Assembly: GCA_015055535.1 (NCBI GenBank)
Contig: SVIA01000002.1
Coordinates: forward strand, 16,314 to 80,313
Length of the DNA: 64,000 nucleotides
Direction of reading: 5' to 3'
Origin: Clostridiales bacterium
GTDB taxonomy: Bacteria > Bacillota > Clostridia > Christensenellales > UBA1242
The first letter of the stretch is position 1. The number at the start of each line of letters is the position of its first letter. Below, piece after piece: positions 1-64,000 of the stretch. Under the pieces are notes generated by a model that searched no databases, was not told the DNA's origin, and worked only from the letters and a program-made list of their open reading frames with translations. The position numbers were made by a program, and so were the translations under genes.

Positions 1-1
1 T

Positions 2-3000
2 TTTGATGCATTAAACAAATTAAATGCTGCTGATATTTGTACACTACATAGTTTTTGTCAAAAATTAGTTAGAGAATATTACTATTTATTAAATATTGAG
101 CCAAATTTCGAAATAAGAGATGAAGCTTATATTCAATATCTAAAAAACCGCGCGATTAATGATACTATTAGAGATTATTTATTAAAAAATGATAAAGATT
201 TTATAAATGTTTCAAATTTATTTGTTTACAAAAGAGATTATACAACACTTAAAGAAGAAATTATTAAATTTTACGATTTTTTAACTAGTAAACTTAATAA
301 ATATGAGTTTTGCGATGAAATAATATCTGCAAATTATAATGTTAATTTAAATAAAAATCTTTTAATCAGTAAATTTAAAGATTATACTTTTGAAAAAATA
401 AATAATTTTAGAAATGAAATTTTTAGAATAAAGTTAGATGCTGAAAAAATTAATTCAGAAAAAATAATTAAACTTTGCGATGAATTTATTATTGATTTGT
501 TTAATGATATAAAAAATAATGAAGATTTTATAAGTTTTTATAAACAAAAAATTGATTTTCCGCAAATTAGATTAAAAAATAATGCCACTTATGAAGAAGT
601 TGAGTTAAAAGAAAAATTACAGTTAGTTTCTAAAAAAATAAAAAAATTTTTATCTTTAGTAAAAGAAGTTTTTGAATGTGAAAGCTTAGAAGATATAAAA
701 TTAGATTTAATAAATGGTAAACAAATTTTAAATAAATTTATTGAAATAGTAAAAAGCTTTGAAGAAAATTTTAAAAAGTTAAAACGAAATAATAATTGTT
801 TAGATTTTAATGATTTAGAAGAGTTAACTTTAAAAATATTAAATAATGAAAGAATTTTAGAAGAAATTTCGTGCAAATATAAATATATTTTTGTTGATGA
901 ATATCAAGATACTAATTTAGTACAAGAAGAAATTTTAAAATTGTTATCAAAACATTCAAAAAGAATAATGGTGGGAGATATTAAACAAAGTATTTATGCG
1001 TTTAGGCAATGTAATCCTAAAATATTTAGTGATAAATTAGAACGTTATTCAAAACTTGAAAATGGTAAAGTAATTTTATTAAATAAAAATTTCAGAAGTC
1101 ATAAAAATATTTTGGAGTTTTCAAATAATATTTTTTCCAATTTAATGAGAAAAGAAAATTGTGATTATAGTTATAAAGATAATGGAATGTTTGTTTTTGG
1201 ACGAGAAAGTGAAAATGAAAATATTATTAATAATGTTGAAGTTTTATGCGTAAATAAAAATGAAAGTGAAGATTATAAAAATTCAGAAAATCTTTTAATT
1301 TTAAATACAATAAATAATTTATTAACACAAAAAATAATAGAAAATGGTAATGAGAGAAATTTTACATTTAAAGATATTGCCATAATTTCAAGAAAACGAA
1401 ATGCTGAAATAATTAATCTATGTAAGTTGTTTGATGAGGTTAAAATTCCTTATAGTGTTAAGTATTATGATAAAATTTATACATCGTTTGAAATAAAACT
1501 TATAATTTCATATTTAAACCTTTTAAATAACCTAGATAATGATATTTGTTTGTATAGTGTTTTACGTAATATTTATGGTTTTAAGACAAATGAATTGATT
1601 ACCATAAAAAGTAATAGTTTAAAAAGTGCTATTGAAGAATATTCAAAAACAGATGTGATATATAGTAAAATTAAAGCATTTTTTGATGATTTTTATTATT
1701 TTAAACAAAAAATAGGCGAAATAAGTGTTAAACAATTGATTGAAGAAATTATTAACAAATTAAAATTGGAAATAATACTTAATAAAGAATTTGGGAAAAT
1801 TTCTAGCGAAAAATTAAATGTTTTTATAAAAAATATCCCATCAAATATTTATAGCTTAAGTGAATTTTTGTTATATTGTGATGATTTAGAAGATAAAAAA
1901 TTTGAAATTAAAAAAGTTGTTAGTGATAATTGTATTACAATTGATACTTTTCATAGTACAAAGGGATTAGAGTATAATGCTATAATTGTAATAAATGCGG
2001 GGGATAAAATATTTGCCAAGAATTCTTCGAATTTAATATATAATGCAAAATTTGGAATTGGAATTTTTAAATTTAATGAAGAAGAGAAAATTAAAGCTCC
2101 TAACATTGTATATTCAATTATTAACATACTAAACAAGCAAGAAGAGTTTAACGAAGAAGTTAGACTTAGTTATGTTGCGTTTACAAGGGCTAAAAATTAT
2201 TTAACAATAATTGGCTCAGAAAAAAAAGAAAATTTAATTCAAGAAGATAATTATCTTAATTTTTTAGATTTTACTAGCTATTTAAACTTAATTTGTTCTA
2301 AAAAATTTAATAATGATAATTTTAAATTTACATATTTAAATGGTAATGAAGAAATTTTTAAAACTGAGATAATTAATCAGAAAGATGATAATAATATAGT
2401 TTGTTTAGATTTCGAAAATTATAATAAAATTGTTAACAAAAAATATGATTATATTAATTCTACAACTGTACAGCTTAAAAATAGTGTAACTTCAATTTCT
2501 GATGAAGATAAATTTATTTATAATATTTCAAATTTTAAAATTACGGATAATGATAGTGAAGATTTTATTGAAATTGGTAACAGTTATCATTTGGTTTTAG
2601 AAAAACTCCCATTTAATTTAAATACAATAAAAGAAGTTAAAAATAAAATTATAAATTTGGTAGAAAATAAAATTATACCTGAAAATATATATAACTATAT
2701 TGAAGATGAAAAAGTTTTAAAAGCGTTAAAAACTGTATCTAAATTAATAGAAGAAAAAGACAAAGTTTTTAAAGAGCAAGTTTTTATGGTTTATATGCCA
2801 CATAATACAATTAAAAATTCAGATTTGAATGATAAAATTTTAGTACAAGGAATTATTGATATTTATATTGAAAAAGAAAATGAAATAATTTTAATTGATT
2901 ATAAAACTAGCAGATTAAATGATTTAAACCTAATTAATAAGTATAGTATACAGTTAAACTTATATGAAAAAGCTTTAAAAGAAAAATATAAAAATAAAAC

Positions 3001-3055
3001 TATAAAGAAATACATTTACTCGATTTTTTTAGATAAGTTAATTAATATTGTTTAA
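2..3055 (+). CDS. addA: ATP-dependent helicase/nuclease subunit A (AddA), 5'-truncated by the window edge
   Basis: The frame is open from position 2 with no stop before the listed start at 497, so the gene continues upstream of the window. UvrD/AddA motifs are present: TLHSFC, VDEYQDTN, GDIKQSIYAFRQ, FRSHKNIL, TFHSTKGLEYN and VAFTRAKNYL. The C-terminus has a PD-(D/E)XK nuclease signature (GIIDIYIE..IDYKT..QLNLYEKAL). Confidence 0.85.
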   Translation, partial: FDALNKLNAADICTLHSFCQKLVREYYYLLNIEPNFEIRDEAYIQYLKNRAINDTIRDYLLKNDKDFINVSNLFVYKRDYTTLKEEIIKFYDFLTSKLNKYEFCDEIISANYNVNLNKNLLISKFKDYTFEKINNFRNEIFRIKLDAEKINSEKIIKLCDEFIIDLFNDIKNNEDFISFYKQKIDFPQIRLKNNATYEEVELKEKLQLVSKKIKKFLSLVKEVFECESLEDIKLDLINGKQILNKFIEIVKSFEENFKKLKRNNNCLDFNDLEELTLKILNNERILEEISCKYKYIFVDEYQDTNLVQEEILKLLSKHSKRIMVGDIKQSIYAFRQCNPKIFSDKLERYSKLENGKVILLNKNFRSHKNILEFSNNIFSNLMRKENCDYSYKDNGMFVFGRESENENIINNVEVLCVNKNESEDYKNSENLLILNTINNLLTQKIIENGNERNFTFKDIAIISRKRNAEIINLCKLFDEVKIPYSVKYYDKIYTSFEIKLIISYLNLLNNLDNDICLYSVLRNIYGFKTNELITIKSNSLKSAIEEYSKTDVIYSKIKAFFDDFYYFKQKIGEISVKQLIEEIINKLKLEIILNKEFGKISSEKLNVFIKNIPSNIYSLSEFLLYCDDLEDKKFEIKKVVSDNCITIDTFHSTKGLEYNAIIVINAGDKIFAKNSSNLIYNAKFGIGIFKFNEEEKIKAPNIVYSIINILNKQEEFNEEVRLSYVAFTRAKNYLTIIGSEKKENLIQEDNYLNFLDFTSYLNLICSKKFNNDNFKFTYLNGNEEIFKTEIINQKDDNNIVCLDFENYNKIVNKKYDYINSTTVQLKNSVTSISDEDKFIYNISNFKITDNDSEDFIEIGNSYHLVLEKLPFNLNTIKEVKNKIINLVENKIIPENIYNYIEDEKVLKALKTVSKLIEEKDKVFKEQVFMVYMPHNTIKNSDLNDKILVQGIIDIYIEKENEIILIDYKTSRLNDLNLINKYSIQLNLYEKALKEKYKNKTIKKYIYSIFLDKLINIV

Positions 3056-3059
3056 TTGT

Positions 3060-3088
3060 TTGACAAAAAATTTTGAAAATTTTATAAT
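3060..3088 (+). promoter_or_regulatory. sigma-A type promoter for the 3119 gene
   Basis: TTGACA (3060-3065), 17 nt spacer, TATAAT (3083-3088). GAAAGGGG SD precedes the ATG at 3119. Confidence 0.6.
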
Positions 3089-3118
3089 ATTTAAAAAATA
3101 AGTTTGAAAGGGGATTTT

Positions 3119-5230
3119 ATGGGACTAATTTTAAATAGTAATGTTTGGGAAGTTATTGGAAATACTTTTGCTAATGTGTTTTCTCAAATTGGCCAAACTA
3201 TAAGCACAAATGCTTTTGTAGCAATTTTAACATTTGCAATTTTGTTAATTTTAATAGTTTATAGAACAATTAGAAACAATTATACTAGTGAAATTAAAAC
3301 ATATAAAGCTATTACTAGAATTAATGATTATCTTGCAACTAATCCGTTTATTACGGAAGAAAATTTGGTAGAATTCAATCGTTTGATGATGAAATGCCCT
3401 AAAACAATAAGATTTCAATGGCAAAGATACATAATTAATAGAAATAAAAAACCAAGTGATTTTTTAACTGAGGAAAATGTTATTGAAAGACCATTTAGAA
3501 CTAATAGTTATAAACAAGGTTTAAAAAGTTTTTCTTTAAGTGTTGGCATTTTATGTTTGTTTAGTGCTGTGTTTATGATTGCATCACATCTTACTCCAGA
3601 TGCTCAAGTTGGTAAAATGATTTTAAGTTTAGTAACTCCAGCTATTGCTTTATTTGTTGGTGGTATTTATACAGCTTTTAGTAGAGTTTTATATAATACT
3701 TTAATGAGTGATTTATATTTTAGCTTTACTAATTTTGAAAAAGGCATAGATAGAGCTGTTGCTAATATGCCTGAAGCTATTGACTATGAAATTATTTTTA
3801 CTCCAAAAGAAATTCAAAATGGTATTCCTGCACTTCAAGAATATTTAGAACAAAGAGCTTTATATGAACAAGAACAAATTAAAAGAGCTCAAGAAAGTGA
3901 AGTTAGACATGAAATTTATAATTTTGATGCTCTGGGCGTAAACGGAAGTTTAGTAATGCAAAGAGCTATTAAAGAAAGTGAAATTTATTTAGGCAATAAG
4001 AAAAGATTAGAAAATGAAATTGAAGTTCTTAATGCTGATAAAAATAATGAACAAAAGAAATTTGATGATGAAAATAGAATGCGTTTAAGAAACTTAAGAG
4101 ATATAAGAGAAACTATTTCTGGTTTAAAAAATAAAATTGAAATGGCTTCTAATGAAATTTCTAAAACAAATTATCGTCGTCAACAATCAGCTGAAGTTGA
4201 AAAAGAACAAAATTTAGAAAAAGAAATCAAAAAAGCAACTGATGAATTTAATAAGAAAGTATCAAAACTTGATAAAGAAATTGATGGAAAAAATCAAGAA
4301 ATTCAAGATTGTAAAAATTCAACTGAAAAAGCTTTAATAGATGAGTTTAAACATTTCTTTGAAAAAATTAATAAAGATTCTGAAAAATTTGCTAAAGAAA
4401 AAGTTGAAAATGAAATAAAATCTTTAGAAAGAGAAAGAGATGATTTAAATGCATTACTTGAAGAAAAAGACAAATTAATGGCAGAAAAATTGTCTTTATA
4501 TGAAGATAAAGTCGAATCTTTTGATGCAGTAACTTTAGAAAGTCAAGAAAGATTTAATGAAATAAGTGATTTAAAAGCACAACTTAATGAGTTAAATCAA
4601 GAAATAGATAATAAAAATCAAGAAATTTTTGAAGTAAAACAAGAATTAGAAAGTAGAAAAAGAGAAATATTAAAGAAAGACGAAACTATTGAAAATTATA
4701 AAAATAAAAATCAAGTAGAAGTTTATAGATATTTTGATGCAAATGGAACAGAATTCTATTTTGATGAAAATGATAACCCTTATTACTTAGATGAAGAAGG
4801 AAATCCTGTATATTATAATCAAGAACCACAAGAAAGTTTTGAAGAAAGTGTAGAAACAGTTGAAGAAGAATATACTGAAGAAACTTTGGGAGAAAATCCT
4901 GTTCAACCAGAACCAGTTGAAGAAGTGGTGGAAGAAAAACCTAAAAAAGCAAGAAAAAGCAAAAAAGCAAAAAAAGAAGTAGTTGAAGAAAGCGTAGTAG
5001 AAAATAAAGAAGATCAAGAAACTGTAGAAGAAGATGGATATGTTGGTATTCAAGAAACATTAAACAAACTAGCAAAAGCTGCTGAAGAAAAAATGCAAGC
5101 CGAAAAAACTAAAAAAGCAGCTGCTACTAAGAAATCAAGTAACAATAAATCAACTGCTAAAAAAGCAAGTGGTACACCAAAATCAACAGCTTCAAAAAAA
5201 TCAACAACTAAAAAAAAGAAAGCTGAATAA
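3119..5230 (+). CDS. hypothetical polytopic membrane protein with a long coiled-coil, an acidic region and a Lys/Ser/Thr-rich basic tail
   Basis: The ATG at 3119 has an SD; the listed TTG at 3104 has none. There are three hydrophobic segments: FVAILTFAILLILIVY, SLSVGILCLFSAVFMIA and LVTPAIALFVGGIYTAF. These are followed by ~350 aa of heptad-like E/K/N/L-rich sequence, then an E-rich stretch, then KKSSNNKSTAKKASGTPKSTASKKSTTKKKK. Confidence 0.6.
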   Translation: MGLILNSNVWEVIGNTFANVFSQIGQTISTNAFVAILTFAILLILIVYRTIRNNYTSEIKTYKAITRINDYLATNPFITEENLVEFNRLMMKCPKTIRFQWQRYIINRNKKPSDFLTEENVIERPFRTNSYKQGLKSFSLSVGILCLFSAVFMIASHLTPDAQVGKMILSLVTPAIALFVGGIYTAFSRVLYNTLMSDLYFSFTNFEKGIDRAVANMPEAIDYEIIFTPKEIQNGIPALQEYLEQRALYEQEQIKRAQESEVRHEIYNFDALGVNGSLVMQRAIKESEIYLGNKKRLENEIEVLNADKNNEQKKFDDENRMRLRNLRDIRETISGLKNKIEMASNEISKTNYRRQQSAEVEKEQNLEKEIKKATDEFNKKVSKLDKEIDGKNQEIQDCKNSTEKALIDEFKHFFEKINKDSEKFAKEKVENEIKSLERERDDLNALLEEKDKLMAEKLSLYEDKVESFDAVTLESQERFNEISDLKAQLNELNQEIDNKNQEIFEVKQELESRKREILKKDETIENYKNKNQVEVYRYFDANGTEFYFDENDNPYYLDEEGNPVYYNQEPQESFEESVETVEEEYTEETLGENPVQPEPVEEVVEEKPKKARKSKKAKKEVVEESVVENKEDQETVEEDGYVGIQETLNKLAKAAEEKMQAEKTKKAAATKKSSNNKSTAKKASGTPKSTASKKSTTKKKKAE

Positions 5231-5239
5231 TTAAAATTT

Positions 5240-5269
5240 AAGAGTTAGTTTAATCTAACTCTTTTTTTA
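5240..5269 (+). terminator. rho-independent terminator
   Basis: AAGAGTTAG / CTAACTCTT stem followed by a T-run, just after the stop at 5230. Confidence 0.6.
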
Positions 5270-5429
5270 TTTTAAAGTTTGTTTAAAAATATAATTGATA
5301 AAAAATGCAATAAATTTTTAAAATGAATTATTAAAAACTATAACTTGAATAATTTTCTAGTTATAAATACTGTTTTATTAATACAATAATTTAAAACTTG
5401 TGTTATAATGTTTGTGTTTTGGAGGAATT

Positions 5430-6491
5430 ATGCAAAATAGTTTTGGGAGTTTTTTAAAACAAAAAAGACAAGAAAAAAATTTAACACAAAAAAATCTTGC
5501 TAGTATGTTGTTTGTATCGGAATCGGCTGTAAGTAAATGGGAAAAAGATGTCGCACGTCCCGATATTATTTTAATACCAAAACTTTCTAAAATTTTAGAA
5601 GTTACTGAACACGAGCTTATTACAGCAAGTATAGATAAAAATGCTAGAGAAGAGAAAAAACAAGCAAAAAATTGGCGTACCTTTTCTATTGGCTATGATA
5701 TGTTTTTTTATATTATATATACTTTAGCGTTAGTTACTTGTTTTATTTGTAATTTAGCAATAGATAAAACATTGTCTTGGTTTTATGTAGTTTTATCGGC
5801 GCTAATATTGGCGTTTACATTTACAAACTTGCCAAAACTAATTAAAAGGCATAGGTTAGTGTTGCTTCCACTTTCAATGTTTTTGGCGCTGTGTTTGCTA
5901 TTAGGCGTTTGTGCTATACAAACAAGTGGCGATTGGTTTTTACTATCAACGTTGGCTGTTTTATTTGTTTTAATTGTTATTTTTATTCCAATTTATATTG
6001 CAAAATATAAAGTTTTTGAAAAAATTAAAAAATATAACGATTTTATATCGGTTTTTATAGATTTTATAATGCTAAATGTTTTATTAATAGTTATAGATTT
6101 TTATACTGTAATAAATTTTTATGCAGTAAACCATTGGTACTTTAATATTGCGTTACCAATTACTCTTTGTGTGTTTTTACTTTTAAATGTATTTTTATGT
6201 GTAAGATTTTTAAAAACCAATAAATTTATTAAAACAAGTGTTATTTTATTTTTAATTAATGCTTTATATATGTTGCCTTCATTTATTAAAGTAAAAAATA
6301 TTAAATTACAAAATGAAATAGATTCATTAAACATTTTTAAAGCCAATTTTTCTTATTGGCAAGCAGAAATTACATTAGAAAACAATGTTCACTTAATTAT
6401 ATTTTTAACCATTCTATTATTAGCACTTGTATTTTTACTTGTTGGTGTTATTTTACATAGAAAAAAATTTAAACAAAACAAAAATAGTTAA
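5430..6491 (+). CDS. XRE-family HTH protein fused to a multi-pass membrane domain
   Basis: GGAGG SD precedes the ATG at 5430. The N-terminus reads LKQKRQEKNLTQKNLASMLFVSESAVSKWEKD, a Cro/C1-type HTH. It is followed by about 8 hydrophobic helices. Confidence 0.7.
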   Translation: MQNSFGSFLKQKRQEKNLTQKNLASMLFVSESAVSKWEKDVARPDIILIPKLSKILEVTEHELITASIDKNAREEKKQAKNWRTFSIGYDMFFYIIYTLALVTCFICNLAIDKTLSWFYVVLSALILAFTFTNLPKLIKRHRLVLLPLSMFLALCLLLGVCAIQTSGDWFLLSTLAVLFVLIVIFIPIYIAKYKVFEKIKKYNDFISVFIDFIMLNVLLIVIDFYTVINFYAVNHWYFNIALPITLCVFLLLNVFLCVRFLKTNKFIKTSVILFLINALYMLPSFIKVKNIKLQNEIDSLNIFKANFSYWQAEITLENNVHLIIFLTILLLALVFLLVGVILHRKKFKQNKNS

Positions 6492-6498
6492 ACAAAAT

Positions 6499-6530
6499 AA
6501 AAAACACTTTAAAATAAAGTGTTTTTTTGT
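6499..6530. terminator. bidirectional terminator between convergent genes
   Basis: AAAAACACTTT..AAAGTGTTTTT hairpin flanked by an A-run and a T-run. Confidence 0.6.
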
Positions 6531-6548
6531 TTTATAAAATTATATAAT

Positions 6549-7196
6549 TTATTTTTCAATAGCACCGTGAGAAATGTTAATAACATTATCTACTTTTAAA
6601 AGTTTTGCCAAATATTCGTTTGATTTATCTAGATTATATATAATACTAGCTTCTTTATTATAATTATCACAAAATACTTTAGCTAATTTTTCATTGGTTG
6701 CTTTATCAAAACTAAATATATCATCTATTAAATAAATATCAGCGTCTCTTAAAATACTACGGGCAACATTAACAATTAATTTTTCTTCTTTGGTTAAAGT
6801 TTTAACTTTTCGTTCAGTTAATCCTTCAATTCCAAGATAATCTAACGCTCTGTTAATTTTTTGATTGATAAGTGTTTCAGAATAATTTCTAAGTTTTAAA
6901 GGATAAGCCAAGTTATAATAAACGTTTTTATTATTAAAAAATACAGGATTATTTGACAAATAAATCAAATTAACATCTTTTTTAAAATCTATATTTTTAA
7001 GATTAATTTTATTTAAATAAATTTCACCTTTATTAAAATTTTCTAATCCACAAATACACCTAATTAAACTTGTTTTTCCACTTTCATTATTTCCAACTAA
7101 TGCTATTGATTGTTTATCTTCAACAGTTAAATTAATATTACATAAAGCTGAATATTCTTTTATATAATTTAAATATAAATTTTTAACTTCAATCAT
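6549..7196 (-). CDS. stand-alone ABC-type ATPase with a degenerate signature motif
   Basis: Walker A is GNNESGKTS and Walker B is IYLIDD. LTKEEK stands where LSGGQ is expected. AGGAG SD is present. No permease gene is adjacent. Confidence 0.65.
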   Translation of the reverse strand: MIEVKNLYLNYIKEYSALCNINLTVEDKQSIALVGNNESGKTSLIRCICGLENFNKGEIYLNKINLKNIDFKKDVNLIYLSNNPVFFNNKNVYYNLAYPLKLRNYSETLINQKINRALDYLGIEGLTERKVKTLTKEEKLIVNVARSILRDADIYLIDDIFSFDKATNEKLAKVFCDNYNKEASIIYNLDKSNEYLAKLLKVDNVINISHGAIEK

Positions 7197-7390
7197 TTTA
7201 ACTCCTAATAAATTATTATTATATATAATACTATATTTTTATAAAAATTTCAAGGAAAAGCTATAAATTAATAATCAAATTAAAAATATTTAAAAAAAAA
7301 CTGGAAAAAATTGGAAAAACTTGGCACTAGAACTTTAAAAAATAAAAATTCTAATATATAATAAGGGCAGGAATTGACATTATGCATAAT

Positions 7391-7426
7391 GAAAAAAAAG
7401 AAAAAACACATTTTAAAAATGTGTTT
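7391..7426 (-). terminator. rho-independent terminator (minus strand) after the 7435-9096 gene
   Basis: AAACACAT / ATGTGTTT stem. A T-run follows on the minus strand. Confidence 0.55.
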
Positions 7427-7434
7427 AATATACT

Positions 7435-9096
7435 TTAAATTTTTTTACTCGAGCTTTGTTTTCTTTTTGTTAATTCCTTTTTAAATTTAATAATTAATAC
7501 GATTAGTATTAATATACTTATAATCATTAGAAAAATTGTTAGAGGAATATAATAAATTTCATCGTGATAAACAAATTTAGTTTCAACAAAACCTTTATAA
7601 ATGGTGTTATTTATTAATATTTCAACTTCAGTTAAATTATTGTAATTATTTATAACTTTTACTTTTGTTGTTTTATTAAAACTCATTATAATATTATCTT
7701 TATTTAAATTATCATATAAATTAATTTTTGTTTCTTCTCCAAATAATTTTAATTTAGCATTTGTATTAAAATATAAATTAACATAAGATAATTCGGTATT
7801 TAATACTTCTTCATTTAAAACATAAATGTAATTATTATCGAGTTTAATTTCTAAAAACAAACAATTATCTAATAATATTTCTCTTGTTACAGTATATTGT
7901 TCATTATAAATTAATTTGTTTTGCAAAGTATTTTCCAGCGTATTTGTAGGATATTTATAATAATTAATATCATTTCTAATTGGTAAAACAGTGTAGTTTG
8001 TATTTGTTAAAGTTTTATAGGTTAAAAACTTATTTTCTAAATAGCCAATAAATTGGGTGTTATTATTTAAATATAATACATAAGTAAAGTCTATACCAGC
8101 ATTTTGTATGCTAGCCAGTTTAATTATTTCATCTCCACTTTGTAATTTTAACAAACATTCATTAGAATATGGATTTTTTAATAAATTACAAGTATTATTA
8201 ATAGTAAATATATCTATTTGGCTTGTTAAAAGTTCAGGATTATTTATATCTACTGGGGGATCAAATGTTGAAATATCACTTGCGAAATTTTCACATACTG
8301 TTATTTTGTTATTTAAAAAATAATAAATTTTACCATTTTCTAAATTTATATTATATTCGCTTCCTTTGGGTAATTCTATACTTGCTATTTCTGATAAATT
8401 GGTGTTAAATTTTAAAATTTCATCATTACACACTAAATATATATAATTTAAAGCATCGCTAAAAATTTCATAACAATCTTTTTCTACAGTAATGTTAATA
8501 TTATTTATTGTTAAAGTATTGTTTTGCAATATTACAATTTCATTTAAATTATTTAAATATGAAATTTTACTATTAGATAATTGTAAATTGTTTTTAACTA
8601 TTTCAAAATTATCCATTGATGAATTGGCTTTTAAAATATATCCATGTGTTTCATCCACTAAGTAAACATTAGAATATATGTCTTCTGTAATATAAGTAAT
8701 ATTGCCTAACAATTCAAATGTTGTATTGTTTTTAATATGTTGAAATATTTTTATAAAATTAAAGTTGGAATCAAAAAATTGTAAACGATTTAAATTATCT
8801 AGCACTACAAATTCGCCATTTTTTAAAACTTTAAAAAATTTAATTTCAGTAAATTTACCATCGGTATTTCCGTATTCTCCATAAGTAGTTACTATGTTGT
8901 TATTAAAATGTTCAATTTTATTTGTTAATTTGTTTACAGTATAAAAATTTGTTTCATTATATATTTTATAATTAAAATAATTTGTTGTATTATAGTTATC
9001 TATAATTTGCTCTTCAGCAAAAAGTGGAGAATTAAAAGAAATTCCCCCTAAAAAGAGAAGACAAATAAATAAAATAATACCTAAAAATTTTCTCAT
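7435..9096 (-). CDS. membrane-anchored surface protein with possible NHL-type repeats and SH3b-like modules
   Basis: The likely start is the Met of MRKFLGIILFICLLFLGG (signal/anchor) at 9096. A segment reading GEYGNTDGKFTEIKFF..VVLDNLNRLQFFD looks NHL-like. Several ..GYLENKFL / ..GFVETKFV modules look SH3b-like. The C-terminus has a TM helix (IPLTIFLMIISILILIVLII) and a basic tail. A TGTTATAAT box lies 6 nt upstream of this ATG and there is no SD. Confidence 0.55.
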   Translation of the reverse strand: MRKFLGIILFICLLFLGGISFNSPLFAEEQIIDNYNTTNYFNYKIYNETNFYTVNKLTNKIEHFNNNIVTTYGEYGNTDGKFTEIKFFKVLKNGEFVVLDNLNRLQFFDSNFNFIKIFQHIKNNTTFELLGNITYITEDIYSNVYLVDETHGYILKANSSMDNFEIVKNNLQLSNSKISYLNNLNEIVILQNNTLTINNINITVEKDCYEIFSDALNYIYLVCNDEILKFNTNLSEIASIELPKGSEYNINLENGKIYYFLNNKITVCENFASDISTFDPPVDINNPELLTSQIDIFTINNTCNLLKNPYSNECLLKLQSGDEIIKLASIQNAGIDFTYVLYLNNNTQFIGYLENKFLTYKTLTNTNYTVLPIRNDINYYKYPTNTLENTLQNKLIYNEQYTVTREILLDNCLFLEIKLDNNYIYVLNEEVLNTELSYVNLYFNTNAKLKLFGEETKINLYDNLNKDNIIMSFNKTTKVKVINNYNNLTEVEILINNTIYKGFVETKFVYHDEIYYIPLTIFLMIISILILIVLIIKFKKELTKRKQSSSKKI

Positions 9097-9182
9097 ATTT
9101 GTATTATAACAAATTTTGAACAATTTGTATATAATTTTTTATATTTTGGCGAAAATTTACAAAAAACGCAAATTTTGCAATA

Positions 9183-9212
9183 TTTTGTAAAAAAATGTAT
9201 TTTTTTACAAAA
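9183..9212. promoter_or_regulatory. 13-bp-arm perfect inverted repeat (operator candidate) in a divergent promoter region
   Basis: TTTTGTAAAAAAA-TGTA-TTTTTTTACAAAA. A third TTTACAAAAAA half-site lies at 9157-9167. The repeat sits ~16-45 nt upstream of the -35 of the 9311 gene. Confidence 0.35.
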
Positions 9213-9227
9213 ATATGGCACAAAACT

Positions 9228-9257
9228 TTGACACTCTAAGAAATGTTAATTTATAAT
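9228..9257 (+). promoter_or_regulatory. sigma-A type promoter for the 9311 gene
   Basis: TTGACA (9228-9233), 18 nt spacer, TATAAT (9252-9257). Confidence 0.5.
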
Positions 9258-9310
9258 TAAAGCGTAATCGAATTAATTATTCTAATTATAATTACTATCT
9301 TGGAGGAAAT

Positions 9311-9865
9311 ATGAAGTTAAGAATTTGGAGTAAAACATTGTTAAATGTATATGGTTGTTTGTTTAGATTAACTAAAGAAATTGATAAAATAGTTTTGGGT
9401 TTTGGGTTAAATAGTGCTTTTTATAATGGAGTAAGTAAAACTTATAGGGATATAAATAAGATAATTGAACTTACTGATAGGAAAGTAACATTAATAAATA
9501 TAAAAGTTTTAATTGAGCGCTGTTTATCAAGTTTAGATGATGTTTCGTGTAAAATATTAACTTTAAAATTTGTAGATAAAGTGTCTAGCGAAACAATAAT
9601 TTCAACGCTTAATATTAAAAGAAGAACTTTTTTTAGAAAATACGTGCAAGCCATAAATAAATTTGCTAATCAACTTTTGGTTAATGGTTATGATAGCGAT
9701 GCTATGTTTAAACTGATTAAAGGAGAAACTTGGATTGAAGAAGTATACAGAACATATTTCGAAAAAGAAATTAGCAAAAAAGTAGAACCTGAAATTTCTA
9801 AATATAGTATATATAGTCTGGCAATTAATAACTTAAAAAAAGAAAAGTACATTTCAATTTGTTAA
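9311..9865 (+). CDS. sigma-70 region-4-like HTH protein, candidate phage late-gene activator (DUF1492/RinA/ArpU style)
   Basis: GGAGG SD. The segment LSSLDDVSCKILTLKFVDKVSSETIISTLNIKRRTFFRKYVQAINKFANQL matches the region-4 pattern (..r.iL.lRyi....eIa..l.is.rtv.r....Al.kf). It sits just upstream of the terminase cluster. Confidence 0.5.
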   Translation: MKLRIWSKTLLNVYGCLFRLTKEIDKIVLGFGLNSAFYNGVSKTYRDINKIIELTDRKVTLINIKVLIERCLSSLDDVSCKILTLKFVDKVSSETIISTLNIKRRTFFRKYVQAINKFANQLLVNGYDSDAMFKLIKGETWIEEVYRTYFEKEISKKVEPEISKYSIYSLAINNLKKEKYISIC

Positions 9866-10584
9866 TATTTTTTAAAACCTTTTAAAAGAATAAAAGACAA
9901 AATTATTACAGGTAGAGAAATTACTAATATTATTATAGTTTGAGTTGATAAATTTAAATTTAACAATGTAATAATGTTATTTTTAGAAACATAGTTAGAA
10001 GTTATTTCATTATTTTGAAGTATTGGTGATAAGTTATTTGTAAAGCTAGAGTGAATGTAGCCTGCAATTAATTTATTATTGTTTTCTATTTTACAATAAT
10101 ACCAAACATTACCACTATTTTTATAAATTTCTTCTGCGTAAATTTTTCCATAATATAATACCTTTGTTTGAGGCTCTAATTTTTCTAAAATAAAACTTTC
10201 ATTATTTTGCGCTTCTGAAAATAGATTAGTTGATTTTATTATATCAAAAGTAACATTTAACAAATATGGGTTTTGTATTGTTTCATTAACCAAATTTATT
10301 GCTGATTTTTCGATATAACCAGTTAAATCTAAATATTGTACATAATAAAAATCATTTTCTTCAGCTATAACTTTAACAAAATAACTTTCTTCAAGTAAAA
10401 AATATAAATTAGATGTATCGTTTATTTGTGTTGGAGTTTTTTTTAAATAACAATTATTTACAATTACTTTTCCGTAAATATCATTATTCGTGTAAACAGA
10501 ATCTGTTCCGTTTAATGAAAAAAGTATATAACTACAGCATAAAACATATACAATTATTGTAAGTATTATAAAATTTTTTTTCAT
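9862..10584 (-). CDS. membrane-anchored protein with two SH3b-like domains
   Basis: N-terminal anchor is FIILTIIVYVLCCSYILF. Two modules end in TGYIEKS and AGYIHSSF. The C-terminal TM is IIILVISLPVIILSFILL. AAAGGA SD is present. Confidence 0.55.
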   Translation of the reverse strand: MKKNFIILTIIVYVLCCSYILFSLNGTDSVYTNNDIYGKVIVNNCYLKKTPTQINDTSNLYFLLEESYFVKVIAEENDFYYVQYLDLTGYIEKSAINLVNETIQNPYLLNVTFDIIKSTNLFSEAQNNESFILEKLEPQTKVLYYGKIYAEEIYKNSGNVWYYCKIENNNKLIAGYIHSSFTNNLSPILQNNEITSNYVSKNNIITLLNLNLSTQTIIILVISLPVIILSFILLKGFKKY

Positions 10585-10668
10585 TTTTTATTCCTTTATT
10601 CTTTATCTTAATTATATTTCTTCTTTTATTATTTTATACAAAAAAAGTTTTTTCAAACAGGGTAAGAT

Positions 10669-12096
10669 ATGAATATAATTAATAAAATTAAATTACTTAA
10701 CTTAGAGATTAAAAGGCGTGAAGATAACAATATTTTAAAAAAATATAATACAGGAAAAGTTGTTCATGAAAAACAACTTTTATTTCATAAATCAATTAAA
10801 AAAAATCGTTGGGTTTTTGGTGGTAATCGAACAGGAAAAACTGAATGTGGAGCTGTTGAATGTATATATTTAGCAAGAGGAATTCATCCGTATAAAGAAA
10901 ATAAAAAAGATACTTCTGGTTGGGTTGTAAGCTTATCGACTCAAGTTCAAAGAGATGTTGCTCAAAGTAAAATTTTACATTATTTAAATCCTGATTGGAT
11001 AGAAGATATTGTTATGCTTAGCGGGAGAAAAGATAATTTAAAAAACGGTATTATAGACAAAATTTTAGTTAAAAATGTTTTCGGTGGAATAAGTACAATT
11101 GGTTTTAAAAGTTGTGACCAAGGTAGGGAAAAATTTCAAGGTACAAGCTTAGATTATGTTTGGTTTGATGAAGAACCACCTTATGATATTTATTTAGAAT
11201 GCAAAATGAGAGTTATTGATAAATGCGGAGAAATATTTGGAACAATGACACCACTTAAAGGGTTAACATGGGTATATAATAACATTTATTTAAATGAAAA
11301 TAATGATGATGAAGTTTGGCATATTACTTTAAGTTGGCAAGATAATCCTTTTTTAGATAAAAAAGAAATTGAAAGTTTAACAAAAATAATGAGCAAAGAT
11401 GAACTTGATAGTAGATGTTATGGTAATTTTAGCTTTTCGGGTGGACTTGTTTACTCTAACTTTAAAGAAGAATTTAATGTAATTGAACCATTTAATGTAC
11501 CAAGCGAGTGGTACGATAATATTAGTATTGATCCGGGCTTAAAAAACCCGTTATCGTGTCATTTTTATGCAATAGATTATGATGGAAATATTTATGTAAT
11601 TGCTGAACATTATGAAGCGGATAAAGATATTGAGTATCATGCTGAACATATTTTAAAAATTGCTGATAAATTAAACTGGCCAAGGAATTCTATGGGAAAA
11701 TTAAATGCTTTAATAGATAGTGCTGCTAATCAAAAAACTTTAGCTAGTAGCAAAAGTGTTGTAGATTTATTTTATGATTTTAATATTATCTGTAATGCAA
11801 AAGTTAACAAAGATTTATTTTCTGGCATTCAAAGAGTGAAAAATTTAATTTGTTCAGCTAGTGGAGAAAGAAAACTATTTATTTTTTCTACTTGTGTAAA
11901 TTTAATTAGAGAAATTAAAAGTTATTTTTGGGGAAAAGCAGATGTGCCCATTAAAAAAGATGACCATGCTTTAGACGAATTGAGATATTATGTTATGAAT
12001 AGACCCGAAAATAAAAAACCAATTATAAAAAATCAAATTCAAAAAGATAAAGAAAGATTATTTTTAAAAATTAAAAGAGATAGGTATGGAAGATAA
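10669..12096 (+). CDS. phage terminase large subunit
   Basis: Walker A is FGGNRTGKTECGA and Walker B is LDYVWFDEEP. The C-terminal nuclease-like half includes IDPG.., ..IDSAA.. and KDDHALDELRY. Position and size (475 aa) are typical for TerL. Confidence 0.85.
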   Translation: MNIINKIKLLNLEIKRREDNNILKKYNTGKVVHEKQLLFHKSIKKNRWVFGGNRTGKTECGAVECIYLARGIHPYKENKKDTSGWVVSLSTQVQRDVAQSKILHYLNPDWIEDIVMLSGRKDNLKNGIIDKILVKNVFGGISTIGFKSCDQGREKFQGTSLDYVWFDEEPPYDIYLECKMRVIDKCGEIFGTMTPLKGLTWVYNNIYLNENNDDEVWHITLSWQDNPFLDKKEIESLTKIMSKDELDSRCYGNFSFSGGLVYSNFKEEFNVIEPFNVPSEWYDNISIDPGLKNPLSCHFYAIDYDGNIYVIAEHYEADKDIEYHAEHILKIADKLNWPRNSMGKLNALIDSAANQKTLASSKSVVDLFYDFNIICNAKVNKDLFSGIQRVKNLICSASGERKLFIFSTCVNLIREIKSYFWGKADVPIKKDDHALDELRYYVMNRPENKKPIIKNQIQKDKERLFLKIKRDRYGR

Positions 12097-12382
12097 ACTA
12101 AATTATAATGAAAAAATTAATAAAGCATTAATAAAAAGAGCTTTGGGTTATTCTAGCAAAGAAGTAATAGAAGAATTTACACAATCTGATGGTGATTTAA
12201 TTTTGACCAAAAAAAAAGTTACTAAAAAAAATATTCCACCAGATATGTCGGCTGTTAAAATATTACTTTCATTTTATTCTAATAACGATTTAGATTTTTC
12301 TAATATGACTGATGAAGAGCTAATATTAGAGAGAGACAAACTACTTAACTTATTAAAGGATGATGAAAATGATAGAAATTAA
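12086..12382 (+). CDS. small-terminase-like fragment (tentative), otherwise hypothetical
   Basis: ALIKRALGYSSKEVIEEF...KKKVTKKNIPPDMSAVKILL resembles the GY..E....K..PPD..A..fwL segment of one TerS family. The protein lacks an N-terminal HTH half. The ORF overlaps the terL stop by 11 nt. Confidence 0.3.
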   Translation: MEDKLNYNEKINKALIKRALGYSSKEVIEEFTQSDGDLILTKKKVTKKNIPPDMSAVKILLSFYSNNDLDFSNMTDEELILERDKLLNLLKDDENDRN

Positions 12383-12575
12383 TGAAAAGATAACTATTTG
12401 TGATAAATGTAAACAAAAGAATAAAAATTATCAAATAATTTTAAATAAAAAGAAAATTTTTTTATGTAATGATTGTTTGAATTTGTTATATAAAAGTATT
12501 GGCAAATTTGTTGTGCCAAAAAGTCCTCAAAGTATTTTAAAAAAAGACAATAAAATTAAATATGAACGATTTTAA
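12369..12575 (+). CDS. small zinc-ribbon protein
   Basis: CDKC...CNDC four-Cys arrangement. The ATG at 12369 is best spaced from the AAAGGA SD; 12360 and 12363 are alternatives. Confidence 0.5.
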   Translation: MIEINEKITICDKCKQKNKNYQIILNKKKIFLCNDCLNLLYKSIGKFVVPKSPQSILKKDNKIKYERF

Positions 12576-12589
12576 ATTAGGAGAACAAA

Positions 12590-14479
12590 ATGAAAACAAA
12601 TAATAAACTTATTAAACAAGCAAAAGATAAATATAGAGAAAATTTAGTTAGGGAAACTATTGAAGATTTTAAACAAAGACAATTAGAAAGAAAGCCTATT
12701 GAAGCGGGTTGGATTTTAAATATGAACTTTTTATATGGAAATCAGTATTGTAATATATCTTCAATGGGTGATGTTGAAGATTATTCTAAACAATATTTTT
12801 GGCAAGAAAGAGAAGTGTATAACCATATTTCTCCAATAATAGAAACAAGAATTTCAAGGCTTAGTCAAATAAGACCTAAAATGAGTGTTGTTCCTAGCAC
12901 TAATAGTGAACAAGATATGAGTACAGCAAAGGTATCTAAAAATTTAATTAATGCAATATATCATAAATTAAATATAAGTGATAAAATTGTTAACTGTACT
13001 CATTTTAGTGAGGTTTGTGGAACTGGTTTTTATAAAGTTTATTGGGATAATAAAAAAGGCAAAAAATTAGCAAGTATTAATAATGATGAATATATTTATG
13101 AAGGTGATATTGCGGTAGATGTAGTATCACCTTTTGAAATATTTCCAGATAGTAATACACATGAAGATGTTGATGATTGTATGAGTATTATTCATGCAAA
13201 AAGTATGCATAAAGATGTTGTTAAACAAATTTGGGGAATAGAAGAACTTGGTGAAGATATTGATGTTTACAGCTTAGATAACATTTCAAATGCTGGTGGA
13301 CTTGGTTATAGTGCTACAACTAACAAAGTTATTTCTAGTGTTAAACATGACCAAGTTTTAGTAATTGAAAAATATGTAGCTCCAACGGTAGATTATCCTG
13401 ATGGACGACTTATTATTGTTGCTGGTAAAACTTTGGTTTATGATGGAAAACTTCCGTATGTAAATAGAGAAGATGGAAAAAGAGGTTTCCCTTTTATTAA
13501 ACAAGTTTCTTTAAAAACTCCAAATTCATTTTTTGGTAGTAGTATTATAGAAAGAATTATACCTGTTCAAAGAAGTTATAATGCGGTTAAAAATCGTAAG
13601 CACGAATATTTAAACCGTCTTTCAATGGGTATTTTAACTGTTGAGGATGGTTCTGTTGATTATGAAAATTTGGAAGAAGAAGGACTTTGCCCTGGTAAAG
13701 TTTTGGTATATAGACAAGGTAGTAATGCGCCAAAGATTATGGACAATGGAAGTATTCCTACAGAATTTAAAGAGGAAGAAGAAAAACTATTAAGTGAATT
13801 TAGTCAAATTAGTGGTATTAGCGATTTTATGTCTAATAATCAGATATCTATTAGCAATGCTTCTGGTGTAGCATTAGAGTTATTAATGGAGCAAGATACT
13901 AACAGATTAAACATTACAGCAGAGCAAATTAAATTTGCAATTAAAAGTATGGCCGCAAGTATTTTAAAACTTTATAAACAATTTACTACTTCTTCTAGAA
14001 TTGCTAAAGTTATTGGGAAAGATGGAAGTATTGAAATGTTTTATTTTCAAAAAAGTGATATTTCTAGTGATGATATTATTTTTGAAACAGAAAGTGAAAT
14101 TGGTGAAACAAAAGCGCAAAAACGAAGCTTGATTTTTGAACTTTTAAATGCAGGGCTTTTATATAATGAAGATGGTAAAATGTCTACTAGAATTAAAGCA
14201 AAAACTTTAGAAATGCTTGGTTTTGGAATGTGGGATACTCAGTATGATTTAGAAGAATTACACATGAAAAAAGCAGGAAAGGAACATTTGTCTTTAATAA
14301 ACACAAATAATATAGATAATGCTTTAGAAATTGATAATCATAATCTTCACATAGACGAACACGTTGCTTTTATGTTAAGTGAAGAATATAGTAAAGCTGT
14401 TAAATTGAATCCTGAAATTCAAGATAAAATTTTAAAACACATTAAAGAGCATAAAAATTTTTTAAAAAGTGAGGAATAA
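12590..14479 (+). CDS. phage portal protein
   Basis: A 629-aa ORF lies between the terminase and scaffold/capsid genes. AGGAG SD is present. The sequence has the general character of portal proteins (NMNFLYGNQY.. and an acidic C-terminus). Confidence 0.75.
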   Translation: MKTNNKLIKQAKDKYRENLVRETIEDFKQRQLERKPIEAGWILNMNFLYGNQYCNISSMGDVEDYSKQYFWQEREVYNHISPIIETRISRLSQIRPKMSVVPSTNSEQDMSTAKVSKNLINAIYHKLNISDKIVNCTHFSEVCGTGFYKVYWDNKKGKKLASINNDEYIYEGDIAVDVVSPFEIFPDSNTHEDVDDCMSIIHAKSMHKDVVKQIWGIEELGEDIDVYSLDNISNAGGLGYSATTNKVISSVKHDQVLVIEKYVAPTVDYPDGRLIIVAGKTLVYDGKLPYVNREDGKRGFPFIKQVSLKTPNSFFGSSIIERIIPVQRSYNAVKNRKHEYLNRLSMGILTVEDGSVDYENLEEEGLCPGKVLVYRQGSNAPKIMDNGSIPTEFKEEEEKLLSEFSQISGISDFMSNNQISISNASGVALELLMEQDTNRLNITAEQIKFAIKSMAASILKLYKQFTTSSRIAKVIGKDGSIEMFYFQKSDISSDDIIFETESEIGETKAQKRSLIFELLNAGLLYNEDGKMSTRIKAKTLEMLGFGMWDTQYDLEELHMKKAGKEHLSLINTNNIDNALEIDNHNLHIDEHVAFMLSEEYSKAVKLNPEIQDKILKHIKEHKNFLKSEE

Positions 14480-14482
14480 TTT

Positions 14483-15130
14483 ATGGAAAAAAATGAAGAA
14501 CAACTATTAGAAAACCAAAACGCTAACCTAAATGCAGTTGAGCATAGTGAAACAATAAATGTTGAAAATATTGAACCGAGCAAAAATGAGTTTTCTGGCT
14601 CTTCAACTAAAAAATTTAAAAGCGTAGAGGCATTAAGTAAAGCTTACGAAAATTTAGAAAGAGAATTTACAAAAAAATGCCAAAAGCTAAATGAACTTAT
14701 GAGCGAAAATAATACGGAAGTGTTACCGCAATATAAGAAAGAAGATTGGCTTGTTAAAGTTAGCAATTTTATTGCTGAAAATAAATTTGCCAAAGATTAT
14801 ACTAAACAAATTGCAGATGTTTTATTAGAAGATGAGGCCCTTGCTAAAAAAGAAGATGCATTATCTTTGGCTTACTCTAAGGTTTTAAACGATAATTTTA
14901 AAACTAAAGAAGAATTAGCTGAAGATGAAGATTTTTTAAATCAGTTTGTTTATAAAAATGAAAAAATTAAAACTAAAATTATTGAAGATTATTTATTAGA
15001 AATTAATAATAATCAAACTGTTCCGTTATTATCTAAAGTTAAAGGGACAAGCAGTGTATCTAGCCCGAAATTTATACCCAAAAGTTTAAAAGAGGCTAGT
15101 AGATACGCTGAGCAAATTTTAAAAAAATAA
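14483..15130 (+). CDS. phage capsid scaffolding protein
   Basis: The protein is 215 aa, acidic and helical. The motif FKSVEALSKAYENLEREFTKKCQKLNEL is typical of scaffold proteins. It lies immediately upstream of the major capsid gene. Confidence 0.65.
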   Translation: MEKNEEQLLENQNANLNAVEHSETINVENIEPSKNEFSGSSTKKFKSVEALSKAYENLEREFTKKCQKLNELMSENNTEVLPQYKKEDWLVKVSNFIAENKFAKDYTKQIADVLLEDEALAKKEDALSLAYSKVLNDNFKTKEELAEDEDFLNQFVYKNEKIKTKIIEDYLLEINNNQTVPLLSKVKGTSSVSSPKFIPKSLKEASRYAEQILKK

Positions 15131-15139
15131 GGAGATATT

Positions 15140-16321
15140 ATGGTTACAATTAACAGTGCACAAGATGCATTAAAAAGTGCATATTTAAGCGTGGTTAGTG
15201 AAGCATTAAATGTTAATGCTAATCCACTACTTGCTAAAATAAATCAAACTACTAATGATGTTTGGGGAAAAGAAATTATTAAACTTACAAGCTATGGTGT
15301 AAACGGCGGTATTGGTGCTGGTAGCGAAACAGGAGATCTTCCTAGTAGTGCTGGTAACAATTATGTTAAATTTGTATCTAGCTTAAAAAACTTATATGGT
15401 ACTATTGAAATAAGTGATAAAGCAATTAGAGCTAGCGAAACAAATGCTGGTGCTTTTGTTAACTTATTAAATGCTGAAATGGAAGGATTAATTAAAGCTT
15501 CTAATTACAACTTCGGAAGAATGTTGTTTGGTGATGGCTCAGGAAAACTTGCTAATGTTGTAGGTGCGGGTTCAAATTATTTTACTGTTGATAGTATTAA
15601 ATTTTTAATTGAAGGATTAAAAGTAGATTATTATAAAGTAGGTACTGTTACAGATGTTAAACAAAATACTAATAGCATGAGAATTGTTAGCATTGATAGA
15701 GCCAATAAAAGAGTTTATTTCGATTGTGATTTAATTCTTCCTGATGGTGAAGAATATAACTATTATTTAACTGTTCAAAATAGTAAAGATTTAGAATTAA
15801 CTGGTCTTGGTGCTATATTTAAAACTACTGGCTCTTTATATGGGGTTGATAGAACTCAACATAATTGGATGATGCCAGTTATTAAAGAGGCTAGCGAAAA
15901 TAAATTAACTGAAGATTTAATGCAATCTTGTATAGATGAATTAGAAGAAGTTGCAGGCTCAAATGTTGATTACATTACTTGCAGTAGTGACGTTAAAAGA
16001 TTATATCAAAAATTACTTACTGAAGGTAGAAAAAATATTGATATTATGGATTTACAAGGTGGTTATAAAGCTATTTCTTATAATGGTATTCCTGTTGTTT
16101 CTGATAGATTTGTTGAAGATGGAACTATGTATTTATTAAATACTAAAGACTTCGAACTTCATCAACTTTGCGATTGGAGATGGTTAGAAGATGAAAGCGG
16201 TAGAATTATTCGTCAAAAAGCTGGTTTCCCTTCATATACTGCTACTCTAGTTAAATATGCAGATTTAATTTGTTCTAGACCAAATGGTCAAGCAAAAATA
16301 ACTGGTATAACCACTATTTAA
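15140..16321 (+). CDS. phage major capsid protein (HK97-fold type, inferred)
   Basis: A 393-aa ORF follows the scaffold gene. AAGGAG SD is present. The sequence is Gly/Ala-rich compared with its neighbours, and position and size are typical. Confidence 0.75.
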   Translation: MVTINSAQDALKSAYLSVVSEALNVNANPLLAKINQTTNDVWGKEIIKLTSYGVNGGIGAGSETGDLPSSAGNNYVKFVSSLKNLYGTIEISDKAIRASETNAGAFVNLLNAEMEGLIKASNYNFGRMLFGDGSGKLANVVGAGSNYFTVDSIKFLIEGLKVDYYKVGTVTDVKQNTNSMRIVSIDRANKRVYFDCDLILPDGEEYNYYLTVQNSKDLELTGLGAIFKTTGSLYGVDRTQHNWMMPVIKEASENKLTEDLMQSCIDELEEVAGSNVDYITCSSDVKRLYQKLLTEGRKNIDIMDLQGGYKAISYNGIPVVSDRFVEDGTMYLLNTKDFELHQLCDWRWLEDESGRIIRQKAGFPSYTATLVKYADLICSRPNGQAKITGITTI

Positions 16322-16338
16322 TTATTTTTTGGAGAGTT

Positions 16339-16605
16339 ATGATTGAGATTTTTACTGATTTATTTGATATCGTTAAAAAAATAAAATATATTGATAATAA
16401 TTATCGTGTTTTTAGAAATATTACAAAACATAGATTTGAAATTTATTATCAAAATGGATTAAATCTTAATTTAGAATTAATATTGCCCTATAATAACCTA
16501 GATTATAGGGCTATTAATTTAATTAATAAAAGTCGAGTAGAAAATGCTGATGAGTTGTTTGATTACGTAGATAATTTTAACGACAAACTAGGATTGAAGG
16601 AGTAA
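16339..16605 (+). CDS. hypothetical phage protein
   Basis: GGAGAG SD. It is packed between the capsid gene and the next ORF. No motif was recognised. Confidence 0.5.
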   Translation: MIEIFTDLFDIVKKIKYIDNNYRVFRNITKHRFEIYYQNGLNLNLELILPYNNLDYRAINLINKSRVENADELFDYVDNFNDKLGLKE

Positions 16606-16606
16606 T

Positions 16607-17203
16607 ATGAAATTAAGAGAAGTTATAAAATTATCTAGTATTATGCTTAATATTGATGAAGTTCTAAATGGTGATAAAATTTATGATGAAAGCTACGATT
16701 TAATTGATGAAAAAAGTATTAATACTAGTAATAGTGTAGAAGAAAGAAATTTAAATTTGCTTGTTAAATGTTTTAATCTTGTTTATACCGAACTTGCAAC
16801 TGATTATTTTCCACTAATTACTATGGAAACTATAAAAATCGAAAATGGAAGTTTTAACTTAAATAATTTAAGTAATATTTTTTATAAAATTGTTAAAATT
16901 GAATGTAACGATAATTTAGTGGATAAGTTTGATATTTATGATAATATTTTATATTTAAAAAATGGAGAGTATAAAATTGTTTATGCGTATACGCCAGTTA
17001 AAGTGTCTTTAAATAGTGAACTTAATACTTTTAACGGTAAAATTTCTGATAGAGTTTTTGCTTATGGTTTAAACAAAGAATATTGTTTTATTTCTGGTTT
17101 ATATAGTGAAGCAGAAAGTTATAGAACTAAATTTGAAGAATGCTTAAAATCGGCAAGCGTTTTAAAACATAGTATTAAACTTCCTAAAAGAAGGTGGAAT
17201 TAA
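16607..17203 (+). CDS. hypothetical phage protein (head-tail adaptor/connector candidate by position)
   Basis: AAGGAG SD and a 1-nt gap to the previous stop. The role is suggested by position only. Confidence 0.45.
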   Translation: MKLREVIKLSSIMLNIDEVLNGDKIYDESYDLIDEKSINTSNSVEERNLNLLVKCFNLVYTELATDYFPLITMETIKIENGSFNLNNLSNIFYKIVKIECNDNLVDKFDIYDNILYLKNGEYKIVYAYTPVKVSLNSELNTFNGKISDRVFAYGLNKEYCFISGLYSEAESYRTKFEECLKSASVLKHSIKLPKRRWN

Positions 17204-18738
17204 TGTTTTATTCAAAAAAAAGCAAATATCCAGAACTTAAAAATATTGTTGTAGATATAACCGATTTTTCTAAAGGGCTAAATTTTAATGTTGAAGAAAA
17301 TATTTTGGATCCGAACTATTGTGTTAATGCTTATAACTTTGCATATAAAAAAGGAGTTTTAACAGAAGGTTATGGCTTTGAAACTTTAACATGTCCTAAT
17401 TATGAAGACGAAGTAATTACTGAAGTTTATTTAAATCCGGATCATCCTGTGCCAGAACTAGCAAACGTTTGGTTTTATAAAATGTACGATGATGAACAAG
17501 GTGGTAGAATTGACAAACTTATGTATTATGCAGAAAATAATACAAGGTTATATTTTAATAGAGCTATGACAATAGCTCCAATGATTAATAAATTTACTGA
17601 AATTATGTTTCCTGAAAAACCTTGTTTTACTTATAATTATAAATTTGAAGGTTATGATTATAATTTAATTGGAAGTGAACAATTGGGCGTTGTTATGTTT
17701 GATGGTTATATTGAACCTGTTAAAATAAGTACTTGTCCAAACATGAGCAGTTTATGTTTGGATAAAGGAAAAATGTTTTGCACTAGTTATGGTGATAGAA
17801 ATTGTATTTATTATCATGTTGGAGATAATATATTAGAATGGACAACTGAAAGTGATGATTATAATGGAAAAATCGAAATGAATGACAATAGAGGAAAAAT
17901 AAACAAAGTCTTTTCATTTTTGGGTTATGTTTATGCAATTCGAGATTATGGCATTAGTAAAATTACAAATTATGAAGGAAAACTTAAATTTGATATTTCA
18001 CATTTAAGTTTGTATGGTAATAAAATTTATGAAAATACAACAAATATTTGTGGTGATAAAATGTTTATGCTTACTAAAGATGGAATTGCTAGTTTTAATG
18101 GGGTTACAAGTAAAATTTTAAATTTAGGAGTTAATGATTTTTTAAAAGGCGTTAATAATGATAATGCGATTGCCGTATTTCATGCTGGCAAATATTATTT
18201 GGCTTGTAAATTAAACTTTAACGATAATACTTTAGTGGGTTGCGAAAGTTTAGAAAGTGGTTATAAAAACAATGCTTTAATTATTTTAGATGTTCAAACT
18301 TTAGATTATGATATTGTTAGAGGAATAGATGTCGCTGATATGGAAAGCATACAGATTAATAAAATGGATAAAGTGGCATTAGTTTTAAATAGTATTAAAA
18401 GAGATTTGCCATTACAATTAACTGATAATGGTTGTTTTTATCAAACACCTTTAAAAAAAGAATGGAATTCACCACTAACTGATTTGGGATATTCAAATAA
18501 AATAAAATTAATTAAAGATGTTAGTTTATTAAGCTTATATGATATAACTTTAACTATTTATACTGAAAAAGAAAGTAAAACATTTATAATACCAGGGAAT
18601 AACACTCTTAGTAAAATTAAAGTTAATTTAAAAGGTAAACAAATAGGTGTTAAAATAGAAAGTGAAACTGAAAAAGCTTATGTTAGCAATTTAAAATTTA
18701 ATATAGATTTATTAGATTATGAATTTACAAGATTTTAA
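17203..18738 (+). CDS. hypothetical phage structural protein (tail/nozzle/fibre candidate)
   Basis: The ATG at 17203 follows an AAGGTGG SD and overlaps the previous stop. It is the largest unassigned ORF in the cluster (511 aa). No motif was recognised. Confidence 0.5.
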   Translation: MFYSKKSKYPELKNIVVDITDFSKGLNFNVEENILDPNYCVNAYNFAYKKGVLTEGYGFETLTCPNYEDEVITEVYLNPDHPVPELANVWFYKMYDDEQGGRIDKLMYYAENNTRLYFNRAMTIAPMINKFTEIMFPEKPCFTYNYKFEGYDYNLIGSEQLGVVMFDGYIEPVKISTCPNMSSLCLDKGKMFCTSYGDRNCIYYHVGDNILEWTTESDDYNGKIEMNDNRGKINKVFSFLGYVYAIRDYGISKITNYEGKLKFDISHLSLYGNKIYENTTNICGDKMFMLTKDGIASFNGVTSKILNLGVNDFLKGVNNDNAIAVFHAGKYYLACKLNFNDNTLVGCESLESGYKNNALIILDVQTLDYDIVRGIDVADMESIQINKMDKVALVLNSIKRDLPLQLTDNGCFYQTPLKKEWNSPLTDLGYSNKIKLIKDVSLLSLYDITLTIYTEKESKTFIIPGNNTLSKIKVNLKGKQIGVKIESETEKAYVSNLKFNIDLLDYEFTRF

Positions 18739-18793
18739 AACATTAAAAAATAGTTTTAACCATTTGTTTTTTGTAAATAATGTGGAGGAAATT

Positions 18794-18979
18794 ATGAGTT
18801 ACAAAGAAGATTTAAATAAAATTTTGAATGCATTCAATTTTGCAAAAACACAAGAAATTAGTGCATTAAGTAAAGATGAATTATTAAAACTAAAAAATGA
18901 AGCACAATTAAATTTAGATATAGAAAAATTAAAACAAATTAATAAAGAATTAGATAGAAAAAGTTTTGACGAAGAATAA
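18794..18979 (+). CDS. small coiled-coil protein, hypothetical
   Basis: The ATG at 18794 follows a GGAGG SD. The upstream ATG at 18719 lacks one. Confidence 0.45.
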   Translation: MSYKEDLNKILNAFNFAKTQEISALSKDELLKLKNEAQLNLDIEKLKQINKELDRKSFDEE

Positions 18980-19007
18980 ATTTTTAAAAGTTTCAATAAT
19001 TAAAGAT

Positions 19008-19247
19008 ATGTGGGAAAAGATAGTTAATTTGGCTATTCAAAATGGACTATTTGCAGTTTTGTTTTTAGGACTTTTAGTATATATTTTAAAAGATAGTTCT
19101 AAAAGAGAAAAAAAATATCAACAAACTATTGAAAGTTTAAATCGAAGTTTAAACATTGTTGAAAATATTGAAGAAGATGTAAAAGAAATAAAACAAAATG
19201 TTAATAGTAAAATAACTAGAACAAAAAAGCAAATTAAACAAGGATAA
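19008..19247 (+). CDS. BhlA/UviB-family holin-like protein
   Basis: IQNGLFAVLFLGLLVYILKDSSKREKKYQQTIESLN closely parallels the BhlA core as I recall it (..QGPFAVLFCWLLFYVMKTSKERESKLYNQIDS..). It has a single TM followed by a coiled tail. Confidence 0.65.
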   Translation: MWEKIVNLAIQNGLFAVLFLGLLVYILKDSSKREKKYQQTIESLNRSLNIVENIEEDVKEIKQNVNSKITRTKKQIKQG

Positions 19248-19252
19248 AAATT

Positions 19253-19510
19253 ATGGAAAAATTTTTAAATTATAAATTTTTAATGACTGTTCTTGCTAGT
19301 ATTATTGTTTTATTAGAAGTTTTAGTTAATATTTTTAAAGTAAATATTAACATTGAAGCAATTATAAGTGTTAGCATGGCTATTGTTGGCGTTTTAATTG
19401 CAATAGGTTTAATAAAAAAGAATAAAGACGATAAAACTATAGAAACGGTTGAAGATTTAAAAGAATTATTAGAAGAAAATAAAGAAGAAGAAAAAAATGA
19501 TAAAGAATAA
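19253..19510 (+). CDS. two-TM holin-like protein
   Basis: The protein is 85 aa with two hydrophobic helices (LMTVLASIIVLLEVLV and ISVSMAIVGVLIAIGLI) and a highly charged C-terminus. AAGGA SD is present. Confidence 0.55.
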   Translation: MEKFLNYKFLMTVLASIIVLLEVLVNIFKVNINIEAIISVSMAIVGVLIAIGLIKKNKDDKTIETVEDLKELLEENKEEEKNDKE

Positions 19511-19518
19511 ACTAAAAA

Positions 19519-19550
19519 AGAGAAAATGAACATTCATTTTCTCTTTTTTT
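19519..19550 (+). terminator. strong rho-independent terminator closing the phage-like cluster
   Basis: AGAGAAAATGAA / TTCATTTTCTCT perfect arms followed by a T-run. Confidence 0.7.
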
Positions 19551-19625
19551 ATTGATAAAGAATATTTTAATTTTTTTATATTATAAAACATTTTCTTTAA
19601 AAAATTTATATGTTATAATATAGGT

Positions 19626-20858
19626 ATGGATAATAAAAATACGCAAAAAATGCTTTTATTAATAAATGGGTTAAAAATAATACTAACAATTTTCACAAGT
19701 ACTTTTTTTACATCTTATATTGTTGCTTTAAATAAAAGTAATATTTTTGGAGCGGGCATTATAAATGTTGGTAGTTTTTATTTATCGCAATATTTAATTT
19801 ATATTCTGACTTATTTGTTATTAAGTAGATTTGTGGCTAAAAGTAATCGTGTTAATTTTTTAAGATTGGCAATTATAATAAATGGATTATTGCTAATATC
19901 TTTAGTGTTTTTTGGTAATTATCTTTTAAATTGGATTTTTTTAGCAGGTGCTTTAATAGGTGTATCAGATGCTTTTTATAACTCTAGTTATTTAGTAATG
20001 AAAAACGAGGTTGTAAAAAAGAAAAATATAAACAATTTTAATATTAAAGTTTCGGTTTTAACCAATTTAATTAATATTATAATTCCAATAATTTTGGGTT
20101 ATTTAATAGATTTAACAACATTTAATTATATAGCTATTTATGTTATTGTTATTGTTGTTTTTCAACTTATATTTTCATTTTTTATATCGCCGTATCGCCC
20201 AAAATTACCAAAATTTAAACTAAAAGAGTTTTGTTTATATTTAAAAAATAATGCTGAAGATAGAAGTAAATTAAAATGGAATTATTTAAATTTGTTTTTT
20301 GCTGGATTTAAAAACACTTATAAAGTTTTAATAGTAATTTTAACAATTTATGTTTTTGAAACTAACTTTAGCTTAGGAATACTAACTTCAATATTTTCTA
20401 TAATAACTACAATTTTGTTAATTATTTTTAAAAAATTTGAATATCACAAAAAAATGAATAAACTTTTAGTTTTTATGATAGTAAGTATACTGCCTATAAT
20501 TTTATGTGTTTTATTTATAATTTTACAAAATTCATTAATTTTAATTGCATTAAATTTTTCTTTAACTTTAGCTATTCAGCTTTCAGAATATGCATCTAAT
20601 TCTAGTAGAGATGCAATTATAAAATGTTTAAATAAGTACGAATATATTGTAGAACATCAGTTTTTGTCTGAAGCTTTTATGTGCTTAAGTAGAATATTAT
20701 CTTATACAATATTTATAATAGTTGGCTTATTTCAAAATATAACACTATTTACAATACTTTTAATAATTTTGATAAGTTTAAATCCAATAAAATTTTATTT
20801 TATGTACAAATTAGAAACGGTAAGAGAAAATTTGAGTAAAGAATTAAATAATATATAA
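19626..20858 (+). CDS. polytopic membrane protein (MFS-like transporter, tentative)
   Basis: About 11-12 hydrophobic helices over 410 aa. There is no SD; a TGTTATAAT box ends 6 nt before the ATG. Confidence 0.45.
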   Translation: MDNKNTQKMLLLINGLKIILTIFTSTFFTSYIVALNKSNIFGAGIINVGSFYLSQYLIYILTYLLLSRFVAKSNRVNFLRLAIIINGLLLISLVFFGNYLLNWIFLAGALIGVSDAFYNSSYLVMKNEVVKKKNINNFNIKVSVLTNLINIIIPIILGYLIDLTTFNYIAIYVIVIVVFQLIFSFFISPYRPKLPKFKLKEFCLYLKNNAEDRSKLKWNYLNLFFAGFKNTYKVLIVILTIYVFETNFSLGILTSIFSIITTILLIIFKKFEYHKKMNKLLVFMIVSILPIILCVLFIILQNSLILIALNFSLTLAIQLSEYASNSSRDAIIKCLNKYEYIVEHQFLSEAFMCLSRILSYTIFIIVGLFQNITLFTILLIILISLNPIKFYFMYKLETVRENLSKELNNI

Positions 20859-20886
20859 AAAACACCTCAATTGAGGTATTTTTTGT
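20857..20886. terminator. bidirectional terminator
   Basis: ACCTCAA/TTGAGGT palindrome flanked by an A-run and a T-run, between convergent genes. Confidence 0.6.
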
Positions 20887-20887
20887 T

Positions 20888-22255
20888 TTAATCCATAAAT
20901 GTATAAAAAGAAGTATACGCTAAGTAAGTTTCATATACATCAACTTTTGCTGTTATTTCCCAAGGGGCATGCATAGAAAGAACTGGCACACCGGCATCAA
21001 TTACATCTAAATTATATGCTGCCATAAAATGAGCTATAGTTCCGCCACCACCAACATCAATTTTTCCCATTTCGGTTGCTTGATAGTTTACACCGTTTTC
21101 ATCTAAAATTTTTCTTAATTTGGCTATATATTCTGGGTTAGCATCACTAGAACCACTTTTACCACGAGCGCCTGTATATTTACAAAAAGCAATTCCTCTT
21201 GTTATAAAAGCTTCTGTATTTTTGTTAAATTTATCTGGCCTATTTGGATCATATCCAGCTGTAACATCACTAGATAAAACTTTACTATTTTTTAAACAAT
21301 GACGAAGATTTAATTCAGAGTAATTACTGTTAGATAATGAAATTAAATCAGCAACAGTATTTTCAAAAAATGCACTTTGCATTCCGGTTGCCCCATAGCT
21401 ACCAATTTCTTCTTTATCAACAAGTAAACAAATGCTTGTTCTTTTTGGATTAGTAATATTGAAAAGAGCTTTTATAGAAGGGTAAGCACAAACTCTATCA
21501 TCTTGGCCATAAGCTAAAATCATAGATTTATCTAATCCTAAATCTCGAGCTTTCCCAGAAGGAACAATTTCTATTTCGCTAGAAAATAAATCGTTTTCTT
21601 CAATTCCTTTTTCTTTTAAAATTTTTAAAATATTATTTTTGATTTTATTTTTTTCTTTATTTTTGTCTGGAATAGTTCCAGCAATTAAATTTAATTCTTC
21701 TCCAGTTACAACTTCTTTTCTCTCATCTTTATCTAAGTGAGGTAGAAGATCGCTAATACATAAAACGCCATCTTCTTCATTTTCTCCATAAATTAAATTT
21801 ATTTTTGTTCCATCTTTTTTAACAACAACTCCATGAAGTGCAAGTGGAGTTGCAGTCCATTGATATTTTTTAATTCCACCATAATAATGTGTATCAAGTA
21901 AACATATTCCAGAATCTTCGTATAAAGGATTTGCTTTTAAGTCTAATCTTGGACTATCTATATGAGAGGCAACAATATTTAAACCATTTTTTAAATCATC
22001 TTCTCCAATTACGGCTAAAACAATTGCTTTATCCATATTAACGGCATAAATTTTATCACCTGCTTTTATTTTATCACCTGTTTTTATTATTTCATTAATG
22101 TCTTTAAAGCCTTTTTCTTTTGCTATTTTTACAGTTTCTATAATTGCTTCACGTTCGGTTTTTGCGTTGTCTAAAAACTTTTTATATCCCTCACAAAAAC
22201 TAAATGCATCTGCTAATTTTTTTTCATCATATTTTGAATATACACTTTCGTTCAT
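20888..22255 (-). CDS. M18-family aminopeptidase
   Basis: VASHIDSPRLDLKANP resembles the M18 HTDSP motif. The N-terminus FSFCEGYKKFLDNAKTEREA is typical of clostridial aminopeptidase 1. The protein is 455 aa. Confidence 0.75.
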   Translation of the reverse strand: MNESVYSKYDEKKLADAFSFCEGYKKFLDNAKTEREAIIETVKIAKEKGFKDINEIIKTGDKIKAGDKIYAVNMDKAIVLAVIGEDDLKNGLNIVASHIDSPRLDLKANPLYEDSGICLLDTHYYGGIKKYQWTATPLALHGVVVKKDGTKINLIYGENEEDGVLCISDLLPHLDKDERKEVVTGEELNLIAGTIPDKNKEKNKIKNNILKILKEKGIEENDLFSSEIEIVPSGKARDLGLDKSMILAYGQDDRVCAYPSIKALFNITNPKRTSICLLVDKEEIGSYGATGMQSAFFENTVADLISLSNSNYSELNLRHCLKNSKVLSSDVTAGYDPNRPDKFNKNTEAFITRGIAFCKYTGARGKSGSSDANPEYIAKLRKILDENGVNYQATEMGKIDVGGGGTIAHFMAAYNLDVIDAGVPVLSMHAPWEITAKVDVYETYLAYTSFYTFMD

Positions 22256-22419
22256 AATTTACTCCTTTAATTATAGTTTACTATAAAACAAAAAATTTAC
22301 AAAATAATATGTTAAATTTTATTAAATTTAAATTAATATATTAAATAGATTAAAATAGCTTATTAATGTATATTGACAATTTTAAATGAAAATTGTATAA
22401 TAAAAAAGAGGTGGTAAAA

Positions 22420-23121
22420 ATGGAAAAAGCAATATTACTAAACGAAGAATTAATTAACAAACTAAAAAAAGCTTGCGTGGAAGAAAAACTTATAACAATT
22501 AAAGGTGTTAATCAACTTGGGCAAAAATTTAAAACAGTAGGTAGAATTTCAAAAACAGATAAGGGCAAGCCTGCGTTAGATGACGATTGTATATTGCTTG
22601 AGTTTGGGGTGTCTAAGGATAATAAGTTTGCGCAACAAACAAAATGGTATGCTCCTTTTTATATAACATACAATAAAAAAGCAAAATTTGCTGCATTATA
22701 TGCGTTTAGTATAAGTGTAGATAATAAAGTTATTTTTAAAAATGAAAATAAAGAAGAAATTTTATTTAATATAAAATTATCACTAAAAGAAAAAAAAGCA
22801 AAACAAACAGCTAATAAAATGCCAAAAAGTAAATTTATTCATCAAATTGAAGCACATATTGGAAAACCAATTATTATTGGGAAAACTTGCGGAATTATTG
22901 CTTCTGTAGAAGATGTTAATGAAAATGGATATCCTATGCTTACTATTATTATGGATGGAACAGGTGTTGTTAAAATACCGTTAGATTCTAGATTTAATAC
23001 AATTTTAGAAGAAACTAATGATGGAGAAATAAAACTTATTGCAAAAATGGATAAAAAATATTTTAAAGAAGTAACAAAATGTCAAAAGATTAACTCGAAA
23101 AATAATGAATTAATATTTTAA
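22420..23121 (+). CDS. hypothetical protein
   Basis: The ATG at 22420 follows a GAGGTGG SD, and a TTGACA..TATAAT promoter lies upstream. No motif was recognised. Confidence 0.5.
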   Translation: MEKAILLNEELINKLKKACVEEKLITIKGVNQLGQKFKTVGRISKTDKGKPALDDDCILLEFGVSKDNKFAQQTKWYAPFYITYNKKAKFAALYAFSISVDNKVIFKNENKEEILFNIKLSLKEKKAKQTANKMPKSKFIHQIEAHIGKPIIIGKTCGIIASVEDVNENGYPMLTIIMDGTGVVKIPLDSRFNTILEETNDGEIKLIAKMDKKYFKEVTKCQKINSKNNELIF

Positions 23122-23209
23122 TAATTATAAGTTTAGTTAAGCTAATTTAAATCAGCTTGTTATATTATAATATAAGTTTTAGATTATAAATTTAGAGAAA
23201 AGGGCAAAA

Positions 23210-23722
23210 ATGACAATACGTAAATTAACAGAAAAAGACAAAAATCTTTTGTATAATTTAATTAATAATATCGAAGCCAATTTAGAAGATAAAACTTTTT
23301 GGCTTCCAATAAAAGATAAAGCTAAAGAAAATTTTTTTAACGAGAATTGGACTTTATTTTATGGGGCGTTTAAAGATGATAAACTAATAGGAGCTTGTGC
23401 ATTATTTTTTAATGAATATGAATATGGCGAAACGCTATCTTATTTAAAGCATATTCCGATTAATTCTTGTGCTGAAATTGGTAGATGTATGGTTCATCCA
23501 GATTATCGTGGAAATAACATAATGCAATTAATTAATGCAAAACTTATTAAAGAAGCAAAAAAACGTAACATAAATTATATTTTGGCAACAGCACACCCAA
23601 AAAACTTTGCTAGCAATATTTCTTTTGAAAAACTAAATTTTAAAAGTATTAAAACAATAGTTAAGGAAAATATTTATTCAAGAAATATTTGGTTATTGAA
23701 TTTAGACGAAAAAACAGAGTAG
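23210..23722 (+). CDS. GNAT-family N-acetyltransferase
   Basis: The protein is 170 aa. EIGRCMVHPDYRGNNIMQLINAKLIKEAKK matches the acetyl-CoA binding motif A (R/Q-x-x-G-x-G/A type). Confidence 0.7.
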   Translation: MTIRKLTEKDKNLLYNLINNIEANLEDKTFWLPIKDKAKENFFNENWTLFYGAFKDDKLIGACALFFNEYEYGETLSYLKHIPINSCAEIGRCMVHPDYRGNNIMQLINAKLIKEAKKRNINYILATAHPKNFASNISFEKLNFKSIKTIVKENIYSRNIWLLNLDEKTE

Positions 23723-23768
23723 TGCACTCTGTTTTTTATTTAGTATTAAATTTATAATAATAAATTGT

Positions 23769-24263
23769 TTATTTGCTTAAATATTGATCATCATTAAAAT
23801 AAGTTTTAATGTTTTTGTTAAGTTCATTTAAAGCGTTTTCATAGCCAATTTTTGCTAAACTTATATTTTTTTTGTATTCTTTTTCAATGTTTTTTATAGT
23901 ATTGGTATAATTATTTACTGCCAATTTTTGATTGTATAATATAAAGTTTTTTGAATAAGATGTAAATCTATTCGCCATATAAGAAAAATAGATTTTTTTA
24001 GCTTTATTTAATGCTGCATCTTCTTTATAATTATTTGAAGATTCAATTTCAAAATCACTTATTTTGCAATAGTATTTTATTTTTCCAACTTCTTTTTCAA
24101 AAAATATTGGATTAGGCTCTAATTCAATTGTAACTGAATTTTTATTTTCATCAAATGTGCAGGTGGCTTTATAATTGAAATATTCTTTTTTGCATTCTAA
24201 AACTGATGCAATTTTATCAAATAATTTTTTTCTTTCTTCTAAATTTAATTTTTGTAAATACAT
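23769..24263 (-). CDS. hypothetical protein
   Basis: GAGG SD and an intact 164-aa ORF. No motif was recognised. Confidence 0.45.
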   Translation of the reverse strand: MYLQKLNLEERKKLFDKIASVLECKKEYFNYKATCTFDENKNSVTIELEPNPIFFEKEVGKIKYYCKISDFEIESSNNYKEDAALNKAKKIYFSYMANRFTSYSKNFILYNQKLAVNNYTNTIKNIEKEYKKNISLAKIGYENALNELNKNIKTYFNDDQYLSK

Positions 24264-24417
24264 AATTTTACCTCTAATTAAATAATAACATAATTTTTAA
24301 AATAAATCAATATCTAATGAAAATAAATATAAGCTCAGTCTAAAATATTTAAATTAAGCTATAATTAATGTATATTTGTGTGTTTATATACATACATTAA
24401 TGCATATTAATTTAATA

Positions 24418-25044
24418 TTAAATGTTAGTTATCCAATCACGCAATATGTTAAGTAAATTTTTATATTTTTTGTAGTTTTCTTTTTTGTTTGTTATAGCGC
24501 AATTTATTTCAATTTGGATGGCCCATATATTTGGGTATTTGTTTACCATACTGCTCGAAATGGTGTTATAACTAGCCATAAAAGGATTATCAATTTTTGT
24601 TATAAAATTATTTTTAACTAAAGAATTATATAAATTGTCAAAAAGTTTTTCGTTTAGTTTAATATTTTGACCCAAATGAGTTCCTAAATTTATATCACAA
24701 TCTCTTTTAGAGGCAAGTCCATGTATATCAACAATATAATTAATTTTATTATTTTGTATTAAATTTTCAATTGAATTTTTATATTTAGATTTTTCATCAA
24801 AATTTGCGTCGTCATTATTGTTTTGTGTTTTAGCAATTAAAAAACAATTCGAATTTTCAAACAAGTATAACGCTGTAGTTAATGAACCAATTTCACAATA
24901 TTTATATTTTCCCAATCTTATTTGAGAAACTCCATGTGGTGAAGAAATTAAAACATTGTTTTTTCCTTTTAAAACAATATGGTCGTTATTTTTATTTTTG
25001 TTAATAAAATTTTTTCTATTTTCATGTAATTTATCAAAACTCAT
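24418..25044 (-). CDS. N-formylglutamate amidohydrolase / poly-gamma-glutamate hydrolase-like zinc hydrolase (tentative)
   Basis: The pattern LISSPHGVSQ ... E ... VDIHGL ... NPF ... IQIEIN resembles the FGase-family metal-ligand layout. Confidence 0.4.
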   Translation of the reverse strand: MSFDKLHENRKNFINKNKNNDHIVLKGKNNVLISSPHGVSQIRLGKYKYCEIGSLTTALYLFENSNCFLIAKTQNNNDDANFDEKSKYKNSIENLIQNNKINYIVDIHGLASKRDCDINLGTHLGQNIKLNEKLFDNLYNSLVKNNFITKIDNPFMASYNTISSSMVNKYPNIWAIQIEINCAITNKKENYKKYKNLLNILRDWITNI

Positions 25045-25141
25045 ATTTTCTCTCTTTCTTATTATATCATATTTTTACAAAAAATTCAAAGTAATCAAAA
25101 AAATAAAAAAAGTACGAATTTATGTTCGTACAATTTACTAT

Positions 25142-25218
25142 TGGTGCGTCCTAAGGGATTCGAACCCCTGACCTTTGGTTCCGTAGACCAACGCTCTATC
25201 CAGCTGAGCTAAGAACGC
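25142..25218 (-). tRNA. tRNA-Arg (anticodon ACG), CCA encoded
   Basis: The reverse complement GCGTTCTTAGCTCAGCTGGATAGAGCGTTGGTCTACGGAACCAAAGGTCAGGGGTTCGAATCCCTTAGGACGCACCA folds as a cloverleaf. It has a 7-bp acceptor stem, a GCTC/GAGC D stem, a TTGGT/ACCAA anticodon stem with loop CTACGGA, and a GGTTCGAAT T-loop. A hairpin plus T-run terminator follows on the minus strand (~25103-25135). Confidence 0.9.
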
Positions 25219-25368
25219 ATAAATATTTTTAATTTAACTTTTACATTTTAACACAATAATTTTAATTTTACAAGTATAATTTTAAAATTTTACACATTTT
25301 AAATATTTTATGATATAATAAAACAATAAAAAATTTTTATGAAAAAATAAAAAATCTAAAAAAATGTA

Positions 25369-25399
25369 TTGACTCTATAGTTTACTATAGTGTTACACT
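25369..25399 (+). promoter_or_regulatory. MerR-type promoter with a 19-nt spacer containing a palindromic operator
   Basis: TTGACT (25369-25374), a 19 nt spacer and TACACT (25394-25399). The spacer holds CTATAGT-TT-ACTATAG (25375-25390). It lies directly upstream of the MerR-family gene. Confidence 0.55.
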
Positions 25400-25421
25400 G
25401 CTGCTAACAAAGGAGAAAGCT

Positions 25422-26438
25422 ATGATAAAAATTGGTGAATTATCTAATATTACTGGAGTATCTATTCAAACAATACGCTATTATGAAAACGAGGGATTAA
25501 TTTATCCGGTAGAAGTTGATAAGTGGACAAATTATCGTTATTATGATGATAGTAGTATTAAAAGATTAAGTGAAATTTCTTATTTAAAAAGCTTGGGTTT
25601 TTCTTTAAATGAAATTAAAAACCTAAATGAAAATGTTATAAAAGAAAAAGTTTCACAAACAAAGATAGATATTAGAAATTTAAACGATAATTTACATAAA
25701 CTTTCTTCTGTATTTAGTAAAGGGGGATTTTTTATGAAAAATTTTGTTAATGATGAAAGGGTGATAGGCAAGTGGAAAAAAATTGCTGTAGTAAAAGAAA
25801 AGGAAGATTATTATTTAAACAAATTTATAAATGATGAAATTTTTGATTTTGACTTTGAAAATATTTATTTTCTTCCAAATGGAAAAGATTATTGGGCTTT
25901 TGCTGGATGGACAAAAGGAATGTTATATTATAAAGTTTTTCAATTTCCATATGAAATAATTGATGATAAATTGTTTTTAGGTATTATTGATTATAAGACA
26001 AATAAGGTATATGAATACGGTGTTTTTGAAAAAGTAGATAGCAAACATTATACAGAAGATGATATTAGAATAAAAAATGACACTAACATTGAATTTACAT
26101 TAGATGAAAGAGTGATTGGTTTTTGGGATGCGGTTGATTTTATTCAAGATCCAAGTATTTATAATCCAAATGAAAAAACAGAAACCAAAGAATTAAACGT
26201 TAAACGTTATACTTTTGAGCCAGATGGCACTTTAATTGTAACTTATAACGATACAAACGAGGCAAAAAAGAAAAATTGGAGTAAGAATTTTATAATAAAT
26301 AAAGCATTAAAAGGAGTAAGCAATTATAAAATTAAAAAATTTGGTGATGAAGACTACATGTTTGTTGAATGGAAAATTGGACCTTATTTTTATACTGGAA
26401 AGTTTTATAATTATTATGTGTTTAAAAAAATAAAATAA
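25422..26438 (+). CDS. MerR-family transcriptional regulator with a large C-terminal domain of unknown function
   Basis: The N-terminus IKIGELSNITGVSIQTIRYYENEGLI is the MerR HTH. A coiled linker follows, then about 230 aa with no recognised motif. Confidence 0.75.
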   Translation: MIKIGELSNITGVSIQTIRYYENEGLIYPVEVDKWTNYRYYDDSSIKRLSEISYLKSLGFSLNEIKNLNENVIKEKVSQTKIDIRNLNDNLHKLSSVFSKGGFFMKNFVNDERVIGKWKKIAVVKEKEDYYLNKFINDEIFDFDFENIYFLPNGKDYWAFAGWTKGMLYYKVFQFPYEIIDDKLFLGIIDYKTNKVYEYGVFEKVDSKHYTEDDIRIKNDTNIEFTLDERVIGFWDAVDFIQDPSIYNPNEKTETKELNVKRYTFEPDGTLIVTYNDTNEAKKKNWSKNFIINKALKGVSNYKIKKFGDEDYMFVEWKIGPYFYTGKFYNYYVFKKIK

Positions 26439-26520
26439 TGTGATTTATTAAACGGTTTAATATAAAAGATAAAAAGTTGAAAAAATTTTCAACTTTTTAT
26501 TTGTTAATTATTGCTTAATT

Positions 26521-26844
26521 TTATTTTTTATTAGCTTTTTGTTTTTCTATTTGACCAGCTAGTTTATCTAATTTTTCATCTAATCTTTTTTGTAATTTAT
26601 CTTCACCAACATAAGAAATCAATTGTTCAACACACATAAATGTGTCGGCAAGCTCTTCTAAAAGATTATCTTCAACAATTGGATTGTTTTGATATTCGTT
26701 ATACAAACATTTTCTTTTATATTTGTTTATTGCTACTATTAGTTCGGCGCATTCTTCTACACATTGATCATACTGAGCAATTTTGCCCCAATATTTTTCT
26801 GCTTCGTTATATAAGTTTAATCTTTCTGTTTTTGTATATTTCAT
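26521..26844 (-). CDS. MazG-like nucleotide pyrophosphohydrolase family protein (small)
   Basis: CVEECAELIVAINKY ... LLEELADTFMCVEQL matches the EExxE...ExxD four-helix MazG pattern. GAGGAG SD is present. Confidence 0.5.
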   Translation of the reverse strand: MKYTKTERLNLYNEAEKYWGKIAQYDQCVEECAELIVAINKYKRKCLYNEYQNNPIVEDNLLEELADTFMCVEQLISYVGEDKLQKRLDEKLDKLAGQIEKQKANKK

Positions 26845-26932
26845 AATTATTCTCCTCGTTTTATTTTAATAAATTATTTAATATTTTGTCAAACCATTAC
26901 ATAAAAATCCAATTTAAACTAAAAATATTTGT

Positions 26933-28468
26933 ATGAAGTCAAATAAAAAAATAGAAAAATTAAAAAATGAATTTAAAAATAATGATAGTTTAAAACAACG
27001 TAAATTTTTTGCTTTTAACAGAGAATTTATTTTAGTTTATATAGAAGAGTTTGCTGATTTTAATATTGTAAGCAAAGATATTATTAAACCAATTCTTACA
27101 AGCAAAAAAGAATACAGATTTGAAAATGATCATATTAATAAAAATAGTAAAAACGAAAGTTTTAATACATTAAAAAATAGTGAAAAAGAAAATGAAGTAA
27201 AACAAGAAGAAAAAAGTTTTGCTAATTTTATTGCTACAGAAATTTTATATTCGGGCGAATTAAACATAACTAAAGATGAAAATGAAATAATAAAAAAACT
27301 AACGAGAGGTGAAAAAGTTTTATTTATTGAAGGTGAGCAAGAAGTTGTTTTAATTAACACTAAAAAGTTGGAAAAAAGAAGTGTTGTTGAGCCTCCAATT
27401 AATAATGTTGTTCGTGGGCCTAGAGAGGGATTTATTGAAGATGTTAATACAAATATTAATTTACTTAAAAAGCGTCTTGTTACTACCGATTTAAAAATAG
27501 AAACTTTAGAGATTGGCAGATTTACCAAAAGCAAAGTTGCCATTTGTTATTTAACTACAATTGCGGATAAAAAAATTGTAAAAAAAATAAAAAAAAGATT
27601 GGAAAAAATTAATATAGATGGAATATTAGATAGTTATTATTTACAAGATTTTTTAGAAGAAAAACCAAATAGTATTTTCAAACAAATAGGATATACTGAA
27701 AAACCAGATATTTTAGTTGGAAAAATGTTGGAGGGAAGAATTGGAATACTAGTTGATGGTAGCCCTGTAGCATTAACAGTTCCATTTATATTGGTTGAAG
27801 ATTTGCAAAGTAGTGAAGATTATTATGAAGAAAATAACAAAGTTACGTTTATAAGAATTTTAAGATTAATTGGTGTTGTTATTGCGTTAGCAACTCCGGG
27901 GTTATATATATCATTACAATTATATCATTACAAAGCTTTGCCACTTAAATTTTTAGTAACAATAATTAATAGTTCACAAAACATTCCTATGCCTCCAGCA
28001 ATTGAGGTATTATTTGCATTTTTTATGTTTGAAATATTATATGAAGCAAGTATTAGAACGCCTAAAAGTTTGGGTAGTTCATTTAATATTATTGGGGCAT
28101 TAATACTAGGTGATACTGCCGTAAAAAGTAATTTAGCGAGTGCTCCAACAATTATGATTGTGGCATTAAGTAGTATTGCAATTTATTTAATTCCTGAAAG
28201 CACAAATGTTTTAAGAATTTTGCGTTTTGCTTTAACCATTATGGGAACAATGATGGGCGCTTTGGGAATAGTAATAGGATTAGTTTTTATTGTGGGATAT
28301 TTAAGTGATTTCGATAGTTATGGGGCAGATTATCTATCGCCAATGGCCCCTTATATTAAAAATGATTTTAAAGACTTTTTCTTTAAAGGTAATGTTAAAG
28401 ACATGAAAGAAAGACCGCAGGCATTAAAACAAAAAAATAAAATAAGGCAGGATAAAAATAATGACTAA
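26933..28468 (+). CDS. spore germination protein, GerA (A subunit) family
   Basis: VVRGPREGFIEDVNTNINLLKKRL, ILDSYYL and C-terminal TM helices are typical of GerAA/KA. It is the first gene of an A-B-C operon. Confidence 0.8.
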   Translation: MKSNKKIEKLKNEFKNNDSLKQRKFFAFNREFILVYIEEFADFNIVSKDIIKPILTSKKEYRFENDHINKNSKNESFNTLKNSEKENEVKQEEKSFANFIATEILYSGELNITKDENEIIKKLTRGEKVLFIEGEQEVVLINTKKLEKRSVVEPPINNVVRGPREGFIEDVNTNINLLKKRLVTTDLKIETLEIGRFTKSKVAICYLTTIADKKIVKKIKKRLEKINIDGILDSYYLQDFLEEKPNSIFKQIGYTEKPDILVGKMLEGRIGILVDGSPVALTVPFILVEDLQSSEDYYEENNKVTFIRILRLIGVVIALATPGLYISLQLYHYKALPLKFLVTIINSSQNIPMPPAIEVLFAFFMFEILYEASIRTPKSLGSSFNIIGALILGDTAVKSNLASAPTIMIVALSSIAIYLIPESTNVLRILRFALTIMGTMMGALGIVIGLVFIVGYLSDFDSYGADYLSPMAPYIKNDFKDFFFKGNVKDMKERPQALKQKNKIRQDKNND

Positions 28469-29564
28469 AAAGAATAATAAAATTAATACTACTCAACTTT
28501 GCGTATTGCTTTTAGGTGTTTTTTTATCTATGAGACCAATTTTAGAAAATGCATTACAAGCTGAAGTTTTAGATAATGATTGTATTATTACAACATTTTT
28601 TGCCGGAATTATAAATTTATGTTTAACAATGCTAGTTTGTTATGTAATATATAAAAACCCAAATAAAAGTTTTTATGATATTATTAAAAACTTTCTAGGA
28701 ACAACAATTACAAAAATTATTATGTTTTTGTTAGCCATTATATTTTTATTCAAATTAATTATTGTAGATTATCAAATGGCTGATTTATTATACGATGCAA
28801 TATATTCAGATATAAACTGGATTTATTTTGTTGTTCCAATTTATTTAACATTTTTATTTTTAGCATTAAAAAACATAAAAACTATTGCAAGATGTTATCA
28901 GTTTTTTATACCTTTTGCAGTAGTTATATTTATAGCGGCATTACTTATTAGTACTGCAAATGCCAATTTTGAAAATTTACTTCCATTTTTTGATCATAAT
29001 TATTCAAGCTTTATAGAAGGATTTAGTTATATTTTAATTCAGTCGGGCGAGTTTATTTTCTTATTTACATTTATGGAAAATATAATTAGTAAAGATAAAC
29101 ACTATTTTAAAAAGATTTCAATAACACTTATAATAATTTTTATTTTAGTTATGTGTTTTTATATTCTTTTTATTGCCGTTTTAGGAAAACTTGCTCCTTA
29201 TGTTCAAGAAAGTATTATTAAAATGACACAATTAGATCACTATACTTATGGTTATTTTAAAATTGATATTTTTATTTCTGTTATGTATATTCCTATAATA
29301 ATTTTACAATGTGCTCTTTGTGTATATTCAGCCAGTTATTCTTTAAATAAATCAATTAAATTAAATAAAAAAATTTCTAGTTTTTTAATAATTTTAGCAT
29401 TATTTTTAACTAAATTTATTCCAGGATTAAACAATAAGGTAATTATAGATTTTTTTTATAAAACAATTGGGATTTATGTTATTATTTTTGTTTTATTTCT
29501 GCCTATAATTTTAATTATTGCGAGCAACAAAAAGGAGAAAAATTATGAAAAAATTTCTCGCTAA
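28461..29564 (+). CDS. spore germination protein, GerAB-type permease subunit
   Basis: A 367-aa protein with about 10 TM helices that overlaps the A subunit stop. This is the typical operon position. Confidence 0.7.
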   Translation: MTKKNNKINTTQLCVLLLGVFLSMRPILENALQAEVLDNDCIITTFFAGIINLCLTMLVCYVIYKNPNKSFYDIIKNFLGTTITKIIMFLLAIIFLFKLIIVDYQMADLLYDAIYSDINWIYFVVPIYLTFLFLALKNIKTIARCYQFFIPFAVVIFIAALLISTANANFENLLPFFDHNYSSFIEGFSYILIQSGEFIFLFTFMENIISKDKHYFKKISITLIIIFILVMCFYILFIAVLGKLAPYVQESIIKMTQLDHYTYGYFKIDIFISVMYIPIIILQCALCVYSASYSLNKSIKLNKKISSFLIILALFLTKFIPGLNNKVIIDFFYKTIGIYVIIFVLFLPIILIIASNKKEKNYEKISR

Positions 29565-30816
29565 TTATAGCTATCCAATTATTTTTGTTTTTATACTTTT
29601 ATTGTTACTTCCGTCAACTATAGGAAAACCTGCGTTAACAAATACGAGAGCTATTATAACGGGAATGAGTATAGATAAAATAGAAAATGAATATAGTATT
29701 GCACTTCAATTAATAACTCCACAAAGTAATATAAGCAATAATGAAGATTTAGAGATTGTCGATGATAAAGGTGAAACAATATTTGAATGTTTTAATAATT
29801 TAAGCATAAAACTGGGAAAGGTTGTGGGTCTAGAACATGCTAATATTATAATTTTAAGTGATAGTTTACAAAATGAAGATATAATGAATTTGTTTGATTA
29901 TTTGTATAGAAATACTAAAATTACACTATCTACTATTTTAATTCAAACCGATAAAAGTGCACAAAGCTTATTAGAAGCTTCTGCAGAACTTAATAACAAT
30001 TCGAGCAGTAGTTTGCAAAATAATTTGGGTTTTAGTAACAAAATAATAGAATCATCAAAAGCTACAACCTTAGGTGATTTTTATAATGATTATTTTTCTT
30101 TTTCTAAAATTTCAACCTTGCCGTTTATTAAAACATCTAGCAACGAAGCTAATTCTTCTACTTCAGAATCTTCTTCTGGAAAAAATAGTAGTTCTACGTC
30201 TACAGATGGGGCTTCAAGTTCATCTCAACAAAATTCAAGCGGCGACACCAAAAGTCCAGTTCAACCACTTGTACAAAACAATGGAGAAATTTCTATATAC
30301 AAAGAAGGACGGCTTGTAGATAGATTTACAAAAGATATTTCAGTTGGGCTTGGATGGCTTCAAGAAGATGCTACTATTGGTGTAATAAAAGTTGAAAATG
30401 TTACCGATAATAAATATTTTGATAATTCAACAGTGGTTGTTCAAATTGAGCATTCTAAGACTAAAGTTAAATCGAAAATAAAAGATAATAAATTGATTTA
30501 TGATATAAATATTAATATATATTGTATAGTTTCTGAAGTAATAGATACTTTTCAAAACAATAAAATTTTACAAAATTCACAGAATTATTTAAATTATGAA
30601 TTAAAAGAAAAAATTAAAGATAAGGTTATTAATGATATTAATGCAACGCTTTTAGTAAGTAAAGAAAAAAAATTGGACGTTTTTAAAATATTTGATACTT
30701 TTTATAAATATCACAAAAATGAGTTTAAAATTTTTTTATCGAAAATAGATAATTCAGAAAATTATTTAGAATATGTAGAATTTAATATAAATCCTAATAT
30801 ATATGCTTATAAATAG
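29545..30816 (+). CDS. spore germination protein, Ger(x)C-type subunit (no lipobox Cys seen)
   Basis: The ATG at 29545 follows an AGGAG SD. TRAIITGMSIDK... matches the usual start of GerAC mature regions. It is the third gene of the operon. It carries a Ser-rich insert (SSTSESSSGKNSSSTSTDGASSSSQQNSS). Confidence 0.65.
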   Translation: MKKFLANYSYPIIFVFILLLLLPSTIGKPALTNTRAIITGMSIDKIENEYSIALQLITPQSNISNNEDLEIVDDKGETIFECFNNLSIKLGKVVGLEHANIIILSDSLQNEDIMNLFDYLYRNTKITLSTILIQTDKSAQSLLEASAELNNNSSSSLQNNLGFSNKIIESSKATTLGDFYNDYFSFSKISTLPFIKTSSNEANSSTSESSSGKNSSSTSTDGASSSSQQNSSGDTKSPVQPLVQNNGEISIYKEGRLVDRFTKDISVGLGWLQEDATIGVIKVENVTDNKYFDNSTVVVQIEHSKTKVKSKIKDNKLIYDININIYCIVSEVIDTFQNNKILQNSQNYLNYELKEKIKDKVINDINATLLVSKEKKLDVFKIFDTFYKYHKNEFKIFLSKIDNSENYLEYVEFNINPNIYAYK

Positions 30817-30901
30817 TTGTTTTTATTAAAACTATTTAAAAAAAATTATTCTTGACTTTTAATTACTCTTGTTATATACTAACTAAAAGTGAGGAAATCA
30901 A

Positions 30902-31855
30902 ATGAGAAATTATGCTAAATTTTGTAAACTGAACATTGATAATAAAAAATATCAGTTAAATTTGACCGAAGCTGGAAGTGATGATGCACATTTTTTCAAC
31001 AAATCAATTTCAGTTTTAGGGCAAGCTGCACCGCTATTTATGTTGTATAAAATTGGCGAAATTGTGTATAATTTTCTTACTTTTAATGTTGTTAGTTTAG
31101 ATTTAATTTCTCATTTTTTAGCAGCAACAATTCTTGCTTGTGGCTTTGCTTTTCCATTTACAAAAACTGGTAAAGGATATAGAGCCATTTTAAAAAGTTT
31201 AAAATTAAAACATAAAACAAAAAAATACTATAAAAAAATGCATACTCTTGAAAAAACCAAAACAAATATAAATGCAAAACGAGTTACAGAAGAACAAAGA
31301 AAAGTTACTAAACGTTTTCTTAAAAAATTGATGAAAATTTCTAATAAAAACAATAAAATTCAAGAAAAATATAAAAAAATTGCTAGTAAAAAAGGTTATG
31401 TAGATGGACTTAAAGCTTTTGTAAGTGATAACATTGATTCTTATCAAGAAGCTGTAGATAAATTCATTTTTCATAATAGAAGTTTGTTAATTAAACTTTG
31501 TCCTGAATATAAAGGTTTTGTGGATAAAATTTTTATGGATAGATATACAACTATTGTAACAGGAGAAAATTATTATGATGAATATATTTGGTCTGCTTTT
31601 CATAATGATGACATTTTAATTAAAAACGATTGCATTAATAAAAATGAAACTTCAAACTATTTACAAGAACTATATAATATTTTTAAATCAAATATGCATG
31701 AAGAACAAAAAGAAATAAAAGCATATGAGTATACTCAAAACAAGCAACAAAAAGTTTTACAAGTAGAACGATCAAACCAAGTAGAACGATCAAAACAAGT
31801 AGAGCCATTAAAACAAAAATCTGAAATTCAAGATGAAATTTATTATAAAAGATAA
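30902..31855 (+). CDS. hypothetical membrane-associated protein with a Lys-rich region and a C-terminal 6-aa tandem repeat
   Basis: GAGGA SD. Two hydrophobic segments are present, and QVERSN/QVERSK/QVEPLK repeats lie near the C-terminus. Confidence 0.45.
   Translation: MRNYAKFCKLNIDNKKYQLNLTEAGSDDAHFFNKSISVLGQAAPLFMLYKIGEIVYNFLTFNVVSLDLISHFLAATILACGFAFPFTKTGKGYRAILKSLKLKHKTKKYYKKMHTLEKTKTNINAKRVTEEQRKVTKRFLKKLMKISNKNNKIQEKYKKIASKKGYVDGLKAFVSDNIDSYQEAVDKFIFHNRSLLIKLCPEYKGFVDKIFMDRYTTIVTGENYYDEYIWSAFHNDDILIKNDCINKNETSNYLQELYNIFKSNMHEEQKEIKAYEYTQNKQQKVLQVERSNQVERSKQVEPLKQKSEIQDEIYYKR
31760..31813 (+). repeat. three tandem 18-bp units inside the 30902-31855 CDS
   Basis: CAAGTAGAACGATCAAAC / CAAGTAGAACGATCAAAA / CAAGTAGAGCCATTAAAA, in frame. 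Confidence 0.8.
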
Positions 31856-31933
31856 AAAGTATTTAAAAAATAAAACCATGATATCATGGTTTTTTTGTTT
31901 GATTAAATTATATTTTTTTGATAATATACTATC

Positions 31934-33283
31934 ATGAATAAAAAAGATGAAAATTTAATTGTAGGACAAGTTTGCGAGTTAAATATAAATGATTTAGATA
32001 TGCAGGGGCGAGGTGTATCGCATTATAATAATTATACAATTTTTGTTGAAAATGCATTGCCAACAGAAATTGTAAAAGCTCAAATAATTAATGCTAAAGG
32101 TAATATTATTGTAGCAAAAACATTAGAAGTTTTAAAAGTTAGTAAATTTAGAAAAATTCCTAAGTGCCAATATTTTAATATATGTGGTGGGTGTGATTTG
32201 CAACATTTAAACTATAATGAAACGTTAAAATTTAAAAAACAACAAATTTTAATTGCATTAAAAAAAATAGCTAATATAAATTATAGTGAGAATAATATTG
32301 ATGTTATTGGTTGTCATAATCAATATTATTATAGAAACAAAGTAACTTTTCAGGTGAATAACGTTAATGGAGTTGCAAACTTATCGTTTTATGAAAAGCA
32401 AAGCCATAAACATGTTAATATTTTAGATTGTAAAATTTGTGATAAAAAAATAAAAGTTGTTATTAATTTAATTAATGAGTATTTTAAAACTAATAAACTA
32501 AGTGCTTATAATGAAAGAGAAAAAAGCGGATTAATTAAAAATGTTGTAGTTAGAATTTTAAATGATGAAATTTTATTAACTTTTGTAACAATAAAAAAAA
32601 CATCATTAGTTAACATAAAAGATTTATTTGAATGTTTAAAAAATCATTTTAAAAATGTTGGTATAAATATTAACATTAATAAAAGTAATAGAGAAATTTT
32701 ATCTAATAATTTTATTCATGTTATAGGAAAAGATAAAATAACTTTTGAAAATTTAGGATTAAATCAAAATATAACAAATGCTAGTTTTTTGCAAGTCAAT
32801 TTAGAAATTCAAAATTTGTTATATAATTATGTATTAACAAAACTTTCTGACAAGGTAATTAATGCTTATAGTGGAGCAGGGTTATTAACTTGTTTAATAG
32901 CAAAAAATATAAAAAATGAAACAATTATTGGTATAGAATTAAATAAAGAGGCAAGTATGCTTGCCGATAAGTTAAAAAAAGAAAATAAAATAACTAATGT
33001 TATTAATGTTTGCTCGGATGCTAATAAAGAAATAGAAAAATATAATTTGGAAAATATTACTCTTGTGGTTGATCCACCAAGAAGTGGATTATCAAATGAG
33101 TTTATAAATTCTATTTTACAGAGTAAACCAAACAAAATTGTGTACATATCATGTTCTTATCAAACTCTTTCTAAAAATTTAAAAGAATTATTAAAAGAAT
33201 ATAATATTGAAGAAATTAAGGCTTTTGATATGTTTCCTCAAACAAAAAATGTTGAAACAGTTGTAACTTTAATAAAAAAATAA
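31934..33283 (+). CDS. rlmD: 23S rRNA (uracil-C5)-methyltransferase, RumA/RlmD family
   Basis: The N-terminus has a TRAM-like region and the Fe-S Cys cluster is CQYFNICGGCDLQH. SAM motifs are AYSGAGLL and VVDPPRSG. The C-terminal ISCSYQTL carries the catalytic Cys. Confidence 0.75.
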   Translation: MNKKDENLIVGQVCELNINDLDMQGRGVSHYNNYTIFVENALPTEIVKAQIINAKGNIIVAKTLEVLKVSKFRKIPKCQYFNICGGCDLQHLNYNETLKFKKQQILIALKKIANINYSENNIDVIGCHNQYYYRNKVTFQVNNVNGVANLSFYEKQSHKHVNILDCKICDKKIKVVINLINEYFKTNKLSAYNEREKSGLIKNVVVRILNDEILLTFVTIKKTSLVNIKDLFECLKNHFKNVGINININKSNREILSNNFIHVIGKDKITFENLGLNQNITNASFLQVNLEIQNLLYNYVLTKLSDKVINAYSGAGLLTCLIAKNIKNETIIGIELNKEASMLADKLKKENKITNVINVCSDANKEIEKYNLENITLVVDPPRSGLSNEFINSILQSKPNKIVYISCSYQTLSKNLKELLKEYNIEEIKAFDMFPQTKNVETVVTLIKK

Positions 33284-33305
33284 AATGGCAAAATGCCATT
33301 TTATT

Positions 33306-34175
33306 TTATCTAGAGTATTTAGTTAATTCTCTTAGTTTATAAAACATTTTTGCTTTATTTAATATATCTTGAGTAATTTTTGTGTTCTTTCTAGCTATTA
33401 ATTCTTTGTTTTGTGAATATATATTTTTTTCAAGTTTTCTGCCAATTAAAAAGTCTGTATTTATAATCATTGTTTTTGGTGTACTAGGGTTTTCGGTTAT
33501 TTCATATTTAATTTTATTAGTAGTTTCTAATTTTTGTGTTTTTTCTTCAGTTACTATTTCTTTATTTGTATCTTGAATTAATTCATCAACCAAATTATTT
33601 GTTCTGTTTTTCTCTATTAAATTCTCGTTATCTTCTTCTTGCTCTAAAACAACAACTTTTTGAGAAAAATCTTTTTTGTTATCAAAAATTTTTACATGTT
33701 TAGATTTTATGCGTTTTAACTTTGTTAAGTTTAACTTTTTATTTTCATCTTGAATTATAACTGCATCTTCTCCACAAGAAATTATTTCTTCAATATTTAT
33801 TATTTTTTCATTTGCGACTAACGATTTTATATAGTATTTTTCATCTAAAATAATATCGGTTACTGTGCCAATGTGTTTTCCTAAATAGGTATAAATACTA
33901 TTGTTTATTGGTAGTTTTTTATCTTCAATTTTTACACATGAAATTTCTAAGTTTAAATCTTGTCCATTTTTAACGATTAAAGCATTTTCTCCAAAAGAAT
34001 AAATATTGTTTATAAATAGAGCTTTTTCTTCTTGATGTTCATTGTTATCAAATAATATTAAATATTTTAATCGTTTAAAATTTTTATCAAATATTGCATT
34101 TTTAATAATTCCTTCGGTTTTGCCACCCATTATACTTATTACTGGTTTAGATAATAAATCTGTTAAATTAATCAT
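33306..34175 (-). CDS. PRC-barrel domain protein (tentative)
   Basis: The N-terminus LLSKPVISIMGGKTEGIIKNAIFDKNFKRLKYLIL and a second similar module (LGKHIGTVTDIILDEKYYIKSLV) resemble PRC barrels. GGAGG SD is present. Confidence 0.45.
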   Translation of the reverse strand: MINLTDLLSKPVISIMGGKTEGIIKNAIFDKNFKRLKYLILFDNNEHQEEKALFINNIYSFGENALIVKNGQDLNLEISCVKIEDKKLPINNSIYTYLGKHIGTVTDIILDEKYYIKSLVANEKIINIEEIISCGEDAVIIQDENKKLNLTKLKRIKSKHVKIFDNKKDFSQKVVVLEQEEDNENLIEKNRTNNLVDELIQDTNKEIVTEEKTQKLETTNKIKYEITENPSTPKTMIINTDFLIGRKLEKNIYSQNKELIARKNTKITQDILNKAKMFYKLRELTKYSR

Positions 34176-34285
34176 TCAATCCTCCTAAAAATTATTATAC
34201 TATATGAGAAAAAATTTTAAAATATCATTGAAATTTGCAAATTAATAATTGTTTTATTGTTTTTGTTGTGTTATAATTTTTTTAA

Positions 34286-35257
34286 ATGAAATTTTTTGAT
34301 AAAATATTTAAAAAAAATAAAAATTGTTACAAAATATCTCAAAGTCAAGAAAACAGCTTGGTTTTTATGTTAACACCCAAACATCAGGTTAAATTAAAAT
34401 CTTTTATCGAAGTGCCAAGTGATTTTTGTGTTGTAATTTTTTCTAAAGAAGAACTTTTAGATGTTATTCCAAGTGGTAAGTTTGAAATATCTGGTTTAAC
34501 CATGCCTAGTGTGTGCAAAAAAAACAAATTAGATAAGCCAACTAAAGACGGATATAAAACTAGCTTTTTTTGTGATTTTTTCTTTGTTAATTTAAATATT
34601 TGTAAAGTTTCTAATAATTTTACAATTAAAAGATTAAAAACTAAAGTTTTGTTTGAATTAACTTTTAAAGTTGTAGATGCTAAAAAGTTTATAAAATTTT
34701 TAATAAATGAAAAGGCGATTTTTAATGAAAAATTTGCAAGTTCTCATTTAAACTTTAGTGTTTCGCAAGTTATTTATTATTATTTTTTAGATAATAAAAA
34801 CATTTCAAAAGAATCGTTAACAAATTATTTAATAGTAAAACTAAAACAAATAGGAATAGAATTAATTGATTTGTGTTTTGAAACAGATAGTATAAAAGCA
34901 ACTGAAAATAAAAATTTAAAAAACATAGAAGAAGTTAATAAAAAACAAAATTTAATTTTTAATAATGAAACTTTAAGTACTGAAGAGCAAATTTTTGAAA
35001 ATGAAAATTCAAATATAGAAAAAGATATGTTAAATTCTTATAAAACAAATAGCTTGGTTGATTTGAGTGATGTTAAAACTGAAAATGTTTCTTATTTTGT
35101 TTGCTCGTGTGGGGCAAAACTTCCAGCAAGTTCTCAAATTTGTTACAATTGTAAAAAAAGTTACGTTGAAAAAAATTTGTGTGAAAATTGTGGAAAAGAA
35201 ATAAAAAAAGGAATTTTTGTTTGCCCTCACTGTGGAAGTGTTTTAATTGGGAATTAA
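34286..35257 (+). CDS. SPFH/Band-7-like (YdjI-type) protein with two C-terminal zinc ribbons (tentative)
   Basis: MKFFDKI... LVFMLTP..IEVPSDFCVVIFSKEELLDVIPSGKFEISGLTMP resembles that family's N-terminus. The C-terminus has CSCG..CYNC and CENCG..CPHCG. Confidence 0.45.
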   Translation: MKFFDKIFKKNKNCYKISQSQENSLVFMLTPKHQVKLKSFIEVPSDFCVVIFSKEELLDVIPSGKFEISGLTMPSVCKKNKLDKPTKDGYKTSFFCDFFFVNLNICKVSNNFTIKRLKTKVLFELTFKVVDAKKFIKFLINEKAIFNEKFASSHLNFSVSQVIYYYFLDNKNISKESLTNYLIVKLKQIGIELIDLCFETDSIKATENKNLKNIEEVNKKQNLIFNNETLSTEEQIFENENSNIEKDMLNSYKTNSLVDLSDVKTENVSYFVCSCGAKLPASSQICYNCKKSYVEKNLCENCGKEIKKGIFVCPHCGSVLIGN

Positions 35258-35318
35258 TATTGACAATATTAAAAAAAATGTTTATAATATAATGAATAAT
35301 ATTATTTAAGGAGTGTTT

Positions 35319-35519
35319 ATGAGTAAATTTGTAGTAACTGAAGATACAGTTTTAAAAGATATTTTAGACAATGTAAAAAATGCTGAACCAGTATTACTTG
35401 GTTTTGGAATGCATTGTTTGTATTGCCCTTGTTCTATTAATGAAACTTTAAAAGAAGCTTGTGAAGTTCATGAAATAGATATTAATCTAGTTTTAGAAAA
35501 ATTAAATGAAGGTAATTAA
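35319..35519 (+). CDS. DUF1858 / hybrid-cluster-protein-associated redox disulfide domain protein
   Basis: TVLKDIL..P.LLGFGMHCLYCPCSINETLKEACEVHEIDINLVLEKLN matches the family consensus as I recall it. The ATG at 35319 follows an AAGGAG SD. Confidence 0.6.
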   Translation: MSKFVVTEDTVLKDILDNVKNAEPVLLGFGMHCLYCPCSINETLKEACEVHEIDINLVLEKLNEGN

Positions 35520-35521
35520 TT

Positions 35522-36325
35522 ATGAGACAACACATTGTAAGATTGTTAATAGTACTAGCTTTGGTAGTTGGTATAGGAGCTTTAATTTTTTCAGCCATTA
35601 ATGATAATACGCCATTAAACATTGTAAATTTTGCTAGTGAAGAAGCTAAAAGTGATGCAAAAGTAGAAACTGAGTTTGATGAATTAAATTCTAAGGTAGA
35701 TGCAAGTTTCAATGAAAAAGTAACTTCTTATAACATTTTAGATGATAATTTAAATTTTTATATAGAACTTTTAACTAATGCGAGTTTTACTAAAGGCGAA
35801 GCTGGTCAAATTAAAAATTTATTTAAGACTTATAGAAACGAAATGAATAGTTTAAATACATCTATGATAAGTTTAAAAAATTATTTGGAAGATTCTGAAC
35901 ATAATGAAACAGAGCTTCTTGGCAGAAAAGCTAAAGTAAATGATGATTTTGTTATAGTTTTAAATTCAAAGTTGGATATTCTTAAAAACTTAGAAAGTTT
36001 AATTTTAAGTAAAATATTTGATGGCAATAGTTATGATTCGAAATTTGTTTTAGCTATGACTAACAACATTTTAATGGATTGCTATATTGAAAATAATACA
36101 AAATTTGAAGTTCTTACTGCTGTAAATACCAAAACAAAAGCTTTTATAAATTCAAAACAAGTCGCATCTGATAATATTGTTAAATACACAATTAAGTTTA
36201 ATCAAATGACAAGATCGGTAGTTATAGCTGATTTTGGTGAGTATTTTAAAACAAATACAGTAAGTAGTAATTTGCAAATACTTCTAAATTATTTAAATAG
36301 TGAGGCATATTATGAAGAAAATTAG
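35522..36325 (+). CDS. hypothetical membrane-anchored protein
   Basis: N-terminal TM helix is LLIVLALVVGIGALIF. The remainder is helical with no recognised motif. Confidence 0.45.
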   Translation: MRQHIVRLLIVLALVVGIGALIFSAINDNTPLNIVNFASEEAKSDAKVETEFDELNSKVDASFNEKVTSYNILDDNLNFYIELLTNASFTKGEAGQIKNLFKTYRNEMNSLNTSMISLKNYLEDSEHNETELLGRKAKVNDDFVIVLNSKLDILKNLESLILSKIFDGNSYDSKFVLAMTNNILMDCYIENNTKFEVLTAVNTKTKAFINSKQVASDNIVKYTIKFNQMTRSVVIADFGEYFKTNTVSSNLQILLNYLNSEAYYEEN

Positions 36326-37364
36326 TGGTATTTTATTTGCTATAGTTTGTATGTTTTCGATTGTATTTTCTGGTTGTACTTATGCAGATAATGCAACACT
36401 TTTATCAATTTATGAAAAATATAGCTATATAAGCAATAAAAATGAAGAATTTTTTAATGGACAAAGATTTATTCCTGAATATAGTAGCGATAACTTGTTG
36501 GCTGCCATTTATTCTGAAAACGAAGATTATATAGTATTAAAAACTGATAATTTAGATTCTGTTTTTACTGATAGAGGACTATATGGTATTTTAATGCAAA
36601 GCGTTAATTCTACATATTGTTCAACTAGTAATGCCTTACATGTAGTAACTAATAATGATTTAACTGAAAAACAATATAAAAAATCAATGTATACAAGCTT
36701 AGATAATTTTCAAAAAAATATTAAAACCTTAAAAAAGACAAAAGATTCTTTGGAAAGTGCGTTTAATAATAATTCGGGTGATAGCTCAGAAATAGCTGAA
36801 GAAAGATTATCTTTGTATAACTTGGAAAAATATAAGGATGCATTAAATACCAGTTTATTGTATTTATTGAGCTTCAACGATAATTTTACTAAAGCAATTA
36901 ATAATAATATAGATCAACCTCAAAATTTAACTGATTTATTAAATAATTCATCATTAAGTATTAGTGTAAGCAATGGAAACAATAACATGCTTATAAACAA
37001 TTTTAATATTATGGCCTCAAAATTTGTATTAAATTATTCAATTAATGTAAAAAATGACATTTATAGTGCAGAAGATTTAATTAATACTATGGCAAAATTA
37101 TTAAATTTACAAGTATTGCTTCCAAGTGCTCAATTAACAAGTCAAGAAGTAATAGATGAATATAGAATTATTAGATGTTTAGAAGATGGGGTATTAAACA
37201 AAGAAGTAACTTTTAATAATTGTATAAAAGTTTTAAACACTAACTCTTTTGAAAAGCCATCGGCTTTAGAAACATCAGCAATTAATTCTGTGGAAGATAT
37301 TTATAATCAATTACTTTCATATGGAAATAGATTAATAGTATATTTACAAAATTTAAATGCTTAA
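36312..37364 (+). CDS. putative lipoprotein
   Basis: MKKISGILFAIVCMFSIVFSGC has a lipobox (FSGC). The ATG at 36312 is preferred over the GTG at 36300. Confidence 0.55.
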   Translation: MKKISGILFAIVCMFSIVFSGCTYADNATLLSIYEKYSYISNKNEEFFNGQRFIPEYSSDNLLAAIYSENEDYIVLKTDNLDSVFTDRGLYGILMQSVNSTYCSTSNALHVVTNNDLTEKQYKKSMYTSLDNFQKNIKTLKKTKDSLESAFNNNSGDSSEIAEERLSLYNLEKYKDALNTSLLYLLSFNDNFTKAINNNIDQPQNLTDLLNNSSLSISVSNGNNNMLINNFNIMASKFVLNYSINVKNDIYSAEDLINTMAKLLNLQVLLPSAQLTSQEVIDEYRIIRCLEDGVLNKEVTFNNCIKVLNTNSFEKPSALETSAINSVEDIYNQLLSYGNRLIVYLQNLNA

Positions 37365-37460
37365 ATAATAAAAAAAGACAATAAACTTTTAGTTTAAAGT
37401 CTTTTTTATTTGCTATAAAATTAATAAAATGATAAAATAAAAGCAAAAAGGAAGAAAAAA

Positions 37461-39125
37461 ATGGATTATAAGAAATTAGCGGAAATGTTATTTCCAAACA
37501 TTGATAAAAATATAGAATATTATTTAAATAAATATCCTAAAAGAGAATTAAAAGAAGGAGCGTTAGTTACGCGTGTTGCTCCAAGCCCAACTGGTTGGCT
37601 ACATATTGGAACAGTTTATCAAGCACTTTTAAATAAAACTTTAGCAGAGCAAAGTGGCGGTATATTTTATTTAAGAATAGAAGATACTGATGAAAAAAGA
37701 GAAGTTCAAGGCGCTGCTGATATAATGTATCCTTGTTTAAAAGAATTTGGCGTAGAACCTATGGAGGGATATGTTAATAGTGATTTACAAATTGGAGAAT
37801 ATGGCCCATATAAACAAAGTGAAAGAAAAGAAATTTATCAAGCATTTTGTAAAGAATTGGTTAGTAAGGGTTTAGCTTATCCTTGTTTTTGTAGCGGCGA
37901 TGATGAAGAAGATTGTGATTATAGAAAAGAGCAAAAAAGACTTGGGGTTCAAACGGGTTATTATGGAATATGGGCAAAATGCCGAAATTTAAGCTTAGAA
38001 GAAATTGAAGAAAATTTAAAACAAAAAAAACCATTTAAAATTAGAATTAAAGCAGATGGTGATGGAATAGAAAGAATTGTTATAGATGATGAGGCAAGAG
38101 GTAAAATTTCTTTCCCAAAAAACTTTATTGATTATGTAATTTTAAAAGAAGACGGTCAAGCGCTTTATCATATGGCACATTTGGTTGATGATACTTTAAT
38201 GCATACAAATTTAGTTGTGCGTGATGAAAGTTGGCTTCCATCTGTTCCACTTCATAAACAACTGTTTGAGTTTGCAGGTCTAAATAGTCCAAAATATTTG
38301 CATACTCCACAAATTTTAACTATAGATGAAAAAACTGGTAATGCAAGAAAAGTTAGTAAACGTTATGATCCATGGGCAGATAGTAGAGAATTTATAAAAC
38401 AAGGTATACCTAGTGATGCTATAAGAGAATATTTAATGATGCTTCTTAACTCTAATTTTGAAACATTTAGATTAAATAATCCAGATTTAGACATGAAAGA
38501 ATATAAATTTTCTATTTCTAACATGAATAAAAGTGGGGCTCAATTTGATCATGAAAAATTAAATTTCATTTCTAAAAATGTTATTAGCAAATTCTCGGCA
38601 GAAAAAGTTTATAACGAAGTTTTAAATTATTCTAAAGAATACGACAAAGAATTATATGAATTGTTAAATTCTAACAAAGATTACTGTATAAAAATGTTTA
38701 ATATTGAAAGAAATACTATTAAACCTAGAAAAGACATTGCAAAATTTAGTGATGTAAAAGGTTTGTATTATTACTTCTTTAATGAGTTGTTTGATAAAAA
38801 TTGTTATGATTTCGATGAAAGATTTAACAAAGAAGATATTTTAATGCTATTAAATAGATATCTTGAAACATATAATGAAGAAGATGAAAAAGATGTTTGG
38901 TTTGCCAAAATTAAGGTTTTGGGTGAAGATTTAGGCTTTGCTAGCGACATGAAAGTTTATAAACAAAACAAGGAAGCTTATAAGGGAAGTTATGCCGATA
39001 TTGCTTCTATTATAAGAATGAGTTTAACAAAAGAAAAAAATACACCAGATTTATATGAAATTTGCAAATTATTAACTAAAAAAGAAATAGCTCGAAGAAT
39101 AGAGATTTTAAACAAAAGTTTATAA
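37461..39125 (+). CDS. gltX: glutamate--tRNA ligase
   Basis: RVAPSPTGWLHIGT is the HIGH region. RIEDTD is present, and KVSKRYD is the KMSKS equivalent. Confidence 0.8.
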   Translation: MDYKKLAEMLFPNIDKNIEYYLNKYPKRELKEGALVTRVAPSPTGWLHIGTVYQALLNKTLAEQSGGIFYLRIEDTDEKREVQGAADIMYPCLKEFGVEPMEGYVNSDLQIGEYGPYKQSERKEIYQAFCKELVSKGLAYPCFCSGDDEEDCDYRKEQKRLGVQTGYYGIWAKCRNLSLEEIEENLKQKKPFKIRIKADGDGIERIVIDDEARGKISFPKNFIDYVILKEDGQALYHMAHLVDDTLMHTNLVVRDESWLPSVPLHKQLFEFAGLNSPKYLHTPQILTIDEKTGNARKVSKRYDPWADSREFIKQGIPSDAIREYLMMLLNSNFETFRLNNPDLDMKEYKFSISNMNKSGAQFDHEKLNFISKNVISKFSAEKVYNEVLNYSKEYDKELYELLNSNKDYCIKMFNIERNTIKPRKDIAKFSDVKGLYYYFFNELFDKNCYDFDERFNKEDILMLLNRYLETYNEEDEKDVWFAKIKVLGEDLGFASDMKVYKQNKEAYKGSYADIASIIRMSLTKEKNTPDLYEICKLLTKKEIARRIEILNKSL

Positions 39126-39197
39126 AATTTAAATAAAAATCTGATAAATGTATTGAAAAAATTTAAAAATATTGTATAATATAAAAGGAAGTTAAAA

Positions 39198-40019
39198 ATG
39201 CGTTATATAAAACTAAGTTTTAAGTACTTAATTAAAAATATTTTATATTTATTTTTAATGAGTTTAATTCCAGCAGTATTGTTTGGTGGTTTACTTAGTC
39301 CATTTAAGTTTATAGAATTTATTAACAACTATACTAGTTTAACTATAGTTAGTTTTTCAAACATGTTTCATGCTTTAATAGATGTTAGTTGGTTAAAAGT
39401 TCTATTTTATGTTATTTGTTTGGGTGTGCTAGGATTAGTAGTAAGTATTATTATTGGAGCAATCGAAAATCATTTTAGAAGTGGTAAGAAAAATTATTTA
39501 AAAATTAAAAATTATATAAACAACAATTTACTTGTTGTATTATTAAACATTATTTTAATATTTGTTATTAATTTTATTGTATCATTTTTATGCGCAACAT
39601 TAATTTATTTATTTCACATTATGTTTGCTGGATTAAATTCTAGTGCAAATGTTGGTTGTGTAATTGTTGCAATAATTGTTTTTGCTTTATATTTTTGTGT
39701 AATGGCAATAGTTAGCATGACACTTTTATTAAACATTCCAAACATGCTTATTAATGGATATAATTTTAAACAATCAATTTCAAATACTATTAATGTTATA
39801 GGCAAAAATTTTATTAATTTGCTGTTAGCTTATATTTTACCATATGCTGTTATTATTCCACTAATTTCTATTTTTAGTTTCAGTAGTGTAGCTATTCATA
39901 TAGTAAGTGGTGTTTGTATGGTAATTTCTATTATGTATTATTCTTCATTTGTTATGACGGCTTATTTTGATTTAAACAATATTATGCGTTATGATAATAG
40001 AAAATATTACAACATTTAA
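39198..40019 (+). CDS. hypothetical polytopic membrane protein
   Basis: About 6 hydrophobic helices. AAGGAAG SD and a TTGAAA..TATAAT promoter lie upstream. Confidence 0.45.
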   Translation: MRYIKLSFKYLIKNILYLFLMSLIPAVLFGGLLSPFKFIEFINNYTSLTIVSFSNMFHALIDVSWLKVLFYVICLGVLGLVVSIIIGAIENHFRSGKKNYLKIKNYINNNLLVVLLNIILIFVINFIVSFLCATLIYLFHIMFAGLNSSANVGCVIVAIIVFALYFCVMAIVSMTLLLNIPNMLINGYNFKQSISNTINVIGKNFINLLLAYILPYAVIIPLISIFSFSSVAIHIVSGVCMVISIMYYSSFVMTAYFDLNNIMRYDNRKYYNI

Positions 40020-40033
40020 TAAGGATAAAATTT

Positions 40034-40984
40034 ATGATATTTAAAAATACTTTCAAATTATTATTATCAAACTTTAATTTAACTTATAAAATATTATTGC
40101 ATAAATTAATTGCTTTTTTACTAGCTATTGGAATAGCTGGTACTATTGGCGAGCCATTTTTAATGCATTTGGCAGAAAATAAGGTTTTTGACTATATTTT
40201 AAATGAAACAATTTATTTGTTTGAAAATATTAATATTGGAAATATTTTTATTTACATAAAAACAATTTTTAATGAAATTATAATAGTTATCCAAAATTTA
40301 AATTTAAGTTTATTAATAAATGCATTAGTTGCTATTTGTACTTTCTTTGTTATTTATAAGTTAATTAGCGGTTTAAGTGAATTAGCTGTTATAGATTGTT
40401 TAAATGGCAATATGAGTAGTAAAACAAAACTTTCATTTTTTAAAAGTTTAATTTCAAAAATGTTTAAAAGTTTTTCAATGAGTATTATCAAATTTATCAT
40501 TTCAATTCCAGTAATAATTAGTTTAGGCTTTTTATTTTATTATGGCTTTATCTTCTATGATATTTATGGTGGAGTAGCAAAAATTTTAATACCATTTGTT
40601 ATGTTTTCTCTATTTGTATTAGTGATAGGTTTTTATTTAAGTTTAATAGCAGGTTTTTCTTCTAGTATCATTGTAAATGGAGAAGGTGTTTTTAAGAGTT
40701 TAAAACGTGGTTTTAGCGCAATTAATAAGAAATATTTTAGAGTTTTAAGTACAAGTATTATAATAGTATTTTTATTAACAATTTCTAATTTATTCTTAGC
40801 AGCTTATAGTTTTTTTGCGAGCTTAATTTTAACGCTTCCTATGACAACATTAATTTTGTGCTTATTTAAAATTGTTACATATTATGAGTGTAATGGTATG
40901 CGTTATTATGTTGGGGAAAATATTAGAACTCCGCTAAGAGTTTGCGAACAAGACAAAATGAAAAAATTAAAATATATAGTATAA
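40034..40984 (+). CDS. hypothetical polytopic membrane protein
   Basis: About 6 hydrophobic helices. AAGGA SD. It is co-directional with the previous gene. Confidence 0.45.
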   Translation: MIFKNTFKLLLSNFNLTYKILLHKLIAFLLAIGIAGTIGEPFLMHLAENKVFDYILNETIYLFENINIGNIFIYIKTIFNEIIIVIQNLNLSLLINALVAICTFFVIYKLISGLSELAVIDCLNGNMSSKTKLSFFKSLISKMFKSFSMSIIKFIISIPVIISLGFLFYYGFIFYDIYGGVAKILIPFVMFSLFVLVIGFYLSLIAGFSSSIIVNGEGVFKSLKRGFSAINKKYFRVLSTSIIIVFLLTISNLFLAAYSFFASLILTLPMTTLILCLFKIVTYYECNGMRYYVGENIRTPLRVCEQDKMKKLKYIV

Positions 40985-40994
40985 AGGAGGATTT

Positions 40995-42926
40995 ATGGAA
41001 AATAAAAATGAAAATGCTGAATCTCCTTCTAAAATAGATTTAACTAGAGTTTATGTAAATAATTCAACAAAATTAGAAAGTTATTCGGCAGGACAAAAAA
41101 ATAATAATAAAAAATATTACAAAAAAAATAATAAAAGTATTAGTGAAAATAAAAACGTTGAAAATTCAAATAACCCAAAAGAAAAAAACATTAAAGTTTT
41201 AACAGATGTTTACAGGTTAGAAGATGAAGGACAAAATAAAGAAAATGTTTTAAAAGTAAAAACTAAAAGACCAAATTCGAACTTAAAAGTTATGTTTTTA
41301 GGTGGTGTTGGCGAAGTTGGTAAAAACATGATGGCACTAGAGTACGGTAATGATATTATAATTATCGATTGTGGTGCAACATTTCCAAGCGATGATATGC
41401 CAGGAATTGATTTAGTTGTTCCAGATATAACTTATTTAAAAGCAAATAAAGATAAAATTAAAGGTATTGTTTTAACCCATGGACATGAGGATCATATTGG
41501 CGCAATACCATTTGTTTTAAATGATATTCATACTCCAATATATGGATCAAGATTAGCATTAGGATTAGTTGAAAATAAATTAAAAGAATATCCTAAAATT
41601 AAAGCTAAATTTGTAAGTGTAAAAGAAAGACAAACTATAAATCTTGGTTGTTTTACTATAGAATTTATACATGTTAATCATTCAATTCCAGGAGCAATGG
41701 CGTTAGCTATTACTACTCCTGTTGGTTTAATGCTTCATACTGGCGACTTTAAAATAGATTTTGAAAGTATGGATGGAAAAGTAACCGATCTTTCTCGTTT
41801 TGCTGAACTTGGGAAAAAGGGGGTTCTACTTTTAACTTGTGAAAGTACAAATGTAGAGAAAGAAGGCTATTCGATGAGTGAAAAAAGAGTGGCTCAAAGT
41901 TTAGACAATTTATTCGGTAAATTTTTAGATAAACGTTTATTTGTAGCAAGTTTTGCTAGTAATGTTTTAAGATTACAACAAATTTTAGATTTAGCAGAAA
42001 AATACGGTAGAAAAGTTGTGTTTACAGGTAGAAGTATGTTAAACGTAGCTGAAACAGCTTACAAAATTGGTGAACTTAAATTTAACAAAAACAATATAAT
42101 AGATATTGATAAAATTGGTGGTTATCAAGATAGCGAACTATTAATAATTACTACCGGTAGTCAAGGTGAGCCAATGAGTGCACTTACTAGAATGGCAAAT
42201 GGAGATTTTCAAAAAATAAAGCTTGATAGTAACGATGTTATTATTATGAGTGCAGCTCCAATTCCAGGTAACGAAAAAAATGTTAATAGTGTAATGAATA
42301 ATTTATATAAACTTGGCTGTGAAATTATTTATCATAGTTTAGCTGAAATTCACGCATCTGGTCATGCTTATAAAGAAGAATTAAAAATAATTCATAACTT
42401 AGTTAAACCTAAATATTTTTTACCAGTTCATGGTGAGTTTAGACATCAAAAATTCCATAAAGATTTAGCGGTAAATCTTGGTATGCCAGAAAAAAATATA
42501 ATACTAGCGGAAAATGGAAATAAAATAGAAGTTAACAAAAATGTATTTAAACTTTCTACTAACATTATTGCTGGTGAACGCTTAGTTGACGGTAATGGAA
42601 TGGGCGATATTGAAAGTGTTGTTCTACGTGATAGAAAACAATTAGCAGAAGAAGGTGTATTAGTTTCTATAATTGCTCTTGATAAATTCACCGGCGAATT
42701 ATTAAATGAACCAGAAATTATTTCTCGTGGATTAATTTACAATAATGAAGCTCAAAAACTTGTAGTAGAAGCAAGAAATGTTATAAAAGAAGCTTTAGAT
42801 GCTGTAAATATTATGGAAAATGATTTAAGTAGTGTTAAAAACAATGTAAGAAAACATTTAGCAAATTTCTTCTTTAAAAAGATGAAAAGACGTCCTATGA
42901 TTTTAACTATTATTGTGGAGAACTAA
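40995..42926 (+). CDS. rnj: ribonuclease J with an Asn/Lys-rich N-terminal extension
   Basis: The metallo-beta-lactamase motif is VLTHGHEDHIGA. A beta-CASP region is present and HASGHAYKEEL.. PVHGEFRH follows. AGGAGG SD is present. Confidence 0.85.
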   Translation: MENKNENAESPSKIDLTRVYVNNSTKLESYSAGQKNNNKKYYKKNNKSISENKNVENSNNPKEKNIKVLTDVYRLEDEGQNKENVLKVKTKRPNSNLKVMFLGGVGEVGKNMMALEYGNDIIIIDCGATFPSDDMPGIDLVVPDITYLKANKDKIKGIVLTHGHEDHIGAIPFVLNDIHTPIYGSRLALGLVENKLKEYPKIKAKFVSVKERQTINLGCFTIEFIHVNHSIPGAMALAITTPVGLMLHTGDFKIDFESMDGKVTDLSRFAELGKKGVLLLTCESTNVEKEGYSMSEKRVAQSLDNLFGKFLDKRLFVASFASNVLRLQQILDLAEKYGRKVVFTGRSMLNVAETAYKIGELKFNKNNIIDIDKIGGYQDSELLIITTGSQGEPMSALTRMANGDFQKIKLDSNDVIIMSAAPIPGNEKNVNSVMNNLYKLGCEIIYHSLAEIHASGHAYKEELKIIHNLVKPKYFLPVHGEFRHQKFHKDLAVNLGMPEKNIILAENGNKIEVNKNVFKLSTNIIAGERLVDGNGMGDIESVVLRDRKQLAEEGVLVSIIALDKFTGELLNEPEIISRGLIYNNEAQKLVVEARNVIKEALDAVNIMENDLSSVKNNVRKHLANFFFKKMKRRPMILTIIVEN

Positions 42927-43502
42927 ATGATTGAAAGTGAAATTAGAGAGTTTGCTAAAGAAAATTTTGTTCCAATAGTAAGACCAAAAACTAAAGAATT
43001 GTTAATTGAAAAAATAAAAGAAATAAATCCTAAAAATATTTTAGAAATAGGTACAGCAATTGGCTATTCTGGAATATTAATGCTTTTAAATTCTAATGCA
43101 AATTTAATTACTTTAGAAAAAAATGAAAATATGGCAGAACTTGCCATACAAAATTTTGAAAAAGAAAATTTATTAAATAGGGTTAATTTGGTTTTGGGTG
43201 ATGCTAAAAACTACATTGAAAATACAAAAGAAAAATTCGACTTTATATTTTTAGATGGGCCTAAAGGACAGTATTTAAACTATTTACCATATTTACTTAA
43301 AATATTAAATAAAAACGGATTACTTTTTTGTGATAATGTTTTATTTGAAGGATTGGTTAGAAGTGACATTATTGCACCTAAAAAACATAGAACAATTGTA
43401 AATTCTTTAAGAAAGTTTTTAAGTGTTATAGAAAATGATAATACCTTAAATGTTGAAGTTTTAGACTTGGAAGATGGCGTTGCACTAATAGAACATAAAT
43501 AA
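42927..43502 (+). CDS. class I SAM-dependent O-methyltransferase (family 3, YrrM/TrmR-like)
   Basis: ILEIGTAIGYSG is the SAM motif I. FDFIFLDGPKGQY matches the D.vFiDadK..Y pattern. Confidence 0.7.
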   Translation: MIESEIREFAKENFVPIVRPKTKELLIEKIKEINPKNILEIGTAIGYSGILMLLNSNANLITLEKNENMAELAIQNFEKENLLNRVNLVLGDAKNYIENTKEKFDFIFLDGPKGQYLNYLPYLLKILNKNGLLFCDNVLFEGLVRSDIIAPKKHRTIVNSLRKFLSVIENDNTLNVEVLDLEDGVALIEHK

Positions 43503-43513
43503 AAGGAAAAATT

Positions 43514-44722
43514 ATGAAAACATTAGCAGTTAAAGGCACAAAAGATTATTTGCCTAAAGAAGAAGAATTAAGAACTAATATTAAAAATATAATAGAAAAT
43601 ACTTATAAAAGTTATGGTTATGCTAAAATTAGTACTCCTATACTAGAAGATATTGAAAACTTAAAAAATAGTGATGGTGGCGATAATTTAAAGCTTATTT
43701 TTGAAATTTTAAAACGTGGCGATAAGTTTGATAAATCAATAGAAAACGGCGAGTATGAAAAGCTTAGTGACTTAGGTCTTCGTTATGATTTAACTTTACC
43801 ATTGACAAGATTTTACGCGCAAAATAAAGAAAATTTACCAAAGCCTTTTAAATCAATTCAAATAGATAGAGTTTATAGAGCAGAGCGCCCTCAAAAAGCA
43901 AGACTTAGAGAGTTTTATCAATGTGATATTGATGTTATTGGTGATGATAGCATTCAATCAGAAGTAGAATTAATTGTAGTTACTTTAAAAGCATTAGAAA
44001 ATTTAGGCCTAACTGATTTAGTTGTTAAAATTAACAATAGAAAGTTGTTAACCGAAGTTTTAACTAGTTTTGGTTATAAAAATGATGAAATATCAACTGT
44101 TTGCGTTAGTTTTGATAAACTAGATAAAATTAGTATTGATGATATAATTGCTGAATTAAATGAAAAGGTTGATAATAAATTAGCAAATGAAAATTTTTAT
44201 AAATTTTTACTAAATACTGATATTGACTATTCTAAATTTGAAAGCAAAAAAGAAGTTGATGAAATAATTAATTTAGTAAAACAAATTAATCCTAATATCA
44301 ACCTTAAATTTGATATATCACTTGTTCGTGGGCAAAGTTATTACACTGGTACAGTTTTTGAAATTTATAGCGAAAAATTATCGGGTGCTATTGGTGGCGG
44401 CGGTAGATATGATAATTTAATAGGCAAATTTACAGGTAAAAGTGAGCCAGCTGTTGGTTTTTCTATTGGCTTTGAAAGAATTTATACAATACTTGCTGAA
44501 CAAAACAAAGAATTTAATTCAAAGCAAAAAATTGCAGTATTTTATAATGAAGAAAACTATATTGAAAAATTTAAACTTAGTGAAACATTACGTGATACTT
44601 ATGTTGTAAGCTTATTAAAAATGCCTAAAAAATTAGGAAAGTTTTTAGATAAATTAACAGAAGATGGTTACTACGGTTTTGTAAATTCAAATACTAATGA
44701 AATAAAAGTTTTAGTGGCTTAG
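43514..44722 (+). CDS. hisS: histidine--tRNA ligase
   Basis: GTKDYLPKE, LRYDLTLPLTRFY, YRAERPQKARLREFYQCDIDVIG (motif 2) and GGGGRYDNLIGKF (motif 3) are all present. Confidence 0.8.
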   Translation: MKTLAVKGTKDYLPKEEELRTNIKNIIENTYKSYGYAKISTPILEDIENLKNSDGGDNLKLIFEILKRGDKFDKSIENGEYEKLSDLGLRYDLTLPLTRFYAQNKENLPKPFKSIQIDRVYRAERPQKARLREFYQCDIDVIGDDSIQSEVELIVVTLKALENLGLTDLVVKINNRKLLTEVLTSFGYKNDEISTVCVSFDKLDKISIDDIIAELNEKVDNKLANENFYKFLLNTDIDYSKFESKKEVDEIINLVKQINPNINLKFDISLVRGQSYYTGTVFEIYSEKLSGAIGGGGRYDNLIGKFTGKSEPAVGFSIGFERIYTILAEQNKEFNSKQKIAVFYNEENYIEKFKLSETLRDTYVVSLLKMPKKLGKFLDKLTEDGYYGFVNSNTNEIKVLVA

Positions 44723-44835
44723 CCACTTTTTATTTTAATTTTTTATATATTAAAGTAACATAATTAAAATATAATTATTTTAATAATAAACAAATAAAAA
44801 ACTATAAAAAATATTATCTTTCATAAACTAATTTT

Positions 44836-46041
44836 ATGAGAGATATTTTTTTATGTGATTTAAATAATTTTTATGCTAGTTGTGAAATGGCAATTGATGA
44901 AAGTATTCGTGATTTACCAGTTGCTGTTAGTGGAAGATTAGAAGAGCGAAAAGGTGTTGTTATTGCTAAAAATTATAAAGCAAAAGAAATGGGCGTAGAT
45001 GTAGGAGACCTTGTCTTTCAGGCACTACAAAAATGCCCTAACTTAGTTGTAAAGCCTACAAACTTTGAACTTTATAATAAGTACTCTAAAATGGTTAGAG
45101 AAATTCTTTTAAAATATACCGATAGAGTTGAGCCATTTTCTATTGACGAATGTTTTATGGATGTTACCAATTCAAAAATTTTTGGAACTCCACTTGAGAT
45201 TGCTAATAAAATAAAAGAAGAAGTTAAAGAAAAACTTGGTATTACTATGAGCATAGGGGTTAGTTATAATAAAACCTTTGCAAAAATTGCAAGTGAGTTT
45301 AAAAAGCCCGATGCAGTTAGCGTTGTAACTAAAGGGGACTATAAAGAAAAAATCTGGACGCTTGATATTTCTAAAATGGTGGGAATAGGTAAAAGGCTTG
45401 AAGAAAAACTTAAAAAATATAACATAAACACTATTAAAGATTTAGCAAATGTTGACTTTGATTTTATATCACGCTTGCTTGGTAAAGTTGGTCGAGATTT
45501 AAAAGCATATGCTAGTGGTGACGATTATAGAGAAGTCGATCTTTATGAACATTATATTATGCCCAAAAGTGTAGGCAACAGCACAACTTTTTATCGTGAT
45601 TTAATTAAAAAAGAAGATATAATACTCGGTTTTACTATAATAAGTGAAAGTGTTGTAAATCGAATGATTAAATATAATTTACAGTCTGCCCGAACTATGA
45701 CAGTTCATGCAAAAGACAAAGACCTAAATACTTTTAGCAAACAAGTGACTTTTGATTATCCGACCCGTAGTACAAATGTTATAACCCAAAAAGCAGTGGA
45801 AACTTTTTATAAATATTTTAATTTAAATAGTATAAGACTGCTTGGTATTCACTTAACTAATTTTAGTGATAGTTTTATAAACGATAATATTTTTAAAACA
45901 AAAGGCGAAAAAAATGATATTGATAAAGCAGTTTTAGAAATTAATCAGAAACTAGATAAAAAAGCCGTGTTTAAACTAAACAATCTACTCGATGATAAAA
46001 TTTCATCAAGCTTTGATAGACCACCCTTACAAAAAAAATAA
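44836..46041 (+). CDS. dinB: DNA polymerase IV (Y-family)
   Basis: CDLNNFYASCE, SIDECFMDVT, SIGVSYNKTFAKIAS and MVGIGKRLEEKL are present. Confidence 0.85.
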   Translation: MRDIFLCDLNNFYASCEMAIDESIRDLPVAVSGRLEERKGVVIAKNYKAKEMGVDVGDLVFQALQKCPNLVVKPTNFELYNKYSKMVREILLKYTDRVEPFSIDECFMDVTNSKIFGTPLEIANKIKEEVKEKLGITMSIGVSYNKTFAKIASEFKKPDAVSVVTKGDYKEKIWTLDISKMVGIGKRLEEKLKKYNINTIKDLANVDFDFISRLLGKVGRDLKAYASGDDYREVDLYEHYIMPKSVGNSTTFYRDLIKKEDIILGFTIISESVVNRMIKYNLQSARTMTVHAKDKDLNTFSKQVTFDYPTRSTNVITQKAVETFYKYFNLNSIRLLGIHLTNFSDSFINDNIFKTKGEKNDIDKAVLEINQKLDKKAVFKLNNLLDDKISSSFDRPPLQKK

Positions 46042-46061
46042 CTGCCATAGGCAGTTTTTTG
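46040..46061 (+). terminator. rho-independent terminator after dinB
   Basis: AACTGCC-ATA-GGCAGTT followed by a T-run. Confidence 0.65.
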
Positions 46062-46081
46062 TTTGTAAAATTAATCCTTAT

Positions 46082-46133
46082 TTTTATTTATTTTTTAATA
46101 ATTCAATTAAATTTTGTTTTTTATTTTCTGGCA
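46082..46133 (+). repeat. 52-bp direct repeat, copy 1 (left boundary of the two-gene cassette)
   Basis: TTTTATTTATTTTTTAATAATTCAATTAAATTTTGTTTTTTATTTTCTGGCA is identical over all 52 nt to 47030-47081. Confidence 0.9.
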
Positions 46134-46197
46134 CTTAAATTTTAATATTTAATTTTTGTATGATATACTTGCTAAAAAATTAAAAAGGAGTTAAAAT

Positions 46198-46737
46198 ATG
46201 GGAATAATTGATAAACTTGTAACAAAAGATAGTAACGGCGAATTTATTATTCATTCATGGGAAGAGTGGAAACATATTTCAGGAGGCATACTTCATTGTC
46301 CTATTTGCTTGTCTTTACACGAATGTTGGTTTAATACATTAAAAAAGCCTGAAAGTCCTTTACACGAAAAATGTCATTGTATAACTAAACATATATCAAA
46401 ACCAATTCCTTATGTAAATGCAAAAGCAGAGTGTGATATAAAAAAATTTACAGATTATATTTTTAGTGATAAATATGCTTGGAATGGTAAAAGAACATTG
46501 TTTGAAAATTTGGGCTTTACAAAAGAAGATTCATATTATTTAAAAGAAGAATATGAGAAACAAGCAGTTATTAAATATACAGAATCACAATATAAATTAC
46601 AAAAGTTAAATTGGAACGGGCAAAGAATTAATATAGATATTGAATTTATTAAAAATGGAAGAAGTATTAAATTTACATCTGGATGGATGGTTCGTCCAAA
46701 GGGAAAGATTACTAATAATACACCGTTAGGAGATTAA
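46198..46737 (+). CDS. MuF/SPP1-gp7-type Cys/His motif fused to a DUF6883-like domain (toxin/effector candidate)
   Basis: HCPICLSLHECWF..PESPLHEKCHC matches the C..C..l.G....P.lHpnCrC motif of the gp7/MuF family. KFTDYIFSDKYAWNGKRTLFENLGF and the C-terminal SGWMVRPKGKITNNTPL resemble DUF6883 as I recall it. AAGGAG SD is present. Confidence 0.5.
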   Translation: MGIIDKLVTKDSNGEFIIHSWEEWKHISGGILHCPICLSLHECWFNTLKKPESPLHEKCHCITKHISKPIPYVNAKAECDIKKFTDYIFSDKYAWNGKRTLFENLGFTKEDSYYLKEEYEKQAVIKYTESQYKLQKLNWNGQRINIDIEFIKNGRSIKFTSGWMVRPKGKITNNTPLGD

Positions 46738-46738
46738 T

Positions 46739-46969
46739 ATGAAATATTTAGATTTGGTTGAATTAATAAATGAGAAAGAAAGTTATAAAAATGCTGGGGT
46801 GAAAAAGGGCGATTTTGGGGCGATTATGAGCGAAACACAAATCAATGGTAAATGGCAAGTTATATTTTCAGAATTTTATACAGGTAAAGATATTGCAAAT
46901 ATTATGGTTTTAGAAGAAGATTTAAAAGTTCATGATTTTATGCCTTTAAATAAATATCTAAAACAATAA
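46739..46969 (+). CDS. DUF4926-like small protein (antitoxin/immunity candidate)
   Basis: The protein is 76 aa. DLVELI....GVKKGDFGAIMSE...GKWQVIFSEF matches the DUF4926 pattern as I recall it. The start codon overlaps the upstream stop region (TAATATG). Confidence 0.5.
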   Translation: MKYLDLVELINEKESYKNAGVKKGDFGAIMSETQINGKWQVIFSEFYTGKDIANIMVLEEDLKVHDFMPLNKYLKQ

Positions 46970-46982
46970 TTAATATAAAAAT

Positions 46983-47005
46983 AACAGGCAAAGCCTGTTT
47001 TTTTA
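46983..47005 (+). terminator. rho-independent terminator after the cassette
   Basis: AACAGGC-AAA-GCCTGTT followed by a T-run. Confidence 0.65.
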
Positions 47006-47029
47006 TTTCTAAACCTGCTTTTTATAAAA

Positions 47030-47081
47030 TTTTATTTATTTTTTAATAATTCAATTAAATTTTGTTTTTTATTTTCTGGCA
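47030..47081 (+). repeat. 52-bp direct repeat, copy 2 (right boundary of the cassette)
   Basis: Identical to 46082-46133. Confidence 0.9.
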
Positions 47082-47144
47082 TTGATTTAAAATTTAATTC
47101 AATATTTTTTTAATTTTATCTTTCAGTAAAATTGTTTAAAGTGT

Positions 47145-47173
47145 TTGACAAAATTTTTTTATTGTTGTATTAT
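47145..47173 (+). promoter_or_regulatory. sigma-A promoter of the T-box leader
   Basis: TTGACA (47145-47150), 17 nt spacer, TATTAT (47168-47173) preceded by TG. Confidence 0.65.
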
Positions 47174-47179
47174 TTACCT

Positions 47180-47437
47180 AGAGAAACGATATATAAGTTT
47201 GAGGAGTACTTTTACAAGCCTTGTAGAGAGTAATTGCCGTGGGCTGAAAGCAATTTAAGAAACTATAAAAGGAAGGTAGCAAACGAGTTCGGGCGAAGAA
47301 GAATAGTAGAACGCTCGCGTAGTTGAAATAATACGTTAGTTTAAAAAGAGGAAAATGTAAAACATTTTTAAATTAAGGTGGTACCACGATTTAAGCATTT
47401 AGTCGTCCTTATAGAAAATCTATAAGGCGTTTTTTAT
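47180..47437 (+). promoter_or_regulatory. T-box riboswitch leader (probable Val specifier GUA) controlling valS-ileS
   Basis: Stem I has a GTTTG/CAAAC lower helix and an AGGAGTA 5' loop. It also has a CTTTTA/TAAAAG helix and an AGAGA bulge (47225-47229). The specifier loop is GAAGGTAG (47272-47279). An F-box-like ACGTTAG is present. The T-box sequence is AATTAAGGTGGTACCACG (47371-47388). The terminator CG(T)CCTTATAG...CTATAAGGCG plus T-run spans 47404-47436. Confidence 0.8.
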
Positions 47438-47466
47438 TTTAAAAGAAAAAAGGAAGGAAAAAGATT

Positions 47467-49884
47467 ATGTTAGATAAAAAGTACAATTTTTTAGAAAAAG
47501 AAGAAAAATGGCAAAATTATTGGTTTGATAATGATATTTATAAGTTTGAAAAAGATAGTAAAAAAGAAACTTATTCAATAGACACTCCACCTCCAACTTG
47601 TAATGGTAAAATTCACATGGGGCATTTATCATCTTATATGCATATTGAAACAGTTGCTCGTCACCATAGAATGAAAGGTGAGAATGTATATTTTCCATTT
47701 GGGTTTGATGATAATGGACTACCTACAGAAAGATATGTTGAAAAAATTATCAAAAAAAGAGCACATGAACTTCCAAGAGAAAAATTTGTTGAAATTTGTT
47801 TAGATGAAACTCAAAAACTTGAAGAAGAATTTTTTGATTTATATAAAAGAGCAGGTTTTAGCTGTAATTTAAAAACACATTATTCTTCAATTGCACCAAG
47901 AACACAAAAAATATCTCAACAATCTTTTATTGATTTATACAATAAAGGGTTGGTTTATCATGCTGAAGCTCCAGCACTATGGTGTACTGAATGTAGAACT
48001 GCTTGTGCTCAAAGTGAGCTTGAAGATGCCGACATTGAAAGCACGTTTAACTATTTAAAATTTTATATTAAAGGTACTAATGAATATGTAACAGTTGCAA
48101 CAACAAGACCAGAAATGCTTTGTGGTGTTGTATGTGTATTTATTAATCCTAACGATGAAAAAAATTTACATTTATTAAATAAACGTTTAGTAGTGCCATA
48201 TTTTGGTTATGATGTTCCAGTTTTAACAGATGAGCTAGTTGATCTAGAAAAAGGTTCTGGCGTTGTTATGTGCTGTACTTTTGGTGATAATGTAGATAAA
48301 GAATGGCAAAGAAAACATAACCTAGAAATTAAAAAATGTTTTACTGATGACGGAAGAATGACAAGCTTAGCTCAAGAGTTTGAAGGAATGAAAATAATTG
48401 AAGCAAGAAAACAAGTTATTGAAAAATTAAAAGAAAACGATTTATTAATAAAACAAGAAAACATTACTCATGCGGTTTCTACTCATGATCGTTGTGGTAC
48501 TCCTATTGAAATTGCTGTTAAAAAACAATGGTTTATCGATGTTTTAAGCCATAAAGAAGAATTATATCAAGCAGGACTTAACTTAAATTGGTATCCAAAA
48601 AACATGAGAGCAAGATATTTAAATTGGGTAGAAAATCTTGCGTGGAACTGGTGTATTTCTCGTCAAAGATACTTTGGTGTTCCATTCCCAGTTTGGTATT
48701 GTAAAGAGTGTGGTAAAGTAATTTTAGCCGATAGCAAAGATTTACCAGTAGATCCACTTAAAGATATGCCTAAAACTAAATGTGAATGTGGATGCACAGA
48801 ATTCATTCCAGAAACAGATGTTATGGATACTTGGGCTACATCTAGTTTAACTCCTCAAATTTCAACTGATTTAGAAACTGGTCTTGGCTTTGATGATACA
48901 ATGATTCCTATGAATTTAAGACCAAATGCTCATGATAATATTAGAGTTTGGGATTTCTATACAATTACAAAAAGTTTATATCACTTTAAAAAACTTCCTT
49001 GGAAAGATTTAATGATTTCTGGTTATGTTACAAGTAGTGATGGTAGTAAACTTGCTAAATCTAAGGGAAATAATACAAATTCACCACAAAATATTATAAA
49101 GACTTATTCAGCAGACGTTACTCGTTATTGGGCTAATAGTTTAACACTTGGTAAAGATACTGCTTTCTCACTTGTTGAATTTGATAATGGTAAGAAATTA
49201 GTAAATAAAATTTGGAATGCTTCTAAATTTGTTTTATCTTTCTTAGAAAACTATACGCCAAGCGATGTTAAACTAGAAATAATGGATAAATGGATTTTAG
49301 AAAAATATAAAGAATTATATGTAAGATTTAACGCTTGTTTAGATAAATACGAAATTGCCCTAGCATTAAATGAACTTGAAAAATTTTTCTGGAATTTCTG
49401 TGATAACTACATTGAAATTGTTAAAAGAAGATTATATAATCCAGATGTTTATGGTATAGACGCTTGCAACAGTGCAAAATATGCTTGTTATTATGTTTTA
49501 CTTGGCGTATTAAAAATGTTTGCACCAATTCTTCCACATATTACAGAAGAAATTTATATGGATTACTTTAAAGATAAAGAAAATACTAAATCAATTCACG
49601 TTTCTGGATATTTAAATTTAGGTTTAGAATTTGATAAAGACTTAATAGAAAATGGAAATAAAGTTGTTGATATTGTATCTAGTATCCGTCAATACAAATC
49701 TGAAAATAAAGTATCATTAAAAACTTTTATAGAAGATATAACAATTACTTCAAATATAACAGATTTTATTCGTCTTGCTGAAGTAGATATTAAAGCAGTT
49801 GGGTCAATTAATGAAATTAAATATAATAATGGCGAATTTAATATTGAATTTGGTAATGTAATTTTAGAAGAAACTGAAAATTAA
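47467..49884 (+). CDS. valS: valine--tRNA ligase (short, archaeal-like form)
   Basis: TPPPTCNGKIHMGH is the HIGH region. ATTRPEMLCGV is the ValRS-type TTRPET editing motif. WCISRQRYFGVPFP is present and KLAKSKGN is the KMSKS equivalent. Confidence 0.8.
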   Translation: MLDKKYNFLEKEEKWQNYWFDNDIYKFEKDSKKETYSIDTPPPTCNGKIHMGHLSSYMHIETVARHHRMKGENVYFPFGFDDNGLPTERYVEKIIKKRAHELPREKFVEICLDETQKLEEEFFDLYKRAGFSCNLKTHYSSIAPRTQKISQQSFIDLYNKGLVYHAEAPALWCTECRTACAQSELEDADIESTFNYLKFYIKGTNEYVTVATTRPEMLCGVVCVFINPNDEKNLHLLNKRLVVPYFGYDVPVLTDELVDLEKGSGVVMCCTFGDNVDKEWQRKHNLEIKKCFTDDGRMTSLAQEFEGMKIIEARKQVIEKLKENDLLIKQENITHAVSTHDRCGTPIEIAVKKQWFIDVLSHKEELYQAGLNLNWYPKNMRARYLNWVENLAWNWCISRQRYFGVPFPVWYCKECGKVILADSKDLPVDPLKDMPKTKCECGCTEFIPETDVMDTWATSSLTPQISTDLETGLGFDDTMIPMNLRPNAHDNIRVWDFYTITKSLYHFKKLPWKDLMISGYVTSSDGSKLAKSKGNNTNSPQNIIKTYSADVTRYWANSLTLGKDTAFSLVEFDNGKKLVNKIWNASKFVLSFLENYTPSDVKLEIMDKWILEKYKELYVRFNACLDKYEIALALNELEKFFWNFCDNYIEIVKRRLYNPDVYGIDACNSAKYACYYVLLGVLKMFAPILPHITEEIYMDYFKDKENTKSIHVSGYLNLGLEFDKDLIENGNKVVDIVSSIRQYKSENKVSLKTFIEDITITSNITDFIRLAEVDIKAVGSINEIKYNNGEFNIEFGNVILEETEN

Positions 49885-49899
49885 ATTGAGAGGAATTTT

Positions 49900-52800
49900 A
49901 TGAAAAAAGAAAATGCAAGTTTAAACTTTGTCGAACTAGAACATAATGTTTTAGATAAATGGAAAAATATGAATTTATTCCATAAAATAGTCGACAAAAA
50001 TAAAAATAGTGAAAAAAGATTTAGATTTTTAGATGGACCAATGACTGCAAACAATCGTGCTGGCGTTCATCATTTTTGGGGTAGAATTTTAAAAGATATT
50101 ATTATTAAGTATCATTCTATGAAAGGTGAAAGTCAACAATTTCAAAATGGCTTTGACGCACAAGGCATGTGGGTAGAAGTTAATGTTGAAAAAGCCTTGG
50201 GCTTAAATGGTAAACCTGAAATTATAGACTATGGAATGGATAAATTCACAGAAAAGTGTATTGAAAGAGTAAATCACTTTGCTGGTGAAATTACAGAGCA
50301 AAGTAAACGTATGGGTCAAATTATGGATTGGGATGATTCGTATTTTACTAATAGTGACGAAAACATTACTTCAATTTGGCACTTTTTAAAAGTTTGTAGT
50401 GAAAAAGGTTGGCTTGTTAAGAAAAATCGTCCAATGGTATGGTGCCCTCGTTGTGGAACAAGTATCAGTGAACATGAGCTTTCAGGTTCTTACTCTGATG
50501 TTACTCATACTGCAATATTTTTTAAATTACCAGTTAAAAATCAAGACTTTAAAATGGTTGGTTGGACAACAACTCCTTGGACACTTTGTGCTAACGTAGC
50601 TTTAGCTGTTAACCCTGAACTTACTTATGTTAAAGTTTTATTTGAAGGCGAAAAATTGGTTCTTGGTAAAGATAGCTTAAAAGTTTTAAAAGGAAGCAAT
50701 GTTGAAATTTTAGAAGAATTTACAGGAGACAAATTAGTAGGTTTAGAGTACGAAACTTGTTTTCCTGAACTTGAAATGCAAAACTTTGTTCACAAAATTT
50801 ATCCTTGGGATCAAGTTGAGGCAGGTGAAGGTGCTTGTGTAGTACACATTGCCCCTGGTTGTGGTGCAGAAGACTTTGAACTAGGAAAAGAATACAATCT
50901 TCCTGAAATTTGCCCAATAAATGAACAAGGAGTTATGTTAGATGATTGTGGTTTTATTGCTGGAAAGAAAACTACAGATGTTGTAGAAGATGTTGTTAAT
51001 AGATTAAAACAAGATAACAAACTTCTTTACGCGCATAAATACAAACATAGCTATCCTCATTGTTGGCGTTGTAAAACAGATTTAGTTTATAAACTAATTT
51101 CAACTTGGTATATTAAAATGGATGAGGTTCGTCCACAACTTTTAAAAGCAATTGATGAAGTTGAGTTTCAACCAGCTTATGCTAAAAAACGTATGGAAGA
51201 CTGGTTAAATAATATGGGCGACTGGAATATTTCTCGTTCTCGTTTCTATGGACTTCCTCTTCCTATTTATACTTGTGAAAAATGCGGTAAAGTTCATGTA
51301 GTTGGAAGTTTAGAAGAACTTAAAAAATTAGCTGTTAATCCTGAAAAAGTAGATAATATTCCTCATCTTCATAGACCATATATTGATGAAATTCAAATTA
51401 AATGTGATTGTGGAGAAGTGTTAAATAGAATTCCAGAAGTTGGTGACTGCTGGTTAGATGCTGGTATTACTCCATTTAGCACTAAAAAATATTTTACAGA
51501 CAGAGAATATTTTAACAATAATTTCCCAAGCGATGTAGTTTGTGAAATGATTGAACAAATAAAACTATGGTTCTATAGTTTGTTAGTTATGAGCGTTGTT
51601 TTAACTGGTAAAGCACCTTACAAAAAAATTGTAACATATCAATATGTGCGTGACGAAAATGGTGATGAATTCCATAAAAGTGGCGGAAATAGTTTAGATG
51701 CTGACCATGTTGCTGATGAAGTTGGCGCAGAAGCTATAAGATATTTATATGCAAGTGCAAATCCTGTTAACGATATGCGTTTTGGATATAATTTATTAGA
51801 CGATGTTAAAAAACAATTACTAGCTTTTTGGAATATTTATGTATTCTTTAATACTTATGCTGTAATCGATAATCCAAAATTAGATGAAATTATTGAGAAA
51901 CTAGAAAATAACTCATTAGATTTAACCAACTTTACAATAACTGATAAATGGTTGTTAGAGACAATTGTTAATTTTACAAATAAAGCAAATAGTTATTATT
52001 CTGAAGATAAAGCGTATAATGTTGTTAAAGATTTTGAAAAATTAATAGATGATATTTCTAATTTCTACATTAGAAGTAATCGTAAAAGATTTTGGGATAG
52101 CGATATAAATGCTTATACTTGCTTATATTTTGCTATTAAAAATATAATTAAAGTTATGGCTCCAATAATTCCATTTATTACCGAACATATTTGGGAAAAT
52201 TTAGTATTAGAACTTGAAAAAGAAGAAGTTTCTAGTGTACATTTATGCAATTTCCCAGAATTAAAATCTTTTGGATTTAATGATTTGGTTGAAGATATAG
52301 AAAAATCTAGAGAAATAATATATCTAGCTCAAAAATTAAGAAACGAAAATAAAATTAAAGTTAAACAACCATTATCAAACATGTTTTTAAAAGTGAGTGA
52401 TGATTATAAAAAGGCTGTTATTAACTTAACAGATATAATTAAAGAAGAATTAAACATTAAAAACATTGAATTTGTTGATGCTGATGATAAATTTAACACA
52501 AAACAATTAAACTTAAACTTTAAAGTAGCAGGTAAAGTGCTTGGTGGTGAATTAAATAAATATCTAAACGTATTAAAAAGTTCTAGTGAAGCTGAAATGA
52601 ATGAATACGTAAAAGAGTTTGAAACAAAGGGTACTGTAACATTAAATGGTTTACAAACTCAAAACGGAGAATTATTTATTTTAAAATATTTGCCAAAACC
52701 AGAATTTGCAATATCAATTGAAAATAATAATATTGTTGCCTTAGATATAACGCTTACTAATGAGTTAATTAGCGAAGGGCATTATAGAGAAATTGTTCGT

Positions 52801-53025
52801 CAAATTCAAGTTGCTAGAAAAGAAGCAGATTTTAAAATTGAAGATAGAATTATTTTAGATTTGACAAGTCAAGATGAAAAGATGCAACAAACTATAGATA
52901 AATTTATGTCTAAAATAATGCTTGAAACTTTAGCTGTTGAAAATAAAACACTTGATAATGCAGAGTATAAAACTACATTTAAAGTTAATGAAAAAGATAT
53001 AGTTTTAAAACTAAAAAGAGTATAA
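49900..53025 (+). CDS. ileS: isoleucine--tRNA ligase (divergent signature motifs)
   Basis: WTTTPWTLCANVALAVNP is the IleRS-type TTTPWT editing motif. CWRCKTDLVYKLISTWYI and WNISRSRFYGLPLP are present. The HIGH position reads GVHH and the KMSKS position reads FHKSGGN. GAGAGGA SD lies 15 nt after the valS stop. Confidence 0.7.
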   Translation: MKKENASLNFVELEHNVLDKWKNMNLFHKIVDKNKNSEKRFRFLDGPMTANNRAGVHHFWGRILKDIIIKYHSMKGESQQFQNGFDAQGMWVEVNVEKALGLNGKPEIIDYGMDKFTEKCIERVNHFAGEITEQSKRMGQIMDWDDSYFTNSDENITSIWHFLKVCSEKGWLVKKNRPMVWCPRCGTSISEHELSGSYSDVTHTAIFFKLPVKNQDFKMVGWTTTPWTLCANVALAVNPELTYVKVLFEGEKLVLGKDSLKVLKGSNVEILEEFTGDKLVGLEYETCFPELEMQNFVHKIYPWDQVEAGEGACVVHIAPGCGAEDFELGKEYNLPEICPINEQGVMLDDCGFIAGKKTTDVVEDVVNRLKQDNKLLYAHKYKHSYPHCWRCKTDLVYKLISTWYIKMDEVRPQLLKAIDEVEFQPAYAKKRMEDWLNNMGDWNISRSRFYGLPLPIYTCEKCGKVHVVGSLEELKKLAVNPEKVDNIPHLHRPYIDEIQIKCDCGEVLNRIPEVGDCWLDAGITPFSTKKYFTDREYFNNNFPSDVVCEMIEQIKLWFYSLLVMSVVLTGKAPYKKIVTYQYVRDENGDEFHKSGGNSLDADHVADEVGAEAIRYLYASANPVNDMRFGYNLLDDVKKQLLAFWNIYVFFNTYAVIDNPKLDEIIEKLENNSLDLTNFTITDKWLLETIVNFTNKANSYYSEDKAYNVVKDFEKLIDDISNFYIRSNRKRFWDSDINAYTCLYFAIKNIIKVMAPIIPFITEHIWENLVLELEKEEVSSVHLCNFPELKSFGFNDLVEDIEKSREIIYLAQKLRNENKIKVKQPLSNMFLKVSDDYKKAVINLTDIIKEELNIKNIEFVDADDKFNTKQLNLNFKVAGKVLGGELNKYLNVLKSSSEAEMNEYVKEFETKGTVTLNGLQTQNGELFILKYLPKPEFAISIENNNIVALDITLTNELISEGHYREIVRQIQVARKEADFKIEDRIILDLTSQDEKMQQTIDKFMSKIMLETLAVENKTLDNAEYKTTFKVNEKDIVLKLKRV

Positions 53026-53030
53026 ATAAG

Positions 53031-53058
53031 AGTTTCACTTTATAGTGAAACTTTTTTA
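53031..53058 (+). terminator. rho-independent terminator after ileS
   Basis: AGTTTCACT-TTAT-AGTGAAACT followed by a T-run. Confidence 0.7.
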
Positions 53059-53192
53059 TTTTTAATCTAATAGTTAATATTTATTTAAATAATTGATCTA
53101 AATTTTAAATTATATATTAATATATAAAAATTAAAATTCACTATTGACAATAATGAAAAAATATAATAAAATATTTTTAATTAGGAGAGATT

Positions 53193-54323
53193 ATGAAAAA
53201 TAGAAAACTATCACTTGTTGAAAGCCCAAATATCGAAAAATTAAGAGTAGATAATAAAAAATATGAAATGATTTTACAATCAGCTGAAAAAATTGCGAAA
53301 GATACTTCTTTTGACCCTGAAGTTTTATCTTATGTTGAATTAGATGAAGAAAATTTTACTCACTTATGTTTGGTTAATTTTGCCGATATTCACTTCTTTG
53401 ATCAAGGCATGCAAAAGAAAAGATTCGATTTAGCAAGTGATTTTTTAAAAAACACATCTAATGCTTATGGTGTTTTATCTGGAGATACTTTTACAGTTAG
53501 TACTTTAAGCGGAGCCTCAAATGCTCATGTTAATAAAATTAATAATACAAATTCAGCTATTCTTGGTAAACAATGTTTAAGTAAAATTAGCGATAAAATA
53601 TTGTTTGGTGTTGGTGGTAACCACGATGGCGAACATGGTTCAAGAAATCGTGATTCTAACATTAGTTTAACAAGAAATGTATTAGACAGCATTAATGTTT
53701 CTTATTTTCAATATAACGTTTTATTAAAAATGAATTTTAATGATTGTCCATTTTACGTTTTTGTTACTCATGGTTGTGGTAAAGCCAATTCTAAAGCATC
53801 TGCTCTAGATGTAATGAAGGCAAAATGTTCTAGTATTTTTAGCCGTTTTGGAATTTATCCTAATTTAGTTTTATCAGGTCATTTTCATGCTGATGTTAAT
53901 GGAAGATATATTGTACAAGTTCCTGTATATAAAAATGGTCAATTAGTTGCAACTAAAAATCAGGAATTAATAATTGAAAGTGCACCAGCTCTTCAAGGAG
54001 ATAGTGAATTTACAACTGCTTATAATATGGATATGACTAAGCCAAATGTAAATGCTTTTGATATTAGTTTTAAAAAGAATCCTTATTTTAATACAAAAAC
54101 AAAATTAACAGAAAGTCCTATTATTTGGACAATTAATAAATTTCCGCTACTTAGACATGGAAAAGATGAATTATCTACTCCAGCTAAAATTTATATGGAA
54201 AAGTATAAAGAACCAATAGAATTAAAAGGTCAAATTGATAAACTTATTAATGAAACTGGCTTAAATCTTGATGGTTTAAAACAAAGCATTCAAAAACTTG
54301 GTGAGGAGGTAAAAGAATTTTAA
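53193..54323 (+). CDS. calcineurin-like metallophosphoesterase with all five motifs intact
   Basis: The motifs are FADIHF (DxH), LSGDTF (GD), GGNHDG (GNHD), VTHGCG (H) and SGHFHAD (GHxH). AGGAGAG SD is present. Confidence 0.7.
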   Translation: MKNRKLSLVESPNIEKLRVDNKKYEMILQSAEKIAKDTSFDPEVLSYVELDEENFTHLCLVNFADIHFFDQGMQKKRFDLASDFLKNTSNAYGVLSGDTFTVSTLSGASNAHVNKINNTNSAILGKQCLSKISDKILFGVGGNHDGEHGSRNRDSNISLTRNVLDSINVSYFQYNVLLKMNFNDCPFYVFVTHGCGKANSKASALDVMKAKCSSIFSRFGIYPNLVLSGHFHADVNGRYIVQVPVYKNGQLVATKNQELIIESAPALQGDSEFTTAYNMDMTKPNVNAFDISFKKNPYFNTKTKLTESPIIWTINKFPLLRHGKDELSTPAKIYMEKYKEPIELKGQIDKLINETGLNLDGLKQSIQKLGEEVKEF

Positions 54324-55501
54324 TGGAACAATATGGAAAGAAAGGACCTTACACTAATGCTGTAAAAAATAATTATATTTTAGAAAAATTCTATGAAGAA
54401 AATTTCCAAAAGAAAGACGCAAGCATTCTAGAAAGCTTTAAAGTTAGTAAAGTAAATTTAGCAACAAATGAAGTTGTTGAGGGTTTAGAAACTCCACTTG
54501 TAGAAGATTATGTTCAAGAAGTTTTAAGTCGTAAAATAAGTGTAGTGTCTGATAATGTTGTTGAAATAGCAAAAAATCAAGAATGTTTAAATTTAATATT
54601 TTATTGTTCAGCCAATTACTTTGATATGAGTAATCCTCAAAAAGGTATTTGTAGTGGTAAAAATGAAGAAATTATAGCTAATTTATCAAGTGTTAATCCA
54701 AATGGAAAAACTGTTGTTGTATTTGGTGGAGATTTACTTGGCGAAGAGTGGCAAATAAAATATTTAAAAAATGCAAGAATAGAAAATAATAAAGCATTAT
54801 ATTTTGGATTAAATAAAAGAAAAAATCGACTAATTAGAGATATTAAAAAATTCTTTTCTTTTAGTGAAAAACTTGGTCTTGATATTGATATCTATTTAAT
54901 GAGGGGACATCAAGAACACTTTATTATTAAAGAATTAAACCGTGATATTTTTGAAGAAGTTGTATTAGAACTTCAAGATAAATATGTTAGTAATGGAAAA
55001 ACTAAATTGCATTATTTAAGTAGTGGTGTAAGTTTAGCGTTAAATGTTGTTAAGAAAAACAAAAATAAACCAGCTTATAGTGCTACAATAGGACTTCAAA
55101 CCAATATGAAAAACAAAACATTAACTGCAAGAGGCGAAGCGTCTGCAAGTTATAGTTATAATGGAAGTTTGCCTTCTAATGTTTGTTTTGTATGTAATGG
55201 TAATTTTGCAGGTAAGCTTGGTGATAGAACTTATCATGTTTCAGGTCAATCACAATTTATTAGAACTCCAAAAGGCAAAAAACCACAATTAGCTCCAAAA
55301 GGGTATAATGTATTTACTGTATATGTAGAAAATGATAATGAATTAACAGTTCAAGAGGGTGGCGCTAATATTTTTCCAAAAGGTTTAGAACTTCAAAATG
55401 AAGAATATAAAGAAAATAAGAAACAAGAAATTTTATTGGAAACTTGCGAAAAATTAATAAAAGATCAATTAAAAGAAATTAAACTTTCTAAGGAAAATTA
55501 A
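54323..55501 (+). CDS. degenerate metallophosphoesterase-like paralogue (metal ligands lost)
   Basis: The motifs occur in the same order but are eroded. CSANYFD replaces DxH, FGGDLLG retains GD, RGHQEHF replaces GNHD/E, and CNGNFAG replaces GHxH. The ATG overlaps the upstream TAA (TAATG). Confidence 0.5.
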   Translation: MEQYGKKGPYTNAVKNNYILEKFYEENFQKKDASILESFKVSKVNLATNEVVEGLETPLVEDYVQEVLSRKISVVSDNVVEIAKNQECLNLIFYCSANYFDMSNPQKGICSGKNEEIIANLSSVNPNGKTVVVFGGDLLGEEWQIKYLKNARIENNKALYFGLNKRKNRLIRDIKKFFSFSEKLGLDIDIYLMRGHQEHFIIKELNRDIFEEVVLELQDKYVSNGKTKLHYLSSGVSLALNVVKKNKNKPAYSATIGLQTNMKNKTLTARGEASASYSYNGSLPSNVCFVCNGNFAGKLGDRTYHVSGQSQFIRTPKGKKPQLAPKGYNVFTVYVENDNELTVQEGGANIFPKGLELQNEEYKENKKQEILLETCEKLIKDQLKEIKLSKEN

Positions 55502-55511
55502 GGAGAATATT

Positions 55512-55736
55512 ATGGAAAATAAAACTTGTAAAATTTGTAATAGTTTAGTAGTGGAAGATTTTGAATTTTGCCCTTATTGTGGTGCACCTATCACTAAAAA
55601 AGCACAACAGCTTGAAAATACAAAAACTGTTAACTCTCAACTTGTTTTGCTTGCTAGTTTAATTAGGAATATCGAAGATACAAAAAGTTTATATGTTATA
55701 GATAAATTTATTAAAAAATTAAGCAAAACTAAATAA
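55512..55736 (+). CDS. small zinc-ribbon protein
   Basis: CKICNS...CPYCGAPI at the N-terminus. AAGGAG SD. It is the last gene before the terminator. Confidence 0.55.
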   Translation: MENKTCKICNSLVVEDFEFCPYCGAPITKKAQQLENTKTVNSQLVLLASLIRNIEDTKSLYVIDKFIKKLSKTK

Positions 55737-55750
55737 TATTATTAAAATTA

Positions 55751-55788
55751 AAAGACATTTTATGATTATTTAAAATGTCTTTTTTATT
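55751..55788 (+). terminator. rho-independent terminator of the three-gene operon
   Basis: AAAGACATTTTA / TAAAATGTCTTT 12-bp arms followed by a T-run. Confidence 0.7.
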
Positions 55789-55809
55789 TTTATAAACTGT
55801 TTAAAAAAG

Positions 55810-55838
55810 TTTACATTGTTTCTAAAATGTTATATAAT
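55810..55838 (+). promoter_or_regulatory. sigma-A promoter for the XRE/RSH operon
   Basis: TTTACA (55810-15), 17 nt spacer, TATAAT (55833-38). This places the transcription start after the listed TTG at 55816, so the ATG at 55858 is the real start. Confidence 0.55.
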
Positions 55839-55857
55839 GTTACAAAAAGGATGTGTT

Positions 55858-56859
55858 ATGGAAAATTATTTTAGTTACAATTTGCAAAATTTATTAAAGA
55901 AAAACAATATTTCTCAAAGAGCGTTAGCGGAAGAATTACGTATTTCAAATACTGCTATTAGTAGATATATTAAGGGGGAAAATGAACCTAGTGTAAGTTT
56001 ACTTTTAGCATTAAAAGAAAATTACAATATAAATATAGATGAATTTTTAACAAAAAAAATAGAAATTTCTGACGTTCAAAACAAAAGTGCTACTATATTG
56101 TTTAACGATAATTATGACCAAAAATTTATTGGTAATTTTTTAATTTATTATTATAATACTGGTTTTTATAAGGGTAAAGTTGATAGTCTTGCTTATAATA
56201 CTTTAAAATATGGAGTTTTAAGCATTTATAAAAATAGTAGTAAAAATAAAGCAGTGGCAGCAATGCTTTTATTTAAAAGTAGAACAGATGCTGAAAATTA
56301 CAAATTAAAACTAGATAAAATGTCTGGTTGTGAAATTGAAGAAGAAATTAAACAAAATGAAGATTATTATACTGGAACAATTGAATTTAATTTTACGCAA
56401 ATTTTTATAAGTATATCTAATGAGAAACATAATGATAAAGGTTTAATTATATTAAATAATCCTCCTACAGATAAAAAATATATTGGTGGTCTTGGAACAA
56501 TAAATTCTGTATCTCGGGCACGTGAACTTATGCCTTGTGTACAATTTGTTATTTTATCTAAATATATTTTAAATAAGAGTGAAGGTGAATTATACAGTTT
56601 ACTTAGCTTGTCAGTGTCAGATATAAACGTTAAAAGCGAAACTGAAAAATTAATTAATTTGTTTAAAAATTTATATGTGTATACAGAAAATAACGAAGAT
56701 ATGTTTTTAGAAGAATATCAAAAAGTAAAAATTGTTGAAAACTGTTTAGAAAACTTAATGAAAGAATTAATTGACGCAAATGTGTTTAGGTATGCAAAAA
56801 TTTCTAATAGTGAAGATGACGATTTTTATAGATTAATTAAGGAAGAAAAAATAAAATAA
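55858..56859 (+). CDS. XRE-family HTH protein with a ~260-aa C-terminal domain of unknown function
   Basis: LLKKNNISQRALAEELRISNTAISRYIKGENEPS is a Cro/C1-type HTH. No motif was recognised in the remainder. Confidence 0.65.
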   Translation: MENYFSYNLQNLLKKNNISQRALAEELRISNTAISRYIKGENEPSVSLLLALKENYNINIDEFLTKKIEISDVQNKSATILFNDNYDQKFIGNFLIYYYNTGFYKGKVDSLAYNTLKYGVLSIYKNSSKNKAVAAMLLFKSRTDAENYKLKLDKMSGCEIEEEIKQNEDYYTGTIEFNFTQIFISISNEKHNDKGLIILNNPPTDKKYIGGLGTINSVSRARELMPCVQFVILSKYILNKSEGELYSLLSLSVSDINVKSETEKLINLFKNLYVYTENNEDMFLEEYQKVKIVENCLENLMKELIDANVFRYAKISNSEDDDFYRLIKEEKIK

Positions 56860-56888
56860 TTAAAAATTATTTAAATTAAGGAGTTTTT

Positions 56889-58328
56889 ATGGTAGAAAGT
56901 CTTTATAAAGATTTAATATCTAATTTAGAGCAAAAACATTTATTAAATATTGATTTAGTAATTAAAGCTTACAACATAGCTTCTTCTTTGCATAAAGAAC
57001 AAAAAAGAAAAGATGGAACTCCTTATATTATGCATCCAGTAAGCGTTGCTAAAATTTTAGAAGAGTTAGATTTTAACGCAGATATTATTGCGAGTGCACT
57101 TTTACATGATGTTGTTGAAGATTGTGGCTATACATTAGAAGAGATAAAACAAAATTTAAATGCAAATGTTGCTCAAATTGTTGATGCAGTTACAGCTATA
57201 GAAAACTTAGACAATAGTAAAGAGTTTGCTAAACTAGATGCAGAAAATAAGACATATCAAAAATTACTTTCAATAGGAAAAGATAATAGGTTTGCATTTT
57301 TTATAAAATTTGCAGATAGATTAAATAATTTAAAAACAATTTCATGTTTTCCTAAATATAAACAAATAGAAAAAGTTAAAGAAACTGAAAATTGGTTAAT
57401 ACCTATTTTAAAAATTTTCAAAGCAACCTATTTATTTAATGCAATTAGAAATGAATGTTTTTTAATAAAAAATTCCAATATAATTTCTAAATTTTTATTT
57501 AGATATGATAAATATAATCGATTAAACGAAAACAACTTTAATTTTGTTAAAAGTTATTTAAGTGACAATTTAAATCACTTTATATTTAAGAAAAAATACA
57601 ATTTAAATTTAAAAAAAGCCGTAATGGAAAATGTTTTACCTGTAGAAACTTATGAAAATTTAATAAAGTCTCATACTATAGAAAAACTAACATATTTTAG
57701 AACACATCAATTTAATGCAACAACATTTAAAAAGATATTTATTTTATTTGATGAAGATGATAAGAAAAAAGAAATCAATAATATGTTTTTTGATTTTATT
57801 TCTCAGCCGCAAGTTGAAAAAAATATTAATTTAATAGGTTATTCACACGACCCTAATTTTAATCATAGTTATTTTATTTTAGTTGATAATTGCAAAAATA
57901 AATATGAAGTTTATTTGTTTACCGAAAAAGAATATATTGAATATAAAAATGGTTCAATTGAAGGTGCTGAAATAGAACATATTGAAGATGACACAACAAA
58001 ACCCAATGAAAATTTTATAAAAGTTTTTACTAAAAGTGGTGAAGAAATTTATTTGCCAGAAGGATCAACGGTTTTAGATTTTGCTTTTAAAATTCATAAC
58101 GATTTGGGATTTTCATGTTTACATGCACATTTAAACGAAAGTCCTTCTAAAACACCAATTTATGCTAAACTTACTCAAAACGATAAAGTAAATTTAGTAT
58201 TAAAATTAGATGATGAAACTGGTCATAAACAAAACATAGCACAAATTCGTTGGCTTACTTATGTAAACACGGAAAATGCGAAAAAAAATTTGGCGAAATA
58301 TTTTGAAAATAAATATGAAAACTTATAA
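56889..58328 (+). CDS. RelA/SpoT homologue with HD hydrolase and TGS domains and a degenerate synthetase domain, truncated after TGS
   Basis: HD motifs are RKDGTPYIMHPVSVA, LLHDVVEDCG and IKFADRLNNL. The TGS domain is IKVFTKSGEEIYLPEGSTVLDFAFKIHNDLG. The central region lacks the G-R-x-K-H, D-x-x-A-x-R and EVQIRT synthetase motifs (VLPVETYENL, IFILFDEDD and YEVYLFTEKE stand in their places). TAAGGAG SD is present. Confidence 0.7.
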   Translation: MVESLYKDLISNLEQKHLLNIDLVIKAYNIASSLHKEQKRKDGTPYIMHPVSVAKILEELDFNADIIASALLHDVVEDCGYTLEEIKQNLNANVAQIVDAVTAIENLDNSKEFAKLDAENKTYQKLLSIGKDNRFAFFIKFADRLNNLKTISCFPKYKQIEKVKETENWLIPILKIFKATYLFNAIRNECFLIKNSNIISKFLFRYDKYNRLNENNFNFVKSYLSDNLNHFIFKKKYNLNLKKAVMENVLPVETYENLIKSHTIEKLTYFRTHQFNATTFKKIFILFDEDDKKKEINNMFFDFISQPQVEKNINLIGYSHDPNFNHSYFILVDNCKNKYEVYLFTEKEYIEYKNGSIEGAEIEHIEDDTTKPNENFIKVFTKSGEEIYLPEGSTVLDFAFKIHNDLGFSCLHAHLNESPSKTPIYAKLTQNDKVNLVLKLDDETGHKQNIAQIRWLTYVNTENAKKNLAKYFENKYENL

Positions 58329-58455
58329 CTTTATTAATATTTATTACATTTAAGCAAATAATAAAAATAAAATCTATGAAAAATATGAAAAACTTTTATT
58401 TTTAGTAGACTTTTTAGTCAAAATATTTTATTATATATATAGAATTTGGTGGAAT

Positions 58456-59130
58456 ATGTCGATAAAAAAACAAATGATTGAGAGAAAAAAAATATATATT
58501 GTAGGTGCAATCGTAGCATTAGTGTGTTTGCTAGCGTGTGTTTTTGGCGTAACATTAGCTTATATTATTGGACATGTTCAAGATGATACAGAAGGCGGAT
58601 TGCCTTTTGTTAAAGGTGAAGTTTATTACAATACAACTAAATTGGCTACAGTTAATGATAATGGAATAGATTCAAGTGTTATAACAGGTAGCATTAATAG
58701 TAGTGGAGTTGTTTCATTAAATGTTGCTGGTAGTGTAATTACAGCTAATCCTGGAGAAAATTTGGCTTTGCCTATTTATATTAAAAATTCTGGGAATGTT
58801 CAAGCAGAAATAATGAGTGTTGTAGCTGCAATTAGTATAAAAAATACAAGTAATCAAGAAATGAGTAACACAGCTATTCCCAATGGAACTGAAGAGACTT
58901 TTTATTTAACATTTATTACTCCAACAGCAAATTCTGAAAAAATTAATGTGTTAAGTAATACAATATTTAGTTTTCAAGAAGCTTTGTTAGATGCACAAGA
59001 GGCTAGTCAATTTCAAATTATATCAGCTTTAAATGTAGCAAGTGATATTACGAGTTCATTTTTAGTTGATTGTTCGTTTACAATAACATTATATGTGGAA
59101 ATTGGACAGGTTGGAATAAGTAATTTATAA
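58456..59130 (+). CDS. TasA/camelysin-like secreted protein with a SipW-type signal region
   Basis: The N-terminus KKIYIVGAIVALVCLLACVFGVTLAYIIG has a signal region. LALPIYIKNSGNVQAEI resembles the ..v.N.Gsl.a.. strand of the TasA/M73 family. Confidence 0.5.
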   Translation: MSIKKQMIERKKIYIVGAIVALVCLLACVFGVTLAYIIGHVQDDTEGGLPFVKGEVYYNTTKLATVNDNGIDSSVITGSINSSGVVSLNVAGSVITANPGENLALPIYIKNSGNVQAEIMSVVAAISIKNTSNQEMSNTAIPNGTEETFYLTFITPTANSEKINVLSNTIFSFQEALLDAQEASQFQIISALNVASDITSSFLVDCSFTITLYVEIGQVGISNL

Positions 59131-59145
59131 TTTGTAATTTAAAAA

Positions 59146-60969
59146 ATGCGAGGGGTTATGGCTAAAAATAGTAAAGTATTTAAATACGTAATTACTATAT
59201 TGTTCTTAGTAGCGCTACTTTTAAGTAGTCTTGTTTCTGTGACCCTTGCTTATTTTTCAGATAAAGAAGAAAACTCAATTATAATAAATCCAGCAAAAAT
59301 GAGAACGGAGATAGTAACAGAACAGTTAAGTGCATCAGATTTTATTGCTGGTAAAATATTTAATAAAAGTTTAAATGCAACATTCACAGGTTATTTTGAT
59401 ATTTATTTTAGAACATATGCAGAAGTTAGTGTTGAAACTTATAATGAAGAAAAAGTTAAAGAAAATCGTTTAGATTTAGTTAAAACTGTGTATGTAGATA
59501 AATGCGTAGAAGGGACTGATGGTAAACATTATTTTGCATCAGAATGGCTTTGGGGAGCAGCTGATTCACCTATATATAATATGTATAATGTACCAAGATC
59601 TTTAAATTTGAGCGATTCTAGAATAAATAAAACAGTTGATTTAAATTATGTATTTAAAGTAAGTGATAATTTAACTGAAACAATGTTTGAAAATACTAAT
59701 GGTAATTTTGATTCATCTTTAAAAGTAGTAATAACTTATCATATTGAATACATTCAAAAAGCGGGTTATTCTAATTGGGTTAATTTTGATTCAGCAAGTT
59801 TAGAAGCAAATAAAATTATGGGAAATACTACTCAAGATTCTACTCCTAGTCAAAATAGCCCTAGTGCATTAAAACATACAGGAACATTAATTACAAGCGA
59901 TAATTATGTTTCTTTGGGGTTAGATAGTAAATATATTGGTAAATATGCTATTTCTCTAAAAGAAAATGGAATAAATAGAAACTTATTTGATATTTCAAAA
60001 TTAAGACGTTTAGTTAGTTATAACACTCAAGAGTCTTTAAGATTTTCTGAGGTGACAAATAATAGTGTATCAATAACTTATAACAAAGAATATGTTCAAA
60101 ATCGCTACGATAATGAACAAAAAACAGTTAATGGTTATACACAAACATTAATGAAATTATCAGAATTAGCACCAAGTTTAGAAGTTGGAAAAACATATAC
60201 TTTAAGTTTTAATAAAACCCTTAGTGGTTCAGAGGCTTGGAATTTATTTTATTTAGAAGCACCATATGCTGCTGTTTGGAGCAATGGTAAAAGCTTAACA
60301 ATTTCTCAAGATATGTTAGATTCTACTGTTGTTATGTATGGACCTTTAATTGATTTAGGTGAAGCTCCAGAAGATGGCGAAGAATATGACTATACTAACA
60401 CTATATATAATATTAAAATAGAAGAAGGAACAACAATAACTCAATATACTCCTTATGGAAAAGATTATATTATTTTAGATGAACCTCTTAAAAGTGTTAC
60501 TCATTATTCTGATAAAACTAAAATAGTTAAAGATTATATAGATTTAGAGAATGGTGTTGTAGCTAGAAAAACAAAATCTATTATACTATCTAGTGAGTTA
60601 GATATTAATTGGAGTACAAATTCATCACAAAACAATATTGAAGGGACTTACTTTGTTTTATTAAATAAAAATACATTGTTTGGTAGTTATGATGCAACTA
60701 AATTTAATAATGGCGGTCTAATGATGATGCAGTTTGGTATTTCATCACATTTTGAAAATTGTAGAACTGTTCATAATACTTCAAGCGTTGGATTTTCTAC
60801 TCAATCATTATCAGCTAGTCCACCATATTTTGCAATAAGGCTTGTTTTAGATGATATGTCTACACAAGGGGCAAGAGATTGGTGTGATGATCAAAAAGAA
60901 AGTGGTACACCTGTTGAATTTGTGTTTGCTTATTACGAAGCTCAATTTGAAAGAATTGTTTATGCTTAA
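59146..60969 (+). CDS. large secreted protein with a SipW-type signal/TasA-like N-domain and a ~380-aa C-terminal domain resembling phage receptor-binding proteins
   Basis: ILFLVALLLSSLVSVTLAYFSDKEEN matches the SipW-cognate signal (..T.AyFsD). For the C-terminal half see the findings. The start could alternatively be 59158. Confidence 0.5.
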   Translation: MRGVMAKNSKVFKYVITILFLVALLLSSLVSVTLAYFSDKEENSIIINPAKMRTEIVTEQLSASDFIAGKIFNKSLNATFTGYFDIYFRTYAEVSVETYNEEKVKENRLDLVKTVYVDKCVEGTDGKHYFASEWLWGAADSPIYNMYNVPRSLNLSDSRINKTVDLNYVFKVSDNLTETMFENTNGNFDSSLKVVITYHIEYIQKAGYSNWVNFDSASLEANKIMGNTTQDSTPSQNSPSALKHTGTLITSDNYVSLGLDSKYIGKYAISLKENGINRNLFDISKLRRLVSYNTQESLRFSEVTNNSVSITYNKEYVQNRYDNEQKTVNGYTQTLMKLSELAPSLEVGKTYTLSFNKTLSGSEAWNLFYLEAPYAAVWSNGKSLTISQDMLDSTVVMYGPLIDLGEAPEDGEEYDYTNTIYNIKIEEGTTITQYTPYGKDYIILDEPLKSVTHYSDKTKIVKDYIDLENGVVARKTKSIILSSELDINWSTNSSQNNIEGTYFVLLNKNTLFGSYDATKFNNGGLMMMQFGISSHFENCRTVHNTSSVGFSTQSLSASPPYFAIRLVLDDMSTQGARDWCDDQKESGTPVEFVFAYYEAQFERIVYA

Positions 60970-60975
60970 TTAATA

Positions 60976-61000
60976 AAAAGTGCTTTGCACTTTTTATTTT
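60976..61000 (+). terminator. rho-independent terminator
   Basis: AAAAGTGC-TTT-GCACTTTT followed by a T-run. Confidence 0.65.
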
Positions 61001-61175
61001 TTTATAAAAATGAAATTTTTTTTAAAAACCTCTTTTAATTATTAAATATTTGTGATAAAATAAGTAATTGGTGTTGAATACACTTTAAATTATATTAATT
61101 TAAAATAATTGCACTAATTTTAGATTAACTAGGTTTTGTGCTTATTATAATAAAAATAAAAAAGGAAAATGAATT

Positions 61176-63005
61176 ATGATAAACGAAAAATTAAGAAATA
61201 TTGCTATTATTGCCCACGTTGACCATGGAAAAACAAGTTTAGTTAATGAAATGTTAAAACAAGGTGGTGTTTTTAGAGAAAATCAAGATGTTCAAGATAG
61301 AGTTATGGATAATAATGATATTGAAAGAGAAAGAGGAATTACAATTTTAGCAAAAAATGCGGCTTGTAGTTTTAAAGATTATAAAATTAACATTATTGAT
61401 ACTCCAGGACATGCTGATTTTGGTGGAGAAGTTGAAAGAGTTTTAAAAATGGTAGATGGTGTTTTACTAGTTGTAGATGCTTATGAAGGACCAATGCCAC
61501 AAACACGTTTTGTTTTACAAAAAGCATTAGAATTAAACCATAAAGTTATTGTTGTTATTAATAAAACAGACAGACCTGATGCTAGAATTGGCGAAGTAAT
61601 AGATGAGGTTTTAGAGCTTTTATTAGACTTAGATGCAAATGAAGAACAACTAGATAGTCCATTTGTATTTTGTTCATCACGTATGGGCTATGCTAGTTTA
61701 AACAAAGATGAAAAAGGTGAGAACTTTTTACCACTATTACAAAAAATTGTTGATTATATTCCTGCTCCTACTGGAGAAATTGATAAACCTTTTCAAATGT
61801 TAGTTTCTTCTACAGAAAGTTCAGATTATGTTGGTAAAATGGCAATAGGTAAAGTTACAAGAGGAAGTATTAAAGTAAACCAATCAATAACGCTTACAAA
61901 TTATCATAATGAAAAAGCTAATGAAAATGCAAAAGTAACTGCAATTTATCAATTTGATGGTCTTAAAAAGATTGCAGTAGATTCTGCTAGTGTAGGAGAT
62001 ATTGTTTGTATATCTGGATCTCCTAATGTTAGAATTGGTGATACTATTTGTGAAAGTTCTTGTGTAGAGGCTCTTCCTTTCGTAAAAATTAGTGATCCAA
62101 GCGTAGAAATGACTTTTTCAGTTAACGATAGTCCTTTTGCTGGAAAAGAAGGTAAATTTGTTACAAGTAGACATTTAAGAGAAAGATTGTTTAGGGAAGC
62201 AGATAAAGACTTATCTTTAAAAGTAAAAGAAACAAATACTACTGAAGCCTTTGATGTTTGTGGTCGTGGTGAAATGCATTTGTCAATTTTAATTGAAAAT
62301 ATGCGTAGAGAAGGTTATGAATTCCAAGTTTCTATGCCTAAAGTTTTATATAAGACAGATGAAAATGGAAACAAATTAGAACCTATTGATAAGCTAGTTG
62401 TGGACGTTCCTGAAGAATGTATGGGCGTTGTAATGGAAAAGATGGGTAAAAGAAAAGGCGAGTTTATTAATATGTCTAGTCATAATTCTCGTATTAAAAT
62501 GGAATTTTATATTCCATCTCGTGGATTATTTGGTTATAAAAGTGAATTTTTAACTGATACTAAAGGCGAAGGTGTTTTAAATAGCGTTTTTGATAGATAT
62601 GATTTGTATAAAGGCGATATTGAAAGACGTGATATGGGTAGCCTAATTGCTTTTGAAAATGGAGAAAGTATTGTTTACGGCCTTTATAATGCACAAGAAA
62701 GAGGCACATTATTTATTGGCGCAGGCGTTCCTGTTTATGCTGGAATGGTCGTTGGAGAAAATCCACGTGGTGGAGATTTAGTTGTTAATGTTTGTAAAAA
62801 GAAAAATCTTACAAACGTAAGAAGTAGTGCTAGCGATGAGGCTTTAAGATTAATACCTCCAAAAATTATGAGTTTAGAACAATGCTTAGAATTTTTAGAA
62901 GATGATGAACTTTTAGAAATAACACCAAAATCTATAAGAGTTCGTAAGAAAATTCTAGATCACACAATAAGAGGAAGAATGAATTTCCACAATAAAAACG
63001 ATTAA
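61176..63005 (+). CDS. typA: translational GTPase TypA/BipA
   Basis: The G-domain motifs are [20 protein letters not shown] and NKTDR. The size (609 aa) and overall EF-G-like layout fit TypA. Confidence 0.9.
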
Positions 63006-63025
63006 GTGCCTTTGGCACTTTTTTG
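63004..63025 (+). terminator. rho-independent terminator after typA
   Basis: AAGTGCC-TTT-GGCACTT followed by a T-run. Confidence 0.65.
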
Positions 63026-63222
63026 GTGCCATAGGCATGTTTGTTGTAATTAAGTTATAAATATTCAATTTTATTATTTATTTTTATTTGAATACTTTAT
63101 AATTTTGTATTAATTTTTTATATTAAATACTTTTATTATAAAATTCTTTTTTACATAAATAGTATAAATATAAATTTAATAAATTTATTTGCTTTTTAAC
63201 TTTATTGTGTTATAATAAATTT

Positions 63223-63453
63223 ATGAATCAAAAACAAGTAATGGATTTATTTAAACGTTTTATAATTGTATTTGTATTAGTTTGTATTCCACTAGTAACG
63301 GTTTTAACGCTTTGTACTAAACTATCTTCTGCTTTAGTAATTGTGTTTTCTGTGCTTGGTTGTGGACTTGTGTTTGCGTTAGTTGAATATTTACATTATA
63401 AAACGCTAAAAAAACGAAAAGAAAGAAGAGAAAAATATAAAAAGGATAATTAA
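63223..63453 (+). CDS. small two-TM membrane protein
   Basis: The ATG at 63223 lies 6 nt after a TGTTATAAT box, with no SD. Two hydrophobic helices are followed by a basic tail. Confidence 0.45.
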   Translation: MNQKQVMDLFKRFIIVFVLVCIPLVTVLTLCTKLSSALVIVFSVLGCGLVFALVEYLHYKTLKKRKERREKYKKDN

Positions 63454-63455
63454 TA

Positions 63456-64000
63456 ATGGAACCAAAAATGTTACCACATAATCTAGATGCAGAACAAGCT
63501 ATACTTGGTTGTATGCTTATAGATGAAAAAGTGCCAATGACAGTTGTTAGTGAACTTAAAGAAGAAGATTTTTATTCTGAAACACATAAAATTATTTATA
63601 AAGCAATGATAGAAATTTATAGAAAAAATTTGCCTATAGATTTTGTAACTGTTACAGATGAATTAGATAAAACTGGCCAACTAAACGAAGTTGGTTCTGT
63701 TGCATATATTACAGATTTAACTAATAGCGTGCCTAGTAGTGTTAATTTTAAAAATTATGTAGAATTAATTAAAAGAGATTCTATGTTTAGAAAATTAATA
63801 TACGCTGGTCAAAAAATAATTGAAAATTCATATACTGCAAATGATAAAGTAGAAGCGTTAACGTTTGCAGAAAAAACAGTATTCGATATTAGTCAGAATC
63901 AAGAAACATCACATTTAGTTTCAAGTGAAAAAGCAATTAATGAAGTTATTGAAAAATTTGAATTAATAGAGAAAGATAAATCAGCGTTAGCTGGATTAAA
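63456..64000 (+). CDS. dnaB: replicative DNA helicase DnaB, 3'-truncated by the window edge
   Basis: It is absent from the ORF track because no stop is reached. MEPKMLPHNLDAEQAILGCMLID...FYSETHKIIYKAM is the canonical DnaB N-terminal domain. Confidence 0.85.
   Translation, partial: MEPKMLPHNLDAEQAILGCMLIDEKVPMTVVSELKEEDFYSETHKIIYKAMIEIYRKNLPIDFVTVTDELDKTGQLNEVGSVAYITDLTNSVPSSVNFKNYVELIKRDSMFRKLIYAGQKIIENSYTANDKVEALTFAEKTVFDISQNQETSHLVSSEKAINEVIEKFELIEKDKSALAGL

Follow-up and report, generated by a model that had tools for sequence, protein, structure and literature searches.

A conserved podovirus-like gene cluster in gut Clostridia chromosomes, probably a domesticated element of the gene-transfer-agent type

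Genomic analysis of a 64-kb window, part of an 84-kb clostridial contig, identified a chromosomal cluster of 10–12 kb that carries phage packaging, head, and holin genes together with a predicted short tail. We consider this cluster probably to be a host-domesticated phage, namely a vertically inherited, podovirus-like element of the gene-transfer-agent (GTA) type. A small head, a packaging motor, a stubby tail, and holins, accompanied by no replication or integration genes and kept intact across hundreds of Clostridia species from the gut, together point to a domesticated GTA-like particle. From its genes, we infer packaging, release, and transfer by the element, as well as the expression of its operon and the choice of packaged DNA.

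Layout, regulator, and head genes

Twelve intact, co-directional ORFs occupy positions 10669–19510 of the plus strand, with overlaps or gaps of at most 23 nt in the window's ORF list, and their coordinates agree with the packed layout given in the initial annotation. The operon appears to be closed by a terminator-like hairpin (19514–19549, no strand assigned) lying 4 nt past the last stop codon, with T/A runs on both sides; a terminator had been placed here before, and the hairpin is present, but its stem has 16 pairs, not 12. Housekeeping genes flank the cluster on both sides, in the window as well as in relatives on contigs of 0.3–0.7 Mb. Codon usage of the element is close to that of housekeeping genes (RSCU r 0.96; GC3 0.135 versus 0.142).

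Upstream of the operon, the ORF at 9311–9865 (plus strand) matches late-gene transcriptional activators of the RinA/ArpU/DUF1492 type, which are sigma region 4-like (Pfam DUF1492, E 2e-4, above the cut-off; transcription-regulator PHROGs phrog_36, E 5e-9, and phrog_248, E 8e-6; a weak match to TIGR01636 phage_rinA). A RinA/DUF1492-type regulator occupies the same position in 54 loci, with dN/dS of 0.12–0.17; this identity corrects the first reading of the ORF. Located 5′ of the gene, a sigma-70-type promoter-like site (TTGACA-18-TATAAT; 9228–9257, plus strand) is its candidate promoter by a 12/12 consensus match.

Two membrane protein genes accompany the regulator. The first, at 9862–10584, is divergent from the terminase gene, belongs to the conserved block, and sits between regulator and terminase in 58 loci (dN/dS 0.27–0.29). 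In its 240-aa product, an SH3b-like ectodomain lies between N-terminal and C-terminal transmembrane (TM) segments; 39 of 60 family members likewise have a TM segment at each end, and the precomputed annotation of locus L001 contains a faint SH3_3 match. Both the minus-strand placement and the membrane nature of this product revise the first reading. The second gene (7435–9123, minus strand) encodes a 562-aa envelope protein, again with N- and C-terminal TM segments, and is conserved next to the cluster, its membership in the element being uncertain. A large minus-strand ORF (538–917 aa) lies immediately 5′ of the regulator in 30 of the 44 loci with enough upstream sequence, and 28 of these 30 ORFs carry TM segments at both ends. 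The 562-aa family matches SH3_3, GW, NHL, and beta-propeller Pfam models, no member matches a Pfam hydrolase domain, and dN/dS against close relatives is 0.37–0.39.

The operon begins with the large terminase TerL, comprising ATPase and nuclease (10669–12096; Terminase_6N, E 2.7e-13; Terminase_6C; phrog_2, E 2e-27). Across 64 homologues, conservation of the Walker A, Walker B (WFDEE), and TMTP motifs and of the nuclease Asp residues is 100%, and dN/dS is 0.09–0.12. The adjacent 98-aa protein (12086–12382), previously called a TerS-like fragment, is no fragment: it represents a full-length family conserved in about 70 related loci, with invariant A19, G21, E26, K44, and D53. Its TerS PHROG matches are weak (phrog_309, E 1.6e-4, at profile positions 196–242 of 319; phrog_23444, E 4e-3), a PDB profile search gave no match, and the protein contains no recognisable DNA-binding domain; it is possibly the small terminase subunit. 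Next comes a 71-aa protein with a four-cysteine zinc ribbon (12360–12575; CxxC...CxxC in translation), encoded in the corresponding place in 57 related loci.

The portal protein (12590–14479) is P22/SU10-like (P22_portal, E 1e-25; SU10_portal, E 2e-10; phrog_156, E 4e-41), with dN/dS of 0.10–0.15. It is followed by a 215-aa product (14483–15130) that recurs in each of the 83 other first-set loci and matches no family in Pfam, PHROG, or NCBIfam; its position between portal and capsid genes and its acidic, helical, low-complexity sequence suggest a scaffolding protein. The major capsid protein (MCP; 15140–16321) has the HK97 fold and belongs to the "Podo" family (NCBIfam NF033394 capsid_maj_Podo, E 9e-75; phrog_14242, E 8e-50). 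It has more than 6600 homologues, the 120 best sharing at least 59% identity, and its dN/dS is 0.14–0.25. The 88-aa protein encoded next (16339–16605), which follows MCP in 47 related loci, yields no family or PDB match, is conserved at dN/dS of 0.13–0.23, and is possibly a head-completion or neck accessory.

Predicted short tail, holins, and genes not found

Structure prediction and fold search assigned the two genes that follow. The AF2 model of the 198-aa protein (16607–17203; pLDDT 85.4) shows a podovirus head-to-tail adaptor fold. Its top Foldseek matches are podovirus tail, neck, and portal-adaptor chains (KHP30 7wmp_m, E 3e-6; Pa223 9nwi_A; DEV 9bgm_B; SU10; N4; crAss001), and the similar size of the matched chains and their placement in head-to-tail complexes agree with an adaptor. 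The model of the 511-aa protein (17203–18738; pLDDT 87.9, pTM 0.88), a beta-propeller with a C-terminal beta-sandwich, shows a tail hub (nozzle) fold of the P22 gp10/T7 gp12 class. Foldseek matches in the PDB include the Pa223 tail (9nwi_Y, E 1e-18, TM 0.65), VP1 (8zkk_O), SU10, GP4, the PhiM1 nozzle, the P22 tail complex (9jg6_a), and T7 gp12, and BFVD matches carry the annotation "P22 Gp10". The adaptor is full-length in 71 of 71 loci and the hub in 65 of 66, with dN/dS of 0.14–0.31 for the pair. Given these predicted folds, the initial description of an island with no tail was therefore wrong. The minimal podovirus-like particle that it had also entertained, with these proteins as adaptor and nozzle, gains support from the structural comparison of both products.

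In P22, the slot after the hub is that of the gene for the needle, gp26. Here it holds an 86-aa acidic coiled-coil protein (18719–18979), possibly serving, by gene position, as a short needle or plug. This protein has homologues in L005 and L084 only and evolves fast (dN/dS 0.4–0.7); in other clades, the slot holds proteins of 185–821 aa. In this clade, we found neither a fibre nor a receptor-binding protein, the coiled coil being the only occupant of the post-hub slot.

The last two genes encode holins. The first (18966–19247) is of the BhlA/UviB type (Holin_BhlA, E 2.6e-16, matching from residue 15; phrog_2429, E 1e-16), and its translation probably begins from the ATG at 19008. In clostridia, holins of this type also serve non-lytic export of toxins or bacteriocins. 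The second (19253–19510) matches the holin family phrog_297 (E 6e-6) and, below the cut-off, Phage_holin_1 (E 1.2e-3). The TerL, portal, MCP, and holin assignments made at the outset are thus upheld by family matches far beyond chance.

Outside the cluster, Pfam and PHROG scans, which covered nearly all remaining ORFs of at least 80 aa in the window, gave matches to chromosomal genes only. These scans revealed no integrase, tape measure, tube or sheath, baseplate, or replication gene, and no endolysin in the cluster or the rest of the window, confirming the absences reported earlier. No repressor pair was found in the window, we saw no att-like direct repeats on either side of the block, and no tail or lysogeny module lies outside it in these 64 kb of the 84-kb contig. 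Precomputed Pfam annotation likewise contains no integrase or replication domains in the flanks of L001–L003 and L084–L086.

Distribution, synteny, and selection

MCP relatives occur in at least 569 GTDB species representatives of uncultured gut Clostridia/Christensenellales. The best 80 loci come from 80 different assemblies, one copy each, and share an identical core order: regulator, minus-strand 240-aa membrane protein, TerL, 98-aa protein, zinc ribbon, portal, scaffold, MCP, 88-aa protein, adaptor, and hub. Synteny of the block is constant across the order-level clade. An upstream ABC gene and membrane protein are common to L084, L085, and L005, the downstream flank is common to L084, L004, and L005, and RNase J lies 7–9 kb downstream of MCP in 23 loci. 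What close relatives hold at this site is again the compact block and not a full prophage.

This synteny bears on whether the cluster supplies the structural genes of a phage or prophage that is still active, with the other genes lying beyond the window or split off by rearrangement. Such a reading is very unlikely, even though the view covers only part of the contig and the more distant relatives L134 and L144 (44–47% MCP identity) reside on IMG/VR contigs of 48–64 kb that carry additional structural genes. The housekeeping flanks, the recurrence of the compact block in close relatives, and conservation at a housekeeping rate, which is not phage-like, all argue against it. Among 50,697 phage genomes, we found no close sequenced phage: MCP and portal match actinophages only, with identities not above 28%, and the hub has no match.

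The main element genes evolve under purifying selection (dN/dS about 0.1–0.3). TerL, portal, and MCP are 79–81% identical to their L084 counterparts, compared with 81% for GluRS, and mean distances are smaller for MCP (0.35) and TerL (0.37) than for the neighbouring RNase J (0.46). Divergence of three element proteins tracks that of RNase J, itself a physically linked gene (Mantel r 0.78–0.81, p ≤ 5e-4). Vertical inheritance is the best reading of these sequence comparisons.

The same data effectively refute the reading as a functionless cryptic prophage in decay, which we regard as highly improbable. Missing integrase, replication, long-tail, and endolysin genes would suit decay, as would the split genes in 2 of 80 loci (MCP in L026, hub in L051). 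Frameshifts are nevertheless rare among the 80 species loci: MCP is intact in 79, and roughly 97% or more of species-level genomes carry the genes intact. Conservation at least equal to that of GluRS and RNase J, order-level synteny, and invariant TerL catalytic residues weigh further against decay.

Least probable is a capsid-forming phage satellite (cf-PICI-like), which would make its own heads and rely on a helper phage for tails and induction. The compact arrangement of head and packaging genes beside a RinA-like regulator resembles such an element, and 61 IMG/VR "viral" contigs carry the block; these contigs are, however, mostly fragments of 4–19 kb that span the block wholly or in part. 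The cluster encodes its own adaptor and hub, has no detected integrase, att repeats, or replication module, and keeps one chromosomal locus while co-diverging with host genes, not the patchy distribution of a mobile element. Of the candidates first named, the GTA-like particle thus fits best, combining a fixed locus, vertical inheritance, and purifying selection with no mobility or replication genes.

Proposed particle cycle and relation to known agents

In a GTA-type cycle, the activator would be switched on, probably in a subpopulation of cells, and would drive the late operon. Portal, scaffold, and capsid protein would assemble into procapsids, which TerL and the 98-aa TerS-like protein, itself without a DNA-binding domain, would fill by a headful mechanism with available DNA, mostly host chromosome. 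Adaptor and hub would close the portal and form the stubby tail, perhaps plugged by the coiled coil. The two holins would permeabilise the membrane, and cell lysis, aided by host autolysins or an endolysin encoded elsewhere, would free particles able to deliver DNA to related cells. The element as a unit could no longer replicate, integrate, or move.

A domesticated particle might instead be kept for uses other than transfer—programmed lysis or eDNA release, a PBSX-like killer or decoy, or phage interference—with packaged DNA as an undelivered by-product. We consider this unlikely; the conservation evidence applies to it equally and is silent on which function is selected. It would accord with the missing receptor-binding protein and with BhlA/UviB-type holins, a type listed by PHROGs in its category of bacteriocin production or immunity. 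PBSX provides a precedent, as a particle that packages DNA without transferring it (discussed in PMC12946183). Conversely, the complete packaging motor ranks among the best-conserved parts, its ATPase and nuclease motifs being invariant, a pattern difficult to account for were packaging irrelevant; the particle would also have a podovirus hub, intact with its adaptor in nearly all loci, and no contractile killing device.

The GTA-type reading also finds a possible counterpart in reported particles. GTA-like packaging of random 4–6 kb chromosomal fragments has been described in Christensenellaceae MAGs, which the gene-cluster search of that study left out (PMC12946183). Our cluster is a candidate source of this so far unexplained packaging, on circumstantial grounds. 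In Faecalibacterium, such particles are made by FpGTA I, a 10.5-kb podovirus-type operon (PMC12946183). The layout of FpGTA (2026) is similar to that of the present cluster, which appears to represent a different lineage.

Gene content of the cluster and its surroundings

The window is strongly AT-rich (GC 19–32%), and 12 ORFs within it run in one direction from 10669 to 19510, with neighbouring ORFs overlapping or sitting no more than 23 nt apart. Family searches identified in this block, all on the + strand, TerL (Terminase_6N, E 2.7e-13; phrog_2, E 2e-27), a portal (P22_portal, E 1e-25; phrog_156, E 4e-41; also the SU10 Pfam model), the major capsid protein (MCP; phrog_14242, E 8e-50; NCBIfam NF033394 capsid_maj_Podo, E 9e-75), a BhlA holin (E 2.6e-16) and a second holin (phrog_297, E 6e-6). 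The terminator position, 3′ of the last stop codon, is occupied by a hairpin (19514–19549) whose stem spans 16 bp. Upstream, a perfect TTGACA-18-TATAAT consensus match precedes the gene for a late activator (9311–9865, +), which family matches assign to the RinA/ArpU/DUF1492 type.

Family scans of nearly all other ORFs of at least 80 aa revealed that the rest of the window is chromosomal. The flanks encode nucleic-acid enzymes (an AddA-like helicase-nuclease, RNase J and DinB), translation proteins (GluRS, HisRS, two class I tRNA synthetases and a translation factor), transporters of the ABC and MFS types, a GerA/B/C germination operon, an M18 aminopeptidase and a RelA-like protein. Among nearly all ORFs of at least 80 aa in the 64-kb window, the scans detected neither integrase nor endolysin, and no genes for a tape measure, for a tube or sheath, or for replication; they likewise returned no primase and no repressor-integrase module. 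The initial annotation had described a compact, co-directional head-and-packaging set lacking these genes, and its account of the ORF layout and of the missing genes is confirmed by the layout, the family matches and the window-wide scans. A search for att-like sites around the cluster gave only imperfect AT-rich repeats and no exact flanking repeats. The only tRNA gene in the window lies 5.6 kb from the cluster; tRNA-Arg was also the sole Rfam match, with no riboswitch or leader RNA near the operon.

Two minus-strand genes beside the cluster, one for a 562-aa protein (7435–9123) and one for the 240-aa membrane protein m240 (9862–10584, one TM segment at either end), encode envelope proteins with TM segments at both ends that are co-inherited with the cluster, homologues being present in the related loci L001–L083. 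The 562-aa family has beta-propeller/NHL and SH3b/GW wall-binding domains, and neither protein resembles a known phage gene. Two holins are encoded inside the main operon; searches of the cluster, of the window and of the conserved membrane proteins next to the cluster gave no endolysin domain. Both envelope proteins were considered as the missing endolysin and rejected: the 29 scanned homologues of the 562-aa protein contained SH3b, GW, NHL and propeller domains only, with no hydrolase, and the 240-aa protein gave no hydrolase match.

Upstream of TerL (10585–10668), the motifs AATTATATTTCTT and TTTTATACAA are common to close relatives, and a TTGTC element stands 5–25 nt before the annotated TerL start in many distant relatives. 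Judged from sequence, these motifs may represent a late promoter or activator box. No family-wide Ltr box or late-promoter motif was established upstream of TerL, given the ambiguity of start codons and the AT-richness of the DNA. Inside the gene for the 88-aa protein p88 (16339–16605), GC-rich sequence at 16485–16511 forms a perfect palindrome (10-bp stem) in surroundings of about 25% GC. It was rejected as an internal attenuator: it is partly kept in the related locus L085 and lost in L084, and such poor conservation indicates that it is probably non-functional or due to chance.

Several further ORFs in the flanks attracted attention. A 708-aa ORF (3104–5230) after the AddA-like helicase-nuclease gene, with a C-terminal Lys/Ala/Thr/Ser-rich repeat (5109–5204), matched nothing in Pfam, PHROGs or NCBIfam and could represent a divergent AddB partner. 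A further two proteins, each about 350 aa long and with an XRE-type HTH (5412–6491 and 55816–56859), carry extended C-terminal regions without any family match. The former lies 2.8 kb upstream of the regulator; no such gene was called beside the cluster in L084 or L085, and the profile search for it also caught short HTH-like ORFs in two other loci. A gene for a DUF6883 protein (46198–46737) directly follows the DinB-type polymerase gene.

Predicted short-tail module

Comparison by sequence with Pfam, PHROGs, NCBIfam, the PDB and 50,697 phage genomes left the 511-aa product encoded at 17203–18738 unmatched. Sequence searches of the PDB with this protein and with the MCP, and profile searches with the families of p88 and the 98-aa protein p98, yielded nothing usable, and the portal matched by sequence, weakly, the GP4 portal alone; usable PDB matches came from fold comparison only. 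The AlphaFold model of the 511-aa protein, built from an alignment of 50 homologues, is all-beta (pLDDT 87.9, pTM 0.88). Foldseek matched it to podovirus tail hub or nozzle proteins, namely those of Pa223 (E 1e-18, TM 0.65), VP1, SU10, GP4 and PhiM1, the P22 tail complex and T7 gp12, and its matches among viral models were annotated "P22 Gp10". For the 198-aa product (16607–17203; model pLDDT 85.4), the matches were tail or neck chains of KHP30, Pa223, DEV, SU10, N4 and crAss001, and, as these chains are of similar size, the predicted structure fits a head-to-tail adaptor.

Podovirus tail-machine parts are thus present, as judged at the family level for the portal (Pfam models) and at the fold level for the adaptor and the hub. 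The models suggest that the P22/SU10-type portal, the adaptor and the hub would stack as they do in short-tailed phages. The initial annotation had reported no tail and had recommended a fold search of the products of 16339–18738, the 198-aa and 511-aa proteins among them. That search returned adaptor and hub/nozzle families, so the tailless description gives way to predicted adaptor and hub folds encoded within the cluster, and the minimal podovirus-like particle, which the same annotation had listed as one option, gains support from both structure prediction and fold search.

The hub gene is followed by one for an 86-aa acidic coiled coil (18719–18979), at the position of the needle in P22, to which it may be likened by that position. 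Nothing larger than 86 aa occupies this post-hub slot in the window clade. In at least 43 related loci the slot is filled by a protein of about 300 aa (a DUF7934 member in those scanned), and other relatives encode post-hub proteins of up to 821 aa, one of which (L066) matches the phrog_5302 tail protein. A truncated fibre, with the 86-aa coiled coil as what is left of the N-terminus of these larger proteins, found no support. No receptor-binding protein, tailspike or fibre was identified in the window clade. This leaves three options: the hub may do the cell binding, the genes for fibre and lysin may be encoded at another site, as in the second FpGTA locus and in RcGTA, or the particle may have no use in transfer.

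Distribution, synteny and inheritance

When GTDB species were scanned, each represented by a single genome, at least 569 of them proved to carry the cluster. The best 80 of these carriers correspond to 80 different assemblies of uncultured gut or rumen Clostridia, the more precisely named among them being mostly labelled Christensenellaceae, Christensenella, Borkfalkia, Fimimonas or Heteroclostridium. MCP homologues number more than 6600 (E ≤0.001), many of them on contigs of 0.2–1 Mb, and identity does not drop below 59% in the best 120. After clustering at 50%, the top-ranked MCP representatives were 44–55% identical to the query; since these values fall below those of all 120 closest homologues, the latter appear to occupy very few clusters. 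The broader MCP family comprises 290 clusters (E ≤1e-30).

Profile-based gene maps delineate a conserved core consisting of the regulator, m240 on the minus strand, TerL, p98, the Zn ribbon, portal, scaffold, MCP, p88, adaptor and hub. Where domain annotation of the flanks exists among the relatives, host genes lie on either side, and no integrase or replication domain occurs in the precomputed Pfam annotation for the flanks of L001–L003 and L084–L086. The closest relatives, L084, L085, L004 and L005, have MCPs 70–83% identical to the query. Upstream genes for an ABC ATPase and a large membrane protein are common to the window, L084, L085 and L005; downstream genes, among them one for a PRC-barrel protein, are common to the window, L084, L004 and L005, with GluRS also there in L084 and L005. 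In 23 more distantly related loci, RNase J lies 7–9 kb downstream of the MCP, after one or two polytopic membrane proteins, and the window homologues of these genes occur at 39198–42926.

Some loci depart from this arrangement. In the window, about 13.7 kb between the holins and the PRC-barrel gene (19600–33300) is absent from L084, L004 and L005 and is an insertion or rearrangement beside the cluster in the source genome. It contains MFS, M18 aminopeptidase and acetyltransferase genes, tRNA-Arg (25142–25218), a MerR regulator, the GerA/GerB/GerC operon (26933–30816) and a TrmA-like methyltransferase. An ORF of 730–1120 aa is inserted between the TerL and p98 genes in L043, L058, L062 and L104. 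In L126, a cytosine methyltransferase and a partly McrB-like protein (13203–19467) follow the MCP where p88, adaptor and hub are expected; these identities rule out a different tail module, and the segment looks like a restriction-type island inserted within the cluster. L093, L135, L142 and L054 have a similar post-MCP ORF pattern, which probably reflects the same type of island.

The MCP family also occurs on 61 IMG/VR contigs (L087–L147), most of which are fragments of 4–19 kb carrying the whole block or part of it. Because these contigs are labelled viral, viromics and prophage surveys probably miscount the domesticated cluster as phage. Two of them, L134 and L144, are contigs of 48–64 kb with additional structural genes and MCPs of 44–47% identity, and may be true phage relatives.

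Selection was estimated by dN/dS against the four closest relatives, at dS values of about 0.7–1.7 that are close to saturation. The ratios were 0.09–0.12 for TerL, 0.10–0.15 for the portal, 0.14–0.25 for the MCP, 0.23–0.31 for the adaptor and 0.14–0.28 for the hub. TerL, portal and MCP are 79–81% identical between the window and L084, compared with 81% for GluRS. Across 22 genomes, pairwise distances of three cluster proteins correlated with RNase J distances (Mantel r 0.81 for portal, 0.78 for MCP and 0.80 for TerL; p ≤ 5e-4), and the mean distances of MCP (0.35) and TerL (0.37) were both smaller than that of RNase J (0.46). Full-length genes predominate among the 80 species loci (MCP 79/80, hub 65/66, adaptor 71/71), the Walker A, Walker B, TMTP and nuclease residues of TerL are invariant in 64 sequences, and codon usage of the cluster is that of housekeeping genes (RSCU r 0.96). 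The sole clear core-gene disruptions in the 80 species loci, an MCP split into 242 and 152 aa in L026 and a hub split into 333 and 95 aa in L051, may reflect either genuine pseudogenes or errors in the MAG sequences.

Collectively, conservation, co-divergence, intactness and codon usage form the signature of a long-domesticated element rather than a mobile or decaying one. A temperate prophage, whether intact or decaying, was rejected: relatives carry the same block at the same locus with intact genes, and no repressor-integrase module was found in the window. The initial annotation had weighed a GTA-like particle, a satellite and a remnant, and had proposed checking close relatives for a complete prophage at this site; L084, L085, L004 and L005 carry the same block there. 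A remnant finds no support in view of rare pseudogenes, dN/dS of 0.1–0.3 and invariant TerL motifs, nor does a satellite, as integrase, exact flanking repeats and replication matches are missing from the scans and the cluster encodes a predicted adaptor and hub of its own. The GTA-like reading is favoured, both by structural and packaging genes that come without mobility or replication genes and by the vertical, purifying-selected pattern.

Candidate particle cycle and comparison with known systems

The gene set comprises what a DNA-filled podovirus-like particle and membrane opening require, and includes nothing for self-copying or moving. From this parts list, together with the folds and the evolutionary pattern, we infer expression, DNA content, release and transfer. 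The RinA/DUF1492-type activator would switch on the operon, procapsids would assemble, and DNA would be packaged non-specifically by a headful mechanism. The putative TerL partner p98 (12086–12382) matches only the C-terminal half of a TerS profile and is too small for a DNA-binding domain. The adaptor and hub would then close the particle, and the holins would mediate release.

To our knowledge, GTAs are known in detail from a handful of lineages only. The first podovirus-like GTA, FpGTA of Faecalibacterium prausnitzii, was reported only in 2026 and is the closest precedent (Borodovich et al., Nat Commun 2026, PMC12946183). Its 10.5-kb, ten-ORF operon (FpGTA I, RCH50844–RCH50853) encodes TerS, TerL, portal, scaffold, MCP and short-tail proteins, and its particles of ~40 nm, tailless or podovirus-like in appearance, contain 8.4–8.9 kb of random host DNA (PMC12946183). 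The same study described GTA-like packaging of random fragments in Christensenellaceae MAGs, with peaks at 4.1 kb (HGM11616 sp900761075) and 6.3 kb (QANA01 sp019420265), and its search for GTA-like gene clusters left out both MAGs (PMC12946183).

Tentatively, and at less than even confidence, we propose that the cluster is a second, independently domesticated podovirus-type GTA, that it has become fixed throughout an order-level group of gut Clostridia comprising Christensenellales with their relatives (at least 569 species), and that it is the source of the 4–6 kb packaging in Christensenellaceae. It would combine a minimal tail (adaptor, hub and small plug) with holin-only release and include the two wall-binding membrane proteins (7435–9123 and 9862–10584), for example as recipient receptor or release gate. 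The cluster would thereby add a second, seemingly independent podovirus-type lineage to the known GTAs. It is a defined and very widespread candidate that can be tested with existing VLP long-read data, and MCP, TerL, adaptor and hub provide a concrete gene set for checking whether it gives rise to the GTA-like DNA packaging in Christensenellaceae. It is conserved in hundreds of Christensenellales-like gut species, nearly all uncultured and of interest for host health. Chromosome-wide gene flow in these taxa is directly amenable to study with this gene set. The minimal tail, the absent endolysin and the two co-inherited envelope proteins raise testable questions on release and cell recognition.

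Accessory genes of RcGTA lie elsewhere in its genome. The cluster shares with RcGTA of Alphaproteobacteria a vertically inherited, purifying-selected set of head and packaging genes without replication or integration genes, as well as a TerS (putative here) without a DNA-binding domain. RcGTA differs in being siphovirus-like, with tube, tape-measure and baseplate genes, in belonging to another phylum and in its host-wired regulators GafA and CtrA, whereas a phage-type RinA/DUF1492 activator is found here. PBSX of Bacillus subtilis is likewise a domesticated, chromosomal phage-like element of Firmicutes with holin-based lysis (predicted here) that packages pieces of host DNA too small for the whole element, as would the cluster; unlike the cluster, it is a 28-kb myovirus-like killer particle with a contractile tail and an endolysin. 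The cf-PICIs are also small islands with their own terminase, portal, scaffold, capsid protein and late regulator, but they are mobile and possess an integrase, a replication module, att sites and borrowed helper tails, none of which were found here.

Podovirus machines (P22 gp1/gp4/gp10, SU10, Pa223, VP1, T7 gp8/gp11/gp12) share the portal family and the adaptor and hub folds, and the order adaptor, hub, small coiled coil mirrors gp4-gp10-gp26 of P22. The likeness is at the fold level only (6–15% sequence identity); tailspikes or fibres and ejection proteins were not found here, and the coiled coil has 86 aa compared with 233 aa in gp26. Among sequenced phages, those nearest to the cluster by MCP and portal are Jasminevirus actinophages (Arthrobacter phages Adat, Jasmine and Brad) and Microbacterium phage Shocker, at only 22–28% identity; matches to both proteins were confined to Jasminevirus-like actinophages and a few others, at 19–28% identity. 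In Adat, the one examined, the order of terminase, two small ORFs, portal, scaffold-slot ORF and MCP is the same, whereas Jasminevirus phages and Shocker are complete 45-kb phages of Actinobacteria with endolysin, fibre and many further genes.

Like the cluster, FpGTA is a chromosomal operon of ~10 kb with about ten ORFs in a gut member of the Clostridia, and in each of the two, genes for TerL, portal, MCP, a scaffold-slot protein and short-tail-type proteins occur without any for replication or integration. By annotation, the two differ in that the FpGTA MCP is assigned to N4-gp56, whereas the MCP here matches only NF033394 capsid_maj_Podo, and in that the FpGTA scaffold slot holds a Prp protease, whereas the 215-aa protein here has no family match. 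TerL abuts the portal in FpGTA (accession order), whereas two small conserved ORFs separate them here. FpGTA carries its holin and endolysin in a second locus together with a fibre and an RBP, whereas the holins here belong to the main operon and no such second locus (fibre, RBP, holin, endolysin) occurs within the 64-kb window. These differences in annotation point to a lineage distinct from FpGTA, and so to a possibly independent domestication.

What the first reader, a model, noticed from the sequence alone, without database searches (positions are those of the whole stretch)
53144..55788. Uncharacterised operon: intact metallophosphoesterase, degenerate paralogue and zinc ribbon
The operon has three translationally coupled genes (a TAATG overlap at 54321-54325, then a 10-nt gap with AAGGAG) and ends at a 12-bp-stem terminator.

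Gene 1 has all five calcineurin-like motifs (DIH, GD, GNHD, H, GHFH) with Mre11/SbcD-like compact spacing.

Gene 2 has the same motif order, but the metal ligands are replaced (ANY, GD retained, GHQEH, GNFA). This suggests a catalytically dead partner subunit.

Gene 3 is a CxxC..CxxC ribbon.

I see no SbcC-like ATPase. I do not recognise this active/inactive MPE heterodimer plus Zn-ribbon arrangement as any described bacterial system. Active/dead MPE pairs are known from eukaryotic and archaeal polymerase B-subunits.

The operon sits among other accessory-looking genes (the XRE/RSH pair and the TasA-like pair). A nucleic-acid or nucleotide-second-messenger processing role, possibly in defence, is worth testing.
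Basis: partly seen in the sequence, partly recalled or inferred. Interest (0 to 1): 0.65.

Follow-up and report, generated by a model that had tools for sequence, protein, structure and literature searches.

The report
Conserved metallophosphoesterase trio of unknown function
A tightly coupled three-gene operon (an intact metallophosphoesterase, a second protein with the same fold but no histidine metal ligands, and a small zinc-ribbon protein) is real, is kept as a unit in a narrow group of uncultured low-GC gut Clostridia, matches no described system and has no known function.

Summary
Three translationally coupled genes (53193-55736, + strand) lie between a strong sigma-70-type promoter and a hairpin followed by a T run.

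- **Gene 1** is an intact metallophosphoesterase (MPE). Every catalytic motif residue is invariant or nearly so across the family.
- **Gene 2** matches no sequence family. Its AlphaFold model matches viral MPE-fold models (best E 2.7e-7). The histidine ligands are gone, but a different polar set sits in the same loops (D101, N104, E198, N261, N294). Gene 2 is more conserved than gene 1.
- **Gene 3** is a CxxC...CxxC zinc ribbon followed by a helix.

All three genes were found together wherever the flanks allowed, in at least nine deep lineages of gut MAGs (Christensenellales and related Clostridia). Gaps between the genes are -38 to +12 nt. One contig encodes a gene 1-gene 2 fusion.

The family is very rare: 37 cluster representatives among 1.84 billion. 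I found it in no phage, plasmid or PADLOC model.

Neighbours differ between lineages. The annotated ones are mostly housekeeping (tRNA synthetases, rRNA/rpoBC, the rnpA/mnmG/parAB region). The defence idea is therefore not supported.

My best reading is inferred, not shown: a cytoplasmic heterotrimeric phosphodiesterase of the nuclease type, built as an MPE pseudo-dimer with a zinc-ribbon subunit. The substrate is unknown.

The parts
53144..53172 (+). Sigma-70-type promoter, TTGACA-17 nt-TAAAAT
   Evidence: Best-scoring promoter-like site in 52900-56000 (11 of 12 positions). It lies 20 nt upstream of the gene 1 ATG, after the IleRS terminator at 53028-53055.
53183..53188 (+). Shine-Dalgarno sequence (AGGAGA) of gene 1
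   Evidence: Read directly from the sequence.
53193..54323 (+). Gene 1: intact metallophosphoesterase, 376 aa. It has an MPE core, a C-terminal beta-rich domain and terminal helices.
   Evidence: Of the motif residues D65, H67, G97, D98, N143, H144, H193, H230 and H232, H67 is kept in 19 of 20 diverse relatives and the rest in all 20. It matches phrog_7339 at E 2.6e-11, and all 27 family members match. The AF2 model has pLDDT 78. Foldseek against PDB finds YydB, PolD DP1, LpxH, Mre11 and Rv0805 at E 1e-6 to 1e-4. The Pfam Metallophos match is below threshold.
54303..54309 (+). Shine-Dalgarno sequence (GAGGAGG) of gene 2, inside the end of gene 1
   Evidence: Read directly from the sequence. 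The ATG at 54323 overlaps the TAA at 54321-54323.
54323..55501 (+). Gene 2: MPE-fold protein without the canonical histidine ligands, 392 aa, founding a new sequence family
   Evidence: No hit in Pfam, NCBIfam, PHROGs, PADLOC or PDB sequences. The AF2 model has pLDDT 76. Foldseek against BFVD gives 18 hits at E<=1e-3, and every named one is a calcineurin-like phosphoesterase or an MPE-type nuclease/polymerase subunit (best 2.7e-7). Against PDB the top two hits are MPEs but weak. Conserved residues include D101, N104, G140, E142, W143, R166, G195, E198, N261 and N294.
55500..55505 (+). Shine-Dalgarno sequence (AAGGAG) of gene 3, overlapping the gene 2 stop
   Evidence: Read directly from the sequence.
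55512..55736 (+). Gene 3: zinc-ribbon protein, 74 aa. A CxxC-x10-CxxCG-P ribbon is followed by a conserved helical C-terminal half.
   Evidence: Weak zinc-ribbon Pfam hits (E 3e-4 to 6e-4, below cut-off). A 58-81 aa orthologue with the same Cys pattern and an N..L..L helix follows gene 2 in every lineage with sequence there.
55750..55790 (+). Intrinsic-terminator-like hairpin: 13-bp stem, 8-nt loop, then a T run
   Evidence: RNA fold -15 kcal/mol, z = -4.2. The next promoter-like site, at 55810-55838, starts the XRE gene.

Best explanation
The operon encodes three soluble cytoplasmic proteins that work together as one complex.

- **Gene 1** supplies a canonical two-metal phosphodiesterase active site.
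- **Gene 2** is a second MPE-fold subunit. It cannot bind metals in the canonical way but keeps a conserved polar pocket. It probably pairs with gene 1 as a pseudo-dimer, in place of the homodimer that Mre11/SbcD-type nucleases form, and contributes substrate binding or regulation.
- **Gene 3** is a zinc ribbon plus helix. It probably latches onto the complex, perhaps through the long C-terminal helices of genes 1 and 2, or contacts the substrate.

The most likely substrate class is nucleic acid, DNA or RNA ends. That would make this a lineage-specific housekeeping nuclease or end-processing enzyme, not a defence system.

**Shown:** gene structure, coupling, conservation as a unit, the intact site in gene 1, the MPE fold of gene 2 with lost histidines, the zinc ribbon, the housekeeping context and the rarity.

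**Inferred:** physical complex formation, the pseudo-dimer geometry and a nucleic-acid substrate.
For: **The three proteins act together**
- The trio is colinear in every locus where the flanks allow, covering at least nine deep lineages at 22-69% mutual identity. Gaps are -38 to +12 nt.
- Pairwise identities of genes 1 and 2 correlate at r = 0.93.
- One contig (P0107, 837 aa) encodes a gene 1-gene 2 fusion in the same order.

**Gene 1 is active and gene 2 is an altered MPE**
- The gene 1 catalytic residues are invariant or nearly so.
- Gene 2 has the MPE fold with no histidine ligands but a conserved D/N/E set at the motif loops.
- Gene 2 is more conserved than gene 1 in 87% of lineage pairs.

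**Lean towards nucleic acid**
- All 27 gene 1 relatives hit phrog_7339, annotated 'DNA repair exonuclease' (best 1e-28).
- Structural neighbours of gene 1 include PolD DP1 (TMq 0.43-0.45) and Mre11.
- Named matches of gene 2 include viral 'DNA polymerase II small subunit' and SbcCD-type models.
- Motifs II and III in the family read GDxF(D/T) and GNHD.

**Soluble and housekeeping**
- The three proteins are soluble and mildly basic, with no transmembrane segment.
- A sigma-70-type promoter drives the operon.
- Where neighbours could be annotated they are mostly housekeeping.
Against:
- The fusion rests on a single 2.6-kb contig at about 3x coverage.
- The phrog_7339 label is an annotation by similarity, not an assay.
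- Foldseek also finds LpxH, Rv0805 and COG0622-type phosphodiesterases at similar E-values. The fold therefore does not choose a substrate.
- TM-scores are modest (0.3-0.45).
- No neighbour recurs across lineages to point to a pathway.
- The conserved pocket of gene 2 could mean it is itself an enzyme.
Confidence: 0.5

Rival explanations
1. It is a small-molecule phosphodiesterase or pyrophosphatase. Gene 1 would hydrolyse cyclic or linear nucleotides, dinucleoside polyphosphates or alarmone-type signals. Gene 2 would act as a ligand-sensing pseudo-enzyme subunit, and gene 3 as an adaptor.
For: Gene 1 also resembles Rv0805 (a class III cyclic-nucleotide phosphodiesterase), LpxH and COG0622 enzymes at E 4e-5 to 2e-4. 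The best gene 2 matches are 'ApaH-type' viral MPE models. Gene 2 keeps a conserved polar pocket that could bind a nucleotide. In the window an HD+TGS (RSH-like) gene lies 1.1 kb downstream.
Against: The RSH-like and XRE genes are neighbours only in this window, not in the other lineages. The only significant sequence-family link is to a phage family annotated as an exonuclease. A three-subunit architecture is unusual for small-molecule phosphodiesterases (general knowledge).
Confidence: 0.2
2. It is an anti-phage defence or conflict system. Gene 1 would be a nuclease effector, and genes 2 and 3 would be sensor or regulator subunits.
For: MPE nucleases occur as effectors in some defence systems (general knowledge). 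The best PDB fold match of gene 1 is B. subtilis YydB, modelled with YydD. Gene 1 relatives occur in phages. The window carries a phage-like terminase/portal cluster about 35 kb away.
Against: No PADLOC model matches gene 1 or gene 2. The family is confined to one narrow group of gut Clostridia and diverges deeply with its hosts, unlike the patchy spread typical of defence genes. Annotated neighbours are tRNA synthetases, rRNA/rpoBC and the rnpA/mnmG/parAB region. No copies were found on plasmids, in phages or in IMG/VR. No integrase or mobile-element gene lies beside it.
Confidence: 0.07
3. Gene 2 is not a dead subunit but an enzyme with a different chemistry. Its conserved Asp/Asn/Glu site would be active, and the operon would encode two sequential activities on one substrate.
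For: D101, E198 and G195 are invariant. N104, N261, N294 and R166 are kept in at least 26 of 28 diverse sequences, at the loops where MPE active-site residues sit. Gene 2 evolves more slowly than gene 1.
Against: None of the canonical histidine ligands survives. H199 is kept in only 18 of 28 and D137 is D or N. No known MPE works without them (general knowledge). Conservation could equally reflect substrate binding or the interface with gene 1.
Confidence: 0.15
4. It is a PPP-like protein phosphatase holoenzyme, with a catalytic subunit plus regulatory subunits.
For: PP5 and calcineurin appear among the lower Foldseek hits of gene 1 (E 4e-4 to 2e-3).
Against: Gene 1 lacks the PPP signatures GDxHG, GDxVDRG and GNHE. 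It has D-I-H-F, GDTF and GNHD. The PPP hits have the lowest TM-scores (0.23-0.29).
Confidence: 0.04

Closest known systems
Mre11/SbcD nucleases (with Rad50/SbcC)
   Same: Gene 1 has the MPE core with GDxF(D/T) and GNHD motifs. It also has an extra beta-rich domain after motif V and C-terminal helices, and its length is about that of SbcD. Foldseek hits Mre11 at E 1.4e-4 to 1e-2 over about 350 columns. Mre11 works as a dimer of MPE domains, and a gene 1-gene 2 pair could mimic this.
   Different: No ABC ATPase or coiled-coil partner is present in any locus. The second MPE-fold subunit lacks the histidine ligands. A separate zinc-ribbon protein replaces any zinc hook. There is no sequence-level membership.
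Archaeal PolD small subunit DP1 and eukaryotic polymerase B-subunits
   Same: These give the highest TM-scores for gene 1 (0.41-0.45). Several gene 2 matches are viral models named 'DNA polymerase II small subunit'. In those polymerases an MPE-fold subunit docks onto a zinc-finger-plus-helix module of the catalytic subunit (established knowledge). That echoes the MPE plus zinc-ribbon pairing here.
   Different: There is no large polymerase subunit and no OB-fold domain; only about 55 residues precede the MPE core. Gene 3 is a free 74-aa protein and does not hit polymerase zinc-finger families. The resemblance is a lead, not a test.
phrog_7339 phage metallophosphoesterases, annotated 'DNA repair exonuclease'
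   Same: This is the only significant sequence-family match of gene 1 (E 2.6e-11, and 27 of 27 relatives).
   Different: The phage members examined are stand-alone genes of 257-343 aa, for example Bacillus phage Stahl gp29 and Caudoviricetes vir520_00004. They have no gene 2-like or zinc-ribbon partner. Their activity has not been assayed as far as the records show.
B. subtilis YydB (PDB 9a6c, integrative model with YydD)
   Same: It is the best Foldseek E-value for gene 1 (1.5e-6).
   Different: TMq is only 0.32. YydB is 481 aa and is paired with YydD, which has no counterpart here. Its function is unknown.
Catalytically inactive MPE-fold proteins (Vps29, polymerase B-subunits)
   Same: Gene 2, like these, keeps the fold and has lost the canonical metal ligands.
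   Different: In gene 2 the vestigial site is the most conserved part of the protein, and gene 2 is encoded next to an active MPE in one operon.

Membership tests
Metallophosphoesterase (calcineurin-like) superfamily - gene 1 | Five motifs: DxH, GD, GNH(D/E), H, GHxH | tested here: met
   D65-x-H67, G97-D98, G142-N-H-D145, H193 and G229-H-F-H232. In 20 diverse relatives H67 is kept in 19 of 20 and the other ligand residues in all 20.
Metallophosphoesterase (calcineurin-like) superfamily - gene 1 | Pfam PF00149 score above the curated cut-off | tested here: not met
   13.6 bits against a 21.5-bit cut-off. 23 of 27 relatives match at E<=0.1, best 5.9e-5.
Metallophosphoesterase (calcineurin-like) superfamily - gene 1 | MPE fold | tested here: met
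   AF2 model with pLDDT 78. There are 23 PDB matches at E<=1e-3, all MPE-fold proteins.
Metallophosphoesterase superfamily - gene 2 | MPE fold | tested here: met
   Against BFVD there are 18 matches at E<=1e-3, and every named one is a calcineurin-like phosphoesterase or an MPE-type nuclease/polymerase subunit (best 2.7e-7). Against PDB only weak matches were found (5'-nucleotidase at 5e-3, AQ665 at 9e-2). This rests on a predicted model with pLDDT 76.
Metallophosphoesterase superfamily - gene 2 | Canonical metal-ligand motifs | tested here: not met
   There is no DxH. GD is kept as D/N137. G-x-Q-E198-(H) stands in place of GNHD. N261 replaces the motif IV His, and N292-G-N294 replaces GHxH.
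Metallophosphoesterase superfamily - gene 2 | Sequence-profile similarity to MPEs or to gene 1 | tested here: not met
   No Pfam, PHROG, NCBIfam or PDB hit. hhalign against the gene 1 family gives probability 0.1-1.3%.
SbcCD / Mre11-Rad50 | Adjacent SMC-like ABC ATPase with coiled coil and zinc hook | tested here: not met
   None in the window near the operon, and none in any of the loci examined.
PolD (DP1/DP2) or polymerase B-subunit modules | Partner large catalytic subunit, and an OB-fold domain N-terminal to the MPE domain | tested here: not met
   No large polymerase gene in the operon in any lineage. Only about 55 residues precede the MPE core in the model.
Known anti-phage defence systems (PADLOC-DB v2) | Match to a defence-protein model | tested here: not met
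   No hit for gene 1 or gene 2. Gene 3 gives only a trivial zinc-ribbon overlap with PtuB (E 5e-3).
Known anti-phage defence systems (PADLOC-DB v2) | Defence-island or mobile-element context | tested here: not met
   Annotated neighbours are mostly housekeeping, and no integrase or phage gene lies next to the trio.
phrog_7339 | HMM match | tested here: met
   E 2.6e-11 for the window protein, and 27 of 27 relatives match (best 1e-28). The match covers only the MPE core (residues 48-234).
Zinc ribbon - gene 3 | Two CxxC knuckles about 10 residues apart | tested here: met
   C6/C9 and C20/C23, conserved in every lineage with sequence downstream of gene 2. Pfam zinc-ribbon scores are below the cut-offs (22.2 against 28.9 bits).

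The most novel reading that the evidence does not exclude
The trio is a previously unknown, vertically inherited nucleic-acid machine of a reduced-genome gut Clostridia lineage. It would be an obligate MPE pseudo-dimer (one catalytic subunit, one ligand-binding subunit) clamped by a zinc-ribbon subunit. Functionally it would replace a Mre11/SbcD-Rad50-type or DP1-type exonuclease module without any ATPase or polymerase partner. That would be a bacterial counterpart of the MPE plus zinc-finger docking seen in archaeal and eukaryotic replicative polymerases.
Probability: 0.12. Interest if true: 0.8.

Novelty: new variant of a known kind. Interest (0 to 1): 0.5.

Why it matters
- Active/inactive enzyme pairs are a recurring route to regulation. 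I could not find an operon-encoded active MPE, ligand-less MPE and zinc-ribbon trio described in bacteria.
- Gene 2 founds a sequence family with no Pfam, NCBIfam or PHROG model.
- The operon is retained across deep lineages of small-genome, uncultured gut Clostridia. It is therefore probably important to them and could mark a lineage-specific solution to a common nucleic-acid task.
- It is also a compact, soluble three-protein system that can be expressed and assayed directly.

Tried and rejected
- **Sequence searches of PDB.** Single sequences and profiles of both large proteins found nothing usable.
- **Paralogy test.** Profile-profile comparison of the gene 1 and gene 2 families was run twice, the second time with broader alignments. 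It was not significant and the register was inconsistent. I therefore do not call gene 2 a paralogue.
- **Phage origin.**
  - The window proteins gave no tblastn match in GenBank phages.
  - IMG/VR scans with the gene 2 profile, the fusion protein and a distant member all found nothing. One scan with too diverse an alignment failed.
  - Only an outlying gene 1 relative (P0086) matches stand-alone phage MPEs.
- **Plasmids.** No match.
- **Defence.** No PADLOC match.
- **Recurrent neighbours.**
  - None was found.
  - tRNA-synthetase genes lie next to the trio in three lineages (IleRS, AspRS, HisRS). That may be a remnant of old synteny or a weak RNA-related lead, and I did not build on it.
- **Regulatory RNA.** Rfam finds nothing in or near the operon.
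- **Literature.** Searches for an MPE/zinc-ribbon/inactive-paralogue system and for YydB/YydD returned nothing relevant.
- **L032 upstream gene.** I tested whether it is gene 2-like. It is a different, intact MPE.
Full report
**1. What is in the sequence**

The region holds three ORFs on the + strand:
- gene 1, 53193..54323, 376 aa
- gene 2, 54323..55501, 392 aa
- gene 3, 55512..55736, 74 aa

The gene 2 ATG overlaps the gene 1 TAA (TAATG at 54321-54325), and GAGGAGG lies 13 nt upstream. Gene 3 starts 10 nt after the gene 2 stop, behind AAGGAG.

The strongest promoter-like site in 52900-56000 is TTGACA-17-TAAAAT at 53144-53172. It follows a terminator that closes the upstream IleRS gene, at 53028-53055.

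After gene 3 a 13-bp hairpin (55750-55783) runs into a T tract. Its free energy is -15 kcal/mol, with z = -4.2 against shuffles. A second promoter-like site at 55810-55838 starts the next gene, which encodes an XRE-type HTH protein.

**2. The three proteins**

*Gene 1.*
- It carries all five MPE motifs. In 20 sequences from diverse lineages H67 is kept in 19 of 20. D65, G97, D98, N143, H144, H193, H230 and H232 are kept in all 20, as are R151, Q268 and N285.
- Pfam Metallophos matches only below threshold (13.6 against 21.5 bits).
- PHROG 7339, annotated 'DNA repair exonuclease', matches at 2.6e-11. It matches all 27 relatives tested, best 1e-28.
- The AlphaFold2 model has pLDDT 78 and pTM 0.80.
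- Against PDB the model finds only MPE-fold proteins at E<=1e-3:
  - B. subtilis YydB (1.5e-6);
  - PolD DP1, with the best TM-scores (0.41-0.45);
  - LpxH, a COG0622 protein, Mre11, Rv0805 and the Pol delta B-subunit.

*Gene 2.*
- It matches nothing in Pfam, NCBIfam, PHROGs, PADLOC or PDB sequences, whether searched alone or as a family.
- Its model has pLDDT 76.
- Against PDB only weak hits appear, but the top two are MPEs.
- Against BFVD there are 18 hits at E<=1e-3. Every named one is a calcineurin-like phosphoesterase or an MPE-type nuclease/polymerase subunit, with the best at 2.7e-7 and probability 1.0.
- The order of strands and helices in the model matches the beta-alpha-beta layout of MPEs. 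The conserved residues follow the strands where the MPE motifs would sit.
- None of the canonical histidines is present.
- Across 28 diverse sequences the family instead conserves:

| Residue | Conservation |
|---|---|
| D101 | 28 of 28 |
| N104 | 27 of 28 |
| D/N137 | D in 19, N in 8 |
| G140 | 28 of 28 |
| E142 and W143 | 25 of 28 each |
| R166 | 27 of 28 |
| G195 | 28 of 28 |
| E198 | 28 of 28 |
| N261 | 26 of 28 |
| N294 | 27 of 28 |

- Profile-profile comparison with the gene 1 family is not significant. A shared fold is therefore supported, but paralogy is not shown.

*Gene 3.* It has a CxxC-x10-CxxCG-P ribbon followed by a conserved helical half.

None of the three proteins has a hydrophobic segment, and their pI values are 8.1-9.0.

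**3. Conservation and distribution**

The family is very rare:
- Gene 1 has 21-30 relatives and gene 2 has 56 among 5.8 billion clustered proteins.
- An exhaustive profile search with gene 2 finds only 37 representatives among 1.84 billion.
- Sixteen of 185,579 GTDB species carry it. All are gut MAGs named Christensenellales, Catabacter, Clostridia or 'Bacilli bacterium'.
- Seven loci were found in 241 million metagenome records.
- Where named, the proteins are 'hypothetical'.

Gene order is strictly conserved:
- The order gene 1, gene 2, gene 3 holds in every fetched locus whose flanks allow it.
- Across ten representative loci the gaps are -38 to +12 nt.
- Those loci fall into at least nine lineages at 22-69% mutual identity.
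- Pairwise identities of genes 1 and 2 correlate at r = 0.93.
- Gene 2 is the more conserved of the two in 87% of pairs, with means of 35.9% against 29.9%.
- One protein (P0107, 837 aa) is a gene 1-gene 2 fusion in the same order. It rests on a single 2.6-kb contig at about 3x coverage.

**4. Context**

The window has about 25% GC with uniformly positive GC skew. Almost all long ORFs are on the + strand. Genes around the operon are RNase J, HisRS, DinB, two class I tRNA synthetases and BipA.

Elsewhere the trio lies in these settings:
- after PolA and AspRS, and before an SLT-domain gene and SecA;
- between 23S-5S rRNA and rpoB-rpoC;
- between rnpA-yidD-yidC-jag-mnmE and mnmG-rsmG-parA-parB, with dnaA nearby;
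- before HisRS;
- among genes without annotation.

No neighbour recurs across lineages. None is an integrase, a phage gene or a known defence gene. The window proteins have no tblastn match in phage or plasmid records, and the IMG/VR scans found no family member. The phage members of phrog_7339 that I examined are stand-alone genes.

**5. Interpretation**

*Shown:*
- The trio is a real, ancient, co-inherited and translationally coupled unit.
- It comprises one intact MPE, one MPE-fold protein with an altered but conserved site, and one zinc-ribbon protein.
- Its annotated neighbours are mostly housekeeping.

*Inferred:*
- The three proteins form one complex. This rests on the coupling, co-evolution and the single fusion.
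- Genes 1 and 2 pair as a pseudo-dimer, by analogy with dimeric Mre11/SbcD.
- The substrate is nucleic acid. This rests on the only sequence-family link, to phage 'exonuclease' MPEs. It also rests on DP1/Mre11-type structural neighbours and on the GDxF(D/T) and GNHD motif forms.

I put about 0.5 on this reading as a whole. Within it, I hold 'heteromeric complex with one canonical catalytic site' with much more confidence than 'nuclease'.

A small-molecule phosphodiesterase role is the main rival (0.2). Defence is unlikely (0.07).

Because gene 2 is the slower-evolving partner and has a conserved pocket, calling it a 'dead subunit' understates it. It probably binds substrate or a regulatory ligand, and an unorthodox catalytic role cannot be excluded (0.15, not exclusive of the other readings).

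**6. Comparison with known systems, and novelty**

- It works most like an Mre11/SbcD- or DP1-type MPE nuclease. It is not a member of either system, because it has no ABC ATPase, no polymerase subunit and no OB domain.
- It is not in PADLOC.
- The closest sequence family is the stand-alone phage MPE family phrog_7339.
- I found no description of this trio in Pfam, NCBIfam, PHROGs, PADLOC, PDB or three literature searches.
- I rate it a new variant of a known kind: the MPE superfamily in a new three-subunit architecture, with a new gene 2 sequence family.
- Interest is moderate (0.5). The architecture and conservation are striking. Against that, the clade is narrow and uncultured, and the function is only inferred.

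Noticed in passing
window 9311-19247 (for example 10669..12096 and 12590..14479): A phage-like cluster with a large terminase (Terminase_6N, 2.7e-13) and a P22-like portal (1.1e-25). It could be a prophage remnant or a gene-transfer-agent-like element in an otherwise housekeeping stretch.
   Followed up: no
window 26933-30816: A GerA-family spore-germination protein (E 3.6e-145), followed by two overlapping ORFs that are probably the other germinant-receptor subunits. The organism is likely a spore former despite 25% GC and an apparently small genome.
   Followed up: no
window 55816-58328: An XRE-type HTH protein with a roughly 270-aa C-terminal domain of unknown family. It is followed by a 479-aa HD_4 + TGS protein with no RelA/SpoT synthetase-domain hit (RSH-like, perhaps hydrolase only). 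The pair has its own promoter-like site at 55810-55838 and is not linked to the trio in other lineages.
   Followed up: partly
   Followed up: no
window 497-5230: An AddA-like UvrD-helicase + PD-(D/E)XK protein of 852 aa, short for AddA. It is followed by a 708-aa ORF without a Pfam hit, possibly a divergent AddB.
   Followed up: no
L026 34-2547 (protein P0107): A single 837-aa ORF fuses a gene 1-like MPE (motifs DEH, GGD, GNHD, H, EHLH) to a gene 2-like domain through a low-complexity linker. It is seen on one 2.6-kb contig at about 3x coverage only.
   Followed up: partly
L032 59-4227: A phage-like contig with two different intact MPE genes, 376 aa each. Each has an N-terminal extension preceding the MPE core. 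A 98-aa ORF separates them, and a SNF2-like helicase follows. One of the two (P0086) is the outlying relative that links gene 1 to phrog_7339 phage genes.
   Followed up: partly
L001 11104-13182 and L019 9704-12031: Very large BspA-type LRR_5 / Flg_new surface proteins (one of 5731 aa) lie near the trio in two lineages.
   Followed up: no
window 49900-53025; L001 2919-4658; L021 9820-11169: tRNA-synthetase genes (IleRS, AspRS, HisRS) lie immediately next to the trio in three separate lineages. This is more often than I would roughly expect by chance. It could be a remnant of old synteny or a weak hint of an RNA-related role.
   Followed up: partly
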